From: an uncultured Clostridia bacterium
Lineage (GTDB): Bacteria; Bacillota; Clostridia; Christensenellales; UBA1242
Length of the DNA stretch: 64,000 nt
Direction: 5' to 3'
Assembly (NCBI GenBank): GCA_934747385.1
Contig: CAKVGK010000003.1
Location: 3,679-67,678 of the forward strand
The translations under genes were made by a program, and so were the position numbers. Positions 1-64,000 of the stretch are shown here, piece after piece (the first letter of the stretch is position 1; each line of letters starts with the position of its first letter). The notes under the pieces are model-generated. The model did not search any database. It saw only the letters and a program-made list of their open reading frames with translations, and was not told where the DNA came from.

Positions 1-1296
1 ATTTGCTCTTGCACCAAAAAATTGCATTTCTTTACCAGTTTGAGTGGCAGATACACAACAACAAATTGAGTAATCATCGCCCCAGAATGGCTTCATAACA
101 TCATCGTTTTCATATTGAATAGAACTTGTGTCGATTGAAATTTTAGCAGCATAGTTTTTGAAGTTCACTGGTAGTTTTGATGAATACAAAACTGTTAAAT
201 TTGGCTCAGGAGATGGTCCCATATTTTCTAATGTGTGTAAGAATCTATAGTCGTTTTTAGTAACCATACTTCTTCCGTCCATACCAGTACCACCAACTTC
301 CAAAGTTGCCCAAACTGGGTCTCCACTAAATAATTGGTTGTATGAAGGAATTCTTGCAAACTTAACCATTCTAAATTTCATTACAAGATGGTCAATTAAT
401 TCTTGCGCTTCAGTTTCAGTTAAAGTTCCGTTATTTAAATCTCTTTGAATATAAATATCTAGGAATGTTGAAATTCTACCAACACTCATTGCAGCACCAT
501 TTTGAGTTTTGACGGCAGCCAAGTAACCAAAATATAACCATTGAACAGCTTCTCTTGCGTTACTTGCAGGCCTTGAAATATCAAAACCATAAAATTTAGC
601 CATTTCTTTCATGCCATTTAATGCTTTAATTTGCATTGTGATTTCTTCTCTTAGTCTGATAACATCATCTGTCATTGTGCCATTTCCACAATGTGCAAAA
701 TCTTTTTGCTTTGCTTCAATCAACGCATCAATACCATAAAGTGCCACTCTTCTATAATCACCAACAATTCTACCTCTACCATAAGCATCTGGAAGTCCGG
801 TAATAATATGAGAATGTCTTGCTTTCTTCATTTCTGGAGTGTAAGCATCAAAAACACCTTGGTTATGAGTTTTGCAATATTCTGTAAAAATTTTATGGAA
901 CTTAGGATTTGGATTGAAGCCATAAGTTGTGCAAGCCTCTTCCGCTATTCTAATTCCACCATAAGGCATGAACGCACGCTTTAAAGGTTTATCTGTTTGC
1001 AAACCAACAACTTTTTCCAAATCTTTTAAATTTTCATCAATATAACCTGGACCATAAGCAGTTAACCCTGAAACCACTTCAGTTTCACATTCCAAAACTC
1101 CACCTTTTGCTCTTTCTTGCTTTTGCAATGCTTTTAAGCAATCCCATAATTTGTTTGTGGCTTCAGTTGCTCCAGTTAAGAACGAAGCATCGCCATCATA
1201 AGGAGTGTAGTTTGTTTGAATGAAATCTCTAACATTTATATCTTTCTTCCAAATGTCACCATCGAACCCCTGCCATTCTTTAAATTCTTCCATCAT
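1..1296 (-). CDS. pflB: Formate C-acetyltransferase (pyruvate formate-lyase), N-terminal 432 codons; C-terminus lies beyond the left window edge
   Basis: My own minus-strand translation from ATG 1296 (AAGGAGAA SD upstream) stays open to position 1: [36 protein letters not shown]...[25 protein letters not shown]. It includes the adjacent-cysteine CCVS active-site region typical of PFL. It is absent from the ORF track because it is truncated. Confidence 0.9.
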
Positions 1297-1930
1297 TTTC
1301 TCCTTAAAAATTCTATCGTAACAGTAACCAATCTATAAATTTAAAAAAATTAGAACTCTATAAAAGCCTAATTTTATTGTTTTATTTATAAAACAAAACC
1401 TTAAAATTTTTATAAATTTAGATTGTTTGATTGTTCTTCCAACTACGGAATGATATTAGCAAAAATTGAACTTAAAGTCAAGATTTTTTCCCTTAAAAAA
1501 ATTTAGACTTACAAACCTTTTTATAAAGCCTAAATTTTAAATTTTGTTGTGTTGTTTTTTGCCAACAACACACCATTAACGCATTCAAATATTAATTCAA
1601 ATTTACTTCATTTTCCCTTTATCTTCTCCCAAGGAAATCCATCTCTTCCAAAATGGTCAAAACTCGCCATTTCAGGGTTGTTTTAATCAAATTTTTGTGT
1701 TTTTTAGGGTTTACTGCTCTCATTTGTTCCATTGTCTAATTTTTGCTATGGTTAGGTTTTTGCAAGTTTTTGATAATCAAAATTATCCGCATTCAGATTT
1801 AAAGCATAAAAATGCACATCAACTGCTAAAAATAAACCATTAAAAATAAATGTTACAATCTTTATGACATTTGTCTAGTTCTTCTTTGTTTAAAGAAAAA
1901 ATATTTGATATTACTAAGTTGAATTGTAAT

Positions 1931-2959
1931 CTATTGGCGGAGTTCATCAAGAGCATAAACTTTTGTGATTGCTTTTTCAATTTCATTAACCGCTTTAACT
2001 GGTTCAATTTGACCATCGATTATACTTTGATAAGTTTCAAGCAAATATGCTCTCAATTGCATTGCGTCGCTAACCTGATTATTGTAATTTATCATGCGTT
2101 TGATTAATCCTGTTACCGCTTGTTTGCCTTCAATTGAAACAAAAGGCAATTTTGGATTTGGTGTATTTTGCTTAACAACCTCAATGCCGTATGTTAAGTT
2201 GTGACTATTGTTATCGTACATTGTGGCGTCGTAGTCACCCAACAAGGGCAAGCGTCTTGCAGTTGTTGGAATGCATTGCATAGCATCCAAATAATTTTCC
2301 ATTTCTGCCAAACTTGCGCACATAAGTGAACCGCGCAAAGTGTCGTTTTTTGAACCAACACACATGCCACCCAAACCGCCATAAACATTTTTGGCAGCCG
2401 CGCAAATTTCAACACCTTTAACGTCGTGCAAAGGGAACAATTTGTAATTTTCATTGCTCAAAACCTTGCTTGCTTTTTTGGCACGTTCACTGTCGTAACC
2501 TGCCACAACCATGTGAGTTTTTTCGCCTTTAACAATTGATTGTGGGTGCCCTGGACCTGCAAGCACGCAAATGTTTTCTTTAATAACGCCATTGTCACGC
2601 AAAACCTCGCTTAAAGTTCTGCCTGTGGTTTGTTCAATCCCTTTCATTGCAAGAATGTAATGTTTGTTTTCATAGCCTTTCACTTTTTTGACGTCTTGCA
2701 TAAGTTCGTCCACACTTTGGCTTAAAATTGAAATGATAACATATTCACCAAAGTTTAAAACCTTTTCCAAATCGTGTGTAAAATTTAACTTTTCATAATT
2801 GGTTAAATCTACATAATTGTTCTTCTTTGTTTTGAAAAAATCACTTTCAATTTTACCTTCAAAAATTTTTTCCCATGCAAGCACATTATGCCCATTTTGC
2901 GCGCAAAGCCACGCCATTGTTGACGCCCAGCGCCCTGTTCCAATAATACCGATTTTCAT
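1931..2959 (-). CDS. NAD(P)H-dependent glycerol-3-phosphate dehydrogenase (GpsA)-like oxidoreductase
   Basis: 342-aa ORF with an AGGAGA SD. N-terminal Rossmann segment MKIGIIGTGRWAS. The AGPGHPQSIV and AAKNVYGGLGG segments resemble the GpsA N- and C-terminal domains, but the match is divergent. Confidence 0.6.
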   Translation of the reverse strand: MKIGIIGTGRWASTMAWLCAQNGHNVLAWEKIFEGKIESDFFKTKKNNYVDLTNYEKLNFTHDLEKVLNFGEYVIISILSQSVDELMQDVKKVKGYENKHYILAMKGIEQTTGRTLSEVLRDNGVIKENICVLAGPGHPQSIVKGEKTHMVVAGYDSERAKKASKVLSNENYKLFPLHDVKGVEICAAAKNVYGGLGGMCVGSKNDTLRGSLMCASLAEMENYLDAMQCIPTTARRLPLLGDYDATMYDNNSHNLTYGIEVVKQNTPNPKLPFVSIEGKQAVTGLIKRMINYNNQVSDAMQLRAYLLETYQSIIDGQIEPVKAVNEIEKAITKVYALDELRQ

Positions 2960-3068
2960 GCTATCTCCTAATAAAAGTTATTGTATTTAGCATTATATAA
3001 AAGTAAACAAAAAAAGTCAATAAATTTTGCCTTTGCCGCTAATATCTCATTGACCTTTGCTTTAATTT

Positions 3069-3344
3069 TTATTTTTTGTGGCATTTTTGCCTTGGTTTTG
3101 TGCATTTGCATAATGAAATAAATTCACAAATGTTTTTTCGCCTTTTGTTTGTATTTTTTGCAATGCATCGCCAATTTTGTGGATGATTAATTGTGCAACC
3201 TTTTGGCATGTAACCCTTGCATTTATGTGGTTTGATTTTGGGTTTGTTTACCTTTAATTCCACCAAAAATTCATTGCTCTTATAGTATACAAGTGTTCCT
3301 GCTTTTTTGCATTCTATTATCGATTGAAAAACCAATTTTGCCAT
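3069..3344 (-). CDS. Small basic cysteine-rich protein (8 Cys, Lys/Arg-rich C-terminal half), unknown function
   Basis: 91-aa ORF. Its ATG overlaps the stop of the upstream gene (TAATG), and a GAGGG SD lies 7 nt upstream. Composition: C12, C42, C50, C60, C73, C79, C81, C88. Confidence 0.5.
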   Translation of the reverse strand: MAKLVFQSIIECKKAGTLVYYKSNEFLVELKVNKPKIKPHKCKGYMPKGCTINHPQNWRCIAKNTNKRRKNICEFISLCKCTKPRQKCHKK

Positions 3345-4111
3345 TAATTTACCCTCACTTTAAACTCAATTTCAATTTGTTCGTTTGGTTGCAAATCTTT
3401 AAGCATAATACCAAGCACAGGGTTCAAATCTGGTTGTGGCTCGCCATTAATTTTTACGCTACTTTCCTCAAACGAACTGCCAGAAGGAAGATTGTCTGTG
3501 AACACAACTTCAGTGTGAGGAATGTAGCTGTTGTTTTTGATAATATTTTTAAATGTTAAAACCTCGCCAGAGCTAACAACCGATTTGTTTGCTAATTTTT
3601 CAATAGAAATGCCTGCTAAGTTTGGAGTTAACATAATCGGTTGCAACCTTTCAACCAAATTTTTAACTTCGTTAACTGAATATTTTACATATGAATTTAG
3701 TTCTATTGGTGTTCTGCCTAATTGGCTTTCAGCAATGATTGAATATTGAACTTTAACAAAAGTATTTTTCTTAATTGAGAATGGCAAATCAAATCCAAGT
3801 GTTGGATTTATATTTTTGTTTTCAACTCCATTAATAAGCAAACTGCCAAGTTTGAAATGAGCCCCGCTGCCAATTGTTTCTAAAATGTTTACGTCAAAAA
3901 TATCAAATATGGAGGAGTTGTTTAAAATTAAAGTTATATCAACCTTTTCGTTTGGCTCAATTATGTATTTTGAAGCAGTTTTTGTTTTTAAAAACGAACT
4001 GCTCATATTTTCTGTTAAACTTTGGTTGCTGAATGCTTGCGAGGGTTTGGTTGTTTTGTCTGGCAAAATAAACTTTGAACTAACCGATGAGGTATTTACT
4101 ATTTTCGACAT
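3344..4111 (-). CDS. Protein with two DUF11-like (conserved repeat domain) beta-sandwich modules
   Basis: 255-aa ORF with a GGGAGAA SD. The C-terminal module is ...GEVLTFKNIIKNNSYIPHTEVVFTDNLPSGSSFEESSVKINGEPQP...IEIEFKVRVN, and an earlier paralogous module is also present. Both match the DUF11/TIGR01451 pattern from memory. Confidence 0.55.
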   Translation of the reverse strand: MSKIVNTSSVSSKFILPDKTTKPSQAFSNQSLTENMSSSFLKTKTASKYIIEPNEKVDITLILNNSSIFDIFDVNILETIGSGAHFKLGSLLINGVENKNINPTLGFDLPFSIKKNTFVKVQYSIIAESQLGRTPIELNSYVKYSVNEVKNLVERLQPIMLTPNLAGISIEKLANKSVVSSGEVLTFKNIIKNNSYIPHTEVVFTDNLPSGSSFEESSVKINGEPQPDLNPVLGIMLKDLQPNEQIEIEFKVRVN

Positions 4112-4247
4112 GCTTTTCTCCCAAAAATGTATACAAAAAAGAAAGTATCTATTTCATTTTATGATTTTAACCTATCGAGTGTTTACGAAATTAACAAGAT
4201 TATGAAAAATTTTATATTATGTTTTAATCTAAAATTAGGAGATTTTT

Positions 4248-5216
4248 ATGAAGAAAAATATGACATTTGGCAAATGTTTTTCAAATTTATGCCGCAGCAG
4301 TTGTGAACCTAAAAAATTTTGTTTTATTTGCCCCACTCACCCTGTTGAAATTTTAAGGACGGGTCCAACTGGTGCAACCGGCCCAACTGGGCCAACTGGA
4401 CCTGCAGGGGTTTCAATTGAAGCACGCAGCACCACAACTGTGGACGAAGGCAAACAGGCTTATGTAAAGTCTTCAAACTTTGGGAATAAGACAATGCTAG
4501 ATTTTTTCATTCCAAAAGGCGACACTGGCGACAAAGGCGAAAAGGGTGATAAAGGCGACCAAGGCATTCAGGGAGAGCGTGGAGATAAGGGTGCCCGTGG
4601 TGAAAGAGGAGAAATAGGACCTGTTGGACCAACCGGTCCACAAGGTGAGAAAGGTGCCGCTGGTGAACCTGGTGCGAAAGGTGAACGTGGCGACCAAGGG
4701 CCCGCTGGACCATTAAACATTCCTGCTGCTATGATAATTTCTTACAACAACGACCCAAACAACTTCCCTGTTGAAGGCATGGAAATTGCTTCCAACGCAA
4801 GGTTGCCACTCATGAGGTTGGAACTTGATAATGGGGGAATTTTAACCCTTGACAGCAACGACAACACTTTGCAATTCAATCAAACAGGCACATACTATGT
4901 TTCTTTCACAACAAATGCCTATGTAAAAAGAAACGATCAGCAATTTGATCCGTCAACCGATTTTGTTTCAATTGCTTTTAGGGAAATTAACAGCGACAAC
5001 ATTATTGCTGCAGCAAACCACTGGCCATCCAACGAATGTGCGGCCAATATGAGTGGTCAAGGGCTTTTCACCGTTCCAGACATAGCAACCGCATATGAAT
5101 TAATTAACACCCAACAAAAAAGCATTTACATTAACGGCTGCAATGTAACAAAAACAATATCTCATTCTTACTTCTCTGTGCCAATGGTGAGTTTGGTTAT
5201 AATGAAAATAAAATAA
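4248..5216 (+). CDS. Collagen-like triple-helix repeat protein with a globular C-terminal domain (BclA-like architecture)
   Basis: 322-aa ORF with an AGGAG SD. It has two G-X-Y tracts (GPTGATGPTGPTGPAG and about 21 triplets GDTGDKGEKGDKGDQGIQGERGDKGARGERGEIGPVGPTGPQGEKGAAGEPGAKGERGDQGPAGP). A ~165-aa non-collagenous C-terminal domain follows. Confidence 0.85.
   Translation: MKKNMTFGKCFSNLCRSSCEPKKFCFICPTHPVEILRTGPTGATGPTGPTGPAGVSIEARSTTTVDEGKQAYVKSSNFGNKTMLDFFIPKGDTGDKGEKGDKGDQGIQGERGDKGARGERGEIGPVGPTGPQGEKGAAGEPGAKGERGDQGPAGPLNIPAAMIISYNNDPNNFPVEGMEIASNARLPLMRLELDNGGILTLDSNDNTLQFNQTGTYYVSFTTNAYVKRNDQQFDPSTDFVSIAFREINSDNIIAAANHWPSNECAANMSGQGLFTVPDIATAYELINTQQKSIYINGCNVTKTISHSYFSVPMVSLVIMKIK
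4362..4409 (+). repeat. Short G-P-T collagen triplet tract (coding repeat)
   Basis: GGNCCAACT-type triplet repeats encoding GPTGATGPTGPTGPAG. Confidence 0.85.
4518..4712 (+). repeat. Long G-X-Y collagen triplet tract (about 21 triplets, coding repeat)
   Basis: Uninterrupted Gly at every third residue, from G91 to P155 of the ORF. This is also the only strongly GC-enriched stretch in the area. Confidence 0.9.
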
Positions 5217-5240
5217 AATAAAATTGAAATTCACTCAGAA

Positions 5241-5267
5241 AAAAAGTCAGGCAATCCTGACTTTTTT
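5241..5267. terminator. Bidirectional intrinsic terminator between convergent genes
   Basis: AAAAA-GTCAGG-caat-CCTGAC-TTTTTT. An A-run and a T-run flank a 6-bp GC-containing stem. Confidence 0.75.
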
Positions 5268-5268
5268 A

Positions 5269-5826
5269 TTATTTATTTGTTTCCTCTTTAATTTTTTCTT
5301 GTTCTGGCTCAGTTTGTTGTTCTTTTTCATTTTGAAGTTCTGCACCATAAGCAAACACAAACGAAAGAAGCAAATACACAACGCCAACAATCAAATTACC
5401 TGTGGTAAATGTATCTTCCACGGCAACACGGAAACACAAAGAAACAATTCCAACCACAATCGCTGAACTTAAAATCAAGATGATGTACAGCCAGCCAATA
5501 ACGCGAGATTTTTTAACAATCTCTTTGTCAAATGGTGTGCCGATTGCCAATTCTATTTTATAAAAGCGCACAACGCATGCATAAAGTGCAATCATAAAGC
5601 CCGATTCAATCATGCCGCAAACGCAAATACAAATTGCCTTTTTAACGTCATAAGTTTCGCCAAAATCCCCCACCATTTTTATAATTTGTGGGTCTTTGCC
5701 CAGAACGGCAACAATAGGTATGCTGATTGCACACAATGCACATGCAACGATTGATGCCACAAAAGCAATCATGGACAAAATTTTCATAACCTTTGCAATT
5801 ATTTGAACATTTTTTAAACTTTTCAT
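5269..5826 (-). CDS. Multi-pass membrane protein, unknown function
   Basis: 185-aa ORF with a GAGGAA SD, about 4 hydrophobic segments and an acidic C-terminal tail (EKEQQTEPEQEKIKEE). Confidence 0.55.
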   Translation of the reverse strand: MKSLKNVQIIAKVMKILSMIAFVASIVACALCAISIPIVAVLGKDPQIIKMVGDFGETYDVKKAICICVCGMIESGFMIALYACVVRFYKIELAIGTPFDKEIVKKSRVIGWLYIILILSSAIVVGIVSLCFRVAVEDTFTTGNLIVGVVYLLLSFVFAYGAELQNEKEQQTEPEQEKIKEETNK

Positions 5827-5905
5827 ATCGTTCCTCTATAACTAGAATAATACAATTAAAAACAAAAAATGTCCAGCAGATTGAATCTAAATGCAAATTA
5901 ATTTT

Positions 5906-6679
5906 TTAGCCTAAAGCCACATCTAAAATCATCATAATTAAAAATCCAATTGCAAACGAAACCGCTGCCAAATTATTGCTTTCTTCCGTTTGAGTTGATG
6001 GCATTAAATTTTTAACAACAACAAACAATGTTGCACCTCCAGCAAAAGCAAGTACATATGGCAAGATAATTGAAAGCCAACTTGTTAAAAAGAAAGCAAC
6101 AACACCGCTAATTAATTCTAGTAAGCCAGACAAAACACCAAACAAAAATGATTTTGTTTTCGAATAACCATCCATATAAAGTGGTGTTGAAACTATTGCG
6201 CCATCTGGTATGTTTTGAATTGCAATGCCAATTGCTAAGGTTAAAGCAGAAAGAATTGAAATGCTTGATTGCCCATAATAAGCCCCAGCAAGAGCAACAC
6301 CAACTGCCATGCCTTCTGGAATATTGTGGATTGTGATTGCAAGCATCATCATTGACGTGCGCTTGCTTAAAACCTTTTGCTTAGTTGATGAATTTTTTTC
6401 AAGATTGTTGGAAATTTTGTCAACAACAAGCAAGAACACAATTCCAAGCGAAAAGCCAATTGTTGCTGGCAAAATTGCTAAGTTATTGTACTTTTGCGAA
6501 AATTCCAACGCTGGCACTAAAAGCGACCATATTGAAGCCGCCACCATCACCCCGCCAGCAAAGCCGATTAAAATCTGTTCAAATTTGCTGCTTAGTTTGT
6601 CTTTTAAGAAAAACACGAACGCAGCACCAACACAAGTGCCTAAAAATGGCACAAAAAAGCCCAAAAATATTTGTGGCAT
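5906..6679 (-). CDS. ZIP-family divalent metal (zinc) transporter
   Basis: 257-aa polytopic ORF with an AGGAGG SD. The HNIPEGMAVG and IQNIPDG motifs are characteristic of ZupT/ZIP permeases. Confidence 0.85.
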   Translation of the reverse strand: MPQIFLGFFVPFLGTCVGAAFVFFLKDKLSSKFEQILIGFAGGVMVAASIWSLLVPALEFSQKYNNLAILPATIGFSLGIVFLLVVDKISNNLEKNSSTKQKVLSKRTSMMMLAITIHNIPEGMAVGVALAGAYYGQSSISILSALTLAIGIAIQNIPDGAIVSTPLYMDGYSKTKSFLFGVLSGLLELISGVVAFFLTSWLSIILPYVLAFAGGATLFVVVKNLMPSTQTEESNNLAAVSFAIGFLIMMILDVALG

Positions 6680-6782
6680 AATCCTCCTTTGTTTGTGCCA
6701 AACATTGACACCTTACTAATAGATTATGCATTTTGGGCAATATGTGTAATTGGTATTGAGTTTAATTTTTGCACTTAGCGGC

Positions 6783-7289
6783 TTACTTGTTCATTGGTCT
6801 GCCGCAATATGGGCAAAGCATTTTTTGACCTTCAACAACCTCAACTGGTGCGCCACAGCCTGGGCAAACAACGGTTGAAGTATTTTTTGTTATTCTCTCC
6901 GCCTCAGTTTTTGTTATAACTTTGTTTGAAGTTTTAACAACAAATTTATCATCAACAATTTCGTAACCAGACAAATATCTGTTGTTAATAAGTTCATTGA
7001 CTTTTGCAATTATTTGAGCATTGTCAACATTGTTAATTTTTGCCAAAGCGCCTATCTCTTGAATGTTCTCTTTAACAATTAAATTGCAAAGTTTTTTTTG
7101 TGAATTTAAGTTTGCAAACTTTAACCACAAAAGAGGCATACCATAAAAGCCAACCGCTGTTAAAATTATGCCAGATATTAAACCAATTGGGTATTTGTTC
7201 GCCACACATATCAAAACAATACCAACAGGAAAGCCAATTGTTAAAATAAGTGAAAACATAAAACATATTGTTATTTTTTTATTTATCAT
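6783..7289 (-). CDS. Membrane protein with C-terminal zinc-ribbon (CPGC...CPYC)
   Basis: ORF-track entry is 6783..7328. I prefer ATG 7289 (MINKKITICFMF...), which is preceded by AAAGGAAAAA and lies just after the upstream stop at 7312. Two TM segments; C-terminal VVCPGCGAPVEVVEGQKMLCPYCGRP. Confidence 0.55.
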   Translation of the reverse strand: MINKKITICFMFSLILTIGFPVGIVLICVANKYPIGLISGIILTAVGFYGMPLLWLKFANLNSQKKLCNLIVKENIQEIGALAKINNVDNAQIIAKVNELINNRYLSGYEIVDDKFVVKTSNKVITKTEAERITKNTSTVVCPGCGAPVEVVEGQKMLCPYCGRPMNK

Positions 7290-7311
7290 ATTTTTTCCTT
7301 TCTTAATTTTA

Positions 7312-8184
7312 CTATGGTTTGACAACAAAATAATTTATGCCATCAACCTGCTTGAACGTATAATCATTCACACCCAAGTTTTTCAAACTATATACAAATC
7401 CATTAACGCTTTCGTTGCCAATTAACAAATCCGCAAACTGCTGACCAACCATCAAATTTAAGTCTTCAACACTACCTGTTTTTGCAACCATGTTTAAAAC
7501 CTTAACAATGTTTGCGGTTTGGGCTTGGTCAAGGTTGTTTATAGTCATAGATTTGCTTGAAACAGTGTAATTAAATGCTCCGACATTTTTTGTTATTTTT
7601 GTTGTTGATGAAATGTACAAAGTTTTTGGAACATATTTTTTAAACATACTGAAAGGGAAATTATTCATTTTTTCTTGCAAAAAGCTGAAATCTGCTTTCA
7701 CAACAATGTTAACTTCCACGTCGCCTGTTTCATTGTCTATGTTATCAAACTTGATTTGCACAAGTTCAACATTGACGTCTTCACCATTTATATTCAAATG
7801 AATGCCGCCATTTTCTTTTATTATTGTGTCTGCAATTGCAGCAAGTTGCTTGTCTGGCAGCAACAATTCTGCAGATATGCTTGAAGTCAAGCCCTCTTTA
7901 TTGATTTTGTAGCCATCTTCTTCAGTATATTCAATTAAATTTTCAATTTTAGCGTTAACATTGACTTTTGCCTCCCCCATGTCGTCAGCAGAAAATTTGG
8001 AAGTATATTTGGCATCTTCGTCAACTGGCTTTGCCATCAATTTAACTTGGGCATATGTTTCAAACAGGTTTATGTCGTATTTCTTGTTAATGTATATGCA
8101 AGCAATTGACAAAGAAAGTGCAATACTCAACAGAATGCCAACAATCCACAAAAACAATTTAAGCAAAAATGGTGTTCTTTTCAT
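7312..8184 (-). CDS. N-terminally membrane-anchored hypothetical protein
   Basis: 290-aa ORF with a GAGGAAAA SD. A single N-terminal TM segment (FLLKLFLWIVGILLSIALSLSIACIYI) is followed by a soluble domain. Confidence 0.55.
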   Translation of the reverse strand: MKRTPFLLKLFLWIVGILLSIALSLSIACIYINKKYDINLFETYAQVKLMAKPVDEDAKYTSKFSADDMGEAKVNVNAKIENLIEYTEEDGYKINKEGLTSSISAELLLPDKQLAAIADTIIKENGGIHLNINGEDVNVELVQIKFDNIDNETGDVEVNIVVKADFSFLQEKMNNFPFSMFKKYVPKTLYISSTTKITKNVGAFNYTVSSKSMTINNLDQAQTANIVKVLNMVAKTGSVEDLNLMVGQQFADLLIGNESVNGFVYSLKNLGVNDYTFKQVDGINYFVVKP

Positions 8185-8294
8185 AATCTTTTCCTCATAC
8201 TAAAGGTTAACATATTTTTTAGCATTTGTAAAATGTTTTGAGTTTCTCTGGTGACATAATTGACAAAACCTCATTTTAATTATACACTGATTTT

Positions 8295-8624
8295 ATGAAA
8301 ATTTTTACTAAAAATGACAATGGTTTTGTTTGTGCTTTTTGTGGAAAACAGGTTCAGCCATTGGGATACACATCAAGGGACCACTGTCCAAATTGTTTAG
8401 CAAGTTTGCACGTGGACATTAATCCAGGTGATCGCTCCAACAGTTGCGGCGGAATCATGTTTCCTACCGACATTGAAATTGACAGCAAAAAGGGTTACAA
8501 AATAAAATACAAATGTTCAAAATGTGGCAAAACTCACAACAATAAGTCAGCAACTGATGATAATTTTAAAACCATTTTATCTGTTATGAATCACACTTAC
8601 GATAAAAATAAATTCAAGCAATAA
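8295..8624 (+). CDS. RNHCP-domain zinc-binding protein
   Basis: 109-aa ORF. FVCAFCGKQVQPLGYTSRDHCPNCLASLHVD...CSKCGK matches the RNHCP-domain pattern (here RDHCP). Confidence 0.7.
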   Translation: MKIFTKNDNGFVCAFCGKQVQPLGYTSRDHCPNCLASLHVDINPGDRSNSCGGIMFPTDIEIDSKKGYKIKYKCSKCGKTHNNKSATDDNFKTILSVMNHTYDKNKFKQ

Positions 8625-8832
8625 AATGTTTAAAATTAAAAAAATTAATATTTAATTGGTTAATTATTTTCATTAATATAAAAATAAATTAATTAGTAAA
8701 AAATTAATGAAAAATCCAAAAAAATTCAATAAAAATTAAAAAAAGGTGATTTTTTCATCTTTTTTTATAAATTTTGATAATTTTAATAAATATTTTTAAT
8801 TTTTCACAATTTGATTTTGTATAATTTAAATA

Positions 8833-9750
8833 TTATTTTAGACCAAATTTTTCCCTAACTCCAAGCCTATCAACCGCATAGCCAATAGCCAGCGCTTTTG
8901 GACCAGTGTGGCATGCAACAAACAATGGCAAAGAATCCATTGTAAAGAATGGCATATCTTTAAATTGCTCTTCAACTTCTTGCTTAAAAGCAAACAAATC
9001 TTCATCGTTCAAATTTTGGAAAGTGTGAGCAATGCTGATTGTGAGCAAACCCTGTTTAAGTTCTTCAGCAAACCTATCTTCCACTTCTTTGCGTGCGGCT
9101 TGAACTATTTTTGCTTTTGCTTGACGCATTGACATAACCTTTGCATAAGCATCTAATTTTCCGCCATGCACTTGCAAAATTGGCTTAATGTTCAAAATTG
9201 AACCAATCATGGCCGCAGCAGGAGTTATCCTTCCACCCTTTTTCAAAAATTTGAGAGTATCAACTGCGATATATGCGCCTGCTTCTGCGCGATGGTCTTC
9301 CAAATACTTTTTAATTTCGCTTGCGGTTTTGCCTTGTTCAATTAAAATGCTGGCTTCATACATGCTGAATTTGTTCATATAAGAAACACGTTGTGTGTTG
9401 GCAACAAAAACTTTGCCTTCAAACTCTTCCAAATGGCTGGCATTCAATGCTGTGTTGCAGCCTTCGCTCAAACCGCTTGACAAACAAACGTAAACAACTT
9501 CATCAAATTGTTTCAAAGCCTCGCGCCATGCATCTTTAACCACTTCAATATTTGGTTGTGAAGTGCTTAGTTGAGTTGTTCTCTCATTCAAAAACGCAAA
9601 AAACTCTTCCCTTGAAAGATTCTCCCCTTCTTCATAAATGTTTCCATTGATAATGTATGGCGTGTGAATAAATTTAAAAACATTTGCCTTCTTCAATTCT
9701 TCCACCGTCATTGCACCAGAGTCGTCAACAATCAATGCTACTTTAGCCAT
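8833..9750 (-). CDS. DegV-family fatty-acid-binding protein
   Basis: 305-aa ORF with an AAGGAG SD. VALIVDDSGAMT at the N-terminus and LKKGGRITPAAAMIGSILNIKPIL are typical DegV segments. Confidence 0.85.
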   Translation of the reverse strand: MAKVALIVDDSGAMTVEELKKANVFKFIHTPYIINGNIYEEGENLSREEFFAFLNERTTQLSTSQPNIEVVKDAWREALKQFDEVVYVCLSSGLSEGCNTALNASHLEEFEGKVFVANTQRVSYMNKFSMYEASILIEQGKTASEIKKYLEDHRAEAGAYIAVDTLKFLKKGGRITPAAAMIGSILNIKPILQVHGGKLDAYAKVMSMRQAKAKIVQAARKEVEDRFAEELKQGLLTISIAHTFQNLNDEDLFAFKQEVEEQFKDMPFFTMDSLPLFVACHTGPKALAIGYAVDRLGVREKFGLK

Positions 9751-9932
9751 AAGGTACTCCTTAAAATATTGTTTAAATTATTATAGTAAATTATTAGGTT
9801 ATTGACAAATAAAAACGAACAAGTTTTTAAAATTTTTATATTAGTTTTTCTTTCATCTTTCTAAAAATTTATAGTTAAAAACAGAAAAATTGCAAAAAAT
9901 ATATCATTTTTAATTAAAAATCATACTTGAAA

Positions 9933-9961
9933 TTGAAATTTTAAAAAAAATATGATAAAAT
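9933..9961 (+). promoter_or_regulatory. Sigma-70-type promoter: TTGAAA, 17-nt spacer containing TGn, then TAAAAT, ending 6 nt before the rlmD ATG
   Basis: TTGAAA at 9933-9938 and TGATAAAAT at 9953-9961. No SD lies between the -10 box and ATG 9968. Confidence 0.5.
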
Positions 9962-9967
9962 CGAAAT

Positions 9968-11221
9968 ATGAAAATTGAAATCACAAACTTAGGTATGAAT
10001 GGTGAAGGCGTTGGAAATTGCGAGGGCAAAATCATTTTTGTTAACAATGCGCTTCCTGATGAAACTGTTGAATGCGAAATTTTTAAAAATCATGATAATT
10101 ACGCAATTGCTAAACTTTTAAATATTATTGTTAGCTCTCCAAACCGCGTTGAACCATACTGCCCATATTATAGCATTTGCGGCGGGTGCGAACTACAACA
10201 CATGAACTATAAAACTCAACTCGAATTTAAACAAACTTTGGTTTCAAATACGTTAAAAAAAGTTGGAAACATACCTTGTCAAGTTAGCCCAACAATTGAA
10301 TGCGACAGTCAATTCAATTATCGCAATAAAATAACTTTTTCCTGCATTGAAAACGAACAGGGTTTTAAACAAAAAGCAACAAACAAAATTGTTGACGTGC
10401 AGTTTTGCCCACTTGCAAACGACAACATAAACAAAACTTTTGGACTTATTAAAGAATATCTTGCCAACTTCAAAATTAGAGGTATTAAAAACATTGTAAT
10501 TCGCACTTTGGAAAATCAAACTTTGATTGCAATTGTTACAAAAACAAAACAGAATTTATTTGGCTTGCTGGAATATTTAAAATCAAAAATCAACAACTTT
10601 GGACTTTTTAACGTAGTTAACAAAAGAAACGATTCGGTGGTTTTCACAAAAGAGATTTACCATGTTGGTGGATTAAAAAATATTAAACTTTTAAACCCTA
10701 AGTTTGAATTGAATATCGAAAGTTTTTATCAAACAAATTTAAATATTCAAACCAAACTTTACAATCACATTTTGGCACAAATTAATAAACAAGATTACGT
10801 TATTAATGGCTACAGCGGTGCTGGACTTTTGAGTGCTATTTTGGCAGCAAAAGCAAAAAGAGTTGTTGGAATTGAAATTAACAAATCCTCACATTTAAAC
10901 GCAGAAAATTTAAAAAAATGCAATAATATATCAAATTTAACCAATATTTGTGGTGATTTTTTTGAAAATTTTAAAAAATTAGCAAATAATTCATTCAATA
11001 CAATCGTCCTTGACCCAAGCAAAAAAGGTTGCGGAAAAGAAACAATGCAAGCAATAAATGGCATTGAAAAAATCGTTTATGTTTCTTGCAATCCAATTGC
11101 TCTTGCAAAAGATTTGCGAGAAATTGCAAACAATTATATTATCACCTCAATTCAGCCTTTTGACATGTTTCCAAACACCACCAGTGTTGAAACATGCGTG
11201 ACATTAATAAAGAAACATTAA
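9968..11221 (+). CDS. rlmD: 23S rRNA (uracil-5-)-methyltransferase, RumA/RlmD family (TRAM + 4Fe-4S + SAM MTase)
   Basis: 417-aa ORF with an N-terminal TRAM-like segment (ITNLGMNGEGVG), the cluster cysteines CPYYSICGGCELQHM, and a C-terminal MTase with SCNP. Confidence 0.85.
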   Translation: MKIEITNLGMNGEGVGNCEGKIIFVNNALPDETVECEIFKNHDNYAIAKLLNIIVSSPNRVEPYCPYYSICGGCELQHMNYKTQLEFKQTLVSNTLKKVGNIPCQVSPTIECDSQFNYRNKITFSCIENEQGFKQKATNKIVDVQFCPLANDNINKTFGLIKEYLANFKIRGIKNIVIRTLENQTLIAIVTKTKQNLFGLLEYLKSKINNFGLFNVVNKRNDSVVFTKEIYHVGGLKNIKLLNPKFELNIESFYQTNLNIQTKLYNHILAQINKQDYVINGYSGAGLLSAILAAKAKRVVGIEINKSSHLNAENLKKCNNISNLTNICGDFFENFKKLANNSFNTIVLDPSKKGCGKETMQAINGIEKIVYVSCNPIALAKDLREIANNYIITSIQPFDMFPNTTSVETCVTLIKKH

Positions 11222-11886
11222 TGTTCACTTTTTATCAATCTATATTGTTTTTTATCATAGTCAATTATGTTGTCTTTTTTCATTTTTCCAAGTTCATTTG
11301 AAAGTGCACTACGGTCAACCGAAAGATAGTTTGCAAGTTCAGTTACATTAAATGGTATTTCAAAATAATTGCTTTGATTTTTCTCTGTCATATACAAAAA
11401 GTAGGACAACAGTTTTTCTCTTATAGTTTTTTTGGACATAAATGAAAGTTTGTTTTGCAATTCAATATTGTTTTCAGCAATCATTTGATTGATTTTTTTA
11501 ATGATTATTTCATGACGTTTACACCTATTGTCACATTGATTTAAAAGCCTATATCTGTTCATAAACAGCACCAAAGTTTTTTCAGTTGCAATCAAACTAT
11601 CTTTATAATTAATGTTACCTGCATAAGCAGTTTCAATTCCATACGCTCCCCCCGCTTTTAACTGGGTTAAAATGTTGATATTTCCAAGATTGTCTAGATT
11701 TTCAATTTTTGCCCCTCCTTTAACAATCAAGACAACATTTTCCATAGGGTCGCCCTGCTTTACGATAGTTTGATGTTTTTCAAAAGTTTTAAACTTGGTT
11801 TTAAAACAAAACATCATTGCCTGACACTCAAACTCGTTAGAATAGGCAAAAATTTTAGTTTTAGATAACTCTTTAAAATATTCCAT
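11218..11886 (-). CDS. Crp/Fnr-family transcriptional regulator
   Basis: 222-aa ORF with an AAGGAGA SD. It has an N-terminal cNMP-binding-like beta-roll (VLIVKGGAKIE...) and a C-terminal HTH (TELANYLSVDRSALSNELGKM). It converges on rlmD with a 4-nt overlap. Confidence 0.8.
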   Translation of the reverse strand: MEYFKELSKTKIFAYSNEFECQAMMFCFKTKFKTFEKHQTIVKQGDPMENVVLIVKGGAKIENLDNLGNINILTQLKAGGAYGIETAYAGNINYKDSLIATEKTLVLFMNRYRLLNQCDNRCKRHEIIIKKINQMIAENNIELQNKLSFMSKKTIREKLLSYFLYMTEKNQSNYFEIPFNVTELANYLSVDRSALSNELGKMKKDNIIDYDKKQYRLIKSEH

Positions 11887-12009
11887 ATATTTCTCCTTTT
11901 TAAGTCAGGCAACAAGCCATTTTGCTTGCTAAATGGGTTATTACTGACACTCAAACTCGTTAGAATAGGCAAAAATTTTAGTTTTAGACAACTCTTTAAA
12001 ATATTCCAT
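11821..12009. repeat. Direct duplication (66 nt, 65/66 identical, copies 123 bp apart) of the first 22 codons of the Crp/Fnr gene
   Basis: Copy A is 11821-11886 (the true gene start). Copy B is 11944-12009, has its own GAGGTG SD and ATG, and runs into TAATAA after codon 22. Confidence 0.9.
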
Positions 12010-12247
12010 TTTTTCACCTCAACGCTCCGCCAACCTACATATTTGGTTAGTCAACACAAACCCACACAATTGACTTTTAAAAATTCTCAAAAAAGCCTAA
12101 ATCTGTTGTTAAAACAACACTTTTTACACTTTCAGTATAGTATAATGTGGTCAAGAAGTCAAGAAAAATGGCTTTTGGGGTTGAAAATTGTAGCAAGCAA
12201 TTTTTAATAAATTAATAATTTTTAATACTCAAAGGGAGGAAATTGCT

Positions 12248-14431
12248 ATGAAAGTTATTAAAAGAAATGGTCAAGAAGTAGTGTTCGACTCTAACAAAAT
12301 TAGGGTTGCCGTTGGCAAGGCAAACAATTGCATGGAAGACCCAAATAAAATGCTTACTGAGGCTCAAATTGACAAAATTGTTAGTAGTGTGACACACGAA
12401 TGTGAAGGTTTGGGTCGTGCTGTTGGCGTTGAGGAAATTCAAGACATGGTTGAGTTTGCCATCATGCGTGAAGGTAAATTTGATGTTGCAAAACATTATA
12501 TAACATATCGTTATGACCGCCAATTGGCACGTCAAAAGAACACGACTGACGATTCTGTTTTTGCACTTATAGACTGTCAAAATGAGGAAGTTAAGCAAGA
12601 AAACAGCAACAAAAATCCAACAGTAAACAGTGTTCAACGTGACTATATGGCGGGCGAAATGTCAAAAGACCTTACAAAAAGATTTTTGCTCCCTGAAGAT
12701 ATTTGGAAAGCACACGAAGAAGGGTTAATTCATTTTCATGATGCCGACTATTTTGCCCAACGCATGCACAATTGCGATTTGGTTAACTTAGAGGATATGC
12801 TTGAAAACGGTACTGTTATTTCCAACACTAAAATTGAACGTCCTCATTCGTTTTCAACGGCCTGCAACATTGCAACACAAATTGTAGCACAGGTTGCATC
12901 AAGTCAATATGGTGGTCAAAGCATAAGTCTCACACACCTAGCACCTTTTGTTGAAGTTTCTCGCCAAAAGATCCGCAAGCAAGTTGAAGAAGAGCTTGCA
13001 GAAGCCTGCAATGGAAACGTTGACTACGATTTGGTTCACAAAATCACTGAAAAACGCCTTCGTCAAGAAATCAATCGCGGCGTGCAGATACTACAATATC
13101 AAGTTATCACACTTATGACCACCAATGGACAAGCACCTTTCATCACAGTGTTTATGTATTTGGGTGAAGCCAAAAACGAACGCGAACGTGAAGATTTGGC
13201 AATGATTATTGAAGAAGTGCTTGAACAACGTTATCAAGGCGTTAAAAATGAAAAAGGTGTGTGGGTCACACCTGCTTTCCCAAAACTTATATATGTTTTG
13301 GAAGAAAACAACATTCACCCTGAAAGCAAATATTACTATCTCACTGAACTTGCCGCTAAATGCACTGCAAAAAGGCTTGTTCCAGACTATATCAGCGAAA
13401 AGAAAATGCTGGAACTCAAAGTGGACAAAAATGGTAAAGGTCACTGCTACACTTGCATGGGCTGCCGCAGTTTCTTAACCCCATACATTGACGAAAACGG
13501 AAAACCTAAATATTATGGGCGTTTTAATCAAGGCGTAGTGACTGTCAATTTAATTGATATTGCGTTATCTAGTCACAAAGACATGAAAGAATTTTGGAAA
13601 ATTTTTGACGAACGTATGGAACTTTGCCACCGCGCTTTGCAATGCAGGCATGAACGTTTGACCGGAACTCTAAGCGACGCCGCACCAATTTTGTGGCAAC
13701 ACGGCGCATTGACAAGGCTTAAACCTGGCGAAAAAATTGATAAATATTTGCACGGCGGTTATTCAACGCTCTCTCTTGGCTATGCTGGTCTTTGGGAAAC
13801 CGTTATGTATTTGAATGGCAAAAAATTGACCGAACCAGAAGGCAAAGAACTTGGGCTTCAAATTATGCGCAAATTGAACGAATACACCAAAAAGTGGAAA
13901 GAAGCCGAGAATATTGACTACTCTCTTTATGGAACACCTCTTGAAAGCACCACCTACAAATTTGCAAAATGTTTGCAACGCAGGTTTGGCATCATTCCTG
14001 GTGTGACAGACAAAAACTATATAACAAACAGTTACCATGTTCACGTTACAGAGCCTATTGACGCATTTAGCAAACTCGCTTTGGAAAGCGAATTCCAGGC
14101 TTTGAGCCCTGGTGGCGCAATCAGTTATGTTGAAGTGCCAAATATGCAAAATAACATTGAGGCAGTGCTTCAAGTTATGAAATTTATTTATGACAACATT
14201 ATGTACGCAGAACTCAACACAAAATCCGACTATTGCCAAGTTTGCGGCTATGACGGCGAAATTCAAATTGAAGAAGACAAGGACGGAAAATTGATTTGGG
14301 TTTGCCCAAATTGCGGAAACAAAGACCAAACAAAAATGAATGTTGCAAGGCGCACTTGCGGTTATATTGGAAGCCAATTTTGGAACCAAGGCAGGACTCA
14401 AGAAATTCGTGACCGCGTGTTACATTTATAA
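12248..14431 (+). CDS. nrdD: Anaerobic ribonucleoside-triphosphate reductase (class III)
   Basis: 727-aa ORF with a GGGAGGAA SD, an N-terminal ATP-cone, a C-terminal Zn site (CQVCGY...CPNCG) and the glycyl-radical tail RTCGYIG. Confidence 0.95.
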   Translation: MKVIKRNGQEVVFDSNKIRVAVGKANNCMEDPNKMLTEAQIDKIVSSVTHECEGLGRAVGVEEIQDMVEFAIMREGKFDVAKHYITYRYDRQLARQKNTTDDSVFALIDCQNEEVKQENSNKNPTVNSVQRDYMAGEMSKDLTKRFLLPEDIWKAHEEGLIHFHDADYFAQRMHNCDLVNLEDMLENGTVISNTKIERPHSFSTACNIATQIVAQVASSQYGGQSISLTHLAPFVEVSRQKIRKQVEEELAEACNGNVDYDLVHKITEKRLRQEINRGVQILQYQVITLMTTNGQAPFITVFMYLGEAKNEREREDLAMIIEEVLEQRYQGVKNEKGVWVTPAFPKLIYVLEENNIHPESKYYYLTELAAKCTAKRLVPDYISEKKMLELKVDKNGKGHCYTCMGCRSFLTPYIDENGKPKYYGRFNQGVVTVNLIDIALSSHKDMKEFWKIFDERMELCHRALQCRHERLTGTLSDAAPILWQHGALTRLKPGEKIDKYLHGGYSTLSLGYAGLWETVMYLNGKKLTEPEGKELGLQIMRKLNEYTKKWKEAENIDYSLYGTPLESTTYKFAKCLQRRFGIIPGVTDKNYITNSYHVHVTEPIDAFSKLALESEFQALSPGGAISYVEVPNMQNNIEAVLQVMKFIYDNIMYAELNTKSDYCQVCGYDGEIQIEEDKDGKLIWVCPNCGNKDQTKMNVARRTCGYIGSQFWNQGRTQEIRDRVLHL

Positions 14432-14550
14432 AAAATAATAAAAATATTAAAAAATTGTTAAAAATTTAATTATAAACACAAAAAATATTGATTTTATTAT
14501 AATTTTTAAAAATAATTAAATTATTTAATAGATTGGAATTTCTAAATTTT

Positions 14551-15120
14551 ATGAATTACTCAAACATTAAATTCAACGACATTGCAAACGGAGAAGGCGT
14601 AAGAACTTCTCTGTTTGTGAGTGGTTGCACTCACCATTGCAAAAATTGTTTCAACAAGGAAGCTTGGGATTTCAATTATGGCAAAATTTTTGATGAAAAT
14701 GTGCAAAACAAAATTATTGAAAGTTTAAAACCAGACTATATAAATGGGCTAACTTTGTTGGGAGGCGAACCTATGGAACCAGCCAATCAAAAAGGACTGA
14801 TTGATTTTGTTAAAAAGGTTAAAGCAACCTACCCAAACAAAACAATATGGTGTTATTCTGGCTACACATGGGAACAGTTGACCGCGCCTAGCAGAGCCTT
14901 CTGCCCTTGGACAAGGGAGTTGCTGAATCAAATTGACATTTTGGTTGATGGCGAATTTGTTGAAGAAAAGAAGGATATAACTTTAAGGTTTAAAGGTTCA
15001 AGCAATCAACGTATTATTGATGTGCAAAAATCGTTAAAAACAAATCAAATTGTTTTGAGCCCATTTAATGAAAAACGACTAAAAACTTTTAAAAAAGAAA
15101 ACAATGAAATTGCAATTTAG
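14551..15120 (+). CDS. nrdG: Anaerobic ribonucleotide reductase activating protein (radical SAM)
   Basis: Track ORF starts at TTG 14533. I prefer ATG 14551 (MNYSNIKFNDIANGEGVRTSLFVSGCTHHCKNCFN), which matches the canonical NrdG N-terminus and CxxxCxxC cluster. Confidence 0.9.
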   Translation: MNYSNIKFNDIANGEGVRTSLFVSGCTHHCKNCFNKEAWDFNYGKIFDENVQNKIIESLKPDYINGLTLLGGEPMEPANQKGLIDFVKKVKATYPNKTIWCYSGYTWEQLTAPSRAFCPWTRELLNQIDILVDGEFVEEKKDITLRFKGSSNQRIIDVQKSLKTNQIVLSPFNEKRLKTFKKENNEIAI

Positions 15121-15173
15121 TTTAAAAAAATTAAAAAACAATTATTTACAAAAATATATTTTTATTTCACTTA

Positions 15174-15200
15174 AAATTCACTGAAAAAGTGAATTTTTTT
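15174..15200 (+). terminator. Intrinsic terminator after nrdG
   Basis: AAATTCAC-tgaaaaa-GTGAATTT followed by a T-run. Confidence 0.7.
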
Positions 15201-15404
15201 ATTGTTATGAACAACAAACCACATTTATGAGCGTATGCGAAATAAATTGGTTTATTATTTTCCAAAAATTTAACATATTTTTATAATTATTTTGAATTTT
15301 TAGATAATTTATTTAATTTTTTATTTTAATTAATTTTAGATTTAATATTTACAAAAAGGGTGTTTTAATGTATAATTATTTAAAGTGAATTTAAAGAAGG
15401 TTTT

Positions 15405-15572
15405 ATGGCTAAAGTTAAAATATTAAAAAAATTACCAAAATCAAAAACAAAATACAGCAAGACTATTGGCAAAGTTGTGCCGCATGATAGGGCAAGTTCA
15501 AACTCTTTTGCGGATAAATATTTGCAGTTTTATGACGACATTAAAATCAACAGCAAGCGTAATGATTGGTAA
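15405..15572 (+). CDS. Possible small basic protein (55 aa), hypothetical
   Basis: Found by eye (below the track cutoff): AAGAAGG SD, ATG 15405, MAKVKILKKLPKSKTKYSKTIGKVVPHDRASSNSFADKYLQFYDDIKINSKRNDW. TATAAT at 15371. There is no homology evidence. Confidence 0.25.
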   Translation: MAKVKILKKLPKSKTKYSKTIGKVVPHDRASSNSFADKYLQFYDDIKINSKRNDW

Positions 15573-15679
15573 AAATTTTACTCTGGCGAATTTAAGTGGA
15601 GATATTGAAGTTGTTGAAATTATTGAATAATTAATAAAAATGTTTAAAAAAACATATATATAATTTAATTTTTTACTTA

Positions 15680-15716
15680 AAAAACGGAAGTTTAAATTAT
15701 TTGCTTCCGTTTTTTT
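15680..15716. terminator. Bidirectional intrinsic terminator
   Basis: AAAA-ACGGAAG-13 nt loop-CTTCCGT-TTTTTT. Confidence 0.7.
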
Positions 15717-15766
15717 ATTTATAACTTGTCTAGTTTTGCACCAAATATTATTTAATCATAAATTGA

Positions 15767-16615
15767 TTATTTATTTAATTTTGGTTTTTGCTTTTTTTCA
15801 ATAATCCAAGCAGCAAGCCACAATCCACCACACAACACAATGGTTACAATAATGCAAATTAAAATGCAATTGCCAGAGTTGGCAATGTTGTAATAAATCA
15901 TAATTGGTTTTTCAAGTTCGCCCTCATCAACTTTCCAAACATGATAATAATTTCCATTTTGTTGAGTCACATAATCCGCATCACTGTGCTCTCTTCGTAA
16001 ATCTGTTTCATAAGTGAATGTTAAATTGGCTTTGTTGTTAGCAACAATTTCTGGGTGTAAAGCTGCCAATCTTGTTTTGACTTGACTATAAAGTGAAGTG
16101 TAATCTGCATACATTGTTAAGCCATAATAATAACATTTTGTGTAAAGAAAGTGCTTTTCAGTTTTGTATTTTGGCGACTGGTTTTGTGTTATGTTGTAAT
16201 AATATCTATAAACATTTGCATTTTTAAACCTTATGCCAAACTCATAACTGGACGTGGAATTAGAATTGTCCACAATTGGTGTTATGCCATTTAAGCACGA
16301 AGACAGAAAATTCAGTTGTTCCTGATCAGTTGTTGAGAGCATGTCCACCTGCACCCTTGTGTTAAAATCATTGCATATGCTTTGGCAAGTTTGGGAGCCA
16401 ATTGTTTTTACGTCTGTTTTGAAATTAAAAATGTCGTCTGTTGAATAGCCCTGTGAAATCAAATCGTTATCGTCAATTTGTACGCTTACAATTTCGTCCA
16501 CACTGCCGTCCGCATTGATTTTTGTTGTTGAGTCCACAGACGAGCACGCAGAAAAACAAAACATTGCAACGAACAATGCCAAACACACAAAAGCACGCAA
16601 AATTTTATTTTTCAT
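15767..16615 (-). CDS. Putative lipoprotein with C-terminal TM anchor, unknown function
   Basis: Track ORF extends to 16678. I prefer ATG 16615 (MKNKILRAFVCLALFVAMFCFSACSS), which gives a lipoprotein signal peptide with a lipobox (FSAC). Hydrophobic C-terminus CILICIIVTIVLCGGLWLAAWII. Confidence 0.6.
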   Translation of the reverse strand: MKNKILRAFVCLALFVAMFCFSACSSVDSTTKINADGSVDEIVSVQIDDNDLISQGYSTDDIFNFKTDVKTIGSQTCQSICNDFNTRVQVDMLSTTDQEQLNFLSSCLNGITPIVDNSNSTSSYEFGIRFKNANVYRYYYNITQNQSPKYKTEKHFLYTKCYYYGLTMYADYTSLYSQVKTRLAALHPEIVANNKANLTFTYETDLRREHSDADYVTQQNGNYYHVWKVDEGELEKPIMIYYNIANSGNCILICIIVTIVLCGGLWLAAWIIEKKQKPKLNK

Positions 16616-16677
16616 ATGGTATTTTATTCCTAAATTATTGATTACATACATTATACAAAAAAATGTCCTCAATTTCA

Positions 16678-16721
16678 AATAAAAAGAAGCTTAATTGTTC
16701 TTTGATTAAAATTAAGCCTCT
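16678..16721 (-). terminator. Intrinsic terminator downstream of gyrA
   Basis: An 11-bp stem (AGAGGCTTAAT/ATTAAGCTTCT on the minus strand, with one G-U pair that would be an A-C mismatch on the plus strand) followed by a minus-strand T-run. Confidence 0.55.
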
Positions 16722-16758
16722 TTTGTATATTTTTAATGAATTATTAAATCAAACAAGA

Positions 16759-19320
16759 TTAAATTAAATCATTGTCTTGGTTTTCATTAGCAACCTCAGT
16801 TGTGTTGCTGATTTCAATTTCTGTTGCTTCATTTTCGGCAGTTTCCAAATCATTTGGTTCAGAGGTCTCAGTTTCTTCATCTTCCGCTCTGTCAACAATG
16901 GCAACACTAACAACTGAATCGTTTGCGCTTACTTTCATAAGACGGACACCCATGCTTGTTCTGCCAACCAAATTGATTGAATCAGCATTTGTTCTTATCA
17001 TAACACCATCGCCAGAAATTGCTAAAATGTCGTTATCTGCACAGACGTTTTTAAGTGCGACCACCTTACCTGTTTTTTCATTAAACACGCCTGCCTTAAT
17101 GCCTTTACCGCGTCTGCCTTGCAAACGATAATCTTCTGGTTTGCTGCGTTTTGCATAGCCTTTTTCTGTAACTGTCAACACGTCAAGTGCTGAGTCAAGA
17201 ACAATCATGTCCACAATGCTTTCACCTTCACCAATTTTCATTGACCTTACGCCCCTACCTGTACGCCCCATGCTGCGAACGCCAGTTTCACTAAAGCGCA
17301 AAGCTTTGCCATTATCTGCAACCATTAACAATTCTTGCTTTGGCTCAACCAATTTGGCGCTAACCAGACTATCGCCCTCCATAAGTTTGATTGCGATTTT
17401 ACCATTTTTGCGAACTTGAGCAAACTCGCTGCATTTTGTCTTTTTAATGTAACCATTTTTGGTTGCTATGAGCAAATTTTTGTTTTCGTCATAATCAAAT
17501 TTTAAAATTGTGTTTATCTTTTCATCTGCTTCAAGTGGAAGCAAGTTGATAAGCGCACGACCTTTGTTCTGTCTGCCCGCTTCTGGAATCATATATGCTT
17601 TAAGAACATAAACTTTGCCTTTGTTGCTGAAGAACATAACATTGTCATGGCTGTTAAGCACAAACATATCTGTAACAAAATCTTCTTCCTTGGTTTTGTG
17701 AGCGTTTACGCCACGGCCGCCACGGTGCTGAGATTTATATTCACTAACTGGCAAACGTTTAACATAGCCTTGATTTGTAAGTGACAAAACAACGTCGTGT
17801 TTTTCGATAAGGTCACCAATGTCAATGTCGCTGTAATCCATAACGATTTTTGTTTTTCTTGGTGTTGGATATTTATTTTTGATTTCTGTAAGTTCATCAC
17901 GAATAATTTGGCTTACGCGTGCTGGATCTGCCAAAATTGCTTTAAGTTCCACAATGGTTTTTTCAAGTTCCACACATTCTGCTTTAAGTTTTTCAACTTC
18001 CAAGCCAGTGAGTCTGCTCAATTTCATTTCAAGAATTGCGTTCGCTTGACGGTCAGTCAAACCAAAACGGTCTTGCAAACTGGTTGATGCTGCAACTTTG
18101 TCTGTGCTCTTTTTAATGATTGCAATAACTTCGTCAATATTGTTAACTGCAATAACCAAACCTTCCAAAATATGTGCACGCTCTTCTGCCTTTTTGAGGT
18201 CATATTGTGTGCGGCGAGTGATAACTTCGCGTTGGAATTGAAGATAGTTAAACAAAACTTCTTGCAAATTGAGTATTTTTGGACGATTGTCAACAAGCGC
18301 AAGCATGATTATGCCGCTAGAAAGTTGCAATTGTGTTTGCTTGTAAAGCATGTTGAGCACAATTTGAGGTGTTGCGTCCTTTTTAAGTTCAATAACAATA
18401 CGCATACCGTCACGACCGGATTCATCACGCAAGTCGCTTATGCCGTCTATCTTTTTATCTTTAACCAAATTGGCAATTTGTTGAATTAAACGTGCCTTGT
18501 TAACTTGATACGGAATGGCTGTTACAACAATGCGCCAACGTTTGCCGCTATCGTAACTTTCGATATCTGCTTTTGCACGCATAACAACGCCACCACGACC
18601 AGTGCGATATGCTTCTTTAATGGCATTGTTTGCTAAAATTTCGCCACCGGTTGGGAAGTCTGGTGCTGGAATAATTTCACACAATTCATCAATTGTGATA
18701 TTTGGGTTGTCAATCATTGCAATAACTGCGTCGATAACTTCGTTAAGGTTGTGTGGAGGAATGTTTGTTGCCATACCAACCGCAATACCGTCACTGCCAT
18801 TAACCAACAAGTTTGGGAAACGGCTTGGCAAAACTCTTGGCTGCAAAGCAGTTCCATCAAAGTTTGGATAAAAGTCAACAGTGTCCTTATCAATATCGCG
18901 CAAAAGTTCGCTTGCAACCTTGCTTAAACGGGCTTCAGTGTAACGATAAGCAGCCGCGCCATCGCCGTCCACTGAACCAAAGTTTCCGTGCCCATCAATA
19001 AGTGGCTCATTGATTGTGAAGTCCTGTGCCAAACGGACAAGTGCATCATAAACTGAACTATCACCATGTGGGTGATATTTACCAAGCACGTCACCTACGA
19101 TTTTGGCACATTTTCTAAATGGTTTGTCGCAAGTTAAACCAATCTCATTCATCGAGTACAAAATACGGCGATGAACAGGTTTAAGACCATCGCGCACGTC
19201 AGGAATTGCACGTGAAACATTAACAGCCATTGCGTATGCAATGAACGACTCTTTCATTTCGTGTTCCACGTCAATATCAATGTATTTTGTATTGTCGATT
19301 TTTTCAAAAATTTCTGACAT
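16759..19320 (-). CDS. gyrA: DNA gyrase subunit A
   Basis: 853-aa ORF with the active-site region AAAYRYTEARLS and a GyrA-box-like QHRGGRG in the C-terminal beta-pinwheel. It sits directly downstream of gyrB. Confidence 0.97.
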   Translation of the reverse strand: MSEIFEKIDNTKYIDIDVEHEMKESFIAYAMAVNVSRAIPDVRDGLKPVHRRILYSMNEIGLTCDKPFRKCAKIVGDVLGKYHPHGDSSVYDALVRLAQDFTINEPLIDGHGNFGSVDGDGAAAYRYTEARLSKVASELLRDIDKDTVDFYPNFDGTALQPRVLPSRFPNLLVNGSDGIAVGMATNIPPHNLNEVIDAVIAMIDNPNITIDELCEIIPAPDFPTGGEILANNAIKEAYRTGRGGVVMRAKADIESYDSGKRWRIVVTAIPYQVNKARLIQQIANLVKDKKIDGISDLRDESGRDGMRIVIELKKDATPQIVLNMLYKQTQLQLSSGIIMLALVDNRPKILNLQEVLFNYLQFQREVITRRTQYDLKKAEERAHILEGLVIAVNNIDEVIAIIKKSTDKVAASTSLQDRFGLTDRQANAILEMKLSRLTGLEVEKLKAECVELEKTIVELKAILADPARVSQIIRDELTEIKNKYPTPRKTKIVMDYSDIDIGDLIEKHDVVLSLTNQGYVKRLPVSEYKSQHRGGRGVNAHKTKEEDFVTDMFVLNSHDNVMFFSNKGKVYVLKAYMIPEAGRQNKGRALINLLPLEADEKINTILKFDYDENKNLLIATKNGYIKKTKCSEFAQVRKNGKIAIKLMEGDSLVSAKLVEPKQELLMVADNGKALRFSETGVRSMGRTGRGVRSMKIGEGESIVDMIVLDSALDVLTVTEKGYAKRSKPEDYRLQGRRGKGIKAGVFNEKTGKVVALKNVCADNDILAISGDGVMIRTNADSINLVGRTSMGVRLMKVSANDSVVSVAIVDRAEDEETETSEPNDLETAENEATEIEISNTTEVANENQDNDLI

Positions 19321-19342
19321 AATATTTTCCTTTTTTGCCTAA

Positions 19343-21301
19343 CTAAATATCCAAATCTTTAACCAATGTTGCGTGTTGTTCAATAAACTCACGTCTGCCG
19401 TCAACACGGTCACCCATAAGCAGGTCAAACACTTCGTTGCACGCCAAAGCGTCACTCATAACAACTTTTTTAAGAGTACGAGTTTTTGGGTTCATTGTTG
19501 TGTCCCAAAGTTGGTCTGTGTCCATTTCGCCAAGACCTTTGTAACGTTGAACTTCGTATCCCTTGTCACCACCAGCCAAAGCAGCTTCTTTTTCTTCTTC
19601 ACTGAAATAGTAATTAATTTGTTTGCCGCGTTGCACACGATAAAGTGGTGGTTGCGCAACATAAATATGCCCTTCTTCAACAAGTGGACGCATATATCTA
19701 AAGAAGAATGTCAACATTAAAATTTCAATATGGCTGCCGTCCACGTCGGCATCGGTCATGATGATGATTTTATCATAACGCAATTTTTTAGGGTCGCAAT
19801 TTTCATAAATTCCGCACCCAAAAGCGGTTATCATAGATTTGATTTCTTCATTTTCAAGCGCACGAGTGAGCCTTGTTTTTTCAACATTCAAAATTTTACC
19901 ACGCAATGGCAAAATTGCTTGATAGTGTCTATCACGGCAGTTTTTTGCAGTACCGCCCGCAGAATCACCTTCGACGATAAAGATTTCACATTCACTGGCA
20001 TTTTTGCTGCTGCAATCTGCCAACTTGCCCGGAAGAGTTGAAACCTCCAAAGCGGATTTGCGCCTTGTGTCTTCACGTGCGTTGCGGGCTGCTTCCCTTG
20101 CGCGTTGAGAAAGCAAACATTTGTTGATAAGTTCTTTGCTTTCTTTTGGGTGTTCTTCCAAATAATCTTTGAATGTTTCTTCCATTGCCTTGCCAACAAA
20201 TGTCCTAATTTCATCTGTGCCAAGTTTTGTTTTGGTTTGACCTTCAAATTGAGGTTCTTCAACCTTAACAGAGATAACTGCAACAATGCCTTCACGTGTG
20301 TCTTCGCCTGAAAGTTTTTGTTTTTCTTTAAGCATTTTGTTTTCAACTGCGTAGTCGTTGATAATCTTCATCAAACTGTTTTTAAAGCCGTCAACGTGTT
20401 TGCCGCCTTCTTCTGTGTTAATGTTGTTGCAATAACTGTGAATGTTTTCGGTGTAGGTGTCGGTATATTGGAAACTGAATTCAATTTCGGTTGTTGCTGG
20501 TTGTGGTTGACCATTTTCATCTTTGCGTTTGTAATGATAAATTTTGTCAACATAAATAGGCTCTGGGAACACGCATTGCTTGTTTTCAGTGAGGTCTGCA
20601 ACAAACTCTTGAATGCCGCCCATAAATTGATACAAATTTTCTTGTTCCTTACCTTCGCGGTCATCTTTGATTGTTATGCGCAAGCCTTTGTTAAGGAATG
20701 CAATTTCACGCAAACGAGATTTAAGCAAATCATAGTTAAATTCGGTTACTGGGAAAATTTCATAGTCTGGTTTGAATGTGACCTTTGTGCCAGTTTTTGC
20801 TGGGTCAACATCTCCCACAATTGCAAGCCTATCGGTTGGAATACCACGATGATATTCTTGGGTGTAGTGATGCCCATTTTGGCAAATGTCCAAAAGCAGT
20901 GTTTCACTAAGCGCATTAACAACTGAAAGACCAACGCCGTGCAAACCACCAGAAATTTTGTATCCACCACCGCCGAACTTGCCGCCTGCGTGCAACTTTG
21001 TCAAAACCAATTCAGCAGCAGAAATACCTTCCTTTGCGTGGATGCCAGTTGGAATGCCACGGCCGTTATCGGTTACACTAACTGAACCGTCTGGATTGAT
21101 TTCCACATTAATTTCGTTGCAGTATCCTGCCAATGCTTCGTCGATAGAGTTATCAACAATTTCAGTTACCAAATGGTGAAGCCCGCGCTCATCAGTTGAG
21201 CCAATGTACATACCTGGGCGTTTGCGGACAGGTTCAAGCCCTTCCAACACTTGAATGGCAGAAGCGCCATAGTCAGCGGTAACTTTTAATTCGTCTTGCA
21301 T
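19343..21301 (-). CDS. gyrB: DNA gyrase subunit B
   Basis: 652-aa ORF with a GHKL ATPase (LHHLVTEIVDNSIDEA, GGLHGVG) and Toprim motifs (EGDSAGG, PLRGKILNVEK, IMTDADVDGSHI). Confidence 0.97.
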   Translation of the reverse strand: MQDELKVTADYGASAIQVLEGLEPVRKRPGMYIGSTDERGLHHLVTEIVDNSIDEALAGYCNEINVEINPDGSVSVTDNGRGIPTGIHAKEGISAAELVLTKLHAGGKFGGGGYKISGGLHGVGLSVVNALSETLLLDICQNGHHYTQEYHRGIPTDRLAIVGDVDPAKTGTKVTFKPDYEIFPVTEFNYDLLKSRLREIAFLNKGLRITIKDDREGKEQENLYQFMGGIQEFVADLTENKQCVFPEPIYVDKIYHYKRKDENGQPQPATTEIEFSFQYTDTYTENIHSYCNNINTEEGGKHVDGFKNSLMKIINDYAVENKMLKEKQKLSGEDTREGIVAVISVKVEEPQFEGQTKTKLGTDEIRTFVGKAMEETFKDYLEEHPKESKELINKCLLSQRAREAARNAREDTRRKSALEVSTLPGKLADCSSKNASECEIFIVEGDSAGGTAKNCRDRHYQAILPLRGKILNVEKTRLTRALENEEIKSMITAFGCGIYENCDPKKLRYDKIIIMTDADVDGSHIEILMLTFFFRYMRPLVEEGHIYVAQPPLYRVQRGKQINYYFSEEEKEAALAGGDKGYEVQRYKGLGEMDTDQLWDTTMNPKTRTLKKVVMSDALACNEVFDLLMGDRVDGRREFIEQHATLVKDLDI

Positions 21302-21444
21302 AAAATCTCCTTAATTGCGTGTTATTTACACAAAATAACATATAATTAAATATTTGCCAAATACAAGCAAAATCAAGCCCATAAAGCAAAAATTTACATT
21401 ATATAAATATAATGTAATTATATCAACAAAAAAGCAAAAAAGCA

Positions 21445-21473
21445 AGCAAAAAACCGCTAAATAAAGCGGTTTT
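21445..21473 (-). terminator. Intrinsic terminator downstream of metG
   Basis: AAACCGCT-ttattt-AGCGGTTT followed by TTTTGCTT on the minus strand. Confidence 0.7.
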
Positions 21474-21477
21474 AAAA

Positions 21478-23055
21478 TTAACCATTGGCGATTTCGTTAA
21501 GTTCGGCAATTTCTTTGTTTATGTCAAGGCGTTGATACAAATTTTCACCTTTTATAACTGGTGTGCCGTCAGCAATAAAGCCAAAATCGGCATATTCATT
21601 GAATGATGTTGGCACTTTTAAGCCCCAGTTAGCGTAAACCATTTTTGGTTTGTCAGTTAAGAATGGCAAAAGCAATGTGTTTGCAATTATAATTGCTTCG
21701 CTTATTAGGTTCATAACAGTATTTATGCGTGCAGTGTTGCTTTCTTTAAACAATACCCAAGGTGCCGTTTCGTCAATATACTTGTTTGTGCGTGAGAACA
21801 TTTCAAAAATCGTGTTTAATGCGCCACTTGGATTAATATCTTCCATTTGTTCAAACACTTTGGCACGTTTGCTGCGGATTTCTGACACAAATGTGTTGTC
21901 AATTTCTGTCAACCCGCCCGCTTTGTTGAGTGTACCATTCAAATATTTGCCAATCATACCACAAGTGCGGGACACAAGATTGCCATATTCGTTTGCAAGG
22001 TTTGTGTTAAATGCGTTTAAAAACAAATCTTGACTATATGGTCCGTCTTGCCCAAACTGAACTTCTTTTGTCAAGAACAAACGCACACTGTCCAAACCAT
22101 AACGTGCCACAAGCACACGTGGGTCAATAACTTCCTTTTTGCCTGTTTCTTTTGATTTGCTCAATTTATCGTTGCCAAACAAAAGCCAACCATGACCATA
22201 AATTTGTTTTGGAAGAGGCAAATCAAGTGCCATTAAAATTGCAGGCCAAATGATTGCGTGGAAGCGTACGATTTCTTTGCCCACAACGTGAACATCTGCT
22301 GGCCAAAATTTGTTGAAGTTTGTTTCATCTTCTTGCAAATAGCCCAATGCTGAAAGGTAGTTTGGCAATGCATCAATCCAAACATAAATTGTGTGCTTTG
22401 GGTCAAATTCAACTGGCACGCCCCATTTTACACTTGTGCGGCTAACACACAAATCTTTAAGCCCTGGTTTGATAAAGTTGTTAATCATTTCATTAACGCG
22501 AGATTGTGGGCGCAAAAAGTATGGATTGGTTTTGTATAAATTTAAAATTTTGTCTTGATATTCGCTAAGGCGGAAGAAATATGCCTCTTCTTCCATTGGT
22601 TCAACAGGTCTGCCACAGTCTGGGCATTTACCGTCAACCAATTGTTCTTCCGTCCAAAAACTTTCACATGGAGTGCAATACAAACCTTTGTAGCTAGATT
22701 TGTAAATTTGACCTTTTTCATACAACTTGTTAAAGATTTTTTGCACGGTTTTAACATGATAATCGTCTGTCGTGCGGATGAATTTGTCGTAAGAAATATC
22801 AAGCATTTTCCACAATGCTTTTGTGTCGTCAATTATCTCGTTAAGATACTCCATTTCTGGTTTGCCACAAGCCAAAGCCTTCTTTTCAATTTTTTGGCCG
22901 TGTTCATCAGTTCCAGTAAGGTAAAAAACATCTTTACCACACATTCGATTGAACCTTGCCAAACTGTCACACACAACAGTTGTGTAGCAATTGCCAAGTG
23001 TTAATTTATTGCTTGGGTAATAAATTGGTGTTGTGATATAAAATGTGTTTTTCAT
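21478..23055 (-). CDS. metG: Methionine--tRNA ligase (short form without C-terminal tRNA-binding extension)
   Basis: 525-aa ORF: YITTPIYYPSNKLTLGNCY (HIGH region variant), Zn knuckle CTPCESF...CPDCGRP, and KLSKS (KMSKS loop). Confidence 0.95.
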   Translation of the reverse strand: MKNTFYITTPIYYPSNKLTLGNCYTTVVCDSLARFNRMCGKDVFYLTGTDEHGQKIEKKALACGKPEMEYLNEIIDDTKALWKMLDISYDKFIRTTDDYHVKTVQKIFNKLYEKGQIYKSSYKGLYCTPCESFWTEEQLVDGKCPDCGRPVEPMEEEAYFFRLSEYQDKILNLYKTNPYFLRPQSRVNEMINNFIKPGLKDLCVSRTSVKWGVPVEFDPKHTIYVWIDALPNYLSALGYLQEDETNFNKFWPADVHVVGKEIVRFHAIIWPAILMALDLPLPKQIYGHGWLLFGNDKLSKSKETGKKEVIDPRVLVARYGLDSVRLFLTKEVQFGQDGPYSQDLFLNAFNTNLANEYGNLVSRTCGMIGKYLNGTLNKAGGLTEIDNTFVSEIRSKRAKVFEQMEDINPSGALNTIFEMFSRTNKYIDETAPWVLFKESNTARINTVMNLISEAIIIANTLLLPFLTDKPKMVYANWGLKVPTSFNEYADFGFIADGTPVIKGENLYQRLDINKEIAELNEIANG

Positions 23056-23070
23056 AATATTTTCCTTTTA

Positions 23071-23146
23071 GATTGATGAATGCTTGCATTTCAGCAAGCG
23101 GAAAGGGAATTATATATCGTTCTAAGATATGTTTTTTCTCCTTTTT
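23071..23146. repeat. 76-nt two-hairpin module (copy A) in the metG 5' region; paralogous to 24308-24383
   Basis: Contains TGCTTGC-atttca-GCAAGC and an AT-rich TATATC...GATAT palindrome flanked by AAAGGG/CTCCTTT, followed by a plus-strand T-run. By-eye alignment to copy B gives roughly 70% identity. Confidence 0.7.
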
Positions 23147-23204
23147 GGTTTTTTCGGATTTGTGTTGTTTTTGTTTTTTATTAAACGCGCAACAAACCCT
23201 TGTT

Positions 23205-23789
23205 TTATTTTAATCTTTCGATTAGATATGCCATGTAGTGTTTGCTGTCAAACTCAAGTTTGTATTTGTCCAATTTTGACTTTGGGTAGTGCTCTGGGTG
23301 TGGATTGCGGAACTTCTTTTTCTTTATTATTTTAAAACCCTTTTCTTTAAGATATTGTTCAATATATCTAAAATGCACGCAAGGGTCTTCCCAAATATCC
23401 ACAAGCACAAAATATTTGCTGCGGATATCCATAATTTGGTGGAACAGGTTTTCAAACGAATTGCCAAAATTTGACGCTTCACCAAGCACCAAATGCATTA
23501 AGCAAAAATCATACCTTTTGCGGATGCAAGACGAGCAAATGTCTGTTTCAATCACATCCAAACGCTTGCTGCCAATGGCGGATTGCAATGGATTTTTTTT
23601 GCGGTTGTCACCCGGATAAACAATAGCATCAACATGTGCAGTTGGAAAATATTTAAGCAAAATGCTTGCGCTGATTTTTCCACTGCCAGAATCAATGATT
23701 TGCTTGATTTCCGCATTTTTTAGTGGCCTAATCATAGTTTTTATGATTTTGTCGTGTATCGTTTTTGAAGTGTTAACTAATTTTTCCAC
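23205..23789 (-). CDS. Possible class I SAM-dependent methyltransferase-fold protein
   Basis: 194-aa ORF. IIDSGSGKISASIL resembles SAM motif I, VDAIVY resembles the post-I motif, and DFCLMHLVLGE follows. The assignment is weak. Confidence 0.4.
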   Translation of the reverse strand: MEKLVNTSKTIHDKIIKTMIRPLKNAEIKQIIDSGSGKISASILLKYFPTAHVDAIVYPGDNRKKNPLQSAIGSKRLDVIETDICSSCIRKRYDFCLMHLVLGEASNFGNSFENLFHQIMDIRSKYFVLVDIWEDPCVHFRYIEQYLKEKGFKIIKKKKFRNPHPEHYPKSKLDKYKLEFDSKHYMAYLIERLK

Positions 23790-23832
23790 ATTTCACCCCT
23801 TTGTTTGTGCAAAAAATTTAAAATTACAATAT

Positions 23833-24252
23833 TTAACCGCGAGCGATACGATTGACCAATCCCATGTCCACTTGACCGGCATAGTTGGCTTTAAAGTGTT
23901 TCATAACACTTGGAATTGATTTGTCGTCAAGACCTGCAATAATGTTGCGGATTTCATCTTCTCCAAGCATTTTAGGCAAATACTTTTCAATGATTTCTTT
24001 TTGGCGATCTATATTTTCAGCTTCCGCGCTGTTGCCCACTTTAACATAGTTTTCCTTTTCCTCGGTCAACTCTTTGATTGTTTTTTGAATGATTTGAATT
24101 GTATCAATGTCGGTAAGTTCCTTGCCGTCTTTTTTGAGTTCAATGCCAGCAAGCAAGCATTTGTTCATAACAACGCCATAGATTGCACGAGCCAAGGCGT
24201 CGTGGTCTTTCATTGCTTGAACATTGTCTTTTTTAATTTGTTCTAAAATCAT
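23833..24252 (-). CDS. GatB/YqeY-domain protein
   Basis: 139-aa ORF with an AAGGAGA SD. MILEQIKKDNVQAMKDHDALARAIYGVVMNKC...KYLPKMLGEDEIRNII...NYAGQVDMGLVNRIARG is typical of the YqeY family. Confidence 0.8.
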   Translation of the reverse strand: MILEQIKKDNVQAMKDHDALARAIYGVVMNKCLLAGIELKKDGKELTDIDTIQIIQKTIKELTEEKENYVKVGNSAEAENIDRQKEIIEKYLPKMLGEDEIRNIIAGLDDKSIPSVMKHFKANYAGQVDMGLVNRIARG

Positions 24253-24267
24253 AATAATTCTCCTTTT

Positions 24268-24427
24268 AAGGAATTATTATATCACACTTGATATAATGCT
24301 CCTTTTTGATTAATAATTGCTTGCAAATTAGCAAGCATAAAGGTGATATTTATATCACGCTAGAGATATAATTATCTCCTTTTAGGAGGGGTATTATATC
24401 AGCCTTGATATAATTTCTCTCCTTTTT
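24268..24427. repeat. Array of three long imperfect palindromes (U1 24268-24305, U2 24339-24383, U3 24384-24427) plus a TGCTTGC/GCAAGCA hairpin (24318-24337)
   Basis: Each unit has the form AAGGAG-like arm + ATTATATC(A) - 4-8 nt - (T)GATATAAT + CTCCTT arm, then TTTT on the plus strand. The region 24308-24383 is paralogous to 23071-23146. Confidence 0.8.
24276..24284 (-). promoter_or_regulatory. Extended -10 element TGATATAAT (minus strand), 24 nt upstream of the yqeY-like ATG
   Basis: The reverse complement of ATTATATCA at 24276-24284. The same 9-mer forms the -10 of two other candidate promoters in this window (30907, 43816). It is embedded in palindromic unit U1. Confidence 0.45.
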
Positions 24428-24524
24428 GGGGTGTAAATCACACTAAATATAAGCGCCCCATTTTTTAATTTTTAATATTTAACATTTTTATAGAATGTGT
24501 TTTTAACTTACGCAAGAGTTTGGA

Positions 24525-25955
24525 CTATTCTCCAAAAGCGTCGTCAATGTCTTTATCAACAACCGCGGTCATAACATTATCTTTTTGCACCTTGCTTGTA
24601 TTTTTAGTGTACAAATTGTCTTTGCCAGGTTCATAAAATTGAGTGTACTCCCCTTTAAATTTAATTGGAATGTTGCCGCGTTCACCATTACGGTGTTTTG
24701 CAATAACAAGAGAATAATCTTTTGAACCGTCGTTGGTGTCTGGCACGTCTTCAAGAGCAGTGTCTGCAATAAACATAACAATATCTGCGTCTTGCTCAAT
24801 AGAGCCAGATTCACGGAGGTCACTCAACTGTGGAGTTTTGTCCGCACGTTTTTCACTTTCACGATTCAACTGTGAAAGCAACAGGATTGGCACATGCAAT
24901 TCACGCGCTGCAAGTTTAATACTACGCGTTAAATCTGCAACTTCTTGTTGGCGGTTGTTGTCTTTTGTTGCGCGCTCACTCTTCATCAATTGAAGGTAGT
25001 CCACAATAACCATATCTAGACCATGTTGCGCTTTCAATCTGCGGCATTTGGACAAAATTTCACTTGGTGTGATTGTGGTTGTGTCGTCGATATAAATATT
25101 TGTGTTTTCAAGTATCTTCTTGGTTTCAAAAATTGTGTTCCAGATATTATTATCTTTTGTGCCGGATTTTACGTCGTTCATTGGCACTCTACCTGTTGCA
25201 CACATATATCTTTGAGCAACTTGCAAAGCAGACATTTCAAGGTCAAACATTGCAACTGATTTGCCGTGTTTGAGTGCAGCATTAATTGCAAAGTTAACTG
25301 CCAAGGTGGTTTTACCAATACCTGGACGAGCAGCGATAATGATAAGTTCGCCGTCCTTAAAGCCGTTTGTCATGCGGTCAAGCGTTGGAAAGCCAACTTT
25401 AACACCAGCATTTGCATTTGGGTCAATCGCCAATTTTTCCATAAGGTCAATTGCCTCAGTTACACCAACTCGAATATGTTCCAATTCGCTTGTTCGCCTT
25501 GTTTGTGAAATGTCAAAAATAAATTTTTCCGCCCTTTCTAGCACCTCTTTTGCAGTTTTACCCTCAAAAGCGTCGTTAATTGTTTGCTCACTGGCTTGAA
25601 TAACCTCACGTAAAGTGCCGTCGTTTTTAACAATCTCTGCATAGTGCTTAAAATTTGCTGCACTAGGCACAAAGTTGGTTAAGTCTGTGATATACCCCAA
25701 ACCGCCAACCTCTTCAAGTTGCCCATTGTTTGTTAGCATTTTGCTTACGGTTATGTAGTCATTAGGAATGTCTAAGGAATAGTTCTGCAACATTGCCTGA
25801 TAAATTTTTTGGTGTGCGTTGGAATAGAAATCTGTTGGTTTAATCATGGAAAAAACTTCCATGCACGCGTCTTGCGACAAGAACAAACAGCCCAACAATG
25901 CCTGTTCTGCCTCCAAATCGTTTGGCAACATTCTTGCAATTTTTTCTTTTGCCAT
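24525..25955 (-). CDS. dnaB: Replicative DNA helicase
   Basis: 476-aa ORF: LPNDLEAEQALLGCLF at the N-terminus, Walker A ARPGIGKTT, and IVDYLQLM. The size argues against an intein. Confidence 0.95.
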   Translation of the reverse strand: MAKEKIARMLPNDLEAEQALLGCLFLSQDACMEVFSMIKPTDFYSNAHQKIYQAMLQNYSLDIPNDYITVSKMLTNNGQLEEVGGLGYITDLTNFVPSAANFKHYAEIVKNDGTLREVIQASEQTINDAFEGKTAKEVLERAEKFIFDISQTRRTSELEHIRVGVTEAIDLMEKLAIDPNANAGVKVGFPTLDRMTNGFKDGELIIIAARPGIGKTTLAVNFAINAALKHGKSVAMFDLEMSALQVAQRYMCATGRVPMNDVKSGTKDNNIWNTIFETKKILENTNIYIDDTTTITPSEILSKCRRLKAQHGLDMVIVDYLQLMKSERATKDNNRQQEVADLTRSIKLAARELHVPILLLSQLNRESEKRADKTPQLSDLRESGSIEQDADIVMFIADTALEDVPDTNDGSKDYSLVIAKHRNGERGNIPIKFKGEYTQFYEPGKDNLYTKNTSKVQKDNVMTAVVDKDIDDAFGE

Positions 25956-25980
25956 AAACCCTCCTAAAAGTTAAATAATT

Positions 25981-26250
25981 TTACTTAAACACGTCTTTTT
26001 TAGTGCCCAGCAATTCATCTGCCTGCTTGCGTTTTTCCTTTGCACGAGTGATTAACTCTTCAATCAAAACAGCCAGACCCATAATGATTATAAAGATAAA
26101 TATTTGCCAAAAATTGCTTGTGATTATGTTGCGAGTTAAATACGCAAACACAATAAGCACCGGCAAACAGCAAAGCATTGTTATTGCAATACGCTTTGCA
26201 ACCTTCATTGCTTTTGCATAAGTTTGACTTCTTTGATTGACAGGTCTCAT
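25981..26250 (-). CDS. Small two-TM membrane protein, translationally coupled to typA (TAATG overlap)
   Basis: 89-aa ORF with two hydrophobic segments and a basic C-terminal tail. Confidence 0.5.
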   Translation of the reverse strand: MRPVNQRSQTYAKAMKVAKRIAITMLCCLPVLIVFAYLTRNIITSNFWQIFIFIIIMGLAVLIEELITRAKEKRKQADELLGTKKDVFK

Positions 26251-28067
26251 TAATCCTCCACAACCGGTTTTCTTGCCTTGGCACGAAGTGAATGGTCTAA
26301 AATACGTTTTCTAATACGAACACTTTGTGGTGTTATTTCCACAAGTTCGTCATCTGCAATAAATTCAAGTGCTTCTTCAAGCGTCAATGGTTTGATTGGT
26401 GTAAGTTTAAGAGCGTCGTCGCTGGCACTGCTTCGAGTGTTGGTGAGTTGTTTCTTTTTGCAAACGTTAACAACAATATCTTCACCCTTAGGGTTTGCAC
26501 CAACAACTTGACCCATATAAACTTTGTCGCCAGGGCCAACAAGCAATCTGCCGCGACCTTGAGCGTTGAACAAACCATAAGTGATTGCCTCGCCAGTTTC
26601 GTAACTGATAAGCGAGCCAAAGTTGCGGCCTTCAATATCGCCCTTGTATGGTTGATAACTGTCAAACACAAAACTCATAACGCCTTCACCGCGAGTGTCG
26701 GTGAGCATTTGAGATTTATAACCAAACAAACCACGGCTTGGCACCAAGAATTGCAAACGCATGCGGCTGCCGATTGGTGTCATGCTGATAAGCTCACCTT
26801 TCTTAACGCCCATGCTCATCATTATTGAGCCAACGCTATCTTCTGGCACGTCGATTACAAGTTTATCTATAGGTTCGCATTTAACGCCATCAATGTTTTT
26901 GAACAATACACGTGGACGGCTGACCTGAAATTCATAACCATCACGGCGCATGTTTTCAATAAGAATAGATAGGTGCATTTCGCCTCTGCCGCGCACTTTG
27001 AATTGGTCGGCAGTGTCGCCATCACTAACCTGCAAAGACAAGTCTTTAACAGCCTCTTTGTAAAGTCTGTCTTTCAGGTGGCGGCTTGTGACATATTTGC
27101 CTTCCTTACCTGCAAAAGGACTATCGTTAACCATAAATGTCATTTCAACGCTTGGTTCACTGATTTTAACAAATGGAAGAGCTGCCATATCTGGAGTTTC
27201 GCTGATTGTGTCGCCAATTGTGATGTCTGGAATGCCGGCAATGCACACAATGTCGCCTGCTGTGCCAAGTTCAATAGGATCACGTTTTAAACCATCAAAG
27301 TTAAAGATGTTAACTGCTTTGCCTTGATATTTTTTGTTATCGTCAAAATAGTTTTTAACATAAACAGTTTGGTTAAGTTTGAGTGTGCCAGATTCAATTT
27401 TGCCAACTGCCAGTTTGCCCAAAAAGTCGTTTTGTTCAGTGCTGGAAACAAGCATTTGGAAAGGTGCAGATGTGTCCATTTTTGGTGGGTCAATGTAATT
27501 TACAATTGCTTCAAACAAAGGTTTCATGTCTGTGCCTGGTTTGTGATAGTCGGTTGTTGCAATGCCAGTGCGCGCACTTGCGTAAATGATTGGGCACATA
27601 AGTTGCTCGTCAGTTGCGTTGAGGTCAAGCATAAGTTCAAGCACTTCGTCCGCAACCACGTCCAACCTAGCATCTGGGCGGTCAATTTTGTTGATTACAA
27701 TGATAACCTTCAAATTGAGTTCAAGCGCTTTTTCAAGCACAAAACGTGTTTGAGGCATTGGACCTTCAAAAGCGTCCACAACCAAAAGCACACCATCAAC
27801 CATTTTAAGCACACGTTCAACCTCACCTCCAAAGTCAGCATGACCAGGAGTGTCCACAATATTAATTTTTGTGTTGCCAAAAAAAGCAGAACAGTTTTTG
27901 CTCAAAATTGTGATTCCGCGTTCGCGTTCCAATGCGTTAGAGTCCATAACCCTATCTTGTACTTCTTGATTTTCTCTAAAAATGCCACCTTGTTTCAGCA
28001 AAGCATTAACCAGGCTTGTTTTGCCGTGGTCAACGTGGGCAATGATTGCAATGTTTCTAATATCCAT
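26250..28067 (-). CDS. typA: Translational GTPase TypA/BipA
   Basis: 605-aa ORF: IRNIAIIAHVDHGKTSLVNALL, DTPGHADFGGEVER, NKIDR, and EF-G-like domains. Confidence 0.95.
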   Translation of the reverse strand: MDIRNIAIIAHVDHGKTSLVNALLKQGGIFRENQEVQDRVMDSNALERERGITILSKNCSAFFGNTKINIVDTPGHADFGGEVERVLKMVDGVLLVVDAFEGPMPQTRFVLEKALELNLKVIIVINKIDRPDARLDVVADEVLELMLDLNATDEQLMCPIIYASARTGIATTDYHKPGTDMKPLFEAIVNYIDPPKMDTSAPFQMLVSSTEQNDFLGKLAVGKIESGTLKLNQTVYVKNYFDDNKKYQGKAVNIFNFDGLKRDPIELGTAGDIVCIAGIPDITIGDTISETPDMAALPFVKISEPSVEMTFMVNDSPFAGKEGKYVTSRHLKDRLYKEAVKDLSLQVSDGDTADQFKVRGRGEMHLSILIENMRRDGYEFQVSRPRVLFKNIDGVKCEPIDKLVIDVPEDSVGSIMMSMGVKKGELISMTPIGSRMRLQFLVPSRGLFGYKSQMLTDTRGEGVMSFVFDSYQPYKGDIEGRNFGSLISYETGEAITYGLFNAQGRGRLLVGPGDKVYMGQVVGANPKGEDIVVNVCKKKQLTNTRSSASDDALKLTPIKPLTLEEALEFIADDELVEITPQSVRIRKRILDHSLRAKARKPVVED

Positions 28068-28442
28068 ATAAAAATTTTGTCCTTTTCTTTTAGATTTAAC
28101 GTTTAATATATCAAGCCAGTTTTTCCGGCAATATATGTCAAATTGTTATTATTCTTTTAGATTAATTTATATAATAACACACGCGCGCGTAAAAATCAAT
28201 AATTTGAGCAAATAATTTGCCACAATAAAACAATAGTGACGTCAATAAAAACTGATTAAATTCATTAAACACCTCTAATTATTGCATAATTTACCAAAAA
28301 AATGGCCAAAAACACCTATTTTTAGGGCTTTTGGACGCAAAATATTGCGATTTACGTTTAATTTAGTTGATTTTTGCCAATCAATTTGTTAGTCTAACTA
28401 TAAATAAGGGGGTTGAAGCCCTTTATTAAAAGGAGAAAAATT

Positions 28443-28727
28443 ATGAACACAGTTAGCGCAGGAGAATTTATCAAACAAGTTGCAGAAGCAACAGGTTATT
28501 CACAAGTTCAAGTTAAGGCAATCCTTAATGCCGCTGGTGAACAACTTAAAGCCAACCTTAAGGCTGGCAAAGAATGCCATTTCATTGGTTACATGAACTT
28601 TGGCATTAAACAACGCAAAGCACAAACAAAACTTAACCCATTCACAAAAGAAAAGGTTAAAGTTGCTGCTTGCAAAGTGCCAACCGTTAAGTTGAGCGCA
28701 TCCTTCAAACAATTGTTGAAGAAATAA
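28443..28727 (+). CDS. hup: HU-family nucleoid DNA-binding protein
   Basis: Track ORF starts at TTG 28413. I prefer ATG 28443 behind AAAGGAGAAAAA. 94 aa: MNTVSAGEFIKQVAEATGYSQVQVKAILNAAGEQL...NPFTKEKVKVAACKVPTVKLSASFKQ. Confidence 0.9.
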   Translation: MNTVSAGEFIKQVAEATGYSQVQVKAILNAAGEQLKANLKAGKECHFIGYMNFGIKQRKAQTKLNPFTKEKVKVAACKVPTVKLSASFKQLLKK

Positions 28728-28740
28728 TTTTGAACCAACA

Positions 28741-28769
28741 AAAAACTGCCGCATTCCGGCAGTTTTTTA
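28741..28769. terminator. Bidirectional intrinsic terminator (hup / GLUG gene)
   Basis: AAAAA-CTGCCG-cattc-CGGCAG-TTTTTT. Confidence 0.8.
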
Positions 28770-28801
28770 TTTAATTAATTTATCATTTGTTAAAATAAAA
28801 G

Positions 28802-30256
28802 TTAAAGTTCCGATACTTTTTTTTCTGTAGCCCCAGTCGTGTCTATGTCAGCCTGAGACCAATCCATACACCCAGCACCAGTAACATAACAATTCCTATT
28901 GTAGATAAATTGATTTTTTGGAAAGTCTAAATTATAAACAAGTTTATGACCTGCCCAAACAGCGGCTATTTTTCTGTTATTTTCTTTTTTCGCAAAAGTT
29001 GAGTTGTTGCCAATTTTAATTAAACAGCCCTGTATGTTAACCGTATAACTGTTTCCGCCAGATTCATTTATAAATCCCATCATGCCGCCAAAAGAAACAA
29101 CGTCAGCTGAATCATTGGATTCATTATTAATCACGACATTTCCGTTGAAAAAATTATTTAAAAGAATAACATTTTTAACATAACTACCTACTCCTATAAT
29201 TCCACCAACATTTCCAAAATCCGCATATTTGTCTGGACGAATAGTTATATCACAATTCACATAGCAGTTGCTAACTGAAATATATGCCCAAGAATTATAA
29301 CCTTCACCCTGCTTCTCTTCCCAGTCATAACCAACATAGCCAACAAGTCCTCCCACACTGCAATCTCCAGTATACCAACTCCAAAAAACATCAGATACAA
29401 CATCAATTGATGAGTTTAACACTTGACACTTAGAAATTTCCATATTTCCACAAGCATACCCAACTAGACATCCAACAGCAACAGTCGTTTGCCAGCATGA
29501 CGAGTATTTTTTATCATTTTCATGTGAATATAGTTCAATATTAACATTTTCCAAAGTTAAATTACTAATATTAGCACCATTTAACATTCCAAAGAAACCA
29601 GCACCATTCTTTTCTTCATTTTCTGGGAAAATTACCGAATCATATTGAGATTCATTTTCTCTTTTAATTAAAATATTAGAAACTTTATGCCCTTTTCCGT
29701 CAAAATCACCTTTAAAATATGACTCATTGTCACACCCAATAGGAACCCAAACTTCACCTGAAAGGTTAATATCCTTTGTCAATGAAATGGTTTGCCCCTC
29801 GTATGAGTTACCATTGTTAACATTATTTCTAAAATTTACTAGCCCTGTTTTGTCGCTTATGGTTATTGTTCCGTTTGTGGCAGCATAGGTTGCAACTGAA
29901 ACTTTATTTATGGTTTTGTCCATGGCTGAAAAATAATGTGTTTGATTATTTAATATGTAGTCAAACATAACTTCATTTGAGGTTATTTTAATTAAACCAC
30001 TTAATTCTCCTTTATTGCCGCTGCCGGAGATTTTTATCTTTTGGCTGAGTTTGTCTATTGTGTTGTCTTCTTTTGTTATGCTATCTGTCAATTCAAACTT
30101 AACAACACCTGCTGTGGTTCGCAATATCGCTATGTTGTTTGGTGTTAGGTTGAGGATTAAACCTAGGGTTGTTAGCCCTGCCAATGCAAAACAAAAAATT
30201 AGTAAGAGTATGCTTACTGTTTTTTTGTATCTTAATATCTTATTCGCCCCTAACAT
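28802..30256 (-). CDS. Membrane-anchored surface protein with GLUG-motif repeats
   Basis: 484-aa ORF with an N-terminal TM segment. FKGDFDGKGHKVSNILI is followed by repeated G-rich beta-helix-like units (VGCLVGYACGN, VGGLVGYVGY, VGGIIGVGSY, FGGMMGFINE). Confidence 0.6.
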   Translation of the reverse strand: MLGANKILRYKKTVSILLLIFCFALAGLTTLGLILNLTPNNIAILRTTAGVVKFELTDSITKEDNTIDKLSQKIKISGSGNKGELSGLIKITSNEVMFDYILNNQTHYFSAMDKTINKVSVATYAATNGTITISDKTGLVNFRNNVNNGNSYEGQTISLTKDINLSGEVWVPIGCDNESYFKGDFDGKGHKVSNILIKRENESQYDSVIFPENEEKNGAGFFGMLNGANISNLTLENVNIELYSHENDKKYSSCWQTTVAVGCLVGYACGNMEISKCQVLNSSIDVVSDVFWSWYTGDCSVGGLVGYVGYDWEEKQGEGYNSWAYISVSNCYVNCDITIRPDKYADFGNVGGIIGVGSYVKNVILLNNFFNGNVVINNESNDSADVVSFGGMMGFINESGGNSYTVNIQGCLIKIGNNSTFAKKENNRKIAAVWAGHKLVYNLDFPKNQFIYNRNCYVTGAGCMDWSQADIDTTGATEKKVSEL

Positions 30257-30330
30257 TAATGTTAGTATACCTTAATTTTAAAAAAGTTGTCAAATAATTT
30301 GGATTGATTATTGAACATCAATAAGTGAAA

Positions 30331-30762
30331 CTAATTTTTGCCGGTTGAGCCAATGCCGCCGCGGTCAACAGCGTCCAGATGGTCAACTGTAACAATTTCA
30401 TGTGCTGGTTGGTGAGCAATAATCCTGAATTGGCAAATGCGGTCATTTTTATGAATAACAGTATCGCGCATTGCAAGGGCTGGGAACATCCATTGATCGT
30501 TATCTCCACAATAACTTTCATCTATAATGCCCAGACTGTTGGCTTGAAGAATGCCAAAATTTTTAAAAGTGCTGCTGCGAGGAGCAACCAACGCTTCGTA
30601 GCCAGCTGGCAATTTAATGCCAACGCCAAGTTTGATAAGTTTAAATTCCCCTGCTTTAAGTTCCACTTCTTCAGCGGCGCGCAAGTCATACCAATCGCTT
30701 TTGTTTTCAATGAATTTTATTGGTTCAACGTCTGTGAAATATTTTACTTTAATTTGCAACAT
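30331..30762 (-). CDS. dut: dUTP diphosphatase (trimeric dUTPase)
   Basis: 143-aa ORF: [26 protein letters not shown], and C-terminal [11 protein letters not shown]. Confidence 0.9.
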
Positions 30763-30887
30763 AATCCCTTCCTTTTATTACAAACAATATAACATAAACC
30801 AACAAAAAACACAAATAAATTGCAACATCCAAAAGTTGCTTCTGCAAACATTTAAGTTTAAAGCCCTTGTTATTTTAAAGGCTGGTA

Positions 30888-30915
30888 TTGACAAAAAATG
30901 AATTTTTGATATAAT
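30888..30915 (+). promoter_or_regulatory. Near-consensus sigma-70 promoter: TTGACA, 16-nt spacer containing TGn, then TATAAT
   Basis: TTGACA at 30888-30893 and TGATATAAT at 30907-30915. The first in-frame ATG of the track ORF (30914) lies inside the -10 box; the next in-frame ATG (30923) lies 7 nt after it. Confidence 0.65.
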
Positions 30916-30922
30916 GTTCGCG

Positions 30923-32434
30923 ATGAATAACAGTGAAAGATTTTATTATGAAACAGATTTTGGCATTAAATTGCTATATTGTTTTTTAAAAGCCGACTCA
31001 CAAAACCACAACTACCAAGCAAGAAAAATGATTGAAAACATTGAAGCTTGCAAAATTGACATAGACTCAATGAGGTTTTCTTTTGAAACTTTGGTTGCGC
31101 TTACAAGTTTGGCACTGAATAAAGAAAAGATTGAGCAGCAAGCACATATTGACTGGAACAATTACAAAGCAGAAATGGTTTCTACTTTTGAAAATTTTAG
31201 CAAAAGATATTCAAAAATTCCTTATTTTAAAGAATGGCTTCAAGTTAGTGATTGTGCCACAAAATACGTTAATGAAAATGCCCAATTTTGGATTAAAAAA
31301 GTGCGAAATGCATTCTTGCATGGGCAATTTGAGATAGACTACGACAATTTAAAAAAATATACTGTTAAAATATGCCAAAGCACACCAACAAAAATTGACG
31401 CAAAAATCAACATTTTTGAGCCAGGTTTAACAGAATTCGTTGAGGACAATTTTAGAAACATTTACAATCAAGGTTACGGAATTAAAGATAGTTATAATTT
31501 TATGCGTTACCCTGATTTTGACATAACAAACGAAAAAACATTGGAAGAATATGTGAGCAAAATTTCAATGAATCAATATAAAATTGATTTTGATAAATAC
31601 ACCTATGACGGCATGACTTTAAATTCTGCAGACGGCAAAAAGATAAAGCCAAAAATTGAAACCTCACAAATTGTTGAAGACTCCAATCCAAATGTAAATA
31701 TGCCTGAGTTTTTAGTTGCAAACGGAGGCTCGATGAGTTTAAGTCCAGAAAAAGCCAAACTGCTTGCAAAGTTAATTCACAAAAACGCAGGTTATATTTA
31801 TCATTCCAACAAAAAAAGACTTATTGTTCATAAATATTTTTCAAATTACACATTCACTTATGAAACAATGAATTCTATTTTGCATGAACTTGTTAATGCT
31901 TTCAATTACGTTTACTTCACTTCATTGCCCAACCATAAAAAACAACACAATTTTAATAGAACTTTCCAAATTTTGGATTTTTGCAAAGACAATTTAAAGC
32001 CAACTATGACACTTTTACAACTTTACAGATTGCAATATAGGTTACAATGCAAAAATTTCCCACCTGTTGACTTTTCAAATTTGAATTGCGAAAGATTATT
32101 TGGCTCAACCACTCCTGAATTAATTGACGCGAGAATTGAAAAGATTATGAAAAACAATCCAGACTTGACAAAAAAACAGGCCACCAACAAAGCATATTTG
32201 GAAATTTTGCGCGATTCACTTGCTCATGGCAATGTTGAATATCAAAGATTGGTTTCAGATGATTTGGACATAATTGAAGGCAGATTCACCTTTACAGATT
32301 CTTGGACGGACAAAGCTGGCAACCACACAGAAACAAAAATCATATCAAATGTTGGTTCGTTGGAATATTTGTTTACTGAAATTGACAAGGATCTTGACTT
32401 TTTGCCATACAAAGATATGGAAGATGAAATTTAA
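30923..32434 (+). CDS. Orphan cytoplasmic protein with two R-x4-H (HEPN-type) motifs; candidate tandem-HEPN RNase
   Basis: Track ORF is 30914..32434 (506 aa). Motif 1 is KKVRNAFLHGQFE (R131/H136, nt 31304-31321). Motif 2 is EILRDSLAHGNVE (R433/H438, nt 32210-32227). The surrounding sequences are mutually similar ([VL]R[ND][AS][FL][LA]HG[QN].E). No signal peptide or TM segment. The start is probably ATG 30923, given the promoter position. That the ORF is coding is highly likely; the HEPN call rests on motifs only. Confidence 0.6.
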   Translation: MNNSERFYYETDFGIKLLYCFLKADSQNHNYQARKMIENIEACKIDIDSMRFSFETLVALTSLALNKEKIEQQAHIDWNNYKAEMVSTFENFSKRYSKIPYFKEWLQVSDCATKYVNENAQFWIKKVRNAFLHGQFEIDYDNLKKYTVKICQSTPTKIDAKINIFEPGLTEFVEDNFRNIYNQGYGIKDSYNFMRYPDFDITNEKTLEEYVSKISMNQYKIDFDKYTYDGMTLNSADGKKIKPKIETSQIVEDSNPNVNMPEFLVANGGSMSLSPEKAKLLAKLIHKNAGYIYHSNKKRLIVHKYFSNYTFTYETMNSILHELVNAFNYVYFTSLPNHKKQHNFNRTFQILDFCKDNLKPTMTLLQLYRLQYRLQCKNFPPVDFSNLNCERLFGSTTPELIDARIEKIMKNNPDLTKKQATNKAYLEILRDSLAHGNVEYQRLVSDDLDIIEGRFTFTDSWTDKAGNHTETKIISNVGSLEYLFTEIDKDLDFLPYKDMEDEI

Positions 32435-32524
32435 CGTTTTTTTATAAATATTTTATTTTTAATAAAGCAATCAACAAAAAATTGTTACTTAACATGCTTT
32501 ATTTCAATAACAAATGAAGACACT

Positions 32525-32554
32525 AAAAAAAGACTAGTTGAACTAGTCTTTTTT
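32525..32554. terminator. Bidirectional intrinsic terminator between the HEPN-motif gene and rplA
   Basis: AAAAAA-AGACTAG-ttgaa-CTAGTCT-TTTTT. Confidence 0.8.
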
Positions 32555-32568
32555 GTTAACATGTTAAA

Positions 32569-33255
32569 TTATTTAACGTCGTAACTTAATTTAACGCTTG
32601 GGCCCATTGTTGTTGCAACATAAACTGATTTTAAGTAAACACCTTTTGCTGCAGCTGGTTTTGCTTTAATAATAGCGTCCATAACTGTTGTTAAGTTGTT
32701 GAACAATTTTTCAGCACCAAAGCTTACTTTACCAATACGAACGTGAACAATGTTTTGTTTGTCAAGACGATATTCAACCTTACCGGCTTTAACGTCGTTA
32801 ATAGCTTTAGTAACGTCCATAGTAACAGTGCCGCTCTTTGGGTTTGGCATTAAGCCTTTAGGTCCAAGAATACGAGCACAACGACCGATTGCACCCATCA
32901 TGTCTGGTGTGGTGATGCAGACATCGAAGTCCAACCAACCGCCCATGATTTTAGCAATAACGTCATCGTCGCCAACGATATCAGCGCCAGCTTTGCGAGC
33001 TTCTTCTGCCTTATCGCCACGAGTGATAACCAAAACGCGAACAGTTTTACCTGTACCTTCTGGCAAAACGCAAACGCCACGAACTTGTTGGTCTGCGTTA
33101 CGGCCATCAACGCCAAGTTTAACGTGAAGTTCAACAGTTTCGTCAAATTTTGCTTTGCTTGTTGAAACAACAACGTCCATAGCTTCTCTTGGAGCGTATG
33201 CCTTTGATTTGTCTATGAGTTTAAGAGCTTCTTGATAATTCTTACTTGTTGCCAT
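32569..33255 (-). CDS. rplA: 50S ribosomal protein L1
   Basis: 228-aa ORF: ...[24 protein letters not shown]...[16 protein letters not shown]. Confidence 0.97.
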
Positions 33256-33682
33256 TCCAGCCCTCCACTACTACGCCCATGCTGCGGCAAGAACCTGCAA
33301 TCATGCTCATTGCTGCTTCAATGCTTGCTGCATTAAGGTCGCTCATTTTTGTTTCTGCGATTTTCTTAAGTTGTTCGACTGTGATTTTACCAACTTTGTT
33401 TTTAGGGGCTTTATCGCTACCCTTTTCAATGCCAGCTTCCTTCAAAATAAGGTCAGCTGCTGGTGGTTGTTTAAGCACGAATGTGAAACTTCTATCTTCG
33501 TAGATAGTGATTACACATGGAACTGTAAAGCCAACCATTGATTGTGTTTTGTCGTTAAATTCTTTAACGAAACCTGCAATGTTAATGCCATGAGGACCAA
33601 GCACTGAACCAACTGGTGGTGCTGGAGTAGCTTTTGTTGCAGGAAGTTGAATGTTAACAACTGCTTTAACTTTTTTTGCCAT
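33242..33682 (-). CDS. rplK: 50S ribosomal protein L11
   Basis: 146-aa ORF: [26 protein letters not shown]-type N-terminus (here [28 protein letters not shown]). It overlaps the rplA start by 14 nt. Confidence 0.97.
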
Positions 33683-33782
33683 CTCTATTTTCTCCTTTTT
33701 TAATATGTGGCGTGGTTAATGAGGCCGACCACCTCTCCCACGAAAGTTTCCCTCTCTTTAAGGCGGATGAGTTTCCTATAAA
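33683..33782 (-). promoter_or_regulatory. GC-enriched structured leader of the rplK-rplA operon; candidate L1-binding autoregulatory element
   Basis: Minus-strand RNA ...CGUGGGAGAGGUGGUCGGCCUCAUUAACCACG... forms nested CGUGG/CCACG and GAGG/CCUC stems. The region is far more GC-rich than other intergenic DNA here. Confidence 0.35.
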
Positions 33783-34343
33783 TTAATTGTTGCTTACTCT
33801 AACTTGACCGAAAGACAACTCAACGTCACTTTCACGGCCAAACATTTCAACGCTAGCGGTCAATTTTTGATTTTCTTTGTCCACAGCCTTAACAACGCCA
33901 ACAAAGTTTGCAAGTGAGCCTTCAAGAATTTCAATCATATCGCCAACTTTAACGTCCAAATCCATTTTTGCTTCGTGCATATTTGCACCGTCAACACCCA
34001 TGCGCCTTGCTTCTTCGTCTGTGATTGGAATTGGTCTGCCCTTTGGTCCAACGAAACCAGTAATATACTGAGTTCTTGTAACAGCGTGCCAAATGTCGTC
34101 GCCATATTTCATTCTAACCAACATATAGCCTGGCATAGTCTTTTTAGGAACAAGCACTTTTTTGCCACGTTTTTCAACAAGTTCGTCTTCCATAGGAATG
34201 ATTATTTGGAAAATGCGGTCTTGCAAGTCATACTTTTCAACAGTAATTTCCAAATTTTGTTTAGCAACATTTTCGTAACCAGAAAACACGTGAAGCACGT
34301 ACCATTTAGGTTCAATATCTTTGTTATTATCTACAATTGCCAT
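33783..34343 (-). CDS. nusG: Transcription termination/antitermination factor NusG
   Basis: 186-aa ORF: WYVLHVFSGYENVAKQNLE (NGN domain) and a C-terminal KOW (VGDMIEILEGSLANFVGVV). Confidence 0.95.
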   Translation of the reverse strand: MAIVDNNKDIEPKWYVLHVFSGYENVAKQNLEITVEKYDLQDRIFQIIIPMEDELVEKRGKKVLVPKKTMPGYMLVRMKYGDDIWHAVTRTQYITGFVGPKGRPIPITDEEARRMGVDGANMHEAKMDLDVKVGDMIEILEGSLANFVGVVKAVDKENQKLTASVEMFGRESDVELSFGQVRVSNN

Positions 34344-34357
34344 AACTTAAACTCCTC

Positions 34358-34651
34358 CTAGAACAAAAGCCCAACCAGCCAAGAGCAAAGTTTGTCAAGC
34401 CCGAACAAAACAAGTGTGAACACAATAACAACAACCAAAACCACGCCTGTTTGCTTAACAACGTCTTTAAATTTTGGCCAACTGACTTTTTTAAGTTCAG
34501 CACCAGTATCTTTCAAAGATTTTGCCAATTTGTTAGGCTTTTTGACCTTGTCTTTTTTAGGTTTTGCGTTTTTTGCCTTAACTTCCACAACCTTGCCGTT
34601 AGATTTGTTTTCTATTTCCTTTGTTTCAACCAGTTTTTTATCTTCAACCAT
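34358..34651 (-). CDS. secE: Preprotein translocase subunit SecE (with Lys-rich N-terminal extension)
   Basis: 97-aa ORF with an AGGAGA SD. It contains ELKKVSWPKFKDVVKQTGVVLVVVIVFTLVLFGLD and sits between rpmG and nusG. Confidence 0.85.
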   Translation of the reverse strand: MVEDKKLVETKEIENKSNGKVVEVKAKNAKPKKDKVKKPNKLAKSLKDTGAELKKVSWPKFKDVVKQTGVVLVVVIVFTLVLFGLDKLCSWLVGLLF

Positions 34652-34659
34652 AATCTCTC

Positions 34660-34830
34660 CTATTTTGTTTCTTTATGAGTGGTTTCTTTTTTGCAATTTG
34701 GGCAGAATTTTTTAAGTTCTAATCTGTCTGGGTCGTTTGCTTTGTTTTTGGTAGTGTTGTAGTTACGATTTTTGCATTCTGTGCACTCCAAAATTATTTT
34801 TTCTCTTTTGCTTTTTGCTTTCTTTGCCAT
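34660..34830 (-). CDS. rpmG: 50S ribosomal protein L33
   Basis: Found by eye (56 aa, below the track cutoff): [66 protein letters not shown] and CxxC...CxxC zinc ribbon. Confidence 0.9.
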
Positions 34831-35232
34831 ATTGTTCTCCTTTTTTTAATTTAATACCCATTAACTGGTATAATTCCACATTAAATTTGGTGTTGTTTTA
34901 ACCTATTCAAAAATTAAAACTGAAATTTTTAACAAAAGTTTGTTTATATTTTTGTGTTCAAGACCTAAAACAATTATTTCTCAACTGTTTTAAGTAAAAC
35001 TTAAACGCCAAAAATGCATTCGTTAAAAAAACACCTGCTTGGTGTAATCATATATTAACACAATCACACAACCTTGTCAACACAAAAATGAAACTTTTTT
35101 TTAAAATTTAAACCTTTTTAGAAGAAAAATGTTTTCCAAAACGCATATACAATTGACACTATAAATCAGTGCCATAACAACATAGCGCATTCAAAACAAA
35201 AAAACCACCAAGAAAATGGTGGCTGTTTTTAA

Positions 35233-35802
35233 TTATTCTTCTTCAATTTCTGTGTTTTGAGTTGCTGCTGGTTCTTCAATCTCAATTGTCTGTTCTTCCA
35301 AATCTTCATCTAAGGTTTCAAGCTCATTCTTTTTTGGTTTATCAGCCAAACTTCCGTTTGAAAGTTCTTTTGGTTGACGTTCTTTCTTTTGAACCTTTTT
35401 GTTGCCCAACATAACTTCAACAAAACCAACTTTTGTGCCATTGATTTCGCAAACAAGGCGGAAAATTGCATAAGCCAAAAACAAGAAGGCCAAAGCAGCA
35501 ATAACGTTTTGATAAGTATGCATACCTTTGTAAAGGTCATAAGTTGGAATGCCAAATTCAAGTGCAAAATAAATCACACTTTCAAGCACCAAGAAAGCAA
35601 TTGTAATAACAAATAAATCCATCATTCTTTTTTTGGTTTCCTTATCTGTTAAAACAACAATCATTAGTAAGGCTGTTATTGCAAAATAAGCAACAAAGTT
35701 AATGCCAACCCCACTGAAGAAGTTAAGCAGAGTGTTCCATGCCAAACTTATGGCACAAGCAACAAAAACCAAAACGAAAGATAATTTTAAATTTTTAGAC
35801 AT
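35233..35802 (-). CDS. Multi-pass membrane protein with acidic C-terminal tail, unknown function
   Basis: 189-aa ORF with 4 hydrophobic segments and the tail ...ELETLDEDLEEQTIEIEEPAATQNTEIEEE. Confidence 0.55.
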   Translation of the reverse strand: MSKNLKLSFVLVFVACAISLAWNTLLNFFSGVGINFVAYFAITALLMIVVLTDKETKKRMMDLFVITIAFLVLESVIYFALEFGIPTYDLYKGMHTYQNVIAALAFLFLAYAIFRLVCEINGTKVGFVEVMLGNKKVQKKERQPKELSNGSLADKPKKNELETLDEDLEEQTIEIEEPAATQNTEIEEE

Positions 35803-35989
35803 AATTTAACCTCTTTATTTCATTATAAGTCATTTTTCAATATTTGGCAAACAAAAAATCAAATGTTTCAAGTTTAATGTAATAATTTTGTCAGTTTAAA
35901 GGGATTTTAAATCAAAATTTTCAAAAAATGGCAGGTTTTTGCAAAAAATACCAAGTTTGGTGATATTTTGCTTAAAAAAAGAGGTTTAT

Positions 35990-36157
35990 ATGGAAGAAGA
36001 TTTGCAATTAGCTTTAAAAAAAATTGCCGACCTTGAAAGAAAAATTGAAAAATATTTTGAAATCTTGCAAGTAACAAACGAGTTGGATTTTATTTTGAAA
36101 GGTGGCTATTATTTAACCGCAGAGTTAGACAAAATCATTTCAGGCGAATACGAATAA
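35990..36157 (+). CDS. Small coiled-coil protein (55 aa), hypothetical
   Basis: I prefer ATG 35990 (GAGG SD) within track ORF 35939..36157: MEEDLQLALKKIADLERKIEKYFEILQ... It ends 15 nt before the next gene. Confidence 0.4.
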   Translation: MEEDLQLALKKIADLERKIEKYFEILQVTNELDFILKGGYYLTAELDKIISGEYE

Positions 36158-36172
36158 ATTTAAGGAGAAAAT

Positions 36173-37249
36173 ATGACAAGTATAGAACAATTAAAACAAG
36201 AATTATTAACACAAAAAGCGGTCATTGAAACAAAAGGCGGCACAGTTACTCCAGCGCACACCAACCCAAGTCCGGCTGAAATTACTGCAGGAATAAACTC
36301 CATTCCAGTTTTGGACATGAGCAACGCAACCGCCACCGAAGAAGACGTTATTACAGGAAAAACCTTTTACGCTGTGAGTGGCGAACTAAAAACTGGCAGT
36401 TTAGAAACACTTGACGCAAACACTTTGGAAATTTATTACAACAACTATCATACCACACCAATTTCCACAAAAACAGATTATCATGTGCGCCCAGGCACGC
36501 TTAAACTGCGTGACTACTTTATGTGTTGCAGCAACAGCACGATTGACATGTATTTTAACAGCGAACTTCAAGAGATTGGTGCTCATGCTTTTCAGCAGTG
36601 CTATAATTTTGAATTGAAAAACTTCCAACAGGTGCAGAACTTAACCAAGATTGGTGACTATGCCCTGCATGGCGTAAAACACCTTGATTTAACCAACATT
36701 CCTGCTTCAATCACAACTATTGGGAAATATGGATTTGCTGAAACAGTTTACAACAACCCTTACATTAAAGTTCCTTCAACCGTAACAAGCGTGGACAAAA
36801 ACTGCTTTGGCACAACAAGTTACAGCAAACGTTTGCATTGTGAATATTTTGACATAAGCGAAGCCGGCATAACAAGTTTGGCAGAAGGCATGTTCCAAGG
36901 TGTTGTTACCAACACAGACTTCGTAACCCCGTCTTGGGTTACAAGCATACCAAACTGGTTCACATATTACGGCAGCGTAAAAACTTTCACAGTAACTTCA
37001 AACGTTACAATTCTCAACGGTTACATAGTTGGCGTGCCTGAAGGCGAACCAGCAGAAAACAAGAGGTTGCAGTCTATAACCCTTGAGGGTGTAACTCCGC
37101 CAAAATTTAATGGTTTCACTTTTGGTCCAACTTACATGTTGGATGACGTTTATATCTACGTTCCAGACCAATCTGTGGAAGCATATAAAGCTGCAAAAAA
37201 TTGCTCTATGTACAAGAACAACATTAAGCCAATGAGCGAAAAGCCATAA
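36173..37249 (+). CDS. BspA-type leucine-rich-repeat (LRR_5) protein without a signal peptide
   Basis: 358-aa ORF with an AAGGAGAA SD. It has repeated IG.xAF..C units (IGAHAFQQCYNFE, IGDYALHGVKHL, IGKYGFAETV, LAEGMFQGV). The N-terminus is ...ATATEEDVITGKTFYAVSGELKTGSL. Confidence 0.65.
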   Translation: MTSIEQLKQELLTQKAVIETKGGTVTPAHTNPSPAEITAGINSIPVLDMSNATATEEDVITGKTFYAVSGELKTGSLETLDANTLEIYYNNYHTTPISTKTDYHVRPGTLKLRDYFMCCSNSTIDMYFNSELQEIGAHAFQQCYNFELKNFQQVQNLTKIGDYALHGVKHLDLTNIPASITTIGKYGFAETVYNNPYIKVPSTVTSVDKNCFGTTSYSKRLHCEYFDISEAGITSLAEGMFQGVVTNTDFVTPSWVTSIPNWFTYYGSVKTFTVTSNVTILNGYIVGVPEGEPAENKRLQSITLEGVTPPKFNGFTFGPTYMLDDVYIYVPDQSVEAYKAAKNCSMYKNNIKPMSEKP

Positions 37250-38560
37250 CTAACTGGCATTTTCAATAGGCTCTCTCATTTTTGTTCCCACAATTATGAT
37301 TGCATTTTGTGGCTTAAATTTGTCGTATCTAAGCAACTGGTTTTCCACCATCTGCCCATTAACAAATTTCTGGCGATAAGATTTCACTTCCATGCCTCTG
37401 CTGCCTTTTTTAAGCACAAAACTTTCGTCTGTATACTGAACTTTTTCGCTGTACTCTCCAGTTTTATCTTGTTTAATCTCCTCCCCAGGCTCTGTGGTGG
37501 AGATTATTTCATTTACAAGTTTATACTCCGTGTTAAAAAGGTTTTCGCCAAAAATTCTTATGCGGATTTTGTTTGGAGAATAGTTTGTTACAATCGTAAG
37601 TTTTTCGCCAGTTGTGTTTTCAAACTTTAGGTCGCTGCTGCCAAAATTGACCATTGCGTCAAAGCCATATTTTACATAGCCCACTTGCTTGCTGTGCTTG
37701 TTTGCTTCAACAATTTTAAGCCCCGCCAATAATGCCGTGTTGTAAAGCGTGCTTGACACTTGGCAAACACCCCCGCCAAGCCCGTCAACAAATTCATTGT
37801 TTACAATGATTTTTGCTGGGCGGTAGCCATTCGCCTCAGTGCGTCTGCCAATAATTTTGTTAAAAGAAAATATTTCACCTGGTAAAATCTCTCGCATGTT
37901 CAGGCTGGTCAATGCGTTTTTAATGTTGTGCTTTCTGTCTGCACTGGAACTTGATATGTTTGTTGAAAAATCGCTACGAAGATTTGTGTATTTTTGAAAT
38001 TTACTTGCCAAAATTGTTGGCTTTAAAACAATTGTTGGCAGTGAAAATTTAAGTGGTGTGTTGTTTAAATACGCTTTTGCAATTTGATTATATAATTTGA
38101 TTTTGTCCACTTTTTGCCCACTTTTTTCTGCGGAGATATAAAAAACCTTTTCGCTGTTTGTGTTCACTGTCATGTTTGCGTCTTTTGGCTTTTGCTGAAT
38201 GTTTTTTTCCGCGCTTTGAACAAGTTTGTTTAAATTTGGAAAGATATAATTAAGTGCAATTTCACTGTCAAAACCTGCATTCAACATTTGCTTTAACAAC
38301 ACCACACGTTGAGGCTTGGTTTCAAAACGATTGTATTTGTTTATTTCATAATTAATGCTAAAAATGTTGCTGGATTTTATGTTTGGTTTCAGTTCATAAA
38401 CAAAACTTTTTTGATTAAACACAAATTCAATTTTTTCGTTCACGCATCCAGTTTGAGCAGCAAAGGAAATTTTGTTGCACAAAAAAGTGGACAAACAACC
38501 CATGTTAAATATGAAAACAAAAAATACGCATACCACAGCACAAATTAAAGGTTTTTTCAT
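37250..38560 (-). CDS. VanW-family protein (N-terminal TM anchor)
   Basis: 436-aa ORF with the VanW core ...VDGLGGGVCQVSSTLYNTALLAGLKIVE... Confidence 0.85.
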   Translation of the reverse strand: MKKPLICAVVCVFFVFIFNMGCLSTFLCNKISFAAQTGCVNEKIEFVFNQKSFVYELKPNIKSSNIFSINYEINKYNRFETKPQRVVLLKQMLNAGFDSEIALNYIFPNLNKLVQSAEKNIQQKPKDANMTVNTNSEKVFYISAEKSGQKVDKIKLYNQIAKAYLNNTPLKFSLPTIVLKPTILASKFQKYTNLRSDFSTNISSSSADRKHNIKNALTSLNMREILPGEIFSFNKIIGRRTEANGYRPAKIIVNNEFVDGLGGGVCQVSSTLYNTALLAGLKIVEANKHSKQVGYVKYGFDAMVNFGSSDLKFENTTGEKLTIVTNYSPNKIRIRIFGENLFNTEYKLVNEIISTTEPGEEIKQDKTGEYSEKVQYTDESFVLKKGSRGMEVKSYRQKFVNGQMVENQLLRYDKFKPQNAIIIVGTKMREPIENAS

Positions 38561-38755
38561 ATGCGTAGTATGCGTATTTCCACTCGAATTATGTAGAATT
38601 TTGTACCCATGTTCTTCTGTTATGCCGAAAACAACTTTTTAAGGTCCCCGACAAAGCCAAACATAGTGGGTTTGTTGGGGTTAAGGAGTGATCGCTTAAA
38701 GGTTTATGTTTGCTTTAAGGTTCAAAGCAAACTAACTTAAAAGCGTGTCACGACG
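38561..38755. promoter_or_regulatory. Structured, relatively GC-rich intergenic region upstream of the VanW gene (candidate cis-regulatory RNA or small RNA; class unknown)
   Basis: Several stems are visible. CCCCGACAAA/TTTGTTGGGG spans 38646-38680. GTTTGCTTT/AAAGCAAAC spans 38708-38732. AGCGT/ACGCT spans 38742-38757. An 11-bp pairing, AATACGCATAC/GTATGCGTATT (38523-38533 with 38569-38579), brackets the VanW ATG. Confidence 0.3.
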
Positions 38756-40039
38756 CTATTCGATATTTGGCAACTCGTCTGGCGGAGTGCCGTCATCGTC
38801 GTCTTTGTCGTAATCAATGCCAACCACCTGGCTGACATCTCCCAACTTTTTGGCAATTTTGCGAGAGGATTTCGTTGCCAATTCTATGTTAGAATTGGCC
38901 TCGCTGATTTTGTTTTGAGTTTTAAGAAGCAATGCCACAAACTTTTCAAATTCTTGCTTGAATGTGGACAAAACTTGCCACAATTCACTGCTGCGTTTTT
39001 CAATATACATGGTTTTAAAACCAAGTTGCAAACTGTTCAATAGCGCAGTTAAAGTGGTTGGGCCACACACAACAATTTTGTATTGGTTTTGCAATGTTTC
39101 CATAAGTTCCACGTCGCGCACAACCTCGGCATAAAGCCCTTCAATTGGCAAAAACATAACTGCAAAATCGGTTGTGTCTGGCACGGAAATGTATTTTTCC
39201 TTAATTGATTTTGCCTCTTCCTTAATGCGCTTAACCAGTTGCTTTTGGGCGTGTTCAATAGCATCTTTGTCCATTGTTTCGCTGGCTTCAACAAGGCGGT
39301 TATAATCTTCAAGCGGGAATTTACTGTCGATTGGCAAATACACTTCTTTTTCGTCCTTGCCTGGCATAACAACGGCAAAATCAACACGCTCTTTGCTGTT
39401 CTTTTTGATTTGCACCTGAGATTTGTATTGGCTTGGCGCAAGCATTTGGTCAAGCAGCGAACTGAGCATAACTTCGCCCCAACCGCCACGCACTTTAACG
39501 TTGCCTAAAACACGTTTGAGGTCGCCCACGCCGTTGGCAAGCGTGCGCATTTCACCTATGCCCAAGTTAACACTTTCCAAACTTTGTTGAATTTTGGAAA
39601 AACTTTCGTTAAGACGTTGAGATAGACTGTTGTTCAATTTTTCATCAACCGTTTCACGCATTTTTTCCAGTTGCTTTTCGTTTTGCTGGCTCATTGTGAT
39701 GAGTGCAGCGTTCACATTGTTTGTCAATTTCTCAATGCGTTGCTCGTTGCGGGTGGTAAGTTCGTCCACACGCTTGGAAATGCTGTCAAACTCCTGCTTT
39801 TGCAAAACTGACAAATTGCTGATTGTGTTTTGCGTCATCACTTCGCTGTTTTTAAGTTGTTGCATAATCATATTGTTCACCAACTGATTTTGCTCTTTTT
39901 GACTTGTGAAAAGTGACTGCAATTTTTCTGCGTCATATTCTGAACTTATTGCTGATTTCTTTTTGTACATAACCACAAAAATAATAAGTGACACCAGCCA
40001 CACACCACCCAAAATTGACCCTAAAATTATATATCCCAT
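38756..40039 (-). CDS. rmuC: DNA recombination protein RmuC
   Basis: 427-aa ORF with an N-terminal TM segment, a long coiled coil and the RmuC nuclease-like core (...VDFAVVMPGKDEKEVYLPIDSKFPLEDY...FAVMFLPIEGLY...). Confidence 0.88.
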   Translation of the reverse strand: MGYIILGSILGGVWLVSLIIFVVMYKKKSAISSEYDAEKLQSLFTSQKEQNQLVNNMIMQQLKNSEVMTQNTISNLSVLQKQEFDSISKRVDELTTRNEQRIEKLTNNVNAALITMSQQNEKQLEKMRETVDEKLNNSLSQRLNESFSKIQQSLESVNLGIGEMRTLANGVGDLKRVLGNVKVRGGWGEVMLSSLLDQMLAPSQYKSQVQIKKNSKERVDFAVVMPGKDEKEVYLPIDSKFPLEDYNRLVEASETMDKDAIEHAQKQLVKRIKEEAKSIKEKYISVPDTTDFAVMFLPIEGLYAEVVRDVELMETLQNQYKIVVCGPTTLTALLNSLQLGFKTMYIEKRSSELWQVLSTFKQEFEKFVALLLKTQNKISEANSNIELATKSSRKIAKKLGDVSQVVGIDYDKDDDDGTPPDELPNIE

Positions 40040-40178
40040 TTGTTTTTCCTTTTAAATTTGATTTCTATAAATCATTTCATAAAAAATAAATATAAATTTA
40101 CACAAATTAACCATAATTAACGATTAAATATATTTATTATAAATAAAAACTAATAATTTGTAAAACAAAATACTCCTT

Positions 40179-40197
40179 TTTCTCGTGTCCCTTTGCA
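40179..40197. repeat. Left arm of a 17/19 inverted repeat (TTTCTCGTGTCCCTTTGCA)
   Basis: Matches the reverse complement of 42627-42645 (TTTCTCGTGTCCCCTCGCA). Confidence 0.7.
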
Positions 40198-40222
40198 TAC
40201 TGTCACTATATAGCTCTGTTTG

Positions 40223-40309
40223 TCATACCGAGGCTTTTTAATGCCGAGATATATGAATGACGAGTTTATGAGTTCATATACCGAGGCTTTTTAATGCCGA
40301 GATATATGA
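40223..40309. repeat. Two direct copies of a 32-nt sequence (ATACCGAGGCTTTTTAATGCCGAGATATATGA)
   Basis: 40225-40256 and 40278-40309 are identical. Each contains CCGAG twice. An inverted partial copy, CTCGGTATA, lies at 40342-40350. Confidence 0.9.
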
Positions 40310-40365
40310 GTTAGTAAACTCTCTTTTTATAAACCTCAAACACTACACGTTCTCGGTATAACAAA

Positions 40366-40402
40366 CATAAAAAAACACCTAATGAGTTGTTAGGTGCTTT
40401 TT
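40366..40402 (-). terminator. Intrinsic terminator downstream of the 671-aa gene (symmetric; could act in both directions)
   Basis: AAAAAAA-CACCTAA-tgagttg-TTAGGTG-CTTTTT. Confidence 0.75.
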
Positions 40403-40430
40403 GTTTATTAAATCAGTTTTTTGCTAGTTT

Positions 40431-42446
40431 TTATTTCATCAAATCGCCCATATATGGCTGATAACTTGTTGCAGTGCTGCCAAACTCCAACTGAACTTTG
40501 AATTTAAGGTTTTGTGGAATTCCTCCGCTTGATTGATTTATAAAAATCCACAAATCGGTTAATGTGTTGTCAGTCGTAAAAGTGGCTGAATATGATTTGC
40601 CTGTTAAATCTTGATTTAGTGGTAAATCGACGTTGCATTGCCAACTCCTTGTTCCATCAACATTATGATAACCGCCAACTGATGAGGCTGTTGGAGTTGT
40701 GCCAGACAAACAGTGAACTGTAATTGTGAGTGTTGTGCCTGTTGGAATAGCTGTTGGAAGTTTAAAGCAACTTTGTGAGCCTATGTTGCCTATTGTATAT
40801 TCTTGATTTACGCCGTCATAAAAATATGTATCAACACCAACTGAACCAGCATTGCAAGTCCAAATGTTGCGGCTGTAATCTTTGTTAACTTCCCAGGCAT
40901 TTGCGGGTTCATTGCCTGCACCATACATTTCAGTTAAGTCATAAAGCCTTGGTTTAATTTTAAAATTGTTGAACACAGCGCCACTTTTCCACACAATACC
41001 CCAAGTTTTTTCTCTGCTGGCGTCCAATGTGCAAATACCTCCGGCACCATAATCTACTGCAGACGAATCTTGATTTAGCAATCCCCAATAAAAATTATTG
41101 TTTCTAACAGTTGCACCGCCAATAAGCAAATATTTGTGTCCGCCAACCAAAAAATTTAAAAAACTGCTTGGGTTCCAATAACTTGCTGCAGTTGCAGTTC
41201 CGTTAACTGTTATTTCCCCTGAGGTTCTGTTGCAACTGAATGTTAAACCAGACTTTGACCCAGTTTCCGCATATATTGAACTATCTAACAAATTTTCAGG
41301 GCTTGAAATTGATCCCGCAATGAATGCTGAAGAAGTTTCGCTTTTGTAAAATTTAGCATTAACAGTGTCATACATGCCAACAGCCCCAGTTGCGTCCTTT
41401 GCTGGAATTAGATTATATTTTATTGCTCCGTCTTGATAGATTTTGAAATACTTCATTTTGCAATAGCATTTATACCCTCTACCAAGTGCAAACAATTGAT
41501 ATTTCCCGCTATAGGCATCAACATACGCTTGCCCTGCCAAATTGTTGTTAACATACAATTTGTGCGTATTATCTGTTTTGCTGCGGACCACACGCAATTT
41601 GGCATAACTTGTTGTATCTGGTTTAATTCTGCCATCATATTTCGAACCAAGATCATAATAATCAGTTCTAATCCCAAAATAACCACTTGCAGTGCTATAA
41701 CCCATAAGTTGGCGTGATGATGTGCTTGTCCACATTATTGATGTTTCAATAATAAAATTGTTGGTATCGGCAGTTACTTGGAAGTCAGTATCGAACCATT
41801 GATTGCCAGCGGCTTCAACATATTGCAGTTGGGTGTAATTGCTTGGTAACCTAGTTACCCCACCTCCTGTGTTGGAAAGAAGCAAATTGACCGCCTGAAC
41901 TGCGTCATCAATATTCCTATATTGAATTGCGTGAGCTGTAACAATAACTGTGGCAGTTTTTGTTTTGTATCTGTTGTCTAGTGAAGAATCGAACTTAAAA
42001 TCCAACTCAAAACGTTGGAACGCACCTGCTGCAATTTGTGTTGCACCAACGGTTACGAATTCTTGCTTAGAGTCGCTGTAAACCAACTTAGTGCCTGCAG
42101 CGGAATAATATGTGGTTTGGATTGGGTCTTCTGTGCCCTCTATGTAAACGCTAAATTCAAGCACGGCATACATGTCTGTGTTGCCTGTGTTTTGAACTTT
42201 ACCTGAATATTTGATTGTTGAGCCAGGCAGAATTTTGGTTGAACTTGAACTACCCAAATTTGAAGCAGTGAGTTGAGTATCTGTTAAACCGACCCTGATT
42301 ATGCCGGTTGTCATTTCGGATTGTTTTTTTGAAGCGGTTGCGGTGAAATAAGCGTATGCTCCACCCATGGAAATAATAAGGGTAAGAGCAAACGTTATCA
42401 CCCACATAAAAATCGACTTAAGATTTACCCTAAAAAATTTCCTCAA
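40431..42446 (-). CDS. Large secreted protein with TasA/camelysin-type (SipW-dependent-type) N-terminal signal region
   Basis: 671-aa ORF with a TTG start behind an AGGTGG SD. MRKFFRVNLKSIFMWVITFALTLIISMGGAYAYFTATASKK carries the AYAYFT motif of SipW-type signal peptides. The remainder is beta-rich and rich in Gly, Thr, Ser and Tyr. Confidence 0.65.
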   Translation of the reverse strand: MRKFFRVNLKSIFMWVITFALTLIISMGGAYAYFTATASKKQSEMTTGIIRVGLTDTQLTASNLGSSSSTKILPGSTIKYSGKVQNTGNTDMYAVLEFSVYIEGTEDPIQTTYYSAAGTKLVYSDSKQEFVTVGATQIAAGAFQRFELDFKFDSSLDNRYKTKTATVIVTAHAIQYRNIDDAVQAVNLLLSNTGGGVTRLPSNYTQLQYVEAAGNQWFDTDFQVTADTNNFIIETSIMWTSTSSRQLMGYSTASGYFGIRTDYYDLGSKYDGRIKPDTTSYAKLRVVRSKTDNTHKLYVNNNLAGQAYVDAYSGKYQLFALGRGYKCYCKMKYFKIYQDGAIKYNLIPAKDATGAVGMYDTVNAKFYKSETSSAFIAGSISSPENLLDSSIYAETGSKSGLTFSCNRTSGEITVNGTATAASYWNPSSFLNFLVGGHKYLLIGGATVRNNNFYWGLLNQDSSAVDYGAGGICTLDASREKTWGIVWKSGAVFNNFKIKPRLYDLTEMYGAGNEPANAWEVNKDYSRNIWTCNAGSVGVDTYFYDGVNQEYTIGNIGSQSCFKLPTAIPTGTTLTITVHCLSGTTPTASSVGGYHNVDGTRSWQCNVDLPLNQDLTGKSYSATFTTDNTLTDLWIFINQSSGGIPQNLKFKVQLEFGSTATSYQPYMGDLMK

Positions 42447-42626
42447 ACTGCCACCTAATTAAATATTAATATTTAAGTCGAATATTGTCAAACAAATTTG
42501 AGATCTTGTTTTAAATTAATATCAAGCAAAATTATTATTTTTAAAAAAAATATTTTAATATTTTCAGTAATTAATTTATCTTGTGTCCTATTATTATTTT
42601 CAACTAAACAAACTCTCCTGTCCCCT

Positions 42627-42645
42627 TGCGAGGGGACACGAGAAA
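42627..42645. repeat. Right arm of the 17/19 inverted repeat; overlaps a strong local hairpin TGTCCCCT-tgcg-AGGGGACA (42619-42638)
   Basis: See 40179-40197. The hairpin has 8 bp and is GC-rich in an otherwise AT-rich divergent promoter region. Confidence 0.7.
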
Positions 42646-42745
42646 TGAGATTGTTTACTAACACAAAACCTAAAAAGCAAAATGTTTATTTTTAATTTTA
42701 TGTCAACTTGTTTACTTTTGCAATTTATTTGGTTATAATAAATTT

Positions 42746-43612
42746 ATGCTTAATATTATGGTTTGCCCTTCCAACATATCAAAACATGGGGAGGCAATTG
42801 CAAAAAAAATTGTTAAATATTTGAAAACTGAAAACGAGGAATATTCGGTTTATTTTTCGCTTAATATAAACGACTTTAACGCCACTGCAAGAGAGTTGAC
42901 CGAGCAAATGGAAACTGAGTTTGCCGTTATTGGCAACGATTTTGTTTTAAGCAACTTTTTGAACAATGTTAAGGACGTTTCCAAAATAAAATTGGGAATA
43001 ATCCCACTTGGAAAAAACGATGATTTTGCAAATTACGTTGGTGTGCCAGAAAACCCAATGCATGCCATAAAAACCATTTTGGAAAACAAGGTAGACAATG
43101 TGGACTATTTGATTTTAAACAATCAAATTGTGCTTAACAACATTGTTATTGGCGCAAGCGTGCATTTGGTTGAGATTTACAATCAATATAAAATCAAAAA
43201 TCTAATAACAAAAAAATTTGCAAGTTTAAAGCATGCAAATAAATGTGAAGAATTTGAACTGATTATCGACACAAAAACTGGCAAGCCTAAAAAAGAAACT
43301 GTGTATGAACTTTCAATTGCGAATGGCGGGCTTTTGAGCGGCAAGCATTTGAACCCTCTTGCAAATGTTAAGGACGGATTGTTTAATGTTAGTTATTCCA
43401 CAAATTTGGAGGCAAACAAGCGCAAGGCATACATTTTGCAATTTGACGTTGGTGACCAAATTTACAACGAACACACAAAGCAACTTTGGTTGAATGCTGT
43501 GAATATTAAAAAACCAGAGGGCAACATTAAAGTTATGGCCGATGAAAAAATTTTTGAATGCGAAGAAATTAATGTTACAATTGTTGAACATGGATTAAAA
43601 ATTTATTGCTAG
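42746..43612 (+). CDS. Diacylglycerol/lipid kinase (DAGK_cat, YegS/BmrU-like) family protein with degenerate catalytic motifs
   Basis: 288-aa ORF. GIIPLGKNDDFANYVG corresponds to the family IPxGTGNDFAR motif, and AVIGNDFVLSNF sits where GGDGT is expected. Confidence 0.55.
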   Translation: MLNIMVCPSNISKHGEAIAKKIVKYLKTENEEYSVYFSLNINDFNATARELTEQMETEFAVIGNDFVLSNFLNNVKDVSKIKLGIIPLGKNDDFANYVGVPENPMHAIKTILENKVDNVDYLILNNQIVLNNIVIGASVHLVEIYNQYKIKNLITKKFASLKHANKCEEFELIIDTKTGKPKKETVYELSIANGGLLSGKHLNPLANVKDGLFNVSYSTNLEANKRKAYILQFDVGDQIYNEHTKQLWLNAVNIKKPEGNIKVMADEKIFECEEINVTIVEHGLKIYC

Positions 43613-43634
43613 CAATTTATTTGCTAGTTTTTTT
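43609..43634 (+). terminator. Intrinsic terminator after the DAGK-like gene
   Basis: CTAGCAA-tttat-TTGCTAG-TTTTTTT. The stop codon lies inside the stem. Confidence 0.75.
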
Positions 43635-43795
43635 AATAATTTTTGAATTTTTATATATTTTTTTAATATTTTTTGGATTGTTTTATTAATTTTTTAATTA
43701 TTTTTTTAAAATTTAGAAAATATTTTTTATTTACATTTTTTTGTTTTATTTTTAATTTATTTACAAAAAAATATTAATTCATGTTTTAAAAATGT

Positions 43796-43824
43796 TTGTT
43801 AAAAAAATATTGATTTGATATAAT
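43796..43824 (+). promoter_or_regulatory. Promoter: TTGTTA, 17-nt spacer containing TGn, then TATAAT
   Basis: TTGTTA at 43796-43801 and TGATATAAT at 43816-43824, 32 nt upstream of ATG 43856. Confidence 0.5.
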
Positions 43825-43855
43825 AATGATAACTAAAATTTTTAAGGGGGAATTT

Positions 43856-44494
43856 ATGATTGAAAAAATTGCAATGTGGGGTGGCTTTGCGGGAGTTATT
43901 GTTGCAATCATTGCCATTGTTGTTTTGTTTTTGACAAGGGAAAATATTTTGGACATTTTAGACAAAGACGTTATTTTGTTTGACAAAAATTTTGAATTAA
44001 AAAAGCAAGCAATTGAACGTGCCATGCTTTTGGTTGACGAACTTAGTGAAAAAGGTGACCAAGAGAAAGGAAATTATGAATTTGCTGAAAAGGCAAAAAG
44101 AACTTATAACGAATTGCTTTGCGTTGTGAGCGACGCGAGAGTTGCAGATGAATTTTACAATTTAGCAGTTGATAATTCTACGGCAGTTAGCGCAACAAAA
44201 ATTGCCAACTTCAAATTGTTGTGCCGTGCTGATATTGGTTTGTCTAACAAAAAGGCAAGATTGTTAAAAAAGGTAAAATCCAGCAACGAAAAAAATAATG
44301 AAGTGGACATTCCAAGTTTTGGTTCAAGTGAAGTTTCAAGACCAGCATACACACAAACAATGTCCAGACCAATGCCACAAAATGCGCCTGTGCAACCAAG
44401 ACCTGCGCGCCCTGCTATGCCAACAAGACCAATGCCAACTCGCCCAACACCAAGACCAACACGCCCTATGCCTAAAGACGGCGAACAAAAATAA
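43856..44494 (+). CDS. Membrane-anchored protein with Pro/Arg-rich C-terminal tail, unknown function
   Basis: I prefer ATG 43856 (AAGGGGGAA SD) within track ORF 43826..44494. N-terminal TM segment (WGGFAGVIVAIIAIVVLFL). The tail is PMPQNAPVQPRPARPAMPTRPMPTRPTPRPTRPMP. Confidence 0.55.
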   Translation: MIEKIAMWGGFAGVIVAIIAIVVLFLTRENILDILDKDVILFDKNFELKKQAIERAMLLVDELSEKGDQEKGNYEFAEKAKRTYNELLCVVSDARVADEFYNLAVDNSTAVSATKIANFKLLCRADIGLSNKKARLLKKVKSSNEKNNEVDIPSFGSSEVSRPAYTQTMSRPMPQNAPVQPRPARPAMPTRPMPTRPTPRPTRPMPKDGEQK

Positions 44495-44501
44495 ATTAAA
44501 C

Positions 44502-44534
44502 AAAAAAAATTCCAATAAACTTGGAATTTTTTTA
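44502..44534 (+). terminator. Intrinsic terminator
   Basis: AAAAAAAATTCCAA-taaac-TTGGAATT-TTTTT. Confidence 0.75.
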
Positions 44535-44651
44535 TGTCCTTTTCAAGGATACACTCAATGCTGTCGCATTCGATATGACAATGTTGCAGCCGCTTTTATG
44601 CTTGGTTGTGTCGCCGTCAACTTGTGCATGCGAGTGTGCTTTAAATTAAAA

Positions 44652-45191
44652 TCATTTAACTTTTTTGCTTTTTGCCATAGCTTTTTCAAGCAATGCTTTA
44701 AGTTGATTAATGTCGCCTGTTAAACTATCTTTTCTCAAACAAACATATTCTGCACTATTGAAAACCAAAATCAAGCGATTATTGTCTTCCAAATAACTTG
44801 TTAAACTCTTTAAAGCATGAACATTTTTTGCTTGTTCAATGTCGTCTTTTAAAAGTGTTTCTGTGCATGAGGTGTTATCTACAACCACTTTTAAATAGTC
44901 CATAGTGTCAAGTTTTTGTGCGTAGAAAGACTTCTTTTGTGAATGATTTAAACTGACTGGAATTAACAAATACATAACTTGCAAAACCACAAGGCTGACG
45001 ATGAGAACAATGTCCAGCACAAAAGATTTTTTGTTAACAATATCCACAATCAACAGTGCAATCATTGCAACAAGCAAAATTGGAATCATTGCTGCAATAA
45101 TTTTATCTTTTTTGCGTTTTTGGGAACGGAAAACATATTTTGCGCTAATCAAACTGTCCTCTAACTGATATTTATATTTACATTCAAACAT
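44652..45191 (-). CDS. Two-TM membrane protein, possibly YcxB-like
   Basis: 179-aa ORF with two adjacent hydrophobic helices after a basic stretch, and a C-terminal soluble domain (LILVFNSAEYVCLRKDSL...). Confidence 0.45.
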   Translation of the reverse strand: MFECKYKYQLEDSLISAKYVFRSQKRKKDKIIAAMIPILLVAMIALLIVDIVNKKSFVLDIVLIVSLVVLQVMYLLIPVSLNHSQKKSFYAQKLDTMDYLKVVVDNTSCTETLLKDDIEQAKNVHALKSLTSYLEDNNRLILVFNSAEYVCLRKDSLTGDINQLKALLEKAMAKSKKVK

Positions 45192-45198
45192 AATTCTC

Positions 45199-48100
45199 CT
45201 AAATCTTATCGTTTACGCTGTAACGTTCTTTTTTGCGTTTGCGGACGATTATAAACACTATAATAATTATCAACAAAAGCAAAATTCCAAGCGAAATGAT
45301 GAGAATAAGTTGCCATTGTTTTAAAAGCACTCTCTGTTGAATAAGAACAAAAGTTAAAGGCTGATAATTTGTTTGACTTAAATCAACAATCAACTGATCG
45401 CCTTGCTGAGAGTAGTCAAGTTCAACCGAATTGTTGCCTGTTAACATTAAAACATTTGTTAACCTTTCTGCATTTGGAAGAACCAAAGTCAAGTTATTGT
45501 CCAGATAAGTGTTGATATTGTTGTTTTCAAACATAATTCTGTAGCCAACAACAAAATTTCTGTTTCTGTTCAAATATCTTGAAATGTTTGAGTACAATTC
45601 CACATATTCAGGGCTGTCAGCATAAACCAAATCGACCTTCAATTTGGCATCAATTGGAATTAAACCTGCCAATTCGTGCCTTGTTGTTTCCGCTGCGCCA
45701 ATCAAGCCTTTGTTGTTTCGCACTTCAATTGTGCCAAAGTCTTTAATTCGTTTGCTAACACTATATGGGTAAATGTTTGCGGTTGTGCCGTTGACCTTTA
45801 TTTTGTAGTTGCTTGCGTCCTCACCTTTTAACGCTTTGGTTGCGTCTATGTTGACGTTGATATTGTAACCAATTGGCACTTTTCCGTCAATACCTTTTGC
45901 AAAAGTTAAAACCAAATCTTCAATATTAGGCGCATAAATTTCGTCGCCTGAAATGATATTGTTCCATTGTAGAGTTGTTTCAATGCTGTATTCTGCCTTG
46001 TCTGTGCCGTCATAAACCTTGTCATAAACCTTAACGCCAGACAAAATGATTTCACGTTTGTTAACCTTCATTGCGTTTTCAAACAACAAACTTGAATTGA
46101 TTAAACTGAAGTTTGTGTTGCCAAAACCAATGTTTGTGAGCAAAATGTTCAAATACTTGCCGTCCTCAGTTGCCATGCCTGAATTTACTTGAGCGTCACC
46201 ATTCGTGTAAGTTGTGGTTGCTTTTAACACGCTCAAATTCAAACTCATGTTTTCGTTTGTTGGTGAGTAACTGTAAGTTCTGCTGCCATCTGTGAAATAA
46301 ACATATTTAAGTAAATCGGCAATGTTTGTGAAAATAAAATTGTTTTTGCCAACATATTCCTTTTCGTAAGGTTGTTTGCGGTTAAATGTTTCGTTATTAA
46401 CCTTAAGTTCCAAATCCTTAGGGCTAATCACAACGAACAAATCTTTATCATAACTCAATGAAGAAAGCCAAGACCAATTGCCAGAGCCATCAAAGGTTAA
46501 TTTAACTTTGTATGTGCCTGCGTCAATCAATTTGGACTCTTCATTTTCAAAACCTATTGTAACATTGTTTTTAATGATATTTTTGTGATATGAAATGTTG
46601 ACATAATCTTTCAAAATATCTGCAATTTGAATGTGGAAAGTTGAATTTTGACCAATTGTCAAACTTTGTTCCAAGCCGTTGCCAAGTTGGTCGCACTGGA
46701 AGGTGAAATTAAACTTATTGTCCTGAGTGTTAATTGTTAACACTGGTTGAACTTGAAGTTCCACATATAAATCTTCAATAAATCGGTAATCAAAGCTTTT
46801 GCTCTCAAGTGAAATGCTTGAAATGCCATATTTTTCAAAATCCTCAATCGAAATTGTTTGAATTAAATCTCCTTTCACATTTGCCAAGTTGACCCTTGAA
46901 TAATTTGAGGCTGGTTTTAACGCATACAATTTTAGTCCTGTTATGATGAAATAGTTATTGTAATCGCGATAATTATTTATAAAGCCATAAGAAATATATT
47001 CTTTACCCAAGAAATGCAATTCGTTGAACAATCTGTCTGAGCCACGGCTGCTGACTGCACCTGAGCCAAATCCGTATTTGCGTTCATAAGACATACTGAA
47101 TATAACGCTGTTGCTTGAACTGTCTTTGTAAAAACCTGTGTTTGTGCTGTTTTCTGGCACATTGGTTGTTAAAACAAGTTTTTTGGTTTTAATTTGATAG
47201 TAGATGAAAATGTTGAAACTATCGTCCATGGACAAGCAGTTGTTGTTCAACATGTCCGAAATATAAAATTCCAAAACATATTTGCCATTTCCGCGATCAG
47301 CAATGACCAAACTTCCGTTTGTGTTGTCGTAAACAAAAGCAGAGATAAGTTCAATGCCATTTGCCAAACTGAATTGGATATTAGAAATGTCTATGGTTTT
47401 TAAGTTGATTTTTATTCTCAATTTATAATTTTCAATTGTAACTGTTGAAGAGCTATCTAAGCTTGATTCGTTGCCAATTGAATCAATAATGCTGAATTCA
47501 ATGTTTGCGTAATCATCTGGTGTGAGCAACAAATCACCTTTGTTGAGGTCGGTTGAGCCTATGTTTGCGGCTTTCACACTATAAGAGATTTCAATATAAT
47601 CATATTTCACATGGAAAATGATTGAGTAAACATTGTTTTCGTCCAACTCTGCATAATATTTGCTGATTTGGAATTCAGGGTCTTTGAAAACCGTGTTGGA
47701 ATAGGTATAATATTTAACGTTTGCATTATAAACTTTGCTGTTGTTGCGCTTAAATTCGCCAGCAGCCAAAACAAATAGAGTTTTCCAATCAGTGTTCCAA
47801 TATGTTTCGCTGTAAGTATAAGGTTCAAATGCTGAGAAGAAATCCACTCTTGTGGTGACTTTTTGATAATATTCTCTGCCTTCTTGATATTCCTCTGTGT
47901 TCAAAATGTATTGGTTGTCCACATAAACATACAGGGTTGATTTAACTTGCTCAAATTCTTCTGGTGTGCATGGGTACGTCACAAATTCGCTTTTATAATA
48001 ATACATGCTTGTAAAGCGCCAACCATTTTGTCTATCTGCGTTTGTGTCAATTGTAAGTTCATCAAAACGTGAAATTTTGTTTGTTATTTCTTTAGTGTAA

Positions 48101-51100
48101 GCATTTTTGATTGTTACAATTGGGCTTTTTGTGTTGCCATGAGTTTCAATGCGGATTGAATATGAATTGTAATTCAACTTGTATTCAACAATTTGATTTG
48201 CTGTGAGTTTATTAATAAACAAAGTTGTTAAATTTGAACTGAATCCTGCTTGTGGGTCGTAAATCCAACCATATGGCGACATGCCTTGTTGATTGATTTC
48301 GTCTGCAATAATTTGAATTTGTGCCCCATAAGGAATGTTGAAGAACATTCTTGATTTGTTATTAACCTGAGAGTTGACTGGCTGACCATTTAATAGCATT
48401 GTTACATTTGGGAAACTAACTTCATTATCATATTCACCCTTGCTTGTTGCCAAACTATAGTTGACTGTGATTGTGTAAGTGTGTTGAGTGTAAACAATGA
48501 ACATATTAAGGGTGATAACATTGTCAACCTTAATGCCATAACTATCAATCAAATCGCTAAGTTCAGTTGAAGTGAAATCGTATTTATAAATATTAGAAGA
48601 ATAATTGTTTGTATTTGCTGCATTGCTAAACTTGCCCATTCCAAGTTGGTTTTTGAAATAAACTTCACCTGCATAATAGCCCTCTGGCATTTCAAATTGA
48701 ACATTAAGTTTTTCCATTGAAATGTCAAAACTGCCCAGTGCTGTTGGTTCGTCCTCAACTGAATAAGCATAACTAACATTGAGTTTGTAATTTATTAAGT
48801 TTGTTAAAATTTCCAAAGTGTGCACAAACGTTGAGTTTGAAGTTGTGAAATCAAACACATATTGGTTGGTTAAATCCTTTGCCAAATATTCAACCTCGTT
48901 GAACTTGTAGCCTTTCAATTCATAGCCTGAAGCAAAAGATGCAGCCAAATATAATTTATATGCTCTTGATGGAATTAATTCCTTTGTTGTGAAGTCGATT
49001 TTTGTGTTGTCAACTGTGTCCAACACATATGTTTTGCCAAGGTCGATTGATTGCTGCAAGTCATATGCTGCTGCATTGTCAACTGAAACATTGAGCCACA
49101 AACCTGGCATGGAATAGATTACAAAAATTTCAATGTCTTTTTTAACCTGATAACTTGTTGCCTTTGAATTCGGGTCTTCCACCGCCACCAAACTGAAGTT
49201 TGATTGGAAGTTTTCTGTGAAGCGGTTGAACAAATAATAAGTTGGAGTTTCACTTGAACTGTCGATGCATTTTGCGGTTGAAATGAGTTTAAGATATTCG
49301 AACATTTTCAAATTTTCAACAACGAGTTTTGCTTCTTCGCCGCCAAATTCATAATATTTAATGCTGTCTGTTTGATTGGCTTTGTTGTAAATTGTGCCAT
49401 TGTATTCAACACTTAAGTCAGCCATTAAAATTTTAATGTTTTCGCTGTTGAAAGCACCTTTGAGCGTGAAAGTTACTGTGTAAGTTTGATAGTCCTCAAA
49501 ATCAAATATGTCGATTATATTAGTGTTGGCATTGTCGTACGTTGACAAAAATTCTTGTGTTATGGTTATGCTAAAAGTGTTGCCATCGTAAATTTTGGTT
49601 GCTGCATCAAACCCGAAACCTAAAAATTTAAAGCCTTGGTTTGCTGTGGCAACAAAAGTTAAAACATCTCCAATTTTAACAGTTTTTTCAAATTCCAAAT
49701 TTGCGTTTGCATTGTTCAAATTTAACAAAGTTGAACTGGTTAGGTTGCCGTCACGGTCAACGTCCATTGCAAGGCTTGCAACTGGGTAGATATTCTTTGT
49801 GCCGTCGTTTAAATTTATGTGATTTATGTTTTTAAACGAAACTGTGTAATATTTTTCTTCAAACAACATTAAAACTGTTTTGTTTGTGGGTTTTGTTTTG
49901 TGAATGGAAATTGTTGTTGTGACTGCTGGTGCAGTTCCCAGATTGAGCATCATATTTTTGGTGTTTTCCTCTGTCACAAAGCCAACGAAATTGTACCCCA
50001 CATTATTTGAAATGTCTGTTTTTGTTATTGTTTCGCTGGTTGTGCCGCGCTCCAACATTAAACTTTCTTCAACGTTGAAGTTGCCGTCAAGTTCTCTAAA
50101 TTTTCTTGCAGTTGCGTCGTACAAAACAAATTTAAAGTTGACTGTGTAAAGCACTGGTGTGTAGTTAACAACGACTTCAAAATTTTGGTCAATTGCTTGA
50201 CTTAAATTCAAATTGTTTTGATTAATGCTTTCGCTAACAGGTGCATAAGTTGAGCTTAAACTTTCAAAAGTGTAATAATCGTAACCACTATTTGCAATTT
50301 TTTCATTAGCTGTAAGTTTAAAGCCAACCACATTTTGTGCGGTGCTTGCGTCTTTAACAAAATATTTTTTGTTTTGTTCGATAACTGAATAATAACTGCT
50401 TACATTAACATTCAAAGCGTTAAAAATGAAATCTTGGTTCTCGCCCGCTGGTTGGTTGTTGATTGTTGGAACGATTGAAGCAATGTAAAGTTTGTCATAT
50501 TCAACTGCAATTGCTGCCAATTGAGTTTTGCTTTCTTGCATTTTGAAAGCAACCTGAATGGTTTTGGTTCGGTTAAATTCGTCTTTTGTTAAAGCAAAAC
50601 TTGCTTCACCAGTTTGAGTTAATTCAATGGTTTTTTCATCAATATTAATTTTAACACCAGTAACATCCACATTGGTGCTTGAAGTTAAACCTTCCAAATC
50701 GATTGCAACATTTGTTGTGAAATTAACCTGTTCGTTAAACCTAAATCTGCCGCGGGAAAGTTCAATTTTTTGCGTCAAACTTGCCTCGCTGCCATTTGGT
50801 TGATAATAATTAAGAGTGTAATATGTGTTGGTTCCGTCGTCGCAATAAACTTCGCCAAAATAATAATATTTTTCATTTGTCTTCAAAAATGAATTGGAAT
50901 ATTTGGTTGTGCCATTTTCATTAATGCTTTCACCAAAAAACAAATCCTGCCCTTCGCCAATGTTTACAGATTGCCATTTGGTGCTATCGCCTAAATTGTC
51001 CAGTTTCAGCAATTGTGTTGCGTCAACATTGCTATAAATGAAGTCAAACACTGGGTCAATTGTCACGTTTTCAACCACTTGGTCGAATGTGAGAAGAGAA

Positions 51101-51561
51101 TAGTCAAAATAACCATCTCCGTTTTTGTCTTGATATGTTAAGGTGTATTTAACTGAAAATGATTGTTCAAATTCAGCTGCTTGATATGTAATTTCAAAAT
51201 CGGTTGAACTATAAATTTGTTCACCGTTTTCAATTGTTTGCTCGCCAAGTTTTCTTGTTGTGGAATATTGTTTTGAAACGTCATCTGTAAAAACCACTCT
51301 CCAGCCCACAATTTGAAAACCTTGATTAGCGGTTGCTTTGATTGGTTCAACATTCTTTTCGCCAAGCAGATATTCGTCGTAACCAGTTGAAACACCGGCG
51401 TCAACGTCTGCCTCGTAAGGCAAATTATTGTTAATCAAAAATGTTGCTGTTTTTGTTTTTTCAACATTGGCAGCATAGGTCACTTTTTGAGGCAGCGAAA
51501 CAACAAGTGCCAAAACTGCCACAACCAAACCAAATATTAACCCAAATGCTTTTCTTTTCAT
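45199..51561 (-). CDS. Giant (about 2120 aa) surface protein: signal peptide, many beta-rich repeats, C-terminal MBG-type domain and TM anchor
   Basis: The track ORF starts at TTG 51564. I prefer ATG 51561 (GAGGA SD), which overlaps the trxB stop as TGATG. Signal peptide is MKRKAFGLIFGLVVAVLALVVSLPQKVTYA. Near the C-terminus, VYDKVYDGTDKAEY...ASNYKIKVNGTTANIYP is MBG-like, followed by LILIISLGILLLLIIIIVFIIV-RKRKKE. Confidence 0.8.
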   Translation of the reverse strand: MKRKAFGLIFGLVVAVLALVVSLPQKVTYAANVEKTKTATFLINNNLPYEADVDAGVSTGYDEYLLGEKNVEPIKATANQGFQIVGWRVVFTDDVSKQYSTTRKLGEQTIENGEQIYSSTDFEITYQAAEFEQSFSVKYTLTYQDKNGDGYFDYSLLTFDQVVENVTIDPVFDFIYSNVDATQLLKLDNLGDSTKWQSVNIGEGQDLFFGESINENGTTKYSNSFLKTNEKYYYFGEVYCDDGTNTYYTLNYYQPNGSEASLTQKIELSRGRFRFNEQVNFTTNVAIDLEGLTSSTNVDVTGVKINIDEKTIELTQTGEASFALTKDEFNRTKTIQVAFKMQESKTQLAAIAVEYDKLYIASIVPTINNQPAGENQDFIFNALNVNVSSYYSVIEQNKKYFVKDASTAQNVVGFKLTANEKIANSGYDYYTFESLSSTYAPVSESINQNNLNLSQAIDQNFEVVVNYTPVLYTVNFKFVLYDATARKFRELDGNFNVEESLMLERGTTSETITKTDISNNVGYNFVGFVTEENTKNMMLNLGTAPAVTTTISIHKTKPTNKTVLMLFEEKYYTVSFKNINHINLNDGTKNIYPVASLAMDVDRDGNLTSSTLLNLNNANANLEFEKTVKIGDVLTFVATANQGFKFLGFGFDAATKIYDGNTFSITITQEFLSTYDNANTNIIDIFDFEDYQTYTVTFTLKGAFNSENIKILMADLSVEYNGTIYNKANQTDSIKYYEFGGEEAKLVVENLKMFEYLKLISTAKCIDSSSETPTYYLFNRFTENFQSNFSLVAVEDPNSKATSYQVKKDIEIFVIYSMPGLWLNVSVDNAAAYDLQQSIDLGKTYVLDTVDNTKIDFTTKELIPSRAYKLYLAASFASGYELKGYKFNEVEYLAKDLTNQYVFDFTTSNSTFVHTLEILTNLINYKLNVSYAYSVEDEPTALGSFDISMEKLNVQFEMPEGYYAGEVYFKNQLGMGKFSNAANTNNYSSNIYKYDFTSTELSDLIDSYGIKVDNVITLNMFIVYTQHTYTITVNYSLATSKGEYDNEVSFPNVTMLLNGQPVNSQVNNKSRMFFNIPYGAQIQIIADEINQQGMSPYGWIYDPQAGFSSNLTTLFINKLTANQIVEYKLNYNSYSIRIETHGNTKSPIVTIKNAYTKEITNKISRFDELTIDTNADRQNGWRFTSMYYYKSEFVTYPCTPEEFEQVKSTLYVYVDNQYILNTEEYQEGREYYQKVTTRVDFFSAFEPYTYSETYWNTDWKTLFVLAAGEFKRNNSKVYNANVKYYTYSNTVFKDPEFQISKYYAELDENNVYSIIFHVKYDYIEISYSVKAANIGSTDLNKGDLLLTPDDYANIEFSIIDSIGNESSLDSSSTVTIENYKLRIKINLKTIDISNIQFSLANGIELISAFVYDNTNGSLVIADRGNGKYVLEFYISDMLNNNCLSMDDSFNIFIYYQIKTKKLVLTTNVPENSTNTGFYKDSSSNSVIFSMSYERKYGFGSGAVSSRGSDRLFNELHFLGKEYISYGFINNYRDYNNYFIITGLKLYALKPASNYSRVNLANVKGDLIQTISIEDFEKYGISSISLESKSFDYRFIEDLYVELQVQPVLTINTQDNKFNFTFQCDQLGNGLEQSLTIGQNSTFHIQIADILKDYVNISYHKNIIKNNVTIGFENEESKLIDAGTYKVKLTFDGSGNWSWLSSLSYDKDLFVVISPKDLELKVNNETFNRKQPYEKEYVGKNNFIFTNIADLLKYVYFTDGSRTYSYSPTNENMSLNLSVLKATTTYTNGDAQVNSGMATEDGKYLNILLTNIGFGNTNFSLINSSLLFENAMKVNKREIILSGVKVYDKVYDGTDKAEYSIETTLQWNNIISGDEIYAPNIEDLVLTFAKGIDGKVPIGYNINVNIDATKALKGEDASNYKIKVNGTTANIYPYSVSKRIKDFGTIEVRNNKGLIGAAETTRHELAGLIPIDAKLKVDLVYADSPEYVELYSNISRYLNRNRNFVVGYRIMFENNNINTYLDNNLTLVLPNAERLTNVLMLTGNNSVELDYSQQGDQLIVDLSQTNYQPLTFVLIQQRVLLKQWQLILIISLGILLLLIIIIVFIIVRKRKKERYSVNDKI

Positions 51562-52454
51562 CAATCCTCTATGCAGCTGTTGGCAGCAATTGCCCCTTCC
51601 GCAACTGACGCAACGACCTGTTTAAAGTTTTTGCTTAAAATATCCCCACATGCGTATAAATATTTTACACTTGTTTGCATGCTTTCGTCAACTAAAACAT
51701 AGCCATTTTTGTCCTTTTTGATATTTATATCAACAAACTCCAAGTCAGGGACATAGCCAATAGCAACAAATAGGCCGTCAACTTTCAATTTTTTTGTTAA
51801 ATTTTTTTGTTTTATGATTAAACCTTCAAGTTGTGCTTCACCTTGCAACTGCTCTATGGTTGCCGAGGTTAAAATTTCCACATTTTTAACTGCTTTTATT
51901 TTTTCGATTTCATTACTATTTGCCCTAAAGCCTTCCCTGCGATGAATTAAATACACTTTTTTTGCCAAGCGAGCCAAATATTTTACGTCTGTAACCGCAG
52001 TGTTGCCACCGCCCACAACTGCAACATTTTTGCCCTTAAAGAATGCTCCATCGCAACTTGCGCAATAACTAACACCTTTGCCAATCAACTTTTGCTCGTT
52101 ATCTAATCCCAAAGTTCTTGCCTTGGCACCGCATGCAAGAATAACTTTTTTTGCCGTGTGATTGTTTTGTTTTGTTTTAACACTGAACCCTGTTTTTGTT
52201 TTGCTAAGTTTTTCAACTGTTTCATATTCAATTTTAAGCCCTACTTTGGTGGCTTGATTTGCAATTTTTTGCCCAAGTTCAAAACCTGAAATGGATTCAA
52301 AGCCAGGATAGTTTTCAATTTCAGCAGACAAACATGCCTGACCACCTAGGCACAATTTTTCCAAGCACAAAGTTTTAAGCCCAGCACGACACGCAAAAAT
52401 GCCAGCCGAAAGTCCTGCTGGCCCTCCCCCTATGATTATTACATCAAATTTCAT
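51561..52454 (-). CDS. trxB: Thioredoxin-disulfide reductase
   Basis: I prefer ATG 52454 (MKFDVIIIGGGPAGLSAGIFA) within track ORF 51561..52544. Redox CASCDG motif and a second dinucleotide fold, VAVVGGGNTAVTD. Confidence 0.9.
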   Translation of the reverse strand: MKFDVIIIGGGPAGLSAGIFACRAGLKTLCLEKLCLGGQACLSAEIENYPGFESISGFELGQKIANQATKVGLKIEYETVEKLSKTKTGFSVKTKQNNHTAKKVILACGAKARTLGLDNEQKLIGKGVSYCASCDGAFFKGKNVAVVGGGNTAVTDVKYLARLAKKVYLIHRREGFRANSNEIEKIKAVKNVEILTSATIEQLQGEAQLEGLIIKQKNLTKKLKVDGLFVAIGYVPDLEFVDINIKKDKNGYVLVDESMQTSVKYLYACGDILSKNFKQVVASVAEGAIAANSCIED

Positions 52455-52651
52455 ACTATTATTGTACCCAAATAAGCAAAATTTTCCAAATACTTTAACA
52501 ATTTTTTGACTATTTTTACCAAATAAATTATCATTTGGTTTCAATTAAATTCGTTGTTTTTGTCCGCTCAATTTTAGAAAATGTGACAATTTGCACAACA
52601 TGTTGTGTATTATATGCCAGTTTCACAAATTCTTCAAAAAGACATATACCC

Positions 52652-52680
52652 TTGACAAATTTAATATTTTATGATAGAAT
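52652..52680 (+). promoter_or_regulatory. Promoter: TTGACA, 17-nt spacer containing TGn, then TAGAAT
   Basis: TTGACA at 52652-52657 and TGATAGAAT at 52672-52680, about 170 nt upstream of the ferredoxin ATG. Confidence 0.5.
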
Positions 52681-52850
52681 TAAAAAAGCAGTTTGTTTAA
52701 AATTTGCCAAAAAAATTCAATTAAAAAACACAAAAATTAAGGCAATTTAATTTATGAACTTCTAAATAATTCTGCAAATATTCGGGCTTTAAAAATATTG
52801 CATTTGTTGCAAAAAATCGCAAAAAAGCATAAATAATAAAGGAGAAAATT

Positions 52851-53036
52851 ATGGTAGACAAATCTAAGTGCATTTCGTGTGGAGCTTGCATTTCCATCTG
52901 CCCTGTTAACGCAATCAAGTTTGTGGACGGCAAGGCTGAAATCAACCCAAAGAAATGTATTAAATGTGGCAGTTGTGAACAATTTTGCCCAGTGTCCGCA
53001 ATAAAAATTAATAAAGAAGAAAATAAGGACAAATAA
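52851..53036 (+). CDS. 2x[4Fe-4S] ferredoxin
   Basis: 61-aa ORF with an AAAGGAGAAAA SD and two CxxCxxCxxxCP motifs (CISCGACISICP, CIKCGSCEQFCP). Confidence 0.88.
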   Translation: MVDKSKCISCGACISICPVNAIKFVDGKAEINPKKCIKCGSCEQFCPVSAIKINKEENKDK

Positions 53037-53060
53037 ATGTTTTAAACCATTTGTTTGAAC

Positions 53061-53091
53061 AAAAAAAGCAAGTTTGTCTTGCTTTTTTTTT
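53061..53091. terminator. Bidirectional intrinsic terminator (ferredoxin / recN)
   Basis: AAAAAAA-GCAAG-tttgt-CTTGC-TTTTTTTTT. Confidence 0.75.
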
Positions 53092-53141
53092 GCTTTTTGA
53101 AGCAATAATTTAGTTTAGTTTTAAGTGTTAATTCAACAAAT

Positions 53142-54824
53142 TTAAACTGATTTTTTGTAGTCGTTACATTTTTGTTTTAATTCCGCCGCAACAGTTGTGT
53201 TGGTTGACGCCACACCCATAAGGCGAGCAATCTCCGCAAATAGTTTTTCACCCTCAAGAATTGTTGCCTGTGTTTTTGTTGTGCCGTTGGAAGAGTGTTT
53301 TTCAACTTTCAAATTATTGTCTGCCATTGCGCAAATTTGTGGCAAGTGGCTAACTGCAATTATCTGTTTGTTTTGGCTTAATCTTGCCATATATTCCGCA
53401 ACAACCATGGCAATGTTGCCGCTCAAGCCGCTGTCAATTTCATCAAACACAATTGTTTGAATTTCGTCCACTTCGCTAACAACAATTTTATAAGCCAACA
53501 TAACGCGGCTCATTTCACCACCAGAAACGACCTTGTTAAGTTCTTTCAACTCAAAACCAAGGTTGGAACTAAACATAAAATCTACTCTGTCCGCGCCTGT
53601 GGAACTATACTGCTCGGCAATGCGGTCAAACTTAATGTCAAGTTGAGCATTCGGCATACCCAAAGTGCGCAATTCATCTTCCATTTTCTTGCACAATATT
53701 TTGGCAGTTTTTTTGCGCAAATCTGTCAATTTTTCCTGTTCTTGCAACAAGTTTTCCACAACTTGTTCACGTTCAGTGTGCAATTTCTGGTATAACTCTG
53801 CACTGTTGTTCAAATTAAACAAATTGTTTTCTGTTTTGTGGAGATATTCAATCATATTTTCATAATTACCGCCATACTTGCGAAACAAAGATTTTAACAA
53901 ATCAAGGCGAGAATCAATAAAATCAAAACGCTCTTGGTCAAAAACATTGTTGTTTAAAATTTCCAAAGCGGTTTCGTTTATATCGTTAAGTTCAATTTCA
54001 ACACTTTTAATTCTGTTTGCAAGGGTTGAATACTTTTCGCCAAAATCTGTTAAGTTGTTAAGCAATTTTTCGCTATTGCTGATGTTTTCCACTGCGGAAT
54101 TTGAGTATCCATTTTTGTAGCAAGCGGACAAAAACTCCTGTAAATTGGCATTAATTTTTTCAAATTGTTGCATTGTGCGTTTTTCTTCTGTCAGTTGTTC
54201 AAATTCGTTTGACTGCACATTTGCATTTGTGATTTCATCAATTTGATAACTGTACAAATCAATCAAATTTTGCTTTTCCTTTTCATCTCCGCCCAGAGCT
54301 TTAATTTGAGAGTCAATTGAATGAATTTTTTCAATATATTGATTAATTTTAATTAAAAAACTATCGGCAGTTTTGCTAAAAAGATCTATTATTTTAAGTT
54401 GATAATCATTGTCCAAAATTGCAAGGTGTTCACTTTGCCCATGCACGTCAACCAACTTTAAGCAAATCTTTTTAACCATAGCAACAGGCACAAGTTCGCC
54501 ATTGATTTTGCAGATATTTTTACCATTAATGTCCAACTCGCGTGACAAAAACATTTCTTCCCCGCACTCTATGCCCAATTGGTCTTTAACAAACTGAATG
54601 TGAGATTTGCTTAAACCAGTAAAAATGGCTTCCACTTTCATTTTGGTTTCGCCAGAGCGAATGAGTGATTTATCACTTCTGCCACCAAAAACAAAACTCA
54701 ATGAGTCCAGCATAATGCTTTTGCCCGCACCAGTTTCACCACTGATAACATTGAGTTTATTGTCAAAATTTAGGGTTGCGCTGTCCACTAGCGCAACGTT
54801 TTGTATATTTAAAGTTTGTAACAT
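53142..54824 (-). CDS. recN: DNA repair protein RecN
   Basis: 560-aa ORF: MLQTLNIQNVALVDSATLNF...ISGETGAGKSIMLDSL (Walker A), a long coiled coil, and C-terminal SGGEMSRVMLA...VFDEIDSG. No SD is visible upstream of the ATG. Confidence 0.93.
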   Translation of the reverse strand: MLQTLNIQNVALVDSATLNFDNKLNVISGETGAGKSIMLDSLSFVFGGRSDKSLIRSGETKMKVEAIFTGLSKSHIQFVKDQLGIECGEEMFLSRELDINGKNICKINGELVPVAMVKKICLKLVDVHGQSEHLAILDNDYQLKIIDLFSKTADSFLIKINQYIEKIHSIDSQIKALGGDEKEKQNLIDLYSYQIDEITNANVQSNEFEQLTEEKRTMQQFEKINANLQEFLSACYKNGYSNSAVENISNSEKLLNNLTDFGEKYSTLANRIKSVEIELNDINETALEILNNNVFDQERFDFIDSRLDLLKSLFRKYGGNYENMIEYLHKTENNLFNLNNSAELYQKLHTEREQVVENLLQEQEKLTDLRKKTAKILCKKMEDELRTLGMPNAQLDIKFDRIAEQYSSTGADRVDFMFSSNLGFELKELNKVVSGGEMSRVMLAYKIVVSEVDEIQTIVFDEIDSGLSGNIAMVVAEYMARLSQNKQIIAVSHLPQICAMADNNLKVEKHSSNGTTKTQATILEGEKLFAEIARLMGVASTNTTVAAELKQKCNDYKKSV

Positions 54825-55020
54825 AAGCTAAATAAAAATAATAATTTTTTAACTTTAAATACAATTTATCGAATTACGCTAGTTTTGAGATAAATTATAA
54901 TTAAAGTTTGTAACATAAGCTAAATAAAATTATATATTTTAAACTTTAAATTTACAATTTATCACATTACGTTAGTTTTGAGATAAATTATATTTTTAAA
55001 GTTTGTAACATAAGCTAAAA
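54810..55020. repeat. Tandem repeat, period 92-95 bp: two full units plus a partial third; each contains a copy of the recN start (ATGTTACAAACTTTAA)
   Basis: TAAAGTTTGTAACATAAGCTAAA occurs at 54810, 54902 and 54997. The units also share AACTTTAAAT, AATTTATC...TTAGTTTTGAGATAAATTATA and an 8-bp inverted repeat AATTTATC/GATAAATT. Confidence 0.9.
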
Positions 55021-55086
55021 TTTTGTTTTAATTAAAAATATAATTCGCCAACTTTTTGTGACAAATCATATTTGTGTTGATTAAGA

Positions 55087-56079
55087 TTATTTGTTTGAAA
55101 GTTTTTCACGCACCAAAGCGTTGATTTCATCTGCAATTTCTGGGTGAGAGGTTAAATATGCTTTAACGTTTTCTTTACCTTGACCAATTTTGTCGCCGTT
55201 ATAACTGAACCAACTGCCAGATTTTTCAATAACTTCAGTTTCAATTGCAGCGTCAATCAAGCAACCCAAAATTGAAATGCCTTCGCCATACATAATGTCA
55301 AATTCGGCTGATTTGAATGGAGGAGCAACTTTGTTTTTAACAACTTTAACGCGGGTGCGAGAACCAATCATGTCTTGTCCGTTTTTGATTGTGTCCACTT
55401 TACGCACGTCTAAGCGCACTGATGAATAGAATTTAAGTGCCTTGCCGCCCGGAGTTGTTTCTGGATTGCCAAACATAACGCCAACTTTTTCACGCAATTG
55501 GTTGATGAAAATAACAAGAGTTTTGCTTTTTGATGTTACACCAGTAAGTTTACGCAAGGCTTGGCTCATGAGGCGAGCTTGCAAACCAATGAAACTATCG
55601 CCCATTTCGCCATCTATTTCTGCCTTTGGAGTGAGTGCTGCAACAGAGTCAATAACAACAATGTCCACGCCACCACTGCGCACAAGTTGTTCTGTGATTT
55701 CAAGTGCCTGTTCGCCAGTGTCTGGTTGAGAAACATACATTGCGCCAATGTCGACGCCCAATTTTTGAGCATAGATTGGGTCAAGAGCGTGTTCCGCATC
55801 AATAAACGCTGCTGTGCCGCCCATGCGTTGAGCCTCTGCAATCACGTGCAAAGCAACAGTGGTTTTACCGCTGCTTTCTGGCCCATAAATTTCCACAATT
55901 CTGCCCCTTGGCAAACCGCCAACACCCAATGCCATGTCAAGTGGCAAGCAGCCTGTTGGAATAACCTCAATGCCTTCGCCATAATTGGTTTCGTCCATTT
56001 TGATGATTGAACCTTTGCCATATTGTTTTTCAATTGAAGCGATTGCTGCTTCCAATGATTTTTTTCTGTCGTCTGTCAT
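55087..56079 (-). CDS. recA: Recombinase RecA
   Basis: 330-aa ORF: ...[18 protein letters not shown]..., VVIDSVAAL, and [28 protein letters not shown]. Confidence 0.97.
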
Positions 56080-56105
56080 AATTTCTCCTTAAAAATGTAA
56101 ATTAA

Positions 56106-56336
56106 TTATTCTTCAAAATGTTTTTGTTGGTCTTGCGCTTTAACTTTTAAAATTGTATCTTTGATGATGCCAATTATTGCACAAACAACCCCACCAATAA
56201 CAAAAACAACCCAAGTTGGGTGCCAAATGTTTGCAATAAAGCCAATCAACAGATACACAAGCGTGCACACAACCATGATAAGCCCACAAACGCCATCTAA
56301 AATAATGCTTGCTTTTGATTTCTTTTTGTCTTCCAT
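56106..56336 (-). CDS. Small two-TM membrane protein
   Basis: I prefer ATG 56336 (GGAGG SD) within track ORF 56106..56390: MEDKKKSKASIILDGVCGLIMVVCTLVYLLIGFIANIWHPTWVVFVIGGVVCAIIGII... It occupies the position between pgsA and recA. Confidence 0.5.
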   Translation of the reverse strand: MEDKKKSKASIILDGVCGLIMVVCTLVYLLIGFIANIWHPTWVVFVIGGVVCAIIGIIKDTILKVKAQDQQKHFEE

Positions 56337-56414
56337 TTTTCCTCCAAATATGAAAATATTATACTCGCAAAAAAAGAATTTGTCAAACATTTGTTCGACA
56401 AATTTTGAATAATA

Positions 56415-57017
56415 TTAATTCTCTTTTTTGTTTGTTTCTTTAAAACATTCGCGGTTTTTAACCAAATAATGAACACCAGAAAGAACAGTAAGCACTGTTG
56501 CTGCGCCAATAAGCACATAACTGATGATTGAAACAACCAAAATGGCGGTTGCAGTTGCAAAACCTGCACAATTTAAGTACGCAACAAAGAAACATGTTGG
56601 CAATGCAATCATTTGAACAACAGTTTTAATTTTGCCCCACATGTCCGCCGCCAAAACAATGCCTTTCGTGCCAGCAATTTGCCTGAGCGCGCTAACAGTG
56701 TATTCACGAGCAATGATGATTGCCACAATAATCACGCCCCAAGGTGCTGGAATTGTGCCATCTGCCAAAATAAGCAAAAATGCAGTTGCTGTAAGCAATT
56801 TGTCCGCAATTGGGTCAAGGAATTTGCCTAAATCGGTAACTAAATTATATTTACGAGCAATTTTGCCGTCCAAAAGGTCGGTGAGAGATGCCAAAATAAA
56901 GATTACGATTGCAACAATCTTGCCAATGCCGTAAGGAATGAAGTCCGCAAGATAAAAGAACATCATAAACGGAATTAAAATTATACGCAAAAGCGTAAGT
57001 TTGTTAGGTAAATTCAA
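56415..57017 (-). CDS. pgsA: CDP-diacylglycerol--glycerol-3-phosphate 3-phosphatidyltransferase
   Basis: I prefer TTG 57017 (AGGAGG, then 7 nt, then TTG AAT TTA CCT AAC), which gives the canonical MNLPNKLTLLRI N-terminus. CDP-alcohol motif DLLDGKIARKYNLVTDLGKFLDPIADKL. The track ORF extends to 57050. Confidence 0.9.
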   Translation of the reverse strand: MNLPNKLTLLRIILIPFMMFFYLADFIPYGIGKIVAIVIFILASLTDLLDGKIARKYNLVTDLGKFLDPIADKLLTATAFLLILADGTIPAPWGVIIVAIIIAREYTVSALRQIAGTKGIVLAADMWGKIKTVVQMIALPTCFFVAYLNCAGFATATAILVVSIISYVLIGAATVLTVLSGVHYLVKNRECFKETNKKEN

Positions 57018-57094
57018 AATTAAGCCTCCTATTGTCAAACAAATTGACAATTCACTATATGTTTTATTATATCAAATTAAAACTGAACACGCAA

Positions 57095-57125
57095 ACAAAA
57101 AAGCACCATGTTGGTGCCTTTTTGA
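57095..57125. terminator. Bidirectional intrinsic terminator downstream of the 1099-aa gene
   Basis: AAAAAA-GCACCA-tgt-TGGTGC-CTTTTT. Confidence 0.7.
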
Positions 57126-57137
57126 AAATCAATATAT

Positions 57138-60100
57138 TTATTTTTTGTAAAGTTGCAACACAATGCCCATGCCGTTTTGCAAATAAATGTTAACATTGGT
57201 AACGCCAGTGTCTTCCACTTTTGCAAAAGCACCAGTTGTGTCTTGCCCTAAAATTGCACCTGTGCGGCTGTTTTGCAACATATTATTTTTTACAACTTTA
57301 GCAGCCTTATAAGAATATGTTGTTAAATCAAGACCATAAGCTAATTTTTTTTCGTATTCTTCACGATTATTGTAGAAATTAACTTCACCTTTAACAACAG
57401 CTTCGGTAGTACCTTCTGCCGCGCTTGATTTGTAAACGACTTTCAAGTTCATCATTCCAGCCACTGTTTTGCCAGTTAAATCTGTTTGCTCTTGCAAGAA
57501 AGTTGCACCTGCATCGTTATAATGGCCGTCCGCTCCCTTAATTTGAGGAACAAGCGCTGTTGCCCCATAACTTGCAAACCAAGGTTCGTTGCCTGTTACA
57601 AAACTTTCAAGTTTTGTGCCAATAATGTTGATTGTTGAAGGATAACCACCTACTTGTTCTTTGCTTTCTGGGTCAGCGTGGTCAACAATCATAACTGGGC
57701 CACCAGCTCCAACAAATTCGCCACCCTCAATGAGTAAATCTTTAACGCCCCACATGTAAAGCAAGGAGTTGTAAGAATTGTAACCTTTTGTGTTGATTAA
57801 TTTGTTTGTAAGACCTTCTTCAATTGTTGGCTCTTGTGATGAAGTGTACATAAAGCCCATATAGCAGTTTGAATATGAGTTGTTTTCTGCAACACTGGTT
57901 AGACCTTCAATTTTAACAAGCATTGCGCCACCACTTTCACGAGTGTCTGTTGTGCGTCTGCCGTTGCCGAATACAGATAAATCCTTAATCAATAAGTTGC
58001 TGTTTTTGGTTGTGCCAGCAAACCTGAAAAGTGAAGTGTGAGTTGTGATTTGAGTGTTTTGATTGCTGTCTTCACTATAAAATTTAACACCGTTTTTGTT
58101 GCTAATTTCACCTTTATAACTTGCTTCTCTTGCTAAAACCATTTTTGAAAGAGATGAGTAGTCTATATTGAAATAGTTGCCATAGAATGCAAAATTATCG
58201 CCAGCGGCAATTTGCCTTTCATAAACATACAGCCCATAGCCATCTTTTAAAGAGCCAACAATTGGTTGATTTGTTAAAGATTTTACGTCTGAAGTGAATT
58301 TGTCAACCTCTGCTTGACTCCAAAAATAATAACTTGAAATATTTTGATCAGTTATTTTAATATTGCTTTGTAAAACAACAGCATTTGCCTCAACACCTGC
58401 CAAGCCTTTTTCTTGTTTAAATGCGCGCCACCCATTTTCTGTTTTTTCGTCGTCGTGATTGTAAGCGTTGACAATAACAGACAATTCATCTGCTTCGTAA
58501 ACATTGTAACCATCAACAACTTTAACTTCATAAACTAAATCTTCTACATCATAGCCTGACGCAACATTTGTTGGTGAAACAGTGATTTTAAATTGATTAC
58601 CAACTGCGCTTGAAGTGAAATTAATATAGTTGAATGAATTTGTTATTGTTGCATATTCGGCAACATTCTCAATTGCTTTATAACTGCTTGTTCCAGCGTC
58701 CCATTTTTGCATGGTTATATTCGCATCAACTTGCTCAATAGTGTCTGGTGAACCTTTAACTTCTGCCAAAATTTGAAGGCTGAATTTGTTTTGACTACCT
58801 GCAATTAATATATTGCTTTTATCAACAAAGTTTTGTGCGTTAGTTGTTCTGTCTTTCAATAATGAGCTGGACCAAGTTAACACCTGAGAAGAGCTTCTTT
58901 GGTCATAAATCTTGAAATTAAATGTTTCAGCAGCAATGCCGTTATAATTGGAAGTTTCTTCCACACTAATTCTTACTGTGTAAAGCCCTAATTCGGTTGG
59001 TTTGATTAAAGAATAAGTTTCGTCTGCTGCTTCTTGTAATTTATATTCATATTTAATAATGCCAACTTTTGCTTTGGCGGTTGGAGCATATTCACTGCCA
59101 ACAATAACGTCGTCCATAGATGGGCTGATAATCCATCTGTTGGAAGCCTTAACAATTGCAAAGGTTGTGTTAGAATTTTCACTGTTTAATTGATAATTTT
59201 TGTGGTCAAGCACTGCAACTGCACTGCATGAGTTGTTAACATTTATATAACATTCTTCATTGCTTGCATTGACGTTTAATGAAATTAAATTACCATCAAT
59301 GTCAGCATATTGAGCGGTTGGAAGAACTTTTTCGCCAGTGTATTCAAGGCTAAGGTTGCCCCAAACAACGTCAACTGTGCGTTTTGCTACAGTCACATTG
59401 CCATTGACATAGTTGAAACTATAATTTTTTGCTGCGGCATTGTTTGCAATAACTGCATAACTGCCAGCGTTGCTTGTTTTTGTGTATTCACAAACAAAGT
59501 TTGGTTGAGCAGTTAAAACAGATTTATCTTGCCCGTTAACAAAACCTGTGATTTCAGCAGAATATGTTGGCACTTCGTCCCCAAAAGTAACACTATGGCT
59601 TGAAGCGGTAACAGTCAATTGCTTTTTGGCAACATTAACAACACCTTTTATTAAATTAGTATTGTAGTTAGCCACTTCTACGTCGCCAATAACAATGTCA
59701 TAACTGCCAGCATCGCTTGTTGAACTATATTCACATGTGATTGTTGGTTTTGCTGTTAAATTTTCGCTTGATTCACCTGAAACAAAGCCAGTGTATTCAA
59801 TTTCGTAAACAGGCGCAGCGTCGCCATAAGTCACTTTATATGTTTTGCCAGCGATTGTTAAATCTTTTTTGGCAATTGAAATTGTTTTGTTGATAATCAA
59901 ATCGTCAAAATTTGCTCTTTCCACTTTAACTTGAACTGTGTATTCGCCAGCATTTTTGTAAACTGGTGCAGTGTCAAGCCAAGTTGCGCCATTGTCCACA
60001 CTATAAGACACAGTATCGTCAGTTTCTGTGCCTGTAACTGTCAAACCATGGTCAAGAGAATCATAAACACCATTGAAAGCATTAACCTCAACACCTGCAA

Positions 60101-60437
60101 TAGCAGTTTTGCTGATAACTTGCACCTGAACAGTCAGGCTGACTTCTTTTTTGTTTTCAGTGTATTTAATAACCAAGTCTTGCATGCCAAGTTCAGCAGA
60201 TGAGAAAGTGTATTCCACTTCACCCACACCAATTTCCTTGGTTGAATTGTTGGCATATGTCACCTTTAATTTTAAATTAGACAAATCAATTTGCTCTGTT
60301 TGGCGCACATATGAAGGCAATCCGCTGATCACCTCAATGCTTGTTGGCTTTGGCGCACCACATGCAACCAAAATAAAACTAGCCAAGCCAAACATAAAGC
60401 ACAATAATGATTTTAATACTATACTTTTTCTTCTCAT
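57138..60437 (-). CDS. Large surface lipoprotein with tandem MBG-type domains and a C-terminal beta-helix-like region
   Basis: 1099-aa ORF. Lipoprotein signal MRRKSIVLKSLLCFMFGLASFILVACG. Repeated units of the type KKDLTIAGKTYKVTYGDAAPVYEIEYTGFVSGESSENLTAKPTITCEYSSTSDAGSYDIV...NYNTNLIKGVVNV. Confidence 0.8.
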   Translation of the reverse strand: MRRKSIVLKSLLCFMFGLASFILVACGAPKPTSIEVISGLPSYVRQTEQIDLSNLKLKVTYANNSTKEIGVGEVEYTFSSAELGMQDLVIKYTENKKEVSLTVQVQVISKTAIAGVEVNAFNGVYDSLDHGLTVTGTETDDTVSYSVDNGATWLDTAPVYKNAGEYTVQVKVERANFDDLIINKTISIAKKDLTIAGKTYKVTYGDAAPVYEIEYTGFVSGESSENLTAKPTITCEYSSTSDAGSYDIVIGDVEVANYNTNLIKGVVNVAKKQLTVTASSHSVTFGDEVPTYSAEITGFVNGQDKSVLTAQPNFVCEYTKTSNAGSYAVIANNAAAKNYSFNYVNGNVTVAKRTVDVVWGNLSLEYTGEKVLPTAQYADIDGNLISLNVNASNEECYINVNNSCSAVAVLDHKNYQLNSENSNTTFAIVKASNRWIISPSMDDVIVGSEYAPTAKAKVGIIKYEYKLQEAADETYSLIKPTELGLYTVRISVEETSNYNGIAAETFNFKIYDQRSSSQVLTWSSSLLKDRTTNAQNFVDKSNILIAGSQNKFSLQILAEVKGSPDTIEQVDANITMQKWDAGTSSYKAIENVAEYATITNSFNYINFTSSAVGNQFKITVSPTNVASGYDVEDLVYEVKVVDGYNVYEADELSVIVNAYNHDDEKTENGWRAFKQEKGLAGVEANAVVLQSNIKITDQNISSYYFWSQAEVDKFTSDVKSLTNQPIVGSLKDGYGLYVYERQIAAGDNFAFYGNYFNIDYSSLSKMVLAREASYKGEISNKNGVKFYSEDSNQNTQITTHTSLFRFAGTTKNSNLLIKDLSVFGNGRRTTDTRESGGAMLVKIEGLTSVAENNSYSNCYMGFMYTSSQEPTIEEGLTNKLINTKGYNSYNSLLYMWGVKDLLIEGGEFVGAGGPVMIVDHADPESKEQVGGYPSTINIIGTKLESFVTGNEPWFASYGATALVPQIKGADGHYNDAGATFLQEQTDLTGKTVAGMMNLKVVYKSSAAEGTTEAVVKGEVNFYNNREEYEKKLAYGLDLTTYSYKAAKVVKNNMLQNSRTGAILGQDTTGAFAKVEDTGVTNVNIYLQNGMGIVLQLYKK

Positions 60438-60572
60438 ACCCCTCCCCTTTTTATTAATTTTTGCTTAAATTAATAATTTATTTAAATTTGTAAATATAAT
60501 GTCAAAAACTTTCACATTACACTAAAAGATTACATTATTTGACAATTTTATGCAACCAAATTTGACAACTAT

Positions 60573-61070
60573 TTAAGAAGCAATCAATTTCACATAACAA
60601 TACGCTGGATTATTTTCCTCTTTTGGGGTGACTTTTATCACCACTGTGGTTGGTTTTGAAAACAGAACCAAGCAGTTTTGATTGCCACCAACAACAATCA
60701 AGTCAACATTCTTTGTGTTGGAATAGTTTGTGAAAACCAAATCTTTTTGAGTTGCATTGTCTGGAAAGACACGCATTTGAAGCAAATAATTTGTGCCAGA
60801 AACCTGCCCAGATTCATTTATTGACGCTGCGCCTTCATAGTTGATTGAAATATACATTATGTATTGCCATTGGTCCCTTGGAGTGGACGCACCATTCACT
60901 GGGTACAAGGTTTTGCCAATTATAACATCATCTTCCGCCTTGTTTACACACTCAATTTTTGCAACCGAATGTTTTTCATTATAAACAGACATTTTAAGCC
61001 CAAACAAATTGATGATGAAAATTGAACCTACATATATTATACCTATTAATATTGCAACTGATTTTTTCAT
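60573..61070 (-). CDS. N-terminally anchored hypothetical protein (beta-rich ectodomain)
   Basis: 165-aa ORF whose ATG lies 1 nt after the stop of the upstream permease gene. TM segment VAILIGIIYVGSIFIINLFGL. Confidence 0.5.
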   Translation of the reverse strand: MKKSVAILIGIIYVGSIFIINLFGLKMSVYNEKHSVAKIECVNKAEDDVIIGKTLYPVNGASTPRDQWQYIMYISINYEGAASINESGQVSGTNYLLQMRVFPDNATQKDLVFTNYSNTKNVDLIVVGGNQNCLVLFSKPTTVVIKVTPKEENNPAYCYVKLIAS

Positions 61071-61071
61071 A

Positions 61072-62718
61072 TTACTTCTCCTCGTAGTACAATTTCACTT
61101 TGGAAAAGTACATATAAATATTCCAGCACACAAACGCAAGGGCAACAAATATAAGTTTAAACCAAACTGTGTCCATGCGCTCACTTACAAGGAAATAGAA
61201 TAAATAGGTGAACAGAGCTGAAACTAAGAACGCTATAAGGGTGCTTTTGGTTTCGTTTGGATTGTTGGTTTGTGCGCCTGTGGTTGCATATTGCTCATTT
61301 TGTGGGTTCATAATGTCAAACGAAGCCGACCAGAACAGGTGACCCGTGTAAACTGAGCATAAACTAATGCAAACAAGAATGCTTGTTAATACGTCAAATT
61401 TTGCGTTTGAAGCAAAAATGCAAGTGGAAACGATGATTGAAATATTGATTAACACCAAATTGATAAGCAGTTTTGGGAACAATACTTTTGCGTAACTTGA
61501 AGGGGCTGTTTTGTTTAGGTAGGCAGACCTGCCCTCTTCGCTGTATATTTTTGAAATCATGCCATTGCTTGAAAGTGAGATGAGCAAAATCATAAGCACA
61601 TTGAAAGCCATGGTCATAAGTGTGCCTGAAAGGCGTGTGTCCATTGCACTAAAAATTTTGTTGAGCAGCAAAATTGAAATTGGCAAAATCAGGGCAATAA
61701 GCACCAAATTGTTAACCTTGTTTGCAGAGCGCAATGTGATGAGCAATTCTTTTTTGAAACTGCCACCAAAAGCAGAAGAGGCGTTGTTGTGTTTAAATTT
61801 TGTGCCAGCCAATTTTGTAAATTCAAATGGTGAACTTGTCATTTTAAAGAATAATGGTCGAATAATTAAGAATGTTAAGCCGAATGTGACAACAATCACG
61901 CCAAAAACTGCCAAAAGTGCCAGCAATTGCTCGCCGACGAAAAACTTGTTAACCAGCCCAACTCGTTTGCCAACAAATGCTATTGCCAAATAATAAAATG
62001 GAGCAAATTTTAATGTGAAATTATTCAACATGTCTTGAATTTGCCAGAATATTGTGCCCCAGTTTGCAACAATGTCAAGGTCGGCAGGAATTGCATTGAT
62101 GAGTTTTATTAGCCCCACAAAAATGAGTGTGACCACAACAACAATGAATGTGTATTTCAAAACCTTGAACCTTTCGGCAAACAATTTTAAAAACAGCATT
62201 GGAATTGACAACAAAGCACTTATGCTAAGCGACAAAAGCGTTATTATAAAGTTTGCAGGCAGCAACCAAAAATAGAAACCAATCGGCATATTATTTATAA
62301 GTCCAAACGCAACAAGAATTGGAACAATATAAGTTAAATTACGTAAGAATTCATAAATGTAATACACAATCCATTTGCTCAAAAATACTGTGGTTCGGCT
62401 TGCTGGCATGGTTAACAAAACTTGGTTATCACGTGCCAAATAAAGCCAATCGGTTAAGCCAAATGTGCAAGCAATCACACTCAACACAAACATAATTGAA
62501 AACACAAGCGCAAAAAAGTTTGTGTTTATGCCCGCGTAAAGCGAAGTTAAGCGCAAATAAGAAAGTAAATAAAAGCCCAAATAAATTGCCCCAGTAATGA
62601 GCGCAAATTTGATGAGCGCAAAAACTGTTTTGAAAATAAAACCTTTTTTATCATGCAAAAATGACAAATCTAATTTGTCTTTTAATTGCATCATTACAAG
62701 TGCGTTTAATCCTTTCAA
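61072..62718 (-). CDS. Polytopic membrane protein, putative ABC-transporter permease
   Basis: 548-aa ORF with a TTG start behind an AGGAGA SD and about 10-12 hydrophobic segments. It lies directly downstream of an ABC ATPase gene. Confidence 0.65.
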   Translation of the reverse strand: MKGLNALVMMQLKDKLDLSFLHDKKGFIFKTVFALIKFALITGAIYLGFYLLSYLRLTSLYAGINTNFFALVFSIMFVLSVIACTFGLTDWLYLARDNQVLLTMPASRTTVFLSKWIVYYIYEFLRNLTYIVPILVAFGLINNMPIGFYFWLLPANFIITLLSLSISALLSIPMLFLKLFAERFKVLKYTFIVVVVTLIFVGLIKLINAIPADLDIVANWGTIFWQIQDMLNNFTLKFAPFYYLAIAFVGKRVGLVNKFFVGEQLLALLAVFGVIVVTFGLTFLIIRPLFFKMTSSPFEFTKLAGTKFKHNNASSAFGGSFKKELLITLRSANKVNNLVLIALILPISILLLNKIFSAMDTRLSGTLMTMAFNVLMILLISLSSNGMISKIYSEEGRSAYLNKTAPSSYAKVLFPKLLINLVLINISIIVSTCIFASNAKFDVLTSILVCISLCSVYTGHLFWSASFDIMNPQNEQYATTGAQTNNPNETKSTLIAFLVSALFTYLFYFLVSERMDTVWFKLIFVALAFVCWNIYMYFSKVKLYYEEK

Positions 62719-62847
62719 ATTTATTTCTCCTGTTTTGTTACGCCGAAACCGATTTGTCGGCTAAATATGTTTATTTTTTTTATTTATTTAATTAAAAATC
62801 ATATTTTTTTATTATTTTTTAATGATTTTTATTAATTTTTTTAAAAT

Positions 62848-63804
62848 TTATTTTTCAATTTTATTTTTTATTTGTTTTGTTTTTGCTTTTTTATTTTTTT
62901 CAATTTCAACTTTTTGGGATGCTGATTTTATTTTTGTTGCGTTAGATTTTTTGCCATTCTTTTTCTCTAATTTTGACCCATTTTTTGGCTGAACTTTTTC
63001 TTCATCAACCAGCTCGGTTGTTGTAACTGGTTCTTTTTGCTTTGCGTCGCCAACTGTTGTTGCGTCAACATTTGCCTCAATGGTTTTCAAATAAAACTCT
63101 TCCAGGGTGGTTTTCTTTTCAATGTCCGCAACAGCCTCACAAGCCAAGATATGACCTTTTTTAATCACTGCTATGCGGTCACAAATTTTTTCAACCACGT
63201 CAATAATGTGACTGGAGAAGAACACAATGTTGCCCGCCTTTGCATGTTCTTTCATACATTCTTTAACTTGGAAAATACTTGTTGGGTCAAGCCCTGTAAG
63301 AGGTTCGTCCAAAATCCAAACCTTAGGATTGTGAATAAGTGCTGATATGATTGTGATTTTCTGCTTCATTCCGTGGGAATATGTATTTATTTTGTTGTCG
63401 ATTGCCTCTTTCATATTAAGCAATTCAACGTATTTTTCAATAGCCAAATCTCTATCTTTTTTGCTTACACCATAAAGGTCAGCAATATAGTTAATATATT
63501 CTCTGCCTGTAAGTTTTTCATACAAAGCGTAATGGTCTGGCACAAAACCTATTTGGCGTTTTGCCATAACTGGTTGTTTGTTTACAGAATAACCACAAAC
63601 CTCAATTTCGCCATCTGTGATTGGTTGAATGCCAACAACACTTTTAATTATTGTGCTTTTACCTGCACCATTAGGCCCAAGGAAACCAAAAATCTCTCCT
63701 CCGTTTATGGTTAAGTTTGCGTCTTTAACAGCATAAACATTGCTTTTACCATAACGTTTTGAAAAGTTGATTAATTTTAATTGATTCACTCCGTCCAAAT
63801 TCAT
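62848..63804 (-). CDS. ABC transporter ATP-binding protein with Lys-rich C-terminal tail
   Basis: Walker A GPNGAGKST, signature and Walker B region ILDEPLTGLDP, and an H-loop SSHI. I prefer ATG 63804 (MNLDGVNQLKLINFSKRYG) behind GGAAGGAG. However, this reading frame stays open upstream to the window edge (64000), so the true start is uncertain. Confidence 0.8.
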   Translation of the reverse strand: MNLDGVNQLKLINFSKRYGKSNVYAVKDANLTINGGEIFGFLGPNGAGKSTIIKSVVGIQPITDGEIEVCGYSVNKQPVMAKRQIGFVPDHYALYEKLTGREYINYIADLYGVSKKDRDLAIEKYVELLNMKEAIDNKINTYSHGMKQKITIISALIHNPKVWILDEPLTGLDPTSIFQVKECMKEHAKAGNIVFFSSHIIDVVEKICDRIAVIKKGHILACEAVADIEKKTTLEEFYLKTIEANVDATTVGDAKQKEPVTTTELVDEEKVQPKNGSKLEKKNGKKSNATKIKSASQKVEIEKNKKAKTKQIKNKIEK

Positions 63805-64000
63805 AGGTTCTGTTTCACTCCTTCCTTTTAATTGTGCCATCAATGCCAATTTGTCAATTCTAATTTTCTTTCTTCTTGCTGCCATGTCTTTTAGTGTGTC
63901 CGCTCCTTGGTAAGCCCATTCGTATAAAAACCACATTCCAAGCCCAAGCACAACATAAACCAAAAAGAATAGTACTTGGTATATAGGGTAAAATTTGAAT

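Follow-up and report, generated by a model that had tools for sequence, protein, structure and literature searches.

The window analysed here, a stretch of 64,000 nucleotides from an uncultured clostridial bacterium, carries a gene for a 503-aa protein that, with a probability we put at about one half, represents a hitherto undescribed, single-gene, stand-alone tandem p136-type HEPN RNase serving as an auto-inhibited immune or conflict effector. In the proposed architecture, one chain would hold two diverged pEK499_p136-type HEPN units with a hypervariable beta-rich domain between them; in each unit, helices ending in R-[ND]-x3-H-G would be followed by a beta insert and then by a helix that closes the unit. 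For this protein we infer an RNase activity, an intramolecular active site, a trigger and a defence role. An anti-phage or conflict RNase appears to be the most likely identity, rather than a Cas13 relative or a housekeeping enzyme, because the gene is missing from the corresponding locus of a close relative and evolves at about ten times the rate of its neighbours.

The window ORF list contains the gene as a 506-codon frame (30914..32434, forward strand), from which the preliminary description had deduced a 506-aa product with two R-x4-H motifs. The frame and its motifs are real, but translation starts at its fourth codon: MNNSERFYY forms the N-terminus of all homologues and corresponds to M4 (30923), so that the product is a protein of 503 rather than 506 residues. 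The coding sequence is accordingly placed at 30923..32434 on the forward strand, on the basis of homologue starts and the spacing from the -10 box to the ATG, and the 503-aa protein is identical to database entry P0001. A sigma-70 promoter at 30888..30915 (forward strand) is recognisable by consensus match and reading of the sequence; it comprises a -35 box TTGACA (30888-30893), a 16-nt spacer, an extended TG (30907-30908) and a -10 box TATAAT (30910-30915), agreeing with the consensus at 12 of 12 positions and bearing out the near-consensus promoter described earlier for this gene. The first ATG of the frame (30914) is overlapped by the -10 box, and the M4 start codon lies 7 nt past that box with no Shine-Dalgarno sequence; the mRNA is therefore probably leaderless. 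The -10 to ATG spacing of 6-7 nt is kept in L001, L002-4, L005, L010 and L012, and across six orthologous loci upstream conservation is limited to TTGAC, TGnTAnAAT and the ATG spacing. Leaderless translation as a mode of regulation specific to this gene was considered and rejected, since 4 of 51 window ORFs have the same layout. At the other end, the gene shares a bidirectional intrinsic terminator with the convergent rplA (32526..32554, either strand), made up of an A-run, a 13-bp stem and a U-run. Its bidirectionality, claimed previously, is supported because the hairpin folds on both strands (MFE -13.6 and -13.1 kcal/mol; z -4.6 and -4.1) with flanking A and U runs, and a comparable A-run, hairpin and T-run occurs in all orthologous loci.

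Exactly two RxxxxH sites are present in the 506-codon frame, KKVRNAFLHGQFE (R131/H136) and EILRDSLAHGNVE (R433/H438), with residues numbered throughout as in that frame. Motif 1, R131-N-A-F-L-H136, is encoded at 31304..31321 and motif 2, R433-D-S-L-A-H438, at 32210..32227, both on the forward strand. Shuffling that preserves composition produces two or more plain RxxxxH sites in 4.3% of cases, but two or more R[NDH]xxxHG sites in none of 20,000 shuffles, and among the 56 ORFs of 100 aa or more in the window this protein alone has two R[NDH]xxxHG sites. The earlier proposal to examine conservation of the four residues has a clear outcome: R and H of both motifs are invariant in 14 homologues with identity down to 18%, as are L436 and G439 in motif 2. 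Six of only 16 invariant columns in this 14-sequence alignment fall in the two motifs, and the residue after the motif arginine is N or D throughout. HEPN domains are defined by Rx4-6H with a polar residue (N, D or H) after the arginine, the arginine standing at a helix end and the histidine opening the next loop (PMC3710099). RNAFLH and RDSLAH both have this form, and the AF2 model, as a predicted structure, places them correspondingly: helix 123-135 has R131 at its C-terminal end and helix 420-437 has R433 at its end, in each case with the histidine just behind the helix. A further helix follows each motif after a beta insert; a beta-hairpin right behind the HEPN motif is documented in Csx1 (PMC3710099). 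The full-chain model has a pLDDT of 81.6, with about 90 for the C-terminal unit, and the C-terminal domain modelled alone reaches a lower confidence (pLDDT 69). The assignment of both motifs as predicted catalytic-type R-[ND]-x3-H-G sites is thus supported.

Three regions can be delimited along the chain. A putative N-terminal p136-like HEPN unit (approximately residues 50-185; 31061..31468, forward strand) comprises an invariant LNKEK element (N69, E71), the R131 helix, beta strands and a conserved helix GLTEFVEDNF, as judged from hhalign against PF18736, sub-threshold Pfam matches and AF2 secondary structure. The middle region (residues 186-275; 31469..31738, forward strand) is beta-rich and hypervariable, with an identity of 0.48 and strands in the AF2 model; its profile resembles neither PF18736 nor the two units, and it is a candidate sensor or recognition domain. 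The putative C-terminal p136-like unit (approximately residues 345-497; 31946..32404, forward strand), assigned by hhalign against PF18736 and by the AF2 model, contains a conserved LLQLYRLQYRLQ helix, the R433 helix, a three-stranded beta meander and a helix LEYLFTEID. No transmembrane or signal segment is predicted in the protein (max KD19 1.04), in agreement with the preliminary description.

The internal duplication proposed from the resemblance of the two motifs holds at the profile level, since the N and C units align in hhalign with P 5e-6 to 7e-5 over 18-55 columns, compared with P of at least 0.04 for middle-region controls. A single p136 sequence reached only P 0.018 against the family profile and was underpowered as a query; a PF18736 profile built from 53 sequences was therefore used instead. 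Against it, the C unit gave P 3.9e-5 to 9.4e-5 (probability 59-70%), or P 2.6e-3 over 104 columns with a narrower alignment, and the N unit gave P 4.7e-4 to 2.8e-3 over 60-104 columns (probability 11-33%), with P 0.08 for a control region. None of 60 column shuffles and no reversed alignment reached the observed scores. These alignments are in register at the motif and run 44-104 columns beyond it, including LNKEK of the family against LPKEr of PF18736. With hmmscan, sub-threshold PF18736 matches appear in 4 of 10 close members, all at residues 94-170, the best of them at 17.1 bits (E 0.0046), where the gathering score is 26.6. No such match appears for the window protein itself, and distant members P0020, P0022 and P0016 carry faint or weak precomputed ones. 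All Pfam HMM matches lie below the gathering score, so that no HEPN family is matched at a curated threshold. The profile alignments point to a relative of PF18736 and not to a member.

PF18736 (pEK499_p136; archetype WP_000528932.1 of about 166 aa from E. coli plasmid pEK499) denotes a HEPN clade whose members turn up sporadically within R-M, Pgl and ART/Macro operons, and is linked to conflict systems (PMC3710099). It shares with the 503-aa protein an R-N-S-x-A-H motif at a helix end, followed by beta strands and a closing helix, as well as a conserved L-x-K-E element upstream of the motif. In contrast, PF18736 proteins are single-domain, about 160 aa long, mostly proteobacterial and often plasmid-borne or located in R-M or Pgl operons, whereas the 503-aa protein is a tandem duplication with a variable middle domain of about 90 residues and extra helices, encoded on the chromosome of gut Clostridia. 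The HEPN status of PF18736 is itself computational, because a PDB profile search found no solved structure related to it by sequence.

Searches by fold bear on whether the units are HEPN domains at all. Foldseek retrieved no HEPN structure and nothing significant for the full model (pLDDT 81.6) in PDB and BFVD, or for the C-terminal domain model in PDB; its best non-significant matches (E > 0.01, TM < 0.25) were helix-plus-sheet, sensor-like folds of PAS/Cache-like, COMMD and Alba-type alpha+beta kinds. Profiles of the whole family, of the C-terminal domain and of PF18736 retrieved only chance-level matches from the PDB, to ribosomal S18 and HPF, the best for PF18736 and the 503-aa family being alpha/beta ribosome-associated proteins (E 0.08-0.6). 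Together with HEPN profile matches that are all sub-threshold and hhalign probabilities of 11-70% rather than above 90%, these results could be taken to mean that the helix(R..H)-beta3-helix unit is some other alpha/beta domain, for example an RNA- or ligand-binding one, that the R/H pair serves binding or a different chemistry, and that the likeness to PF18736 is local motif convergence. We regard this as unlikely: no alternative fold is significant, the PF18736 matches extend well past the motif and include the upstream LNKEK element, and the helix-end motif with its polar residue after R agrees with the HEPN definition, a beta-hairpin behind the motif being documented in Csx1 (PMC3710099). 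The preliminary reading as a HEPN RNase therefore stands as regards the invariant motifs, the related halves and a weak but reproducible link to PF18736 that exceeds the shuffle nulls, but a canonical HEPN fold was not confirmed by Foldseek or by the sub-threshold HMMs. Helical bundles are poorly told apart by 3Di searches, which lessens the weight of the Foldseek result against a HEPN fold.

The protein is not the orphan it was first called, as it has 10 close and about 12 distant homologues. The family is nevertheless rare, with 15 clusters among 1.84 billion representatives; a wider-alignment profile search of a 5.8-billion-protein database did not go beyond the ten close homologues, owing to the word-index limit. 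Homologues were absent from 50,697 phage and 72,556 plasmid records by tblastn, and single-sequence scans against Pfam, NCBIfam, PADLOC, PHROGs and PDB sequences produced nothing significant. In PADLOC-DB v2.0 (2023), whose models include PD-T7 and ApeA, no family matched at E up to 10.

As described before, the gene adjoins dut and converges on rplA; at least five related genomes have it in the same syntenic position. In a second clade it lies at a truA-mreB locus, where it overlaps truA, the tRNA pseudouridine synthase gene, by TAATG (translational coupling), and no copy was found near 78 outgroup BipA loci. In the close relative L020 (BipA 97%, RplA 94%) the rplA locus is the same but the gene is missing; this absence refers to the locus, and L020 may carry a copy elsewhere in its genome. 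The suggestion that the gene is an accessory insertion where rplJL should follow rplA is consequently only partly sustained: the empty site and fast evolution agree with an accessory gene, but a recent insertion is not indicated, as the gene is syntenic and its GC content (0.316) falls within the window range of 0.29-0.43, on which ground recent horizontal acquisition by composition was rejected. Although rplJ and rplL are absent from the 64-kb window, the insertion framing is overstated, because all of the genus shares the break after rplA, even the genome in which the gene is missing. The data support an accessory gene in the genus, at a fluid spot between HU/dut and rplA. Neighbours across contexts are dut, rplA, HU, truA, mreB, corA, NUDIX, GNAT and GtrA genes. 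The gene is surrounded by housekeeping genes only, with no recognisable defence island and a stable position within each clade, which counts against a defence role, as does its absence from phage and plasmid records and from PADLOC. A hypervariable orf484 also occurs here, and together with the 503-aa gene it makes the HU-rplA interval a local variability hotspot in an otherwise rigid translation-gene neighbourhood.

Between congeners, flanking proteins are 86-98% identical, compared with 55-64% for the 503-aa protein. The gene has a dN of 0.27-0.33, about ten times that of its neighbours (mostly 0.01-0.1), and a dN/dS of 0.16-0.23 against 0.02-0.14, below 1 overall and hence no demonstration of positive selection; its dS of 1.2, compared with 0.2-1.3 in neighbours and an equally high value in dut, gives no clear sign of allele import. 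In the truA-mreB clade, TruA, MreB and MinD are 80-93% identical and the family protein 39-40%. Variable residues cluster in the middle domain and loops and the catalytic cores are conserved, with a mean pairwise identity among eight close orthologues of 0.48 in the middle region versus 0.72-0.92 in the cores. The empty site and rapid evolution fit a defence or conflict effector. Alternatively, the protein might be a lineage-specific housekeeping nuclease for RNA processing (such as tRNA or rRNA maturation or turnover), inherited vertically beside translation genes. Its stable synteny beside rplA/rplK/nusG in one clade, its coupling to truA in another, a strong constitutive promoter, overall purifying selection and the lack of an antitoxin or mobile-element link would suit such a role, and essential HEPN processing enzymes such as Las1 are known (bioRxiv 10.1101/760058). 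However, the roughly tenfold dN relative to flanking housekeeping genes, a pattern of fast evolution seen in two independent clades, the L020 locus without the gene, its absence near outgroup BipA loci, the extreme sparseness of the family and a location that varies by clade make this quite unlikely.

HEPN RNases are often toxins of toxin-antitoxin modules (HepT-MNT; AbiF with an RNA antitoxin), and an accessory, fast-evolving gene would be compatible with an addiction module neutralised by an unrecognised antitoxin, be it a protein (from a small overlapping ORF or encoded in trans) or an RNA (antisense or from the 3' UTR). A 3' UTR of about 90 nt is indeed about 90% conserved among the three closest genomes, compared with 64% identity of the coding sequence, but this conservation is confined to the closest relatives and its structure is not significant (z -1.1). 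Furthermore, no adjacent ORF or partner gene is conserved in about 12 contexts, a HepT-type MNT nucleotidyltransferase antitoxin gene is absent from all contexts examined (as stated earlier for the window), upstream DNA is conserved only at promoter elements, no type III antitoxin-like repeats or Rfam matches occur, and the truA-coupled clade has no space for an upstream RNA. A toxin function of this kind is accordingly judged improbable.

The single chain with two related motif-bearing units does recall the Cas13 trait of two HEPN domains per polypeptide, and the earlier description had raised a Cas13-ancestor-like protein. Cas13an, an ancestral compact type VI effector of 429-577 aa proposed to have arisen by fusion of two defence-type HEPN genes (PMC12165695), is likewise a single-chain protein of comparable length that carries two R-x4-H HEPN motifs, and the RNxxAHG motif resembles its HEPN2. 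However, Cas13an occurs next to CRISPR arrays and its HEPN domains cluster with AbiD/F, whereas the units of the 503-aa protein relate to the p136 clade. When the first 400 aa of each of nine Cas13an sequences were compared by hhalign, the alignment covered no more than about 24 columns around the motif (P 1e-3 to 4e-2, probability 1-21%), as much as PF18736 itself shares with Cas13an, and a specific Cas13an link was rejected on that direct comparison. Neither a CRISPR array nor a repeat family is present in the 64-kb window, in keeping with the earlier observation, and no array occurs at any homologue locus examined; Rfam, scanned permissively, yielded neither RF03085 nor any other ncRNA, and conserved flanking non-coding sequence beyond promoter elements, an earlier suggestion for follow-up, was not found at orthologous loci. 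Searches of the PDB by sequence or by fold brought up no Cas13 chain. An RNA-guided nuclease of Cas13-like or Cas13-ancestor type, with its guide encoded elsewhere, is thus very improbable, and we give just as little credence to a sub-variant in which the double-HEPN effector is programmed by a trans-encoded RNA.

Abi2/AbiD/AbiF proteins, which are single-protein Abi effectors of Firmicutes, resemble the 503-aa protein in an R-N-x-x-A-H type motif but differ in having one HEPN domain, a PF07751 assignment and the RF03085 ncRNA; PF07751 has no match in the 503-aa protein at E up to 10, and an AbiF-like RNA partner was rejected in view of the missing RF03085, conserved upstream RNA and repeats. 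Stand-alone auto-inhibited HEPN immune RNases are nonetheless known: DARNA/PD-T7-3 and ApeA are single-gene, constitutively made enzymes that a phage cue activates to cut tRNA (bioRxiv 10.64898/2026.02.22.705581). They are likely functional analogues of the 503-aa protein, although they carry one HEPN per chain, form active sites through dimers or oligomers and have no PADLOC match to it. The tandem p136-type enzyme would be made constitutively from its strong promoter and kept inactive until a phage- or stress-derived cue, presumably detected by surface loops and the fast-evolving middle domain, switches it on. Both R-x4-H sites would meet within one polypeptide to form a composite metal-independent RNase centre. 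Other HEPN proteins form this centre by dimerising, and Cas13 forms it from its two HEPN domains. The enzyme would then cut RNA of the cell or of the invader (tRNA anticodon loops, mRNA or rRNA), with growth arrest or abortive infection as the result.

More tentatively, the family may represent a second, independent origin of the Cas13-style single-chain double-HEPN effector, through duplication of a p136-type rather than an AbiD/F-type unit, giving a one-gene antiviral sensor-nuclease with an intramolecular active site that the hypervariable middle domain gates. Neither a published description nor a model in Pfam, NCBIfam, PADLOC or PHROG was found for the family. If the tandem p136-type reading is correct, it would stand as a so far unannotated set of compact, monomeric RNases with two HEPN domains, in little-studied gut Christensenellales-like Clostridia, and would add one more single-gene immune effector to the catalogue. 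It would also provide a small (503 aa) scaffold in which a pre-assembled HEPN pair is combined with a separable, fast-evolving sensor domain, and a natural case of HEPN duplication into one chain outside CRISPR, which would bear on the rise of Cas13-type architectures.

The ORF of 506 codons recovered at 30914-32434 (+) in the six-frame listing, lying between dut (30331-30762, -) and rplA (32569-33255, -), encodes exactly two R-x4-H sites, RNAFLH (31304-31321, +) and RDSLAH (32210-32227, +), as the preliminary description had stated for this tandem HEPN-like protein (here X). Having at least two plain RxxxxH sites is not unusual, as 4.3% of composition-preserving shuffles of X do; the extended pattern R[NDH]xxxHG appeared twice in 0 of 20,000 shuffles, and X is the sole window ORF of at least 100 aa in which it does so. 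A hydropathy scan of X reached no hydrophobic segment at transmembrane level, again as described. The proposed 506-aa product was correct in its ORF and wrong in its start: because every homologue begins at MNNSERFYY, which corresponds to the second ATG-encoded Met, the true product comprises 503 aa from 30923 and is identical to database protein P0001. Single-sequence scans of Pfam, NCBIfam, PADLOC, PHROGs and PDB sequences left X unrecognised by any library, and it had been called an orphan. Yet ten homologues (39-100% identity) exist in a set of 5.8 billion proteins, and searching all of 1.84 billion representatives with HMMER yielded 15 clusters that include full-length relatives at 18-33% identity. 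Among the 16 invariant columns of a 14-sequence alignment are R131, H136, R433, L436, H438 and G439 (506-codon numbering), and the residue after each motif R is always N or D; a polar residue at this position belongs to the HEPN motif (PMC3710099). Pairwise identity is highest in the motif segments and closing helices (0.84-0.93) and lowest in residues 201-280 and three loops (0.27-0.57). X represents a real, conserved, previously undescribed protein family.

Weak matches to PF18736 (HEPN pEK499_p136) were obtained for four of ten close members by hmmscan, all on the first motif region, and for three distant members in precomputed annotation, all HMM matches of the family reaching at most 17 bits against a gathering score of 26.6. 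Starting from the p136 archetype of plasmid pEK499 (L019:41727-42227; Pfam E 1e-49), 120 p136 family members were collected, and the profile compared with the units of X by hhalign held 53 sequences. The C unit (residues ~345-497) matched this profile at P 3.9e-5 to 9.4e-5 (probability 59-70%), the N unit (~50-185) at P 4.7e-4 to 2.8e-3 across as many as 104 columns, with the invariant LNKEK of X paired with LPKEr of the PF18736 family, and the middle region (~186-275) at P 0.08. These probabilities are moderate; the observed scores were reached by 0 of 60 column shuffles per unit and by no reversed alignment. The N and C units are likewise related to each other at profile level (P 5e-6 to 7e-5), which supports the suggested internal duplication. 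In the AlphaFold model (mean pLDDT 81.6, pTM 0.85), a long helix carries each motif R at its C-terminal end, the H comes immediately after, and three strands and a helix follow; in Csx1, a beta-hairpin directly follows the HEPN motif (PMC3710099). Neither a HEPN structure nor any significant match came from Foldseek searches of the full-chain model against PDB and BFVD or of a C-terminal domain model against PDB, and a sequence search found no solved relative of PF18736. A non-HEPN fold, to which this Foldseek result and the sub-gathering HMM scores would correspond, is rather unlikely. Judged by these profiles, X is related to the p136 clade; membership of the HEPN superfamily is probable, with no canonical fold recovered by Foldseek, and X is best described as a candidate tandem p136-type HEPN RNase, an architectural variant within a known superfamily.

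The promoter of X, earlier termed near-consensus, matches at 12 of 12 positions and has an extended TG, and its -10 hexamer (30910-30915, +) overlaps the first ATG of the 506-codon ORF. The region reads TATAAT-gttcgcg-ATG; since only 7 nt separate the -10 box from the ATG and no Shine-Dalgarno sequence is present, a leaderless transcript is probable. Six orthologous loci share this layout; TTGAC, TGnTAnAAT and the ATG alone are conserved there and the remaining upstream DNA has diverged. The layout is not special to X, as in 4 of 51 window ORFs (30888-30925 for X, 9968, 42746 and 52454) a -35/-10 pair ends 6-7 nt upstream of the first ATG and a Shine-Dalgarno sequence is lacking; X alone has a perfect 12/12 promoter. 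This suggests that leaderless mRNAs may be fairly common in the source Christensenellales-like organism. Downstream, the 32526-32554 hairpin, with its A and U runs, is equally well folded on either strand (z -4.6 and -4.1), supporting a terminator common to X and rplA and bearing out the bidirectional assignment. The 3' UTR of X (32435-32526; L001:9519-9652; the L011 equivalent) is ~90% identical among the three closest genomes, despite X coding sequences down to 64% protein identity with dS about 1.2. The 16-nt motif AA[CT]CAACAAAAAA[CT][TA][GC] lies just 3' of the three consecutive genes HU, dut and X (28733-28748, 30797-30812 and 32469-32484) and may be part of a common 3'-end or terminator-proximal element.

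No adjacent conserved non-coding RNA emerged: a permissive scan of 28000-36000 gave neither RF03085 nor any credible Rfam match, and the 3' UTR, conserved in the three closest genomes only, has diverged in more distant orthologous loci and shows no significant structure (z -1.1). Tandem-repeat and repeat-family scans confirmed that the 64-kb window contains no CRISPR-like array, and an RNA-guided nuclease is very improbable. Cas13an proteins (429-577 aa) have two HEPN domains, are found next to arrays and cluster with AbiD/F (PMC12165695). X is similar in size and in having two HEPN-type units in one chain but differs in having no array within 64 kb. Direct profile comparison with nine Cas13an sequences (Table S3 of PMC12165695) aligned ~24 columns at the motif with a probability of 1-21%, the same level as PF18736 against Cas13an. 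With no array or non-coding RNA and a match confined to these motif columns, the Cas13-ancestor reading is unsupported, and the resemblance is a matter of design, not of family.

The order BipA-HU-(orf484)-(dut)-X-rplA-rplK-nusG-secE-rpmG is shared by L001, L005-L008 and L011, with a rearranged variant in L002 and L009; named genomes with the locus comprise "Christensenella sp. UBA4626" and uncultured Clostridia sampled from the Hadza gut. X had been placed where rplJ and rplL should be; both are indeed absent from the window, but the break after rplA is common to the whole group of related genomes. Between these genomes, flanking proteins are 86-98% identical versus 55-64% for X, whose dN (0.27-0.33 versus mostly 0.01-0.1) and dN/dS (0.16-0.23 versus 0.02-0.14) exceed those of its neighbours. 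In an independent clade, X occupies a different fixed locus, translationally coupled to truA through a TAATG junction that overlaps the truA stop codon in all three sampled genomes (L014:7276-9563, L016:3-1921, L100:1-1706) and followed by mreB-minD; neighbours there are 80-93% identical versus 39-40% for X. Coupling to this tRNA pseudouridine synthase gene could hint at a tRNA substrate, or at mere use of the truA promoter. A close relative sampled through the neighbouring BipA gene (L020; BipA 97%, RplA 94%, HU 95% identity) has the order NusG-RplK-RplA-Dut-orf484-HU-BipA without X, ~220 unrelated nt lying between the inverted dut and the rplA terminator. The fast evolution, its repetition in an independent clade and this X-less locus argue that X is accessory and conflict-related, and make a lineage-specific housekeeping RNase improbable. 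The earlier proposal of an accessory insertion holds in its first part; composition gives no sign of a recent insertion, the GC of X (0.316) being unremarkable within the window range of 0.29-0.43.

In other clades, X is flanked by corA and NUDIX or by Nramp and GNAT, or adjoins GtrA; the clades examined have no conserved neighbour in common, and phage and plasmid collections contained no homologue. A toxin with an unrecognised antitoxin is less probable still than a housekeeping enzyme. The sole defence-type neighbour in any context seen is an Abi_2 (PF07751) HEPN abortive-infection gene (L015:4852-5802) ~2 kb upstream of a distant homologue, with a trypsin-PDZ protease and corA in between. 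Between HU and dut, orf484 (28802-30256, -) encodes a 484-aa protein with an N-terminal hydrophobic segment, its L001 homologue having no Pfam match; it is hypervariable (34-47% identity over part of its length across genomes with ~95% identical core proteins), absent in L005 and present in L020, and together with the inverted dut it singles out the HU-rplA interval as a hotspot of local variability. The window also contains a 93-nt tandem repeat (2.3 copies, 88% identity; 54804-55019) in an AT-rich intergenic region between ORFs of 560 aa (53142-54824, -) and 330 aa (55087-56079, -), and a 2120-aa ORF (45199-51561, -) whose product has a hydrophobic N-terminal segment and is probably of surface or adhesin type; near the X locus of L002 lies an ORF exceeding 8000 aa.

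X probably acts in defence or conflict, and an auto-inhibited, signal-triggered single-chain tandem HEPN RNase is proposed at about even odds (roughly 0.5). This proposal draws on the duplicated units with two invariant motifs, the strong promoter, the lack of a detected partner gene or RNA, the accessory status, and rapid evolution concentrated outside the catalytic cores. The N and C units would together build a single composite RNase site in the monomer. The enzyme would be made constitutively yet kept inactive until its variable middle domain sensed a signal of phage or stress origin that opens the site; cleavage of RNA, for example tRNA anticodon loops, would then arrest growth. Among HEPN targets, such loops are the commonest. 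This logic is documented for DARNA/PD-T7-3, a HEPN effector that also stands alone (bioRxiv 10.64898/2026.02.22.705581) but has one HEPN domain per chain and is activated by oligomerization, in contrast to the two units per chain of X. With X, a single-chain double-HEPN effector may have arisen by a parallel route.
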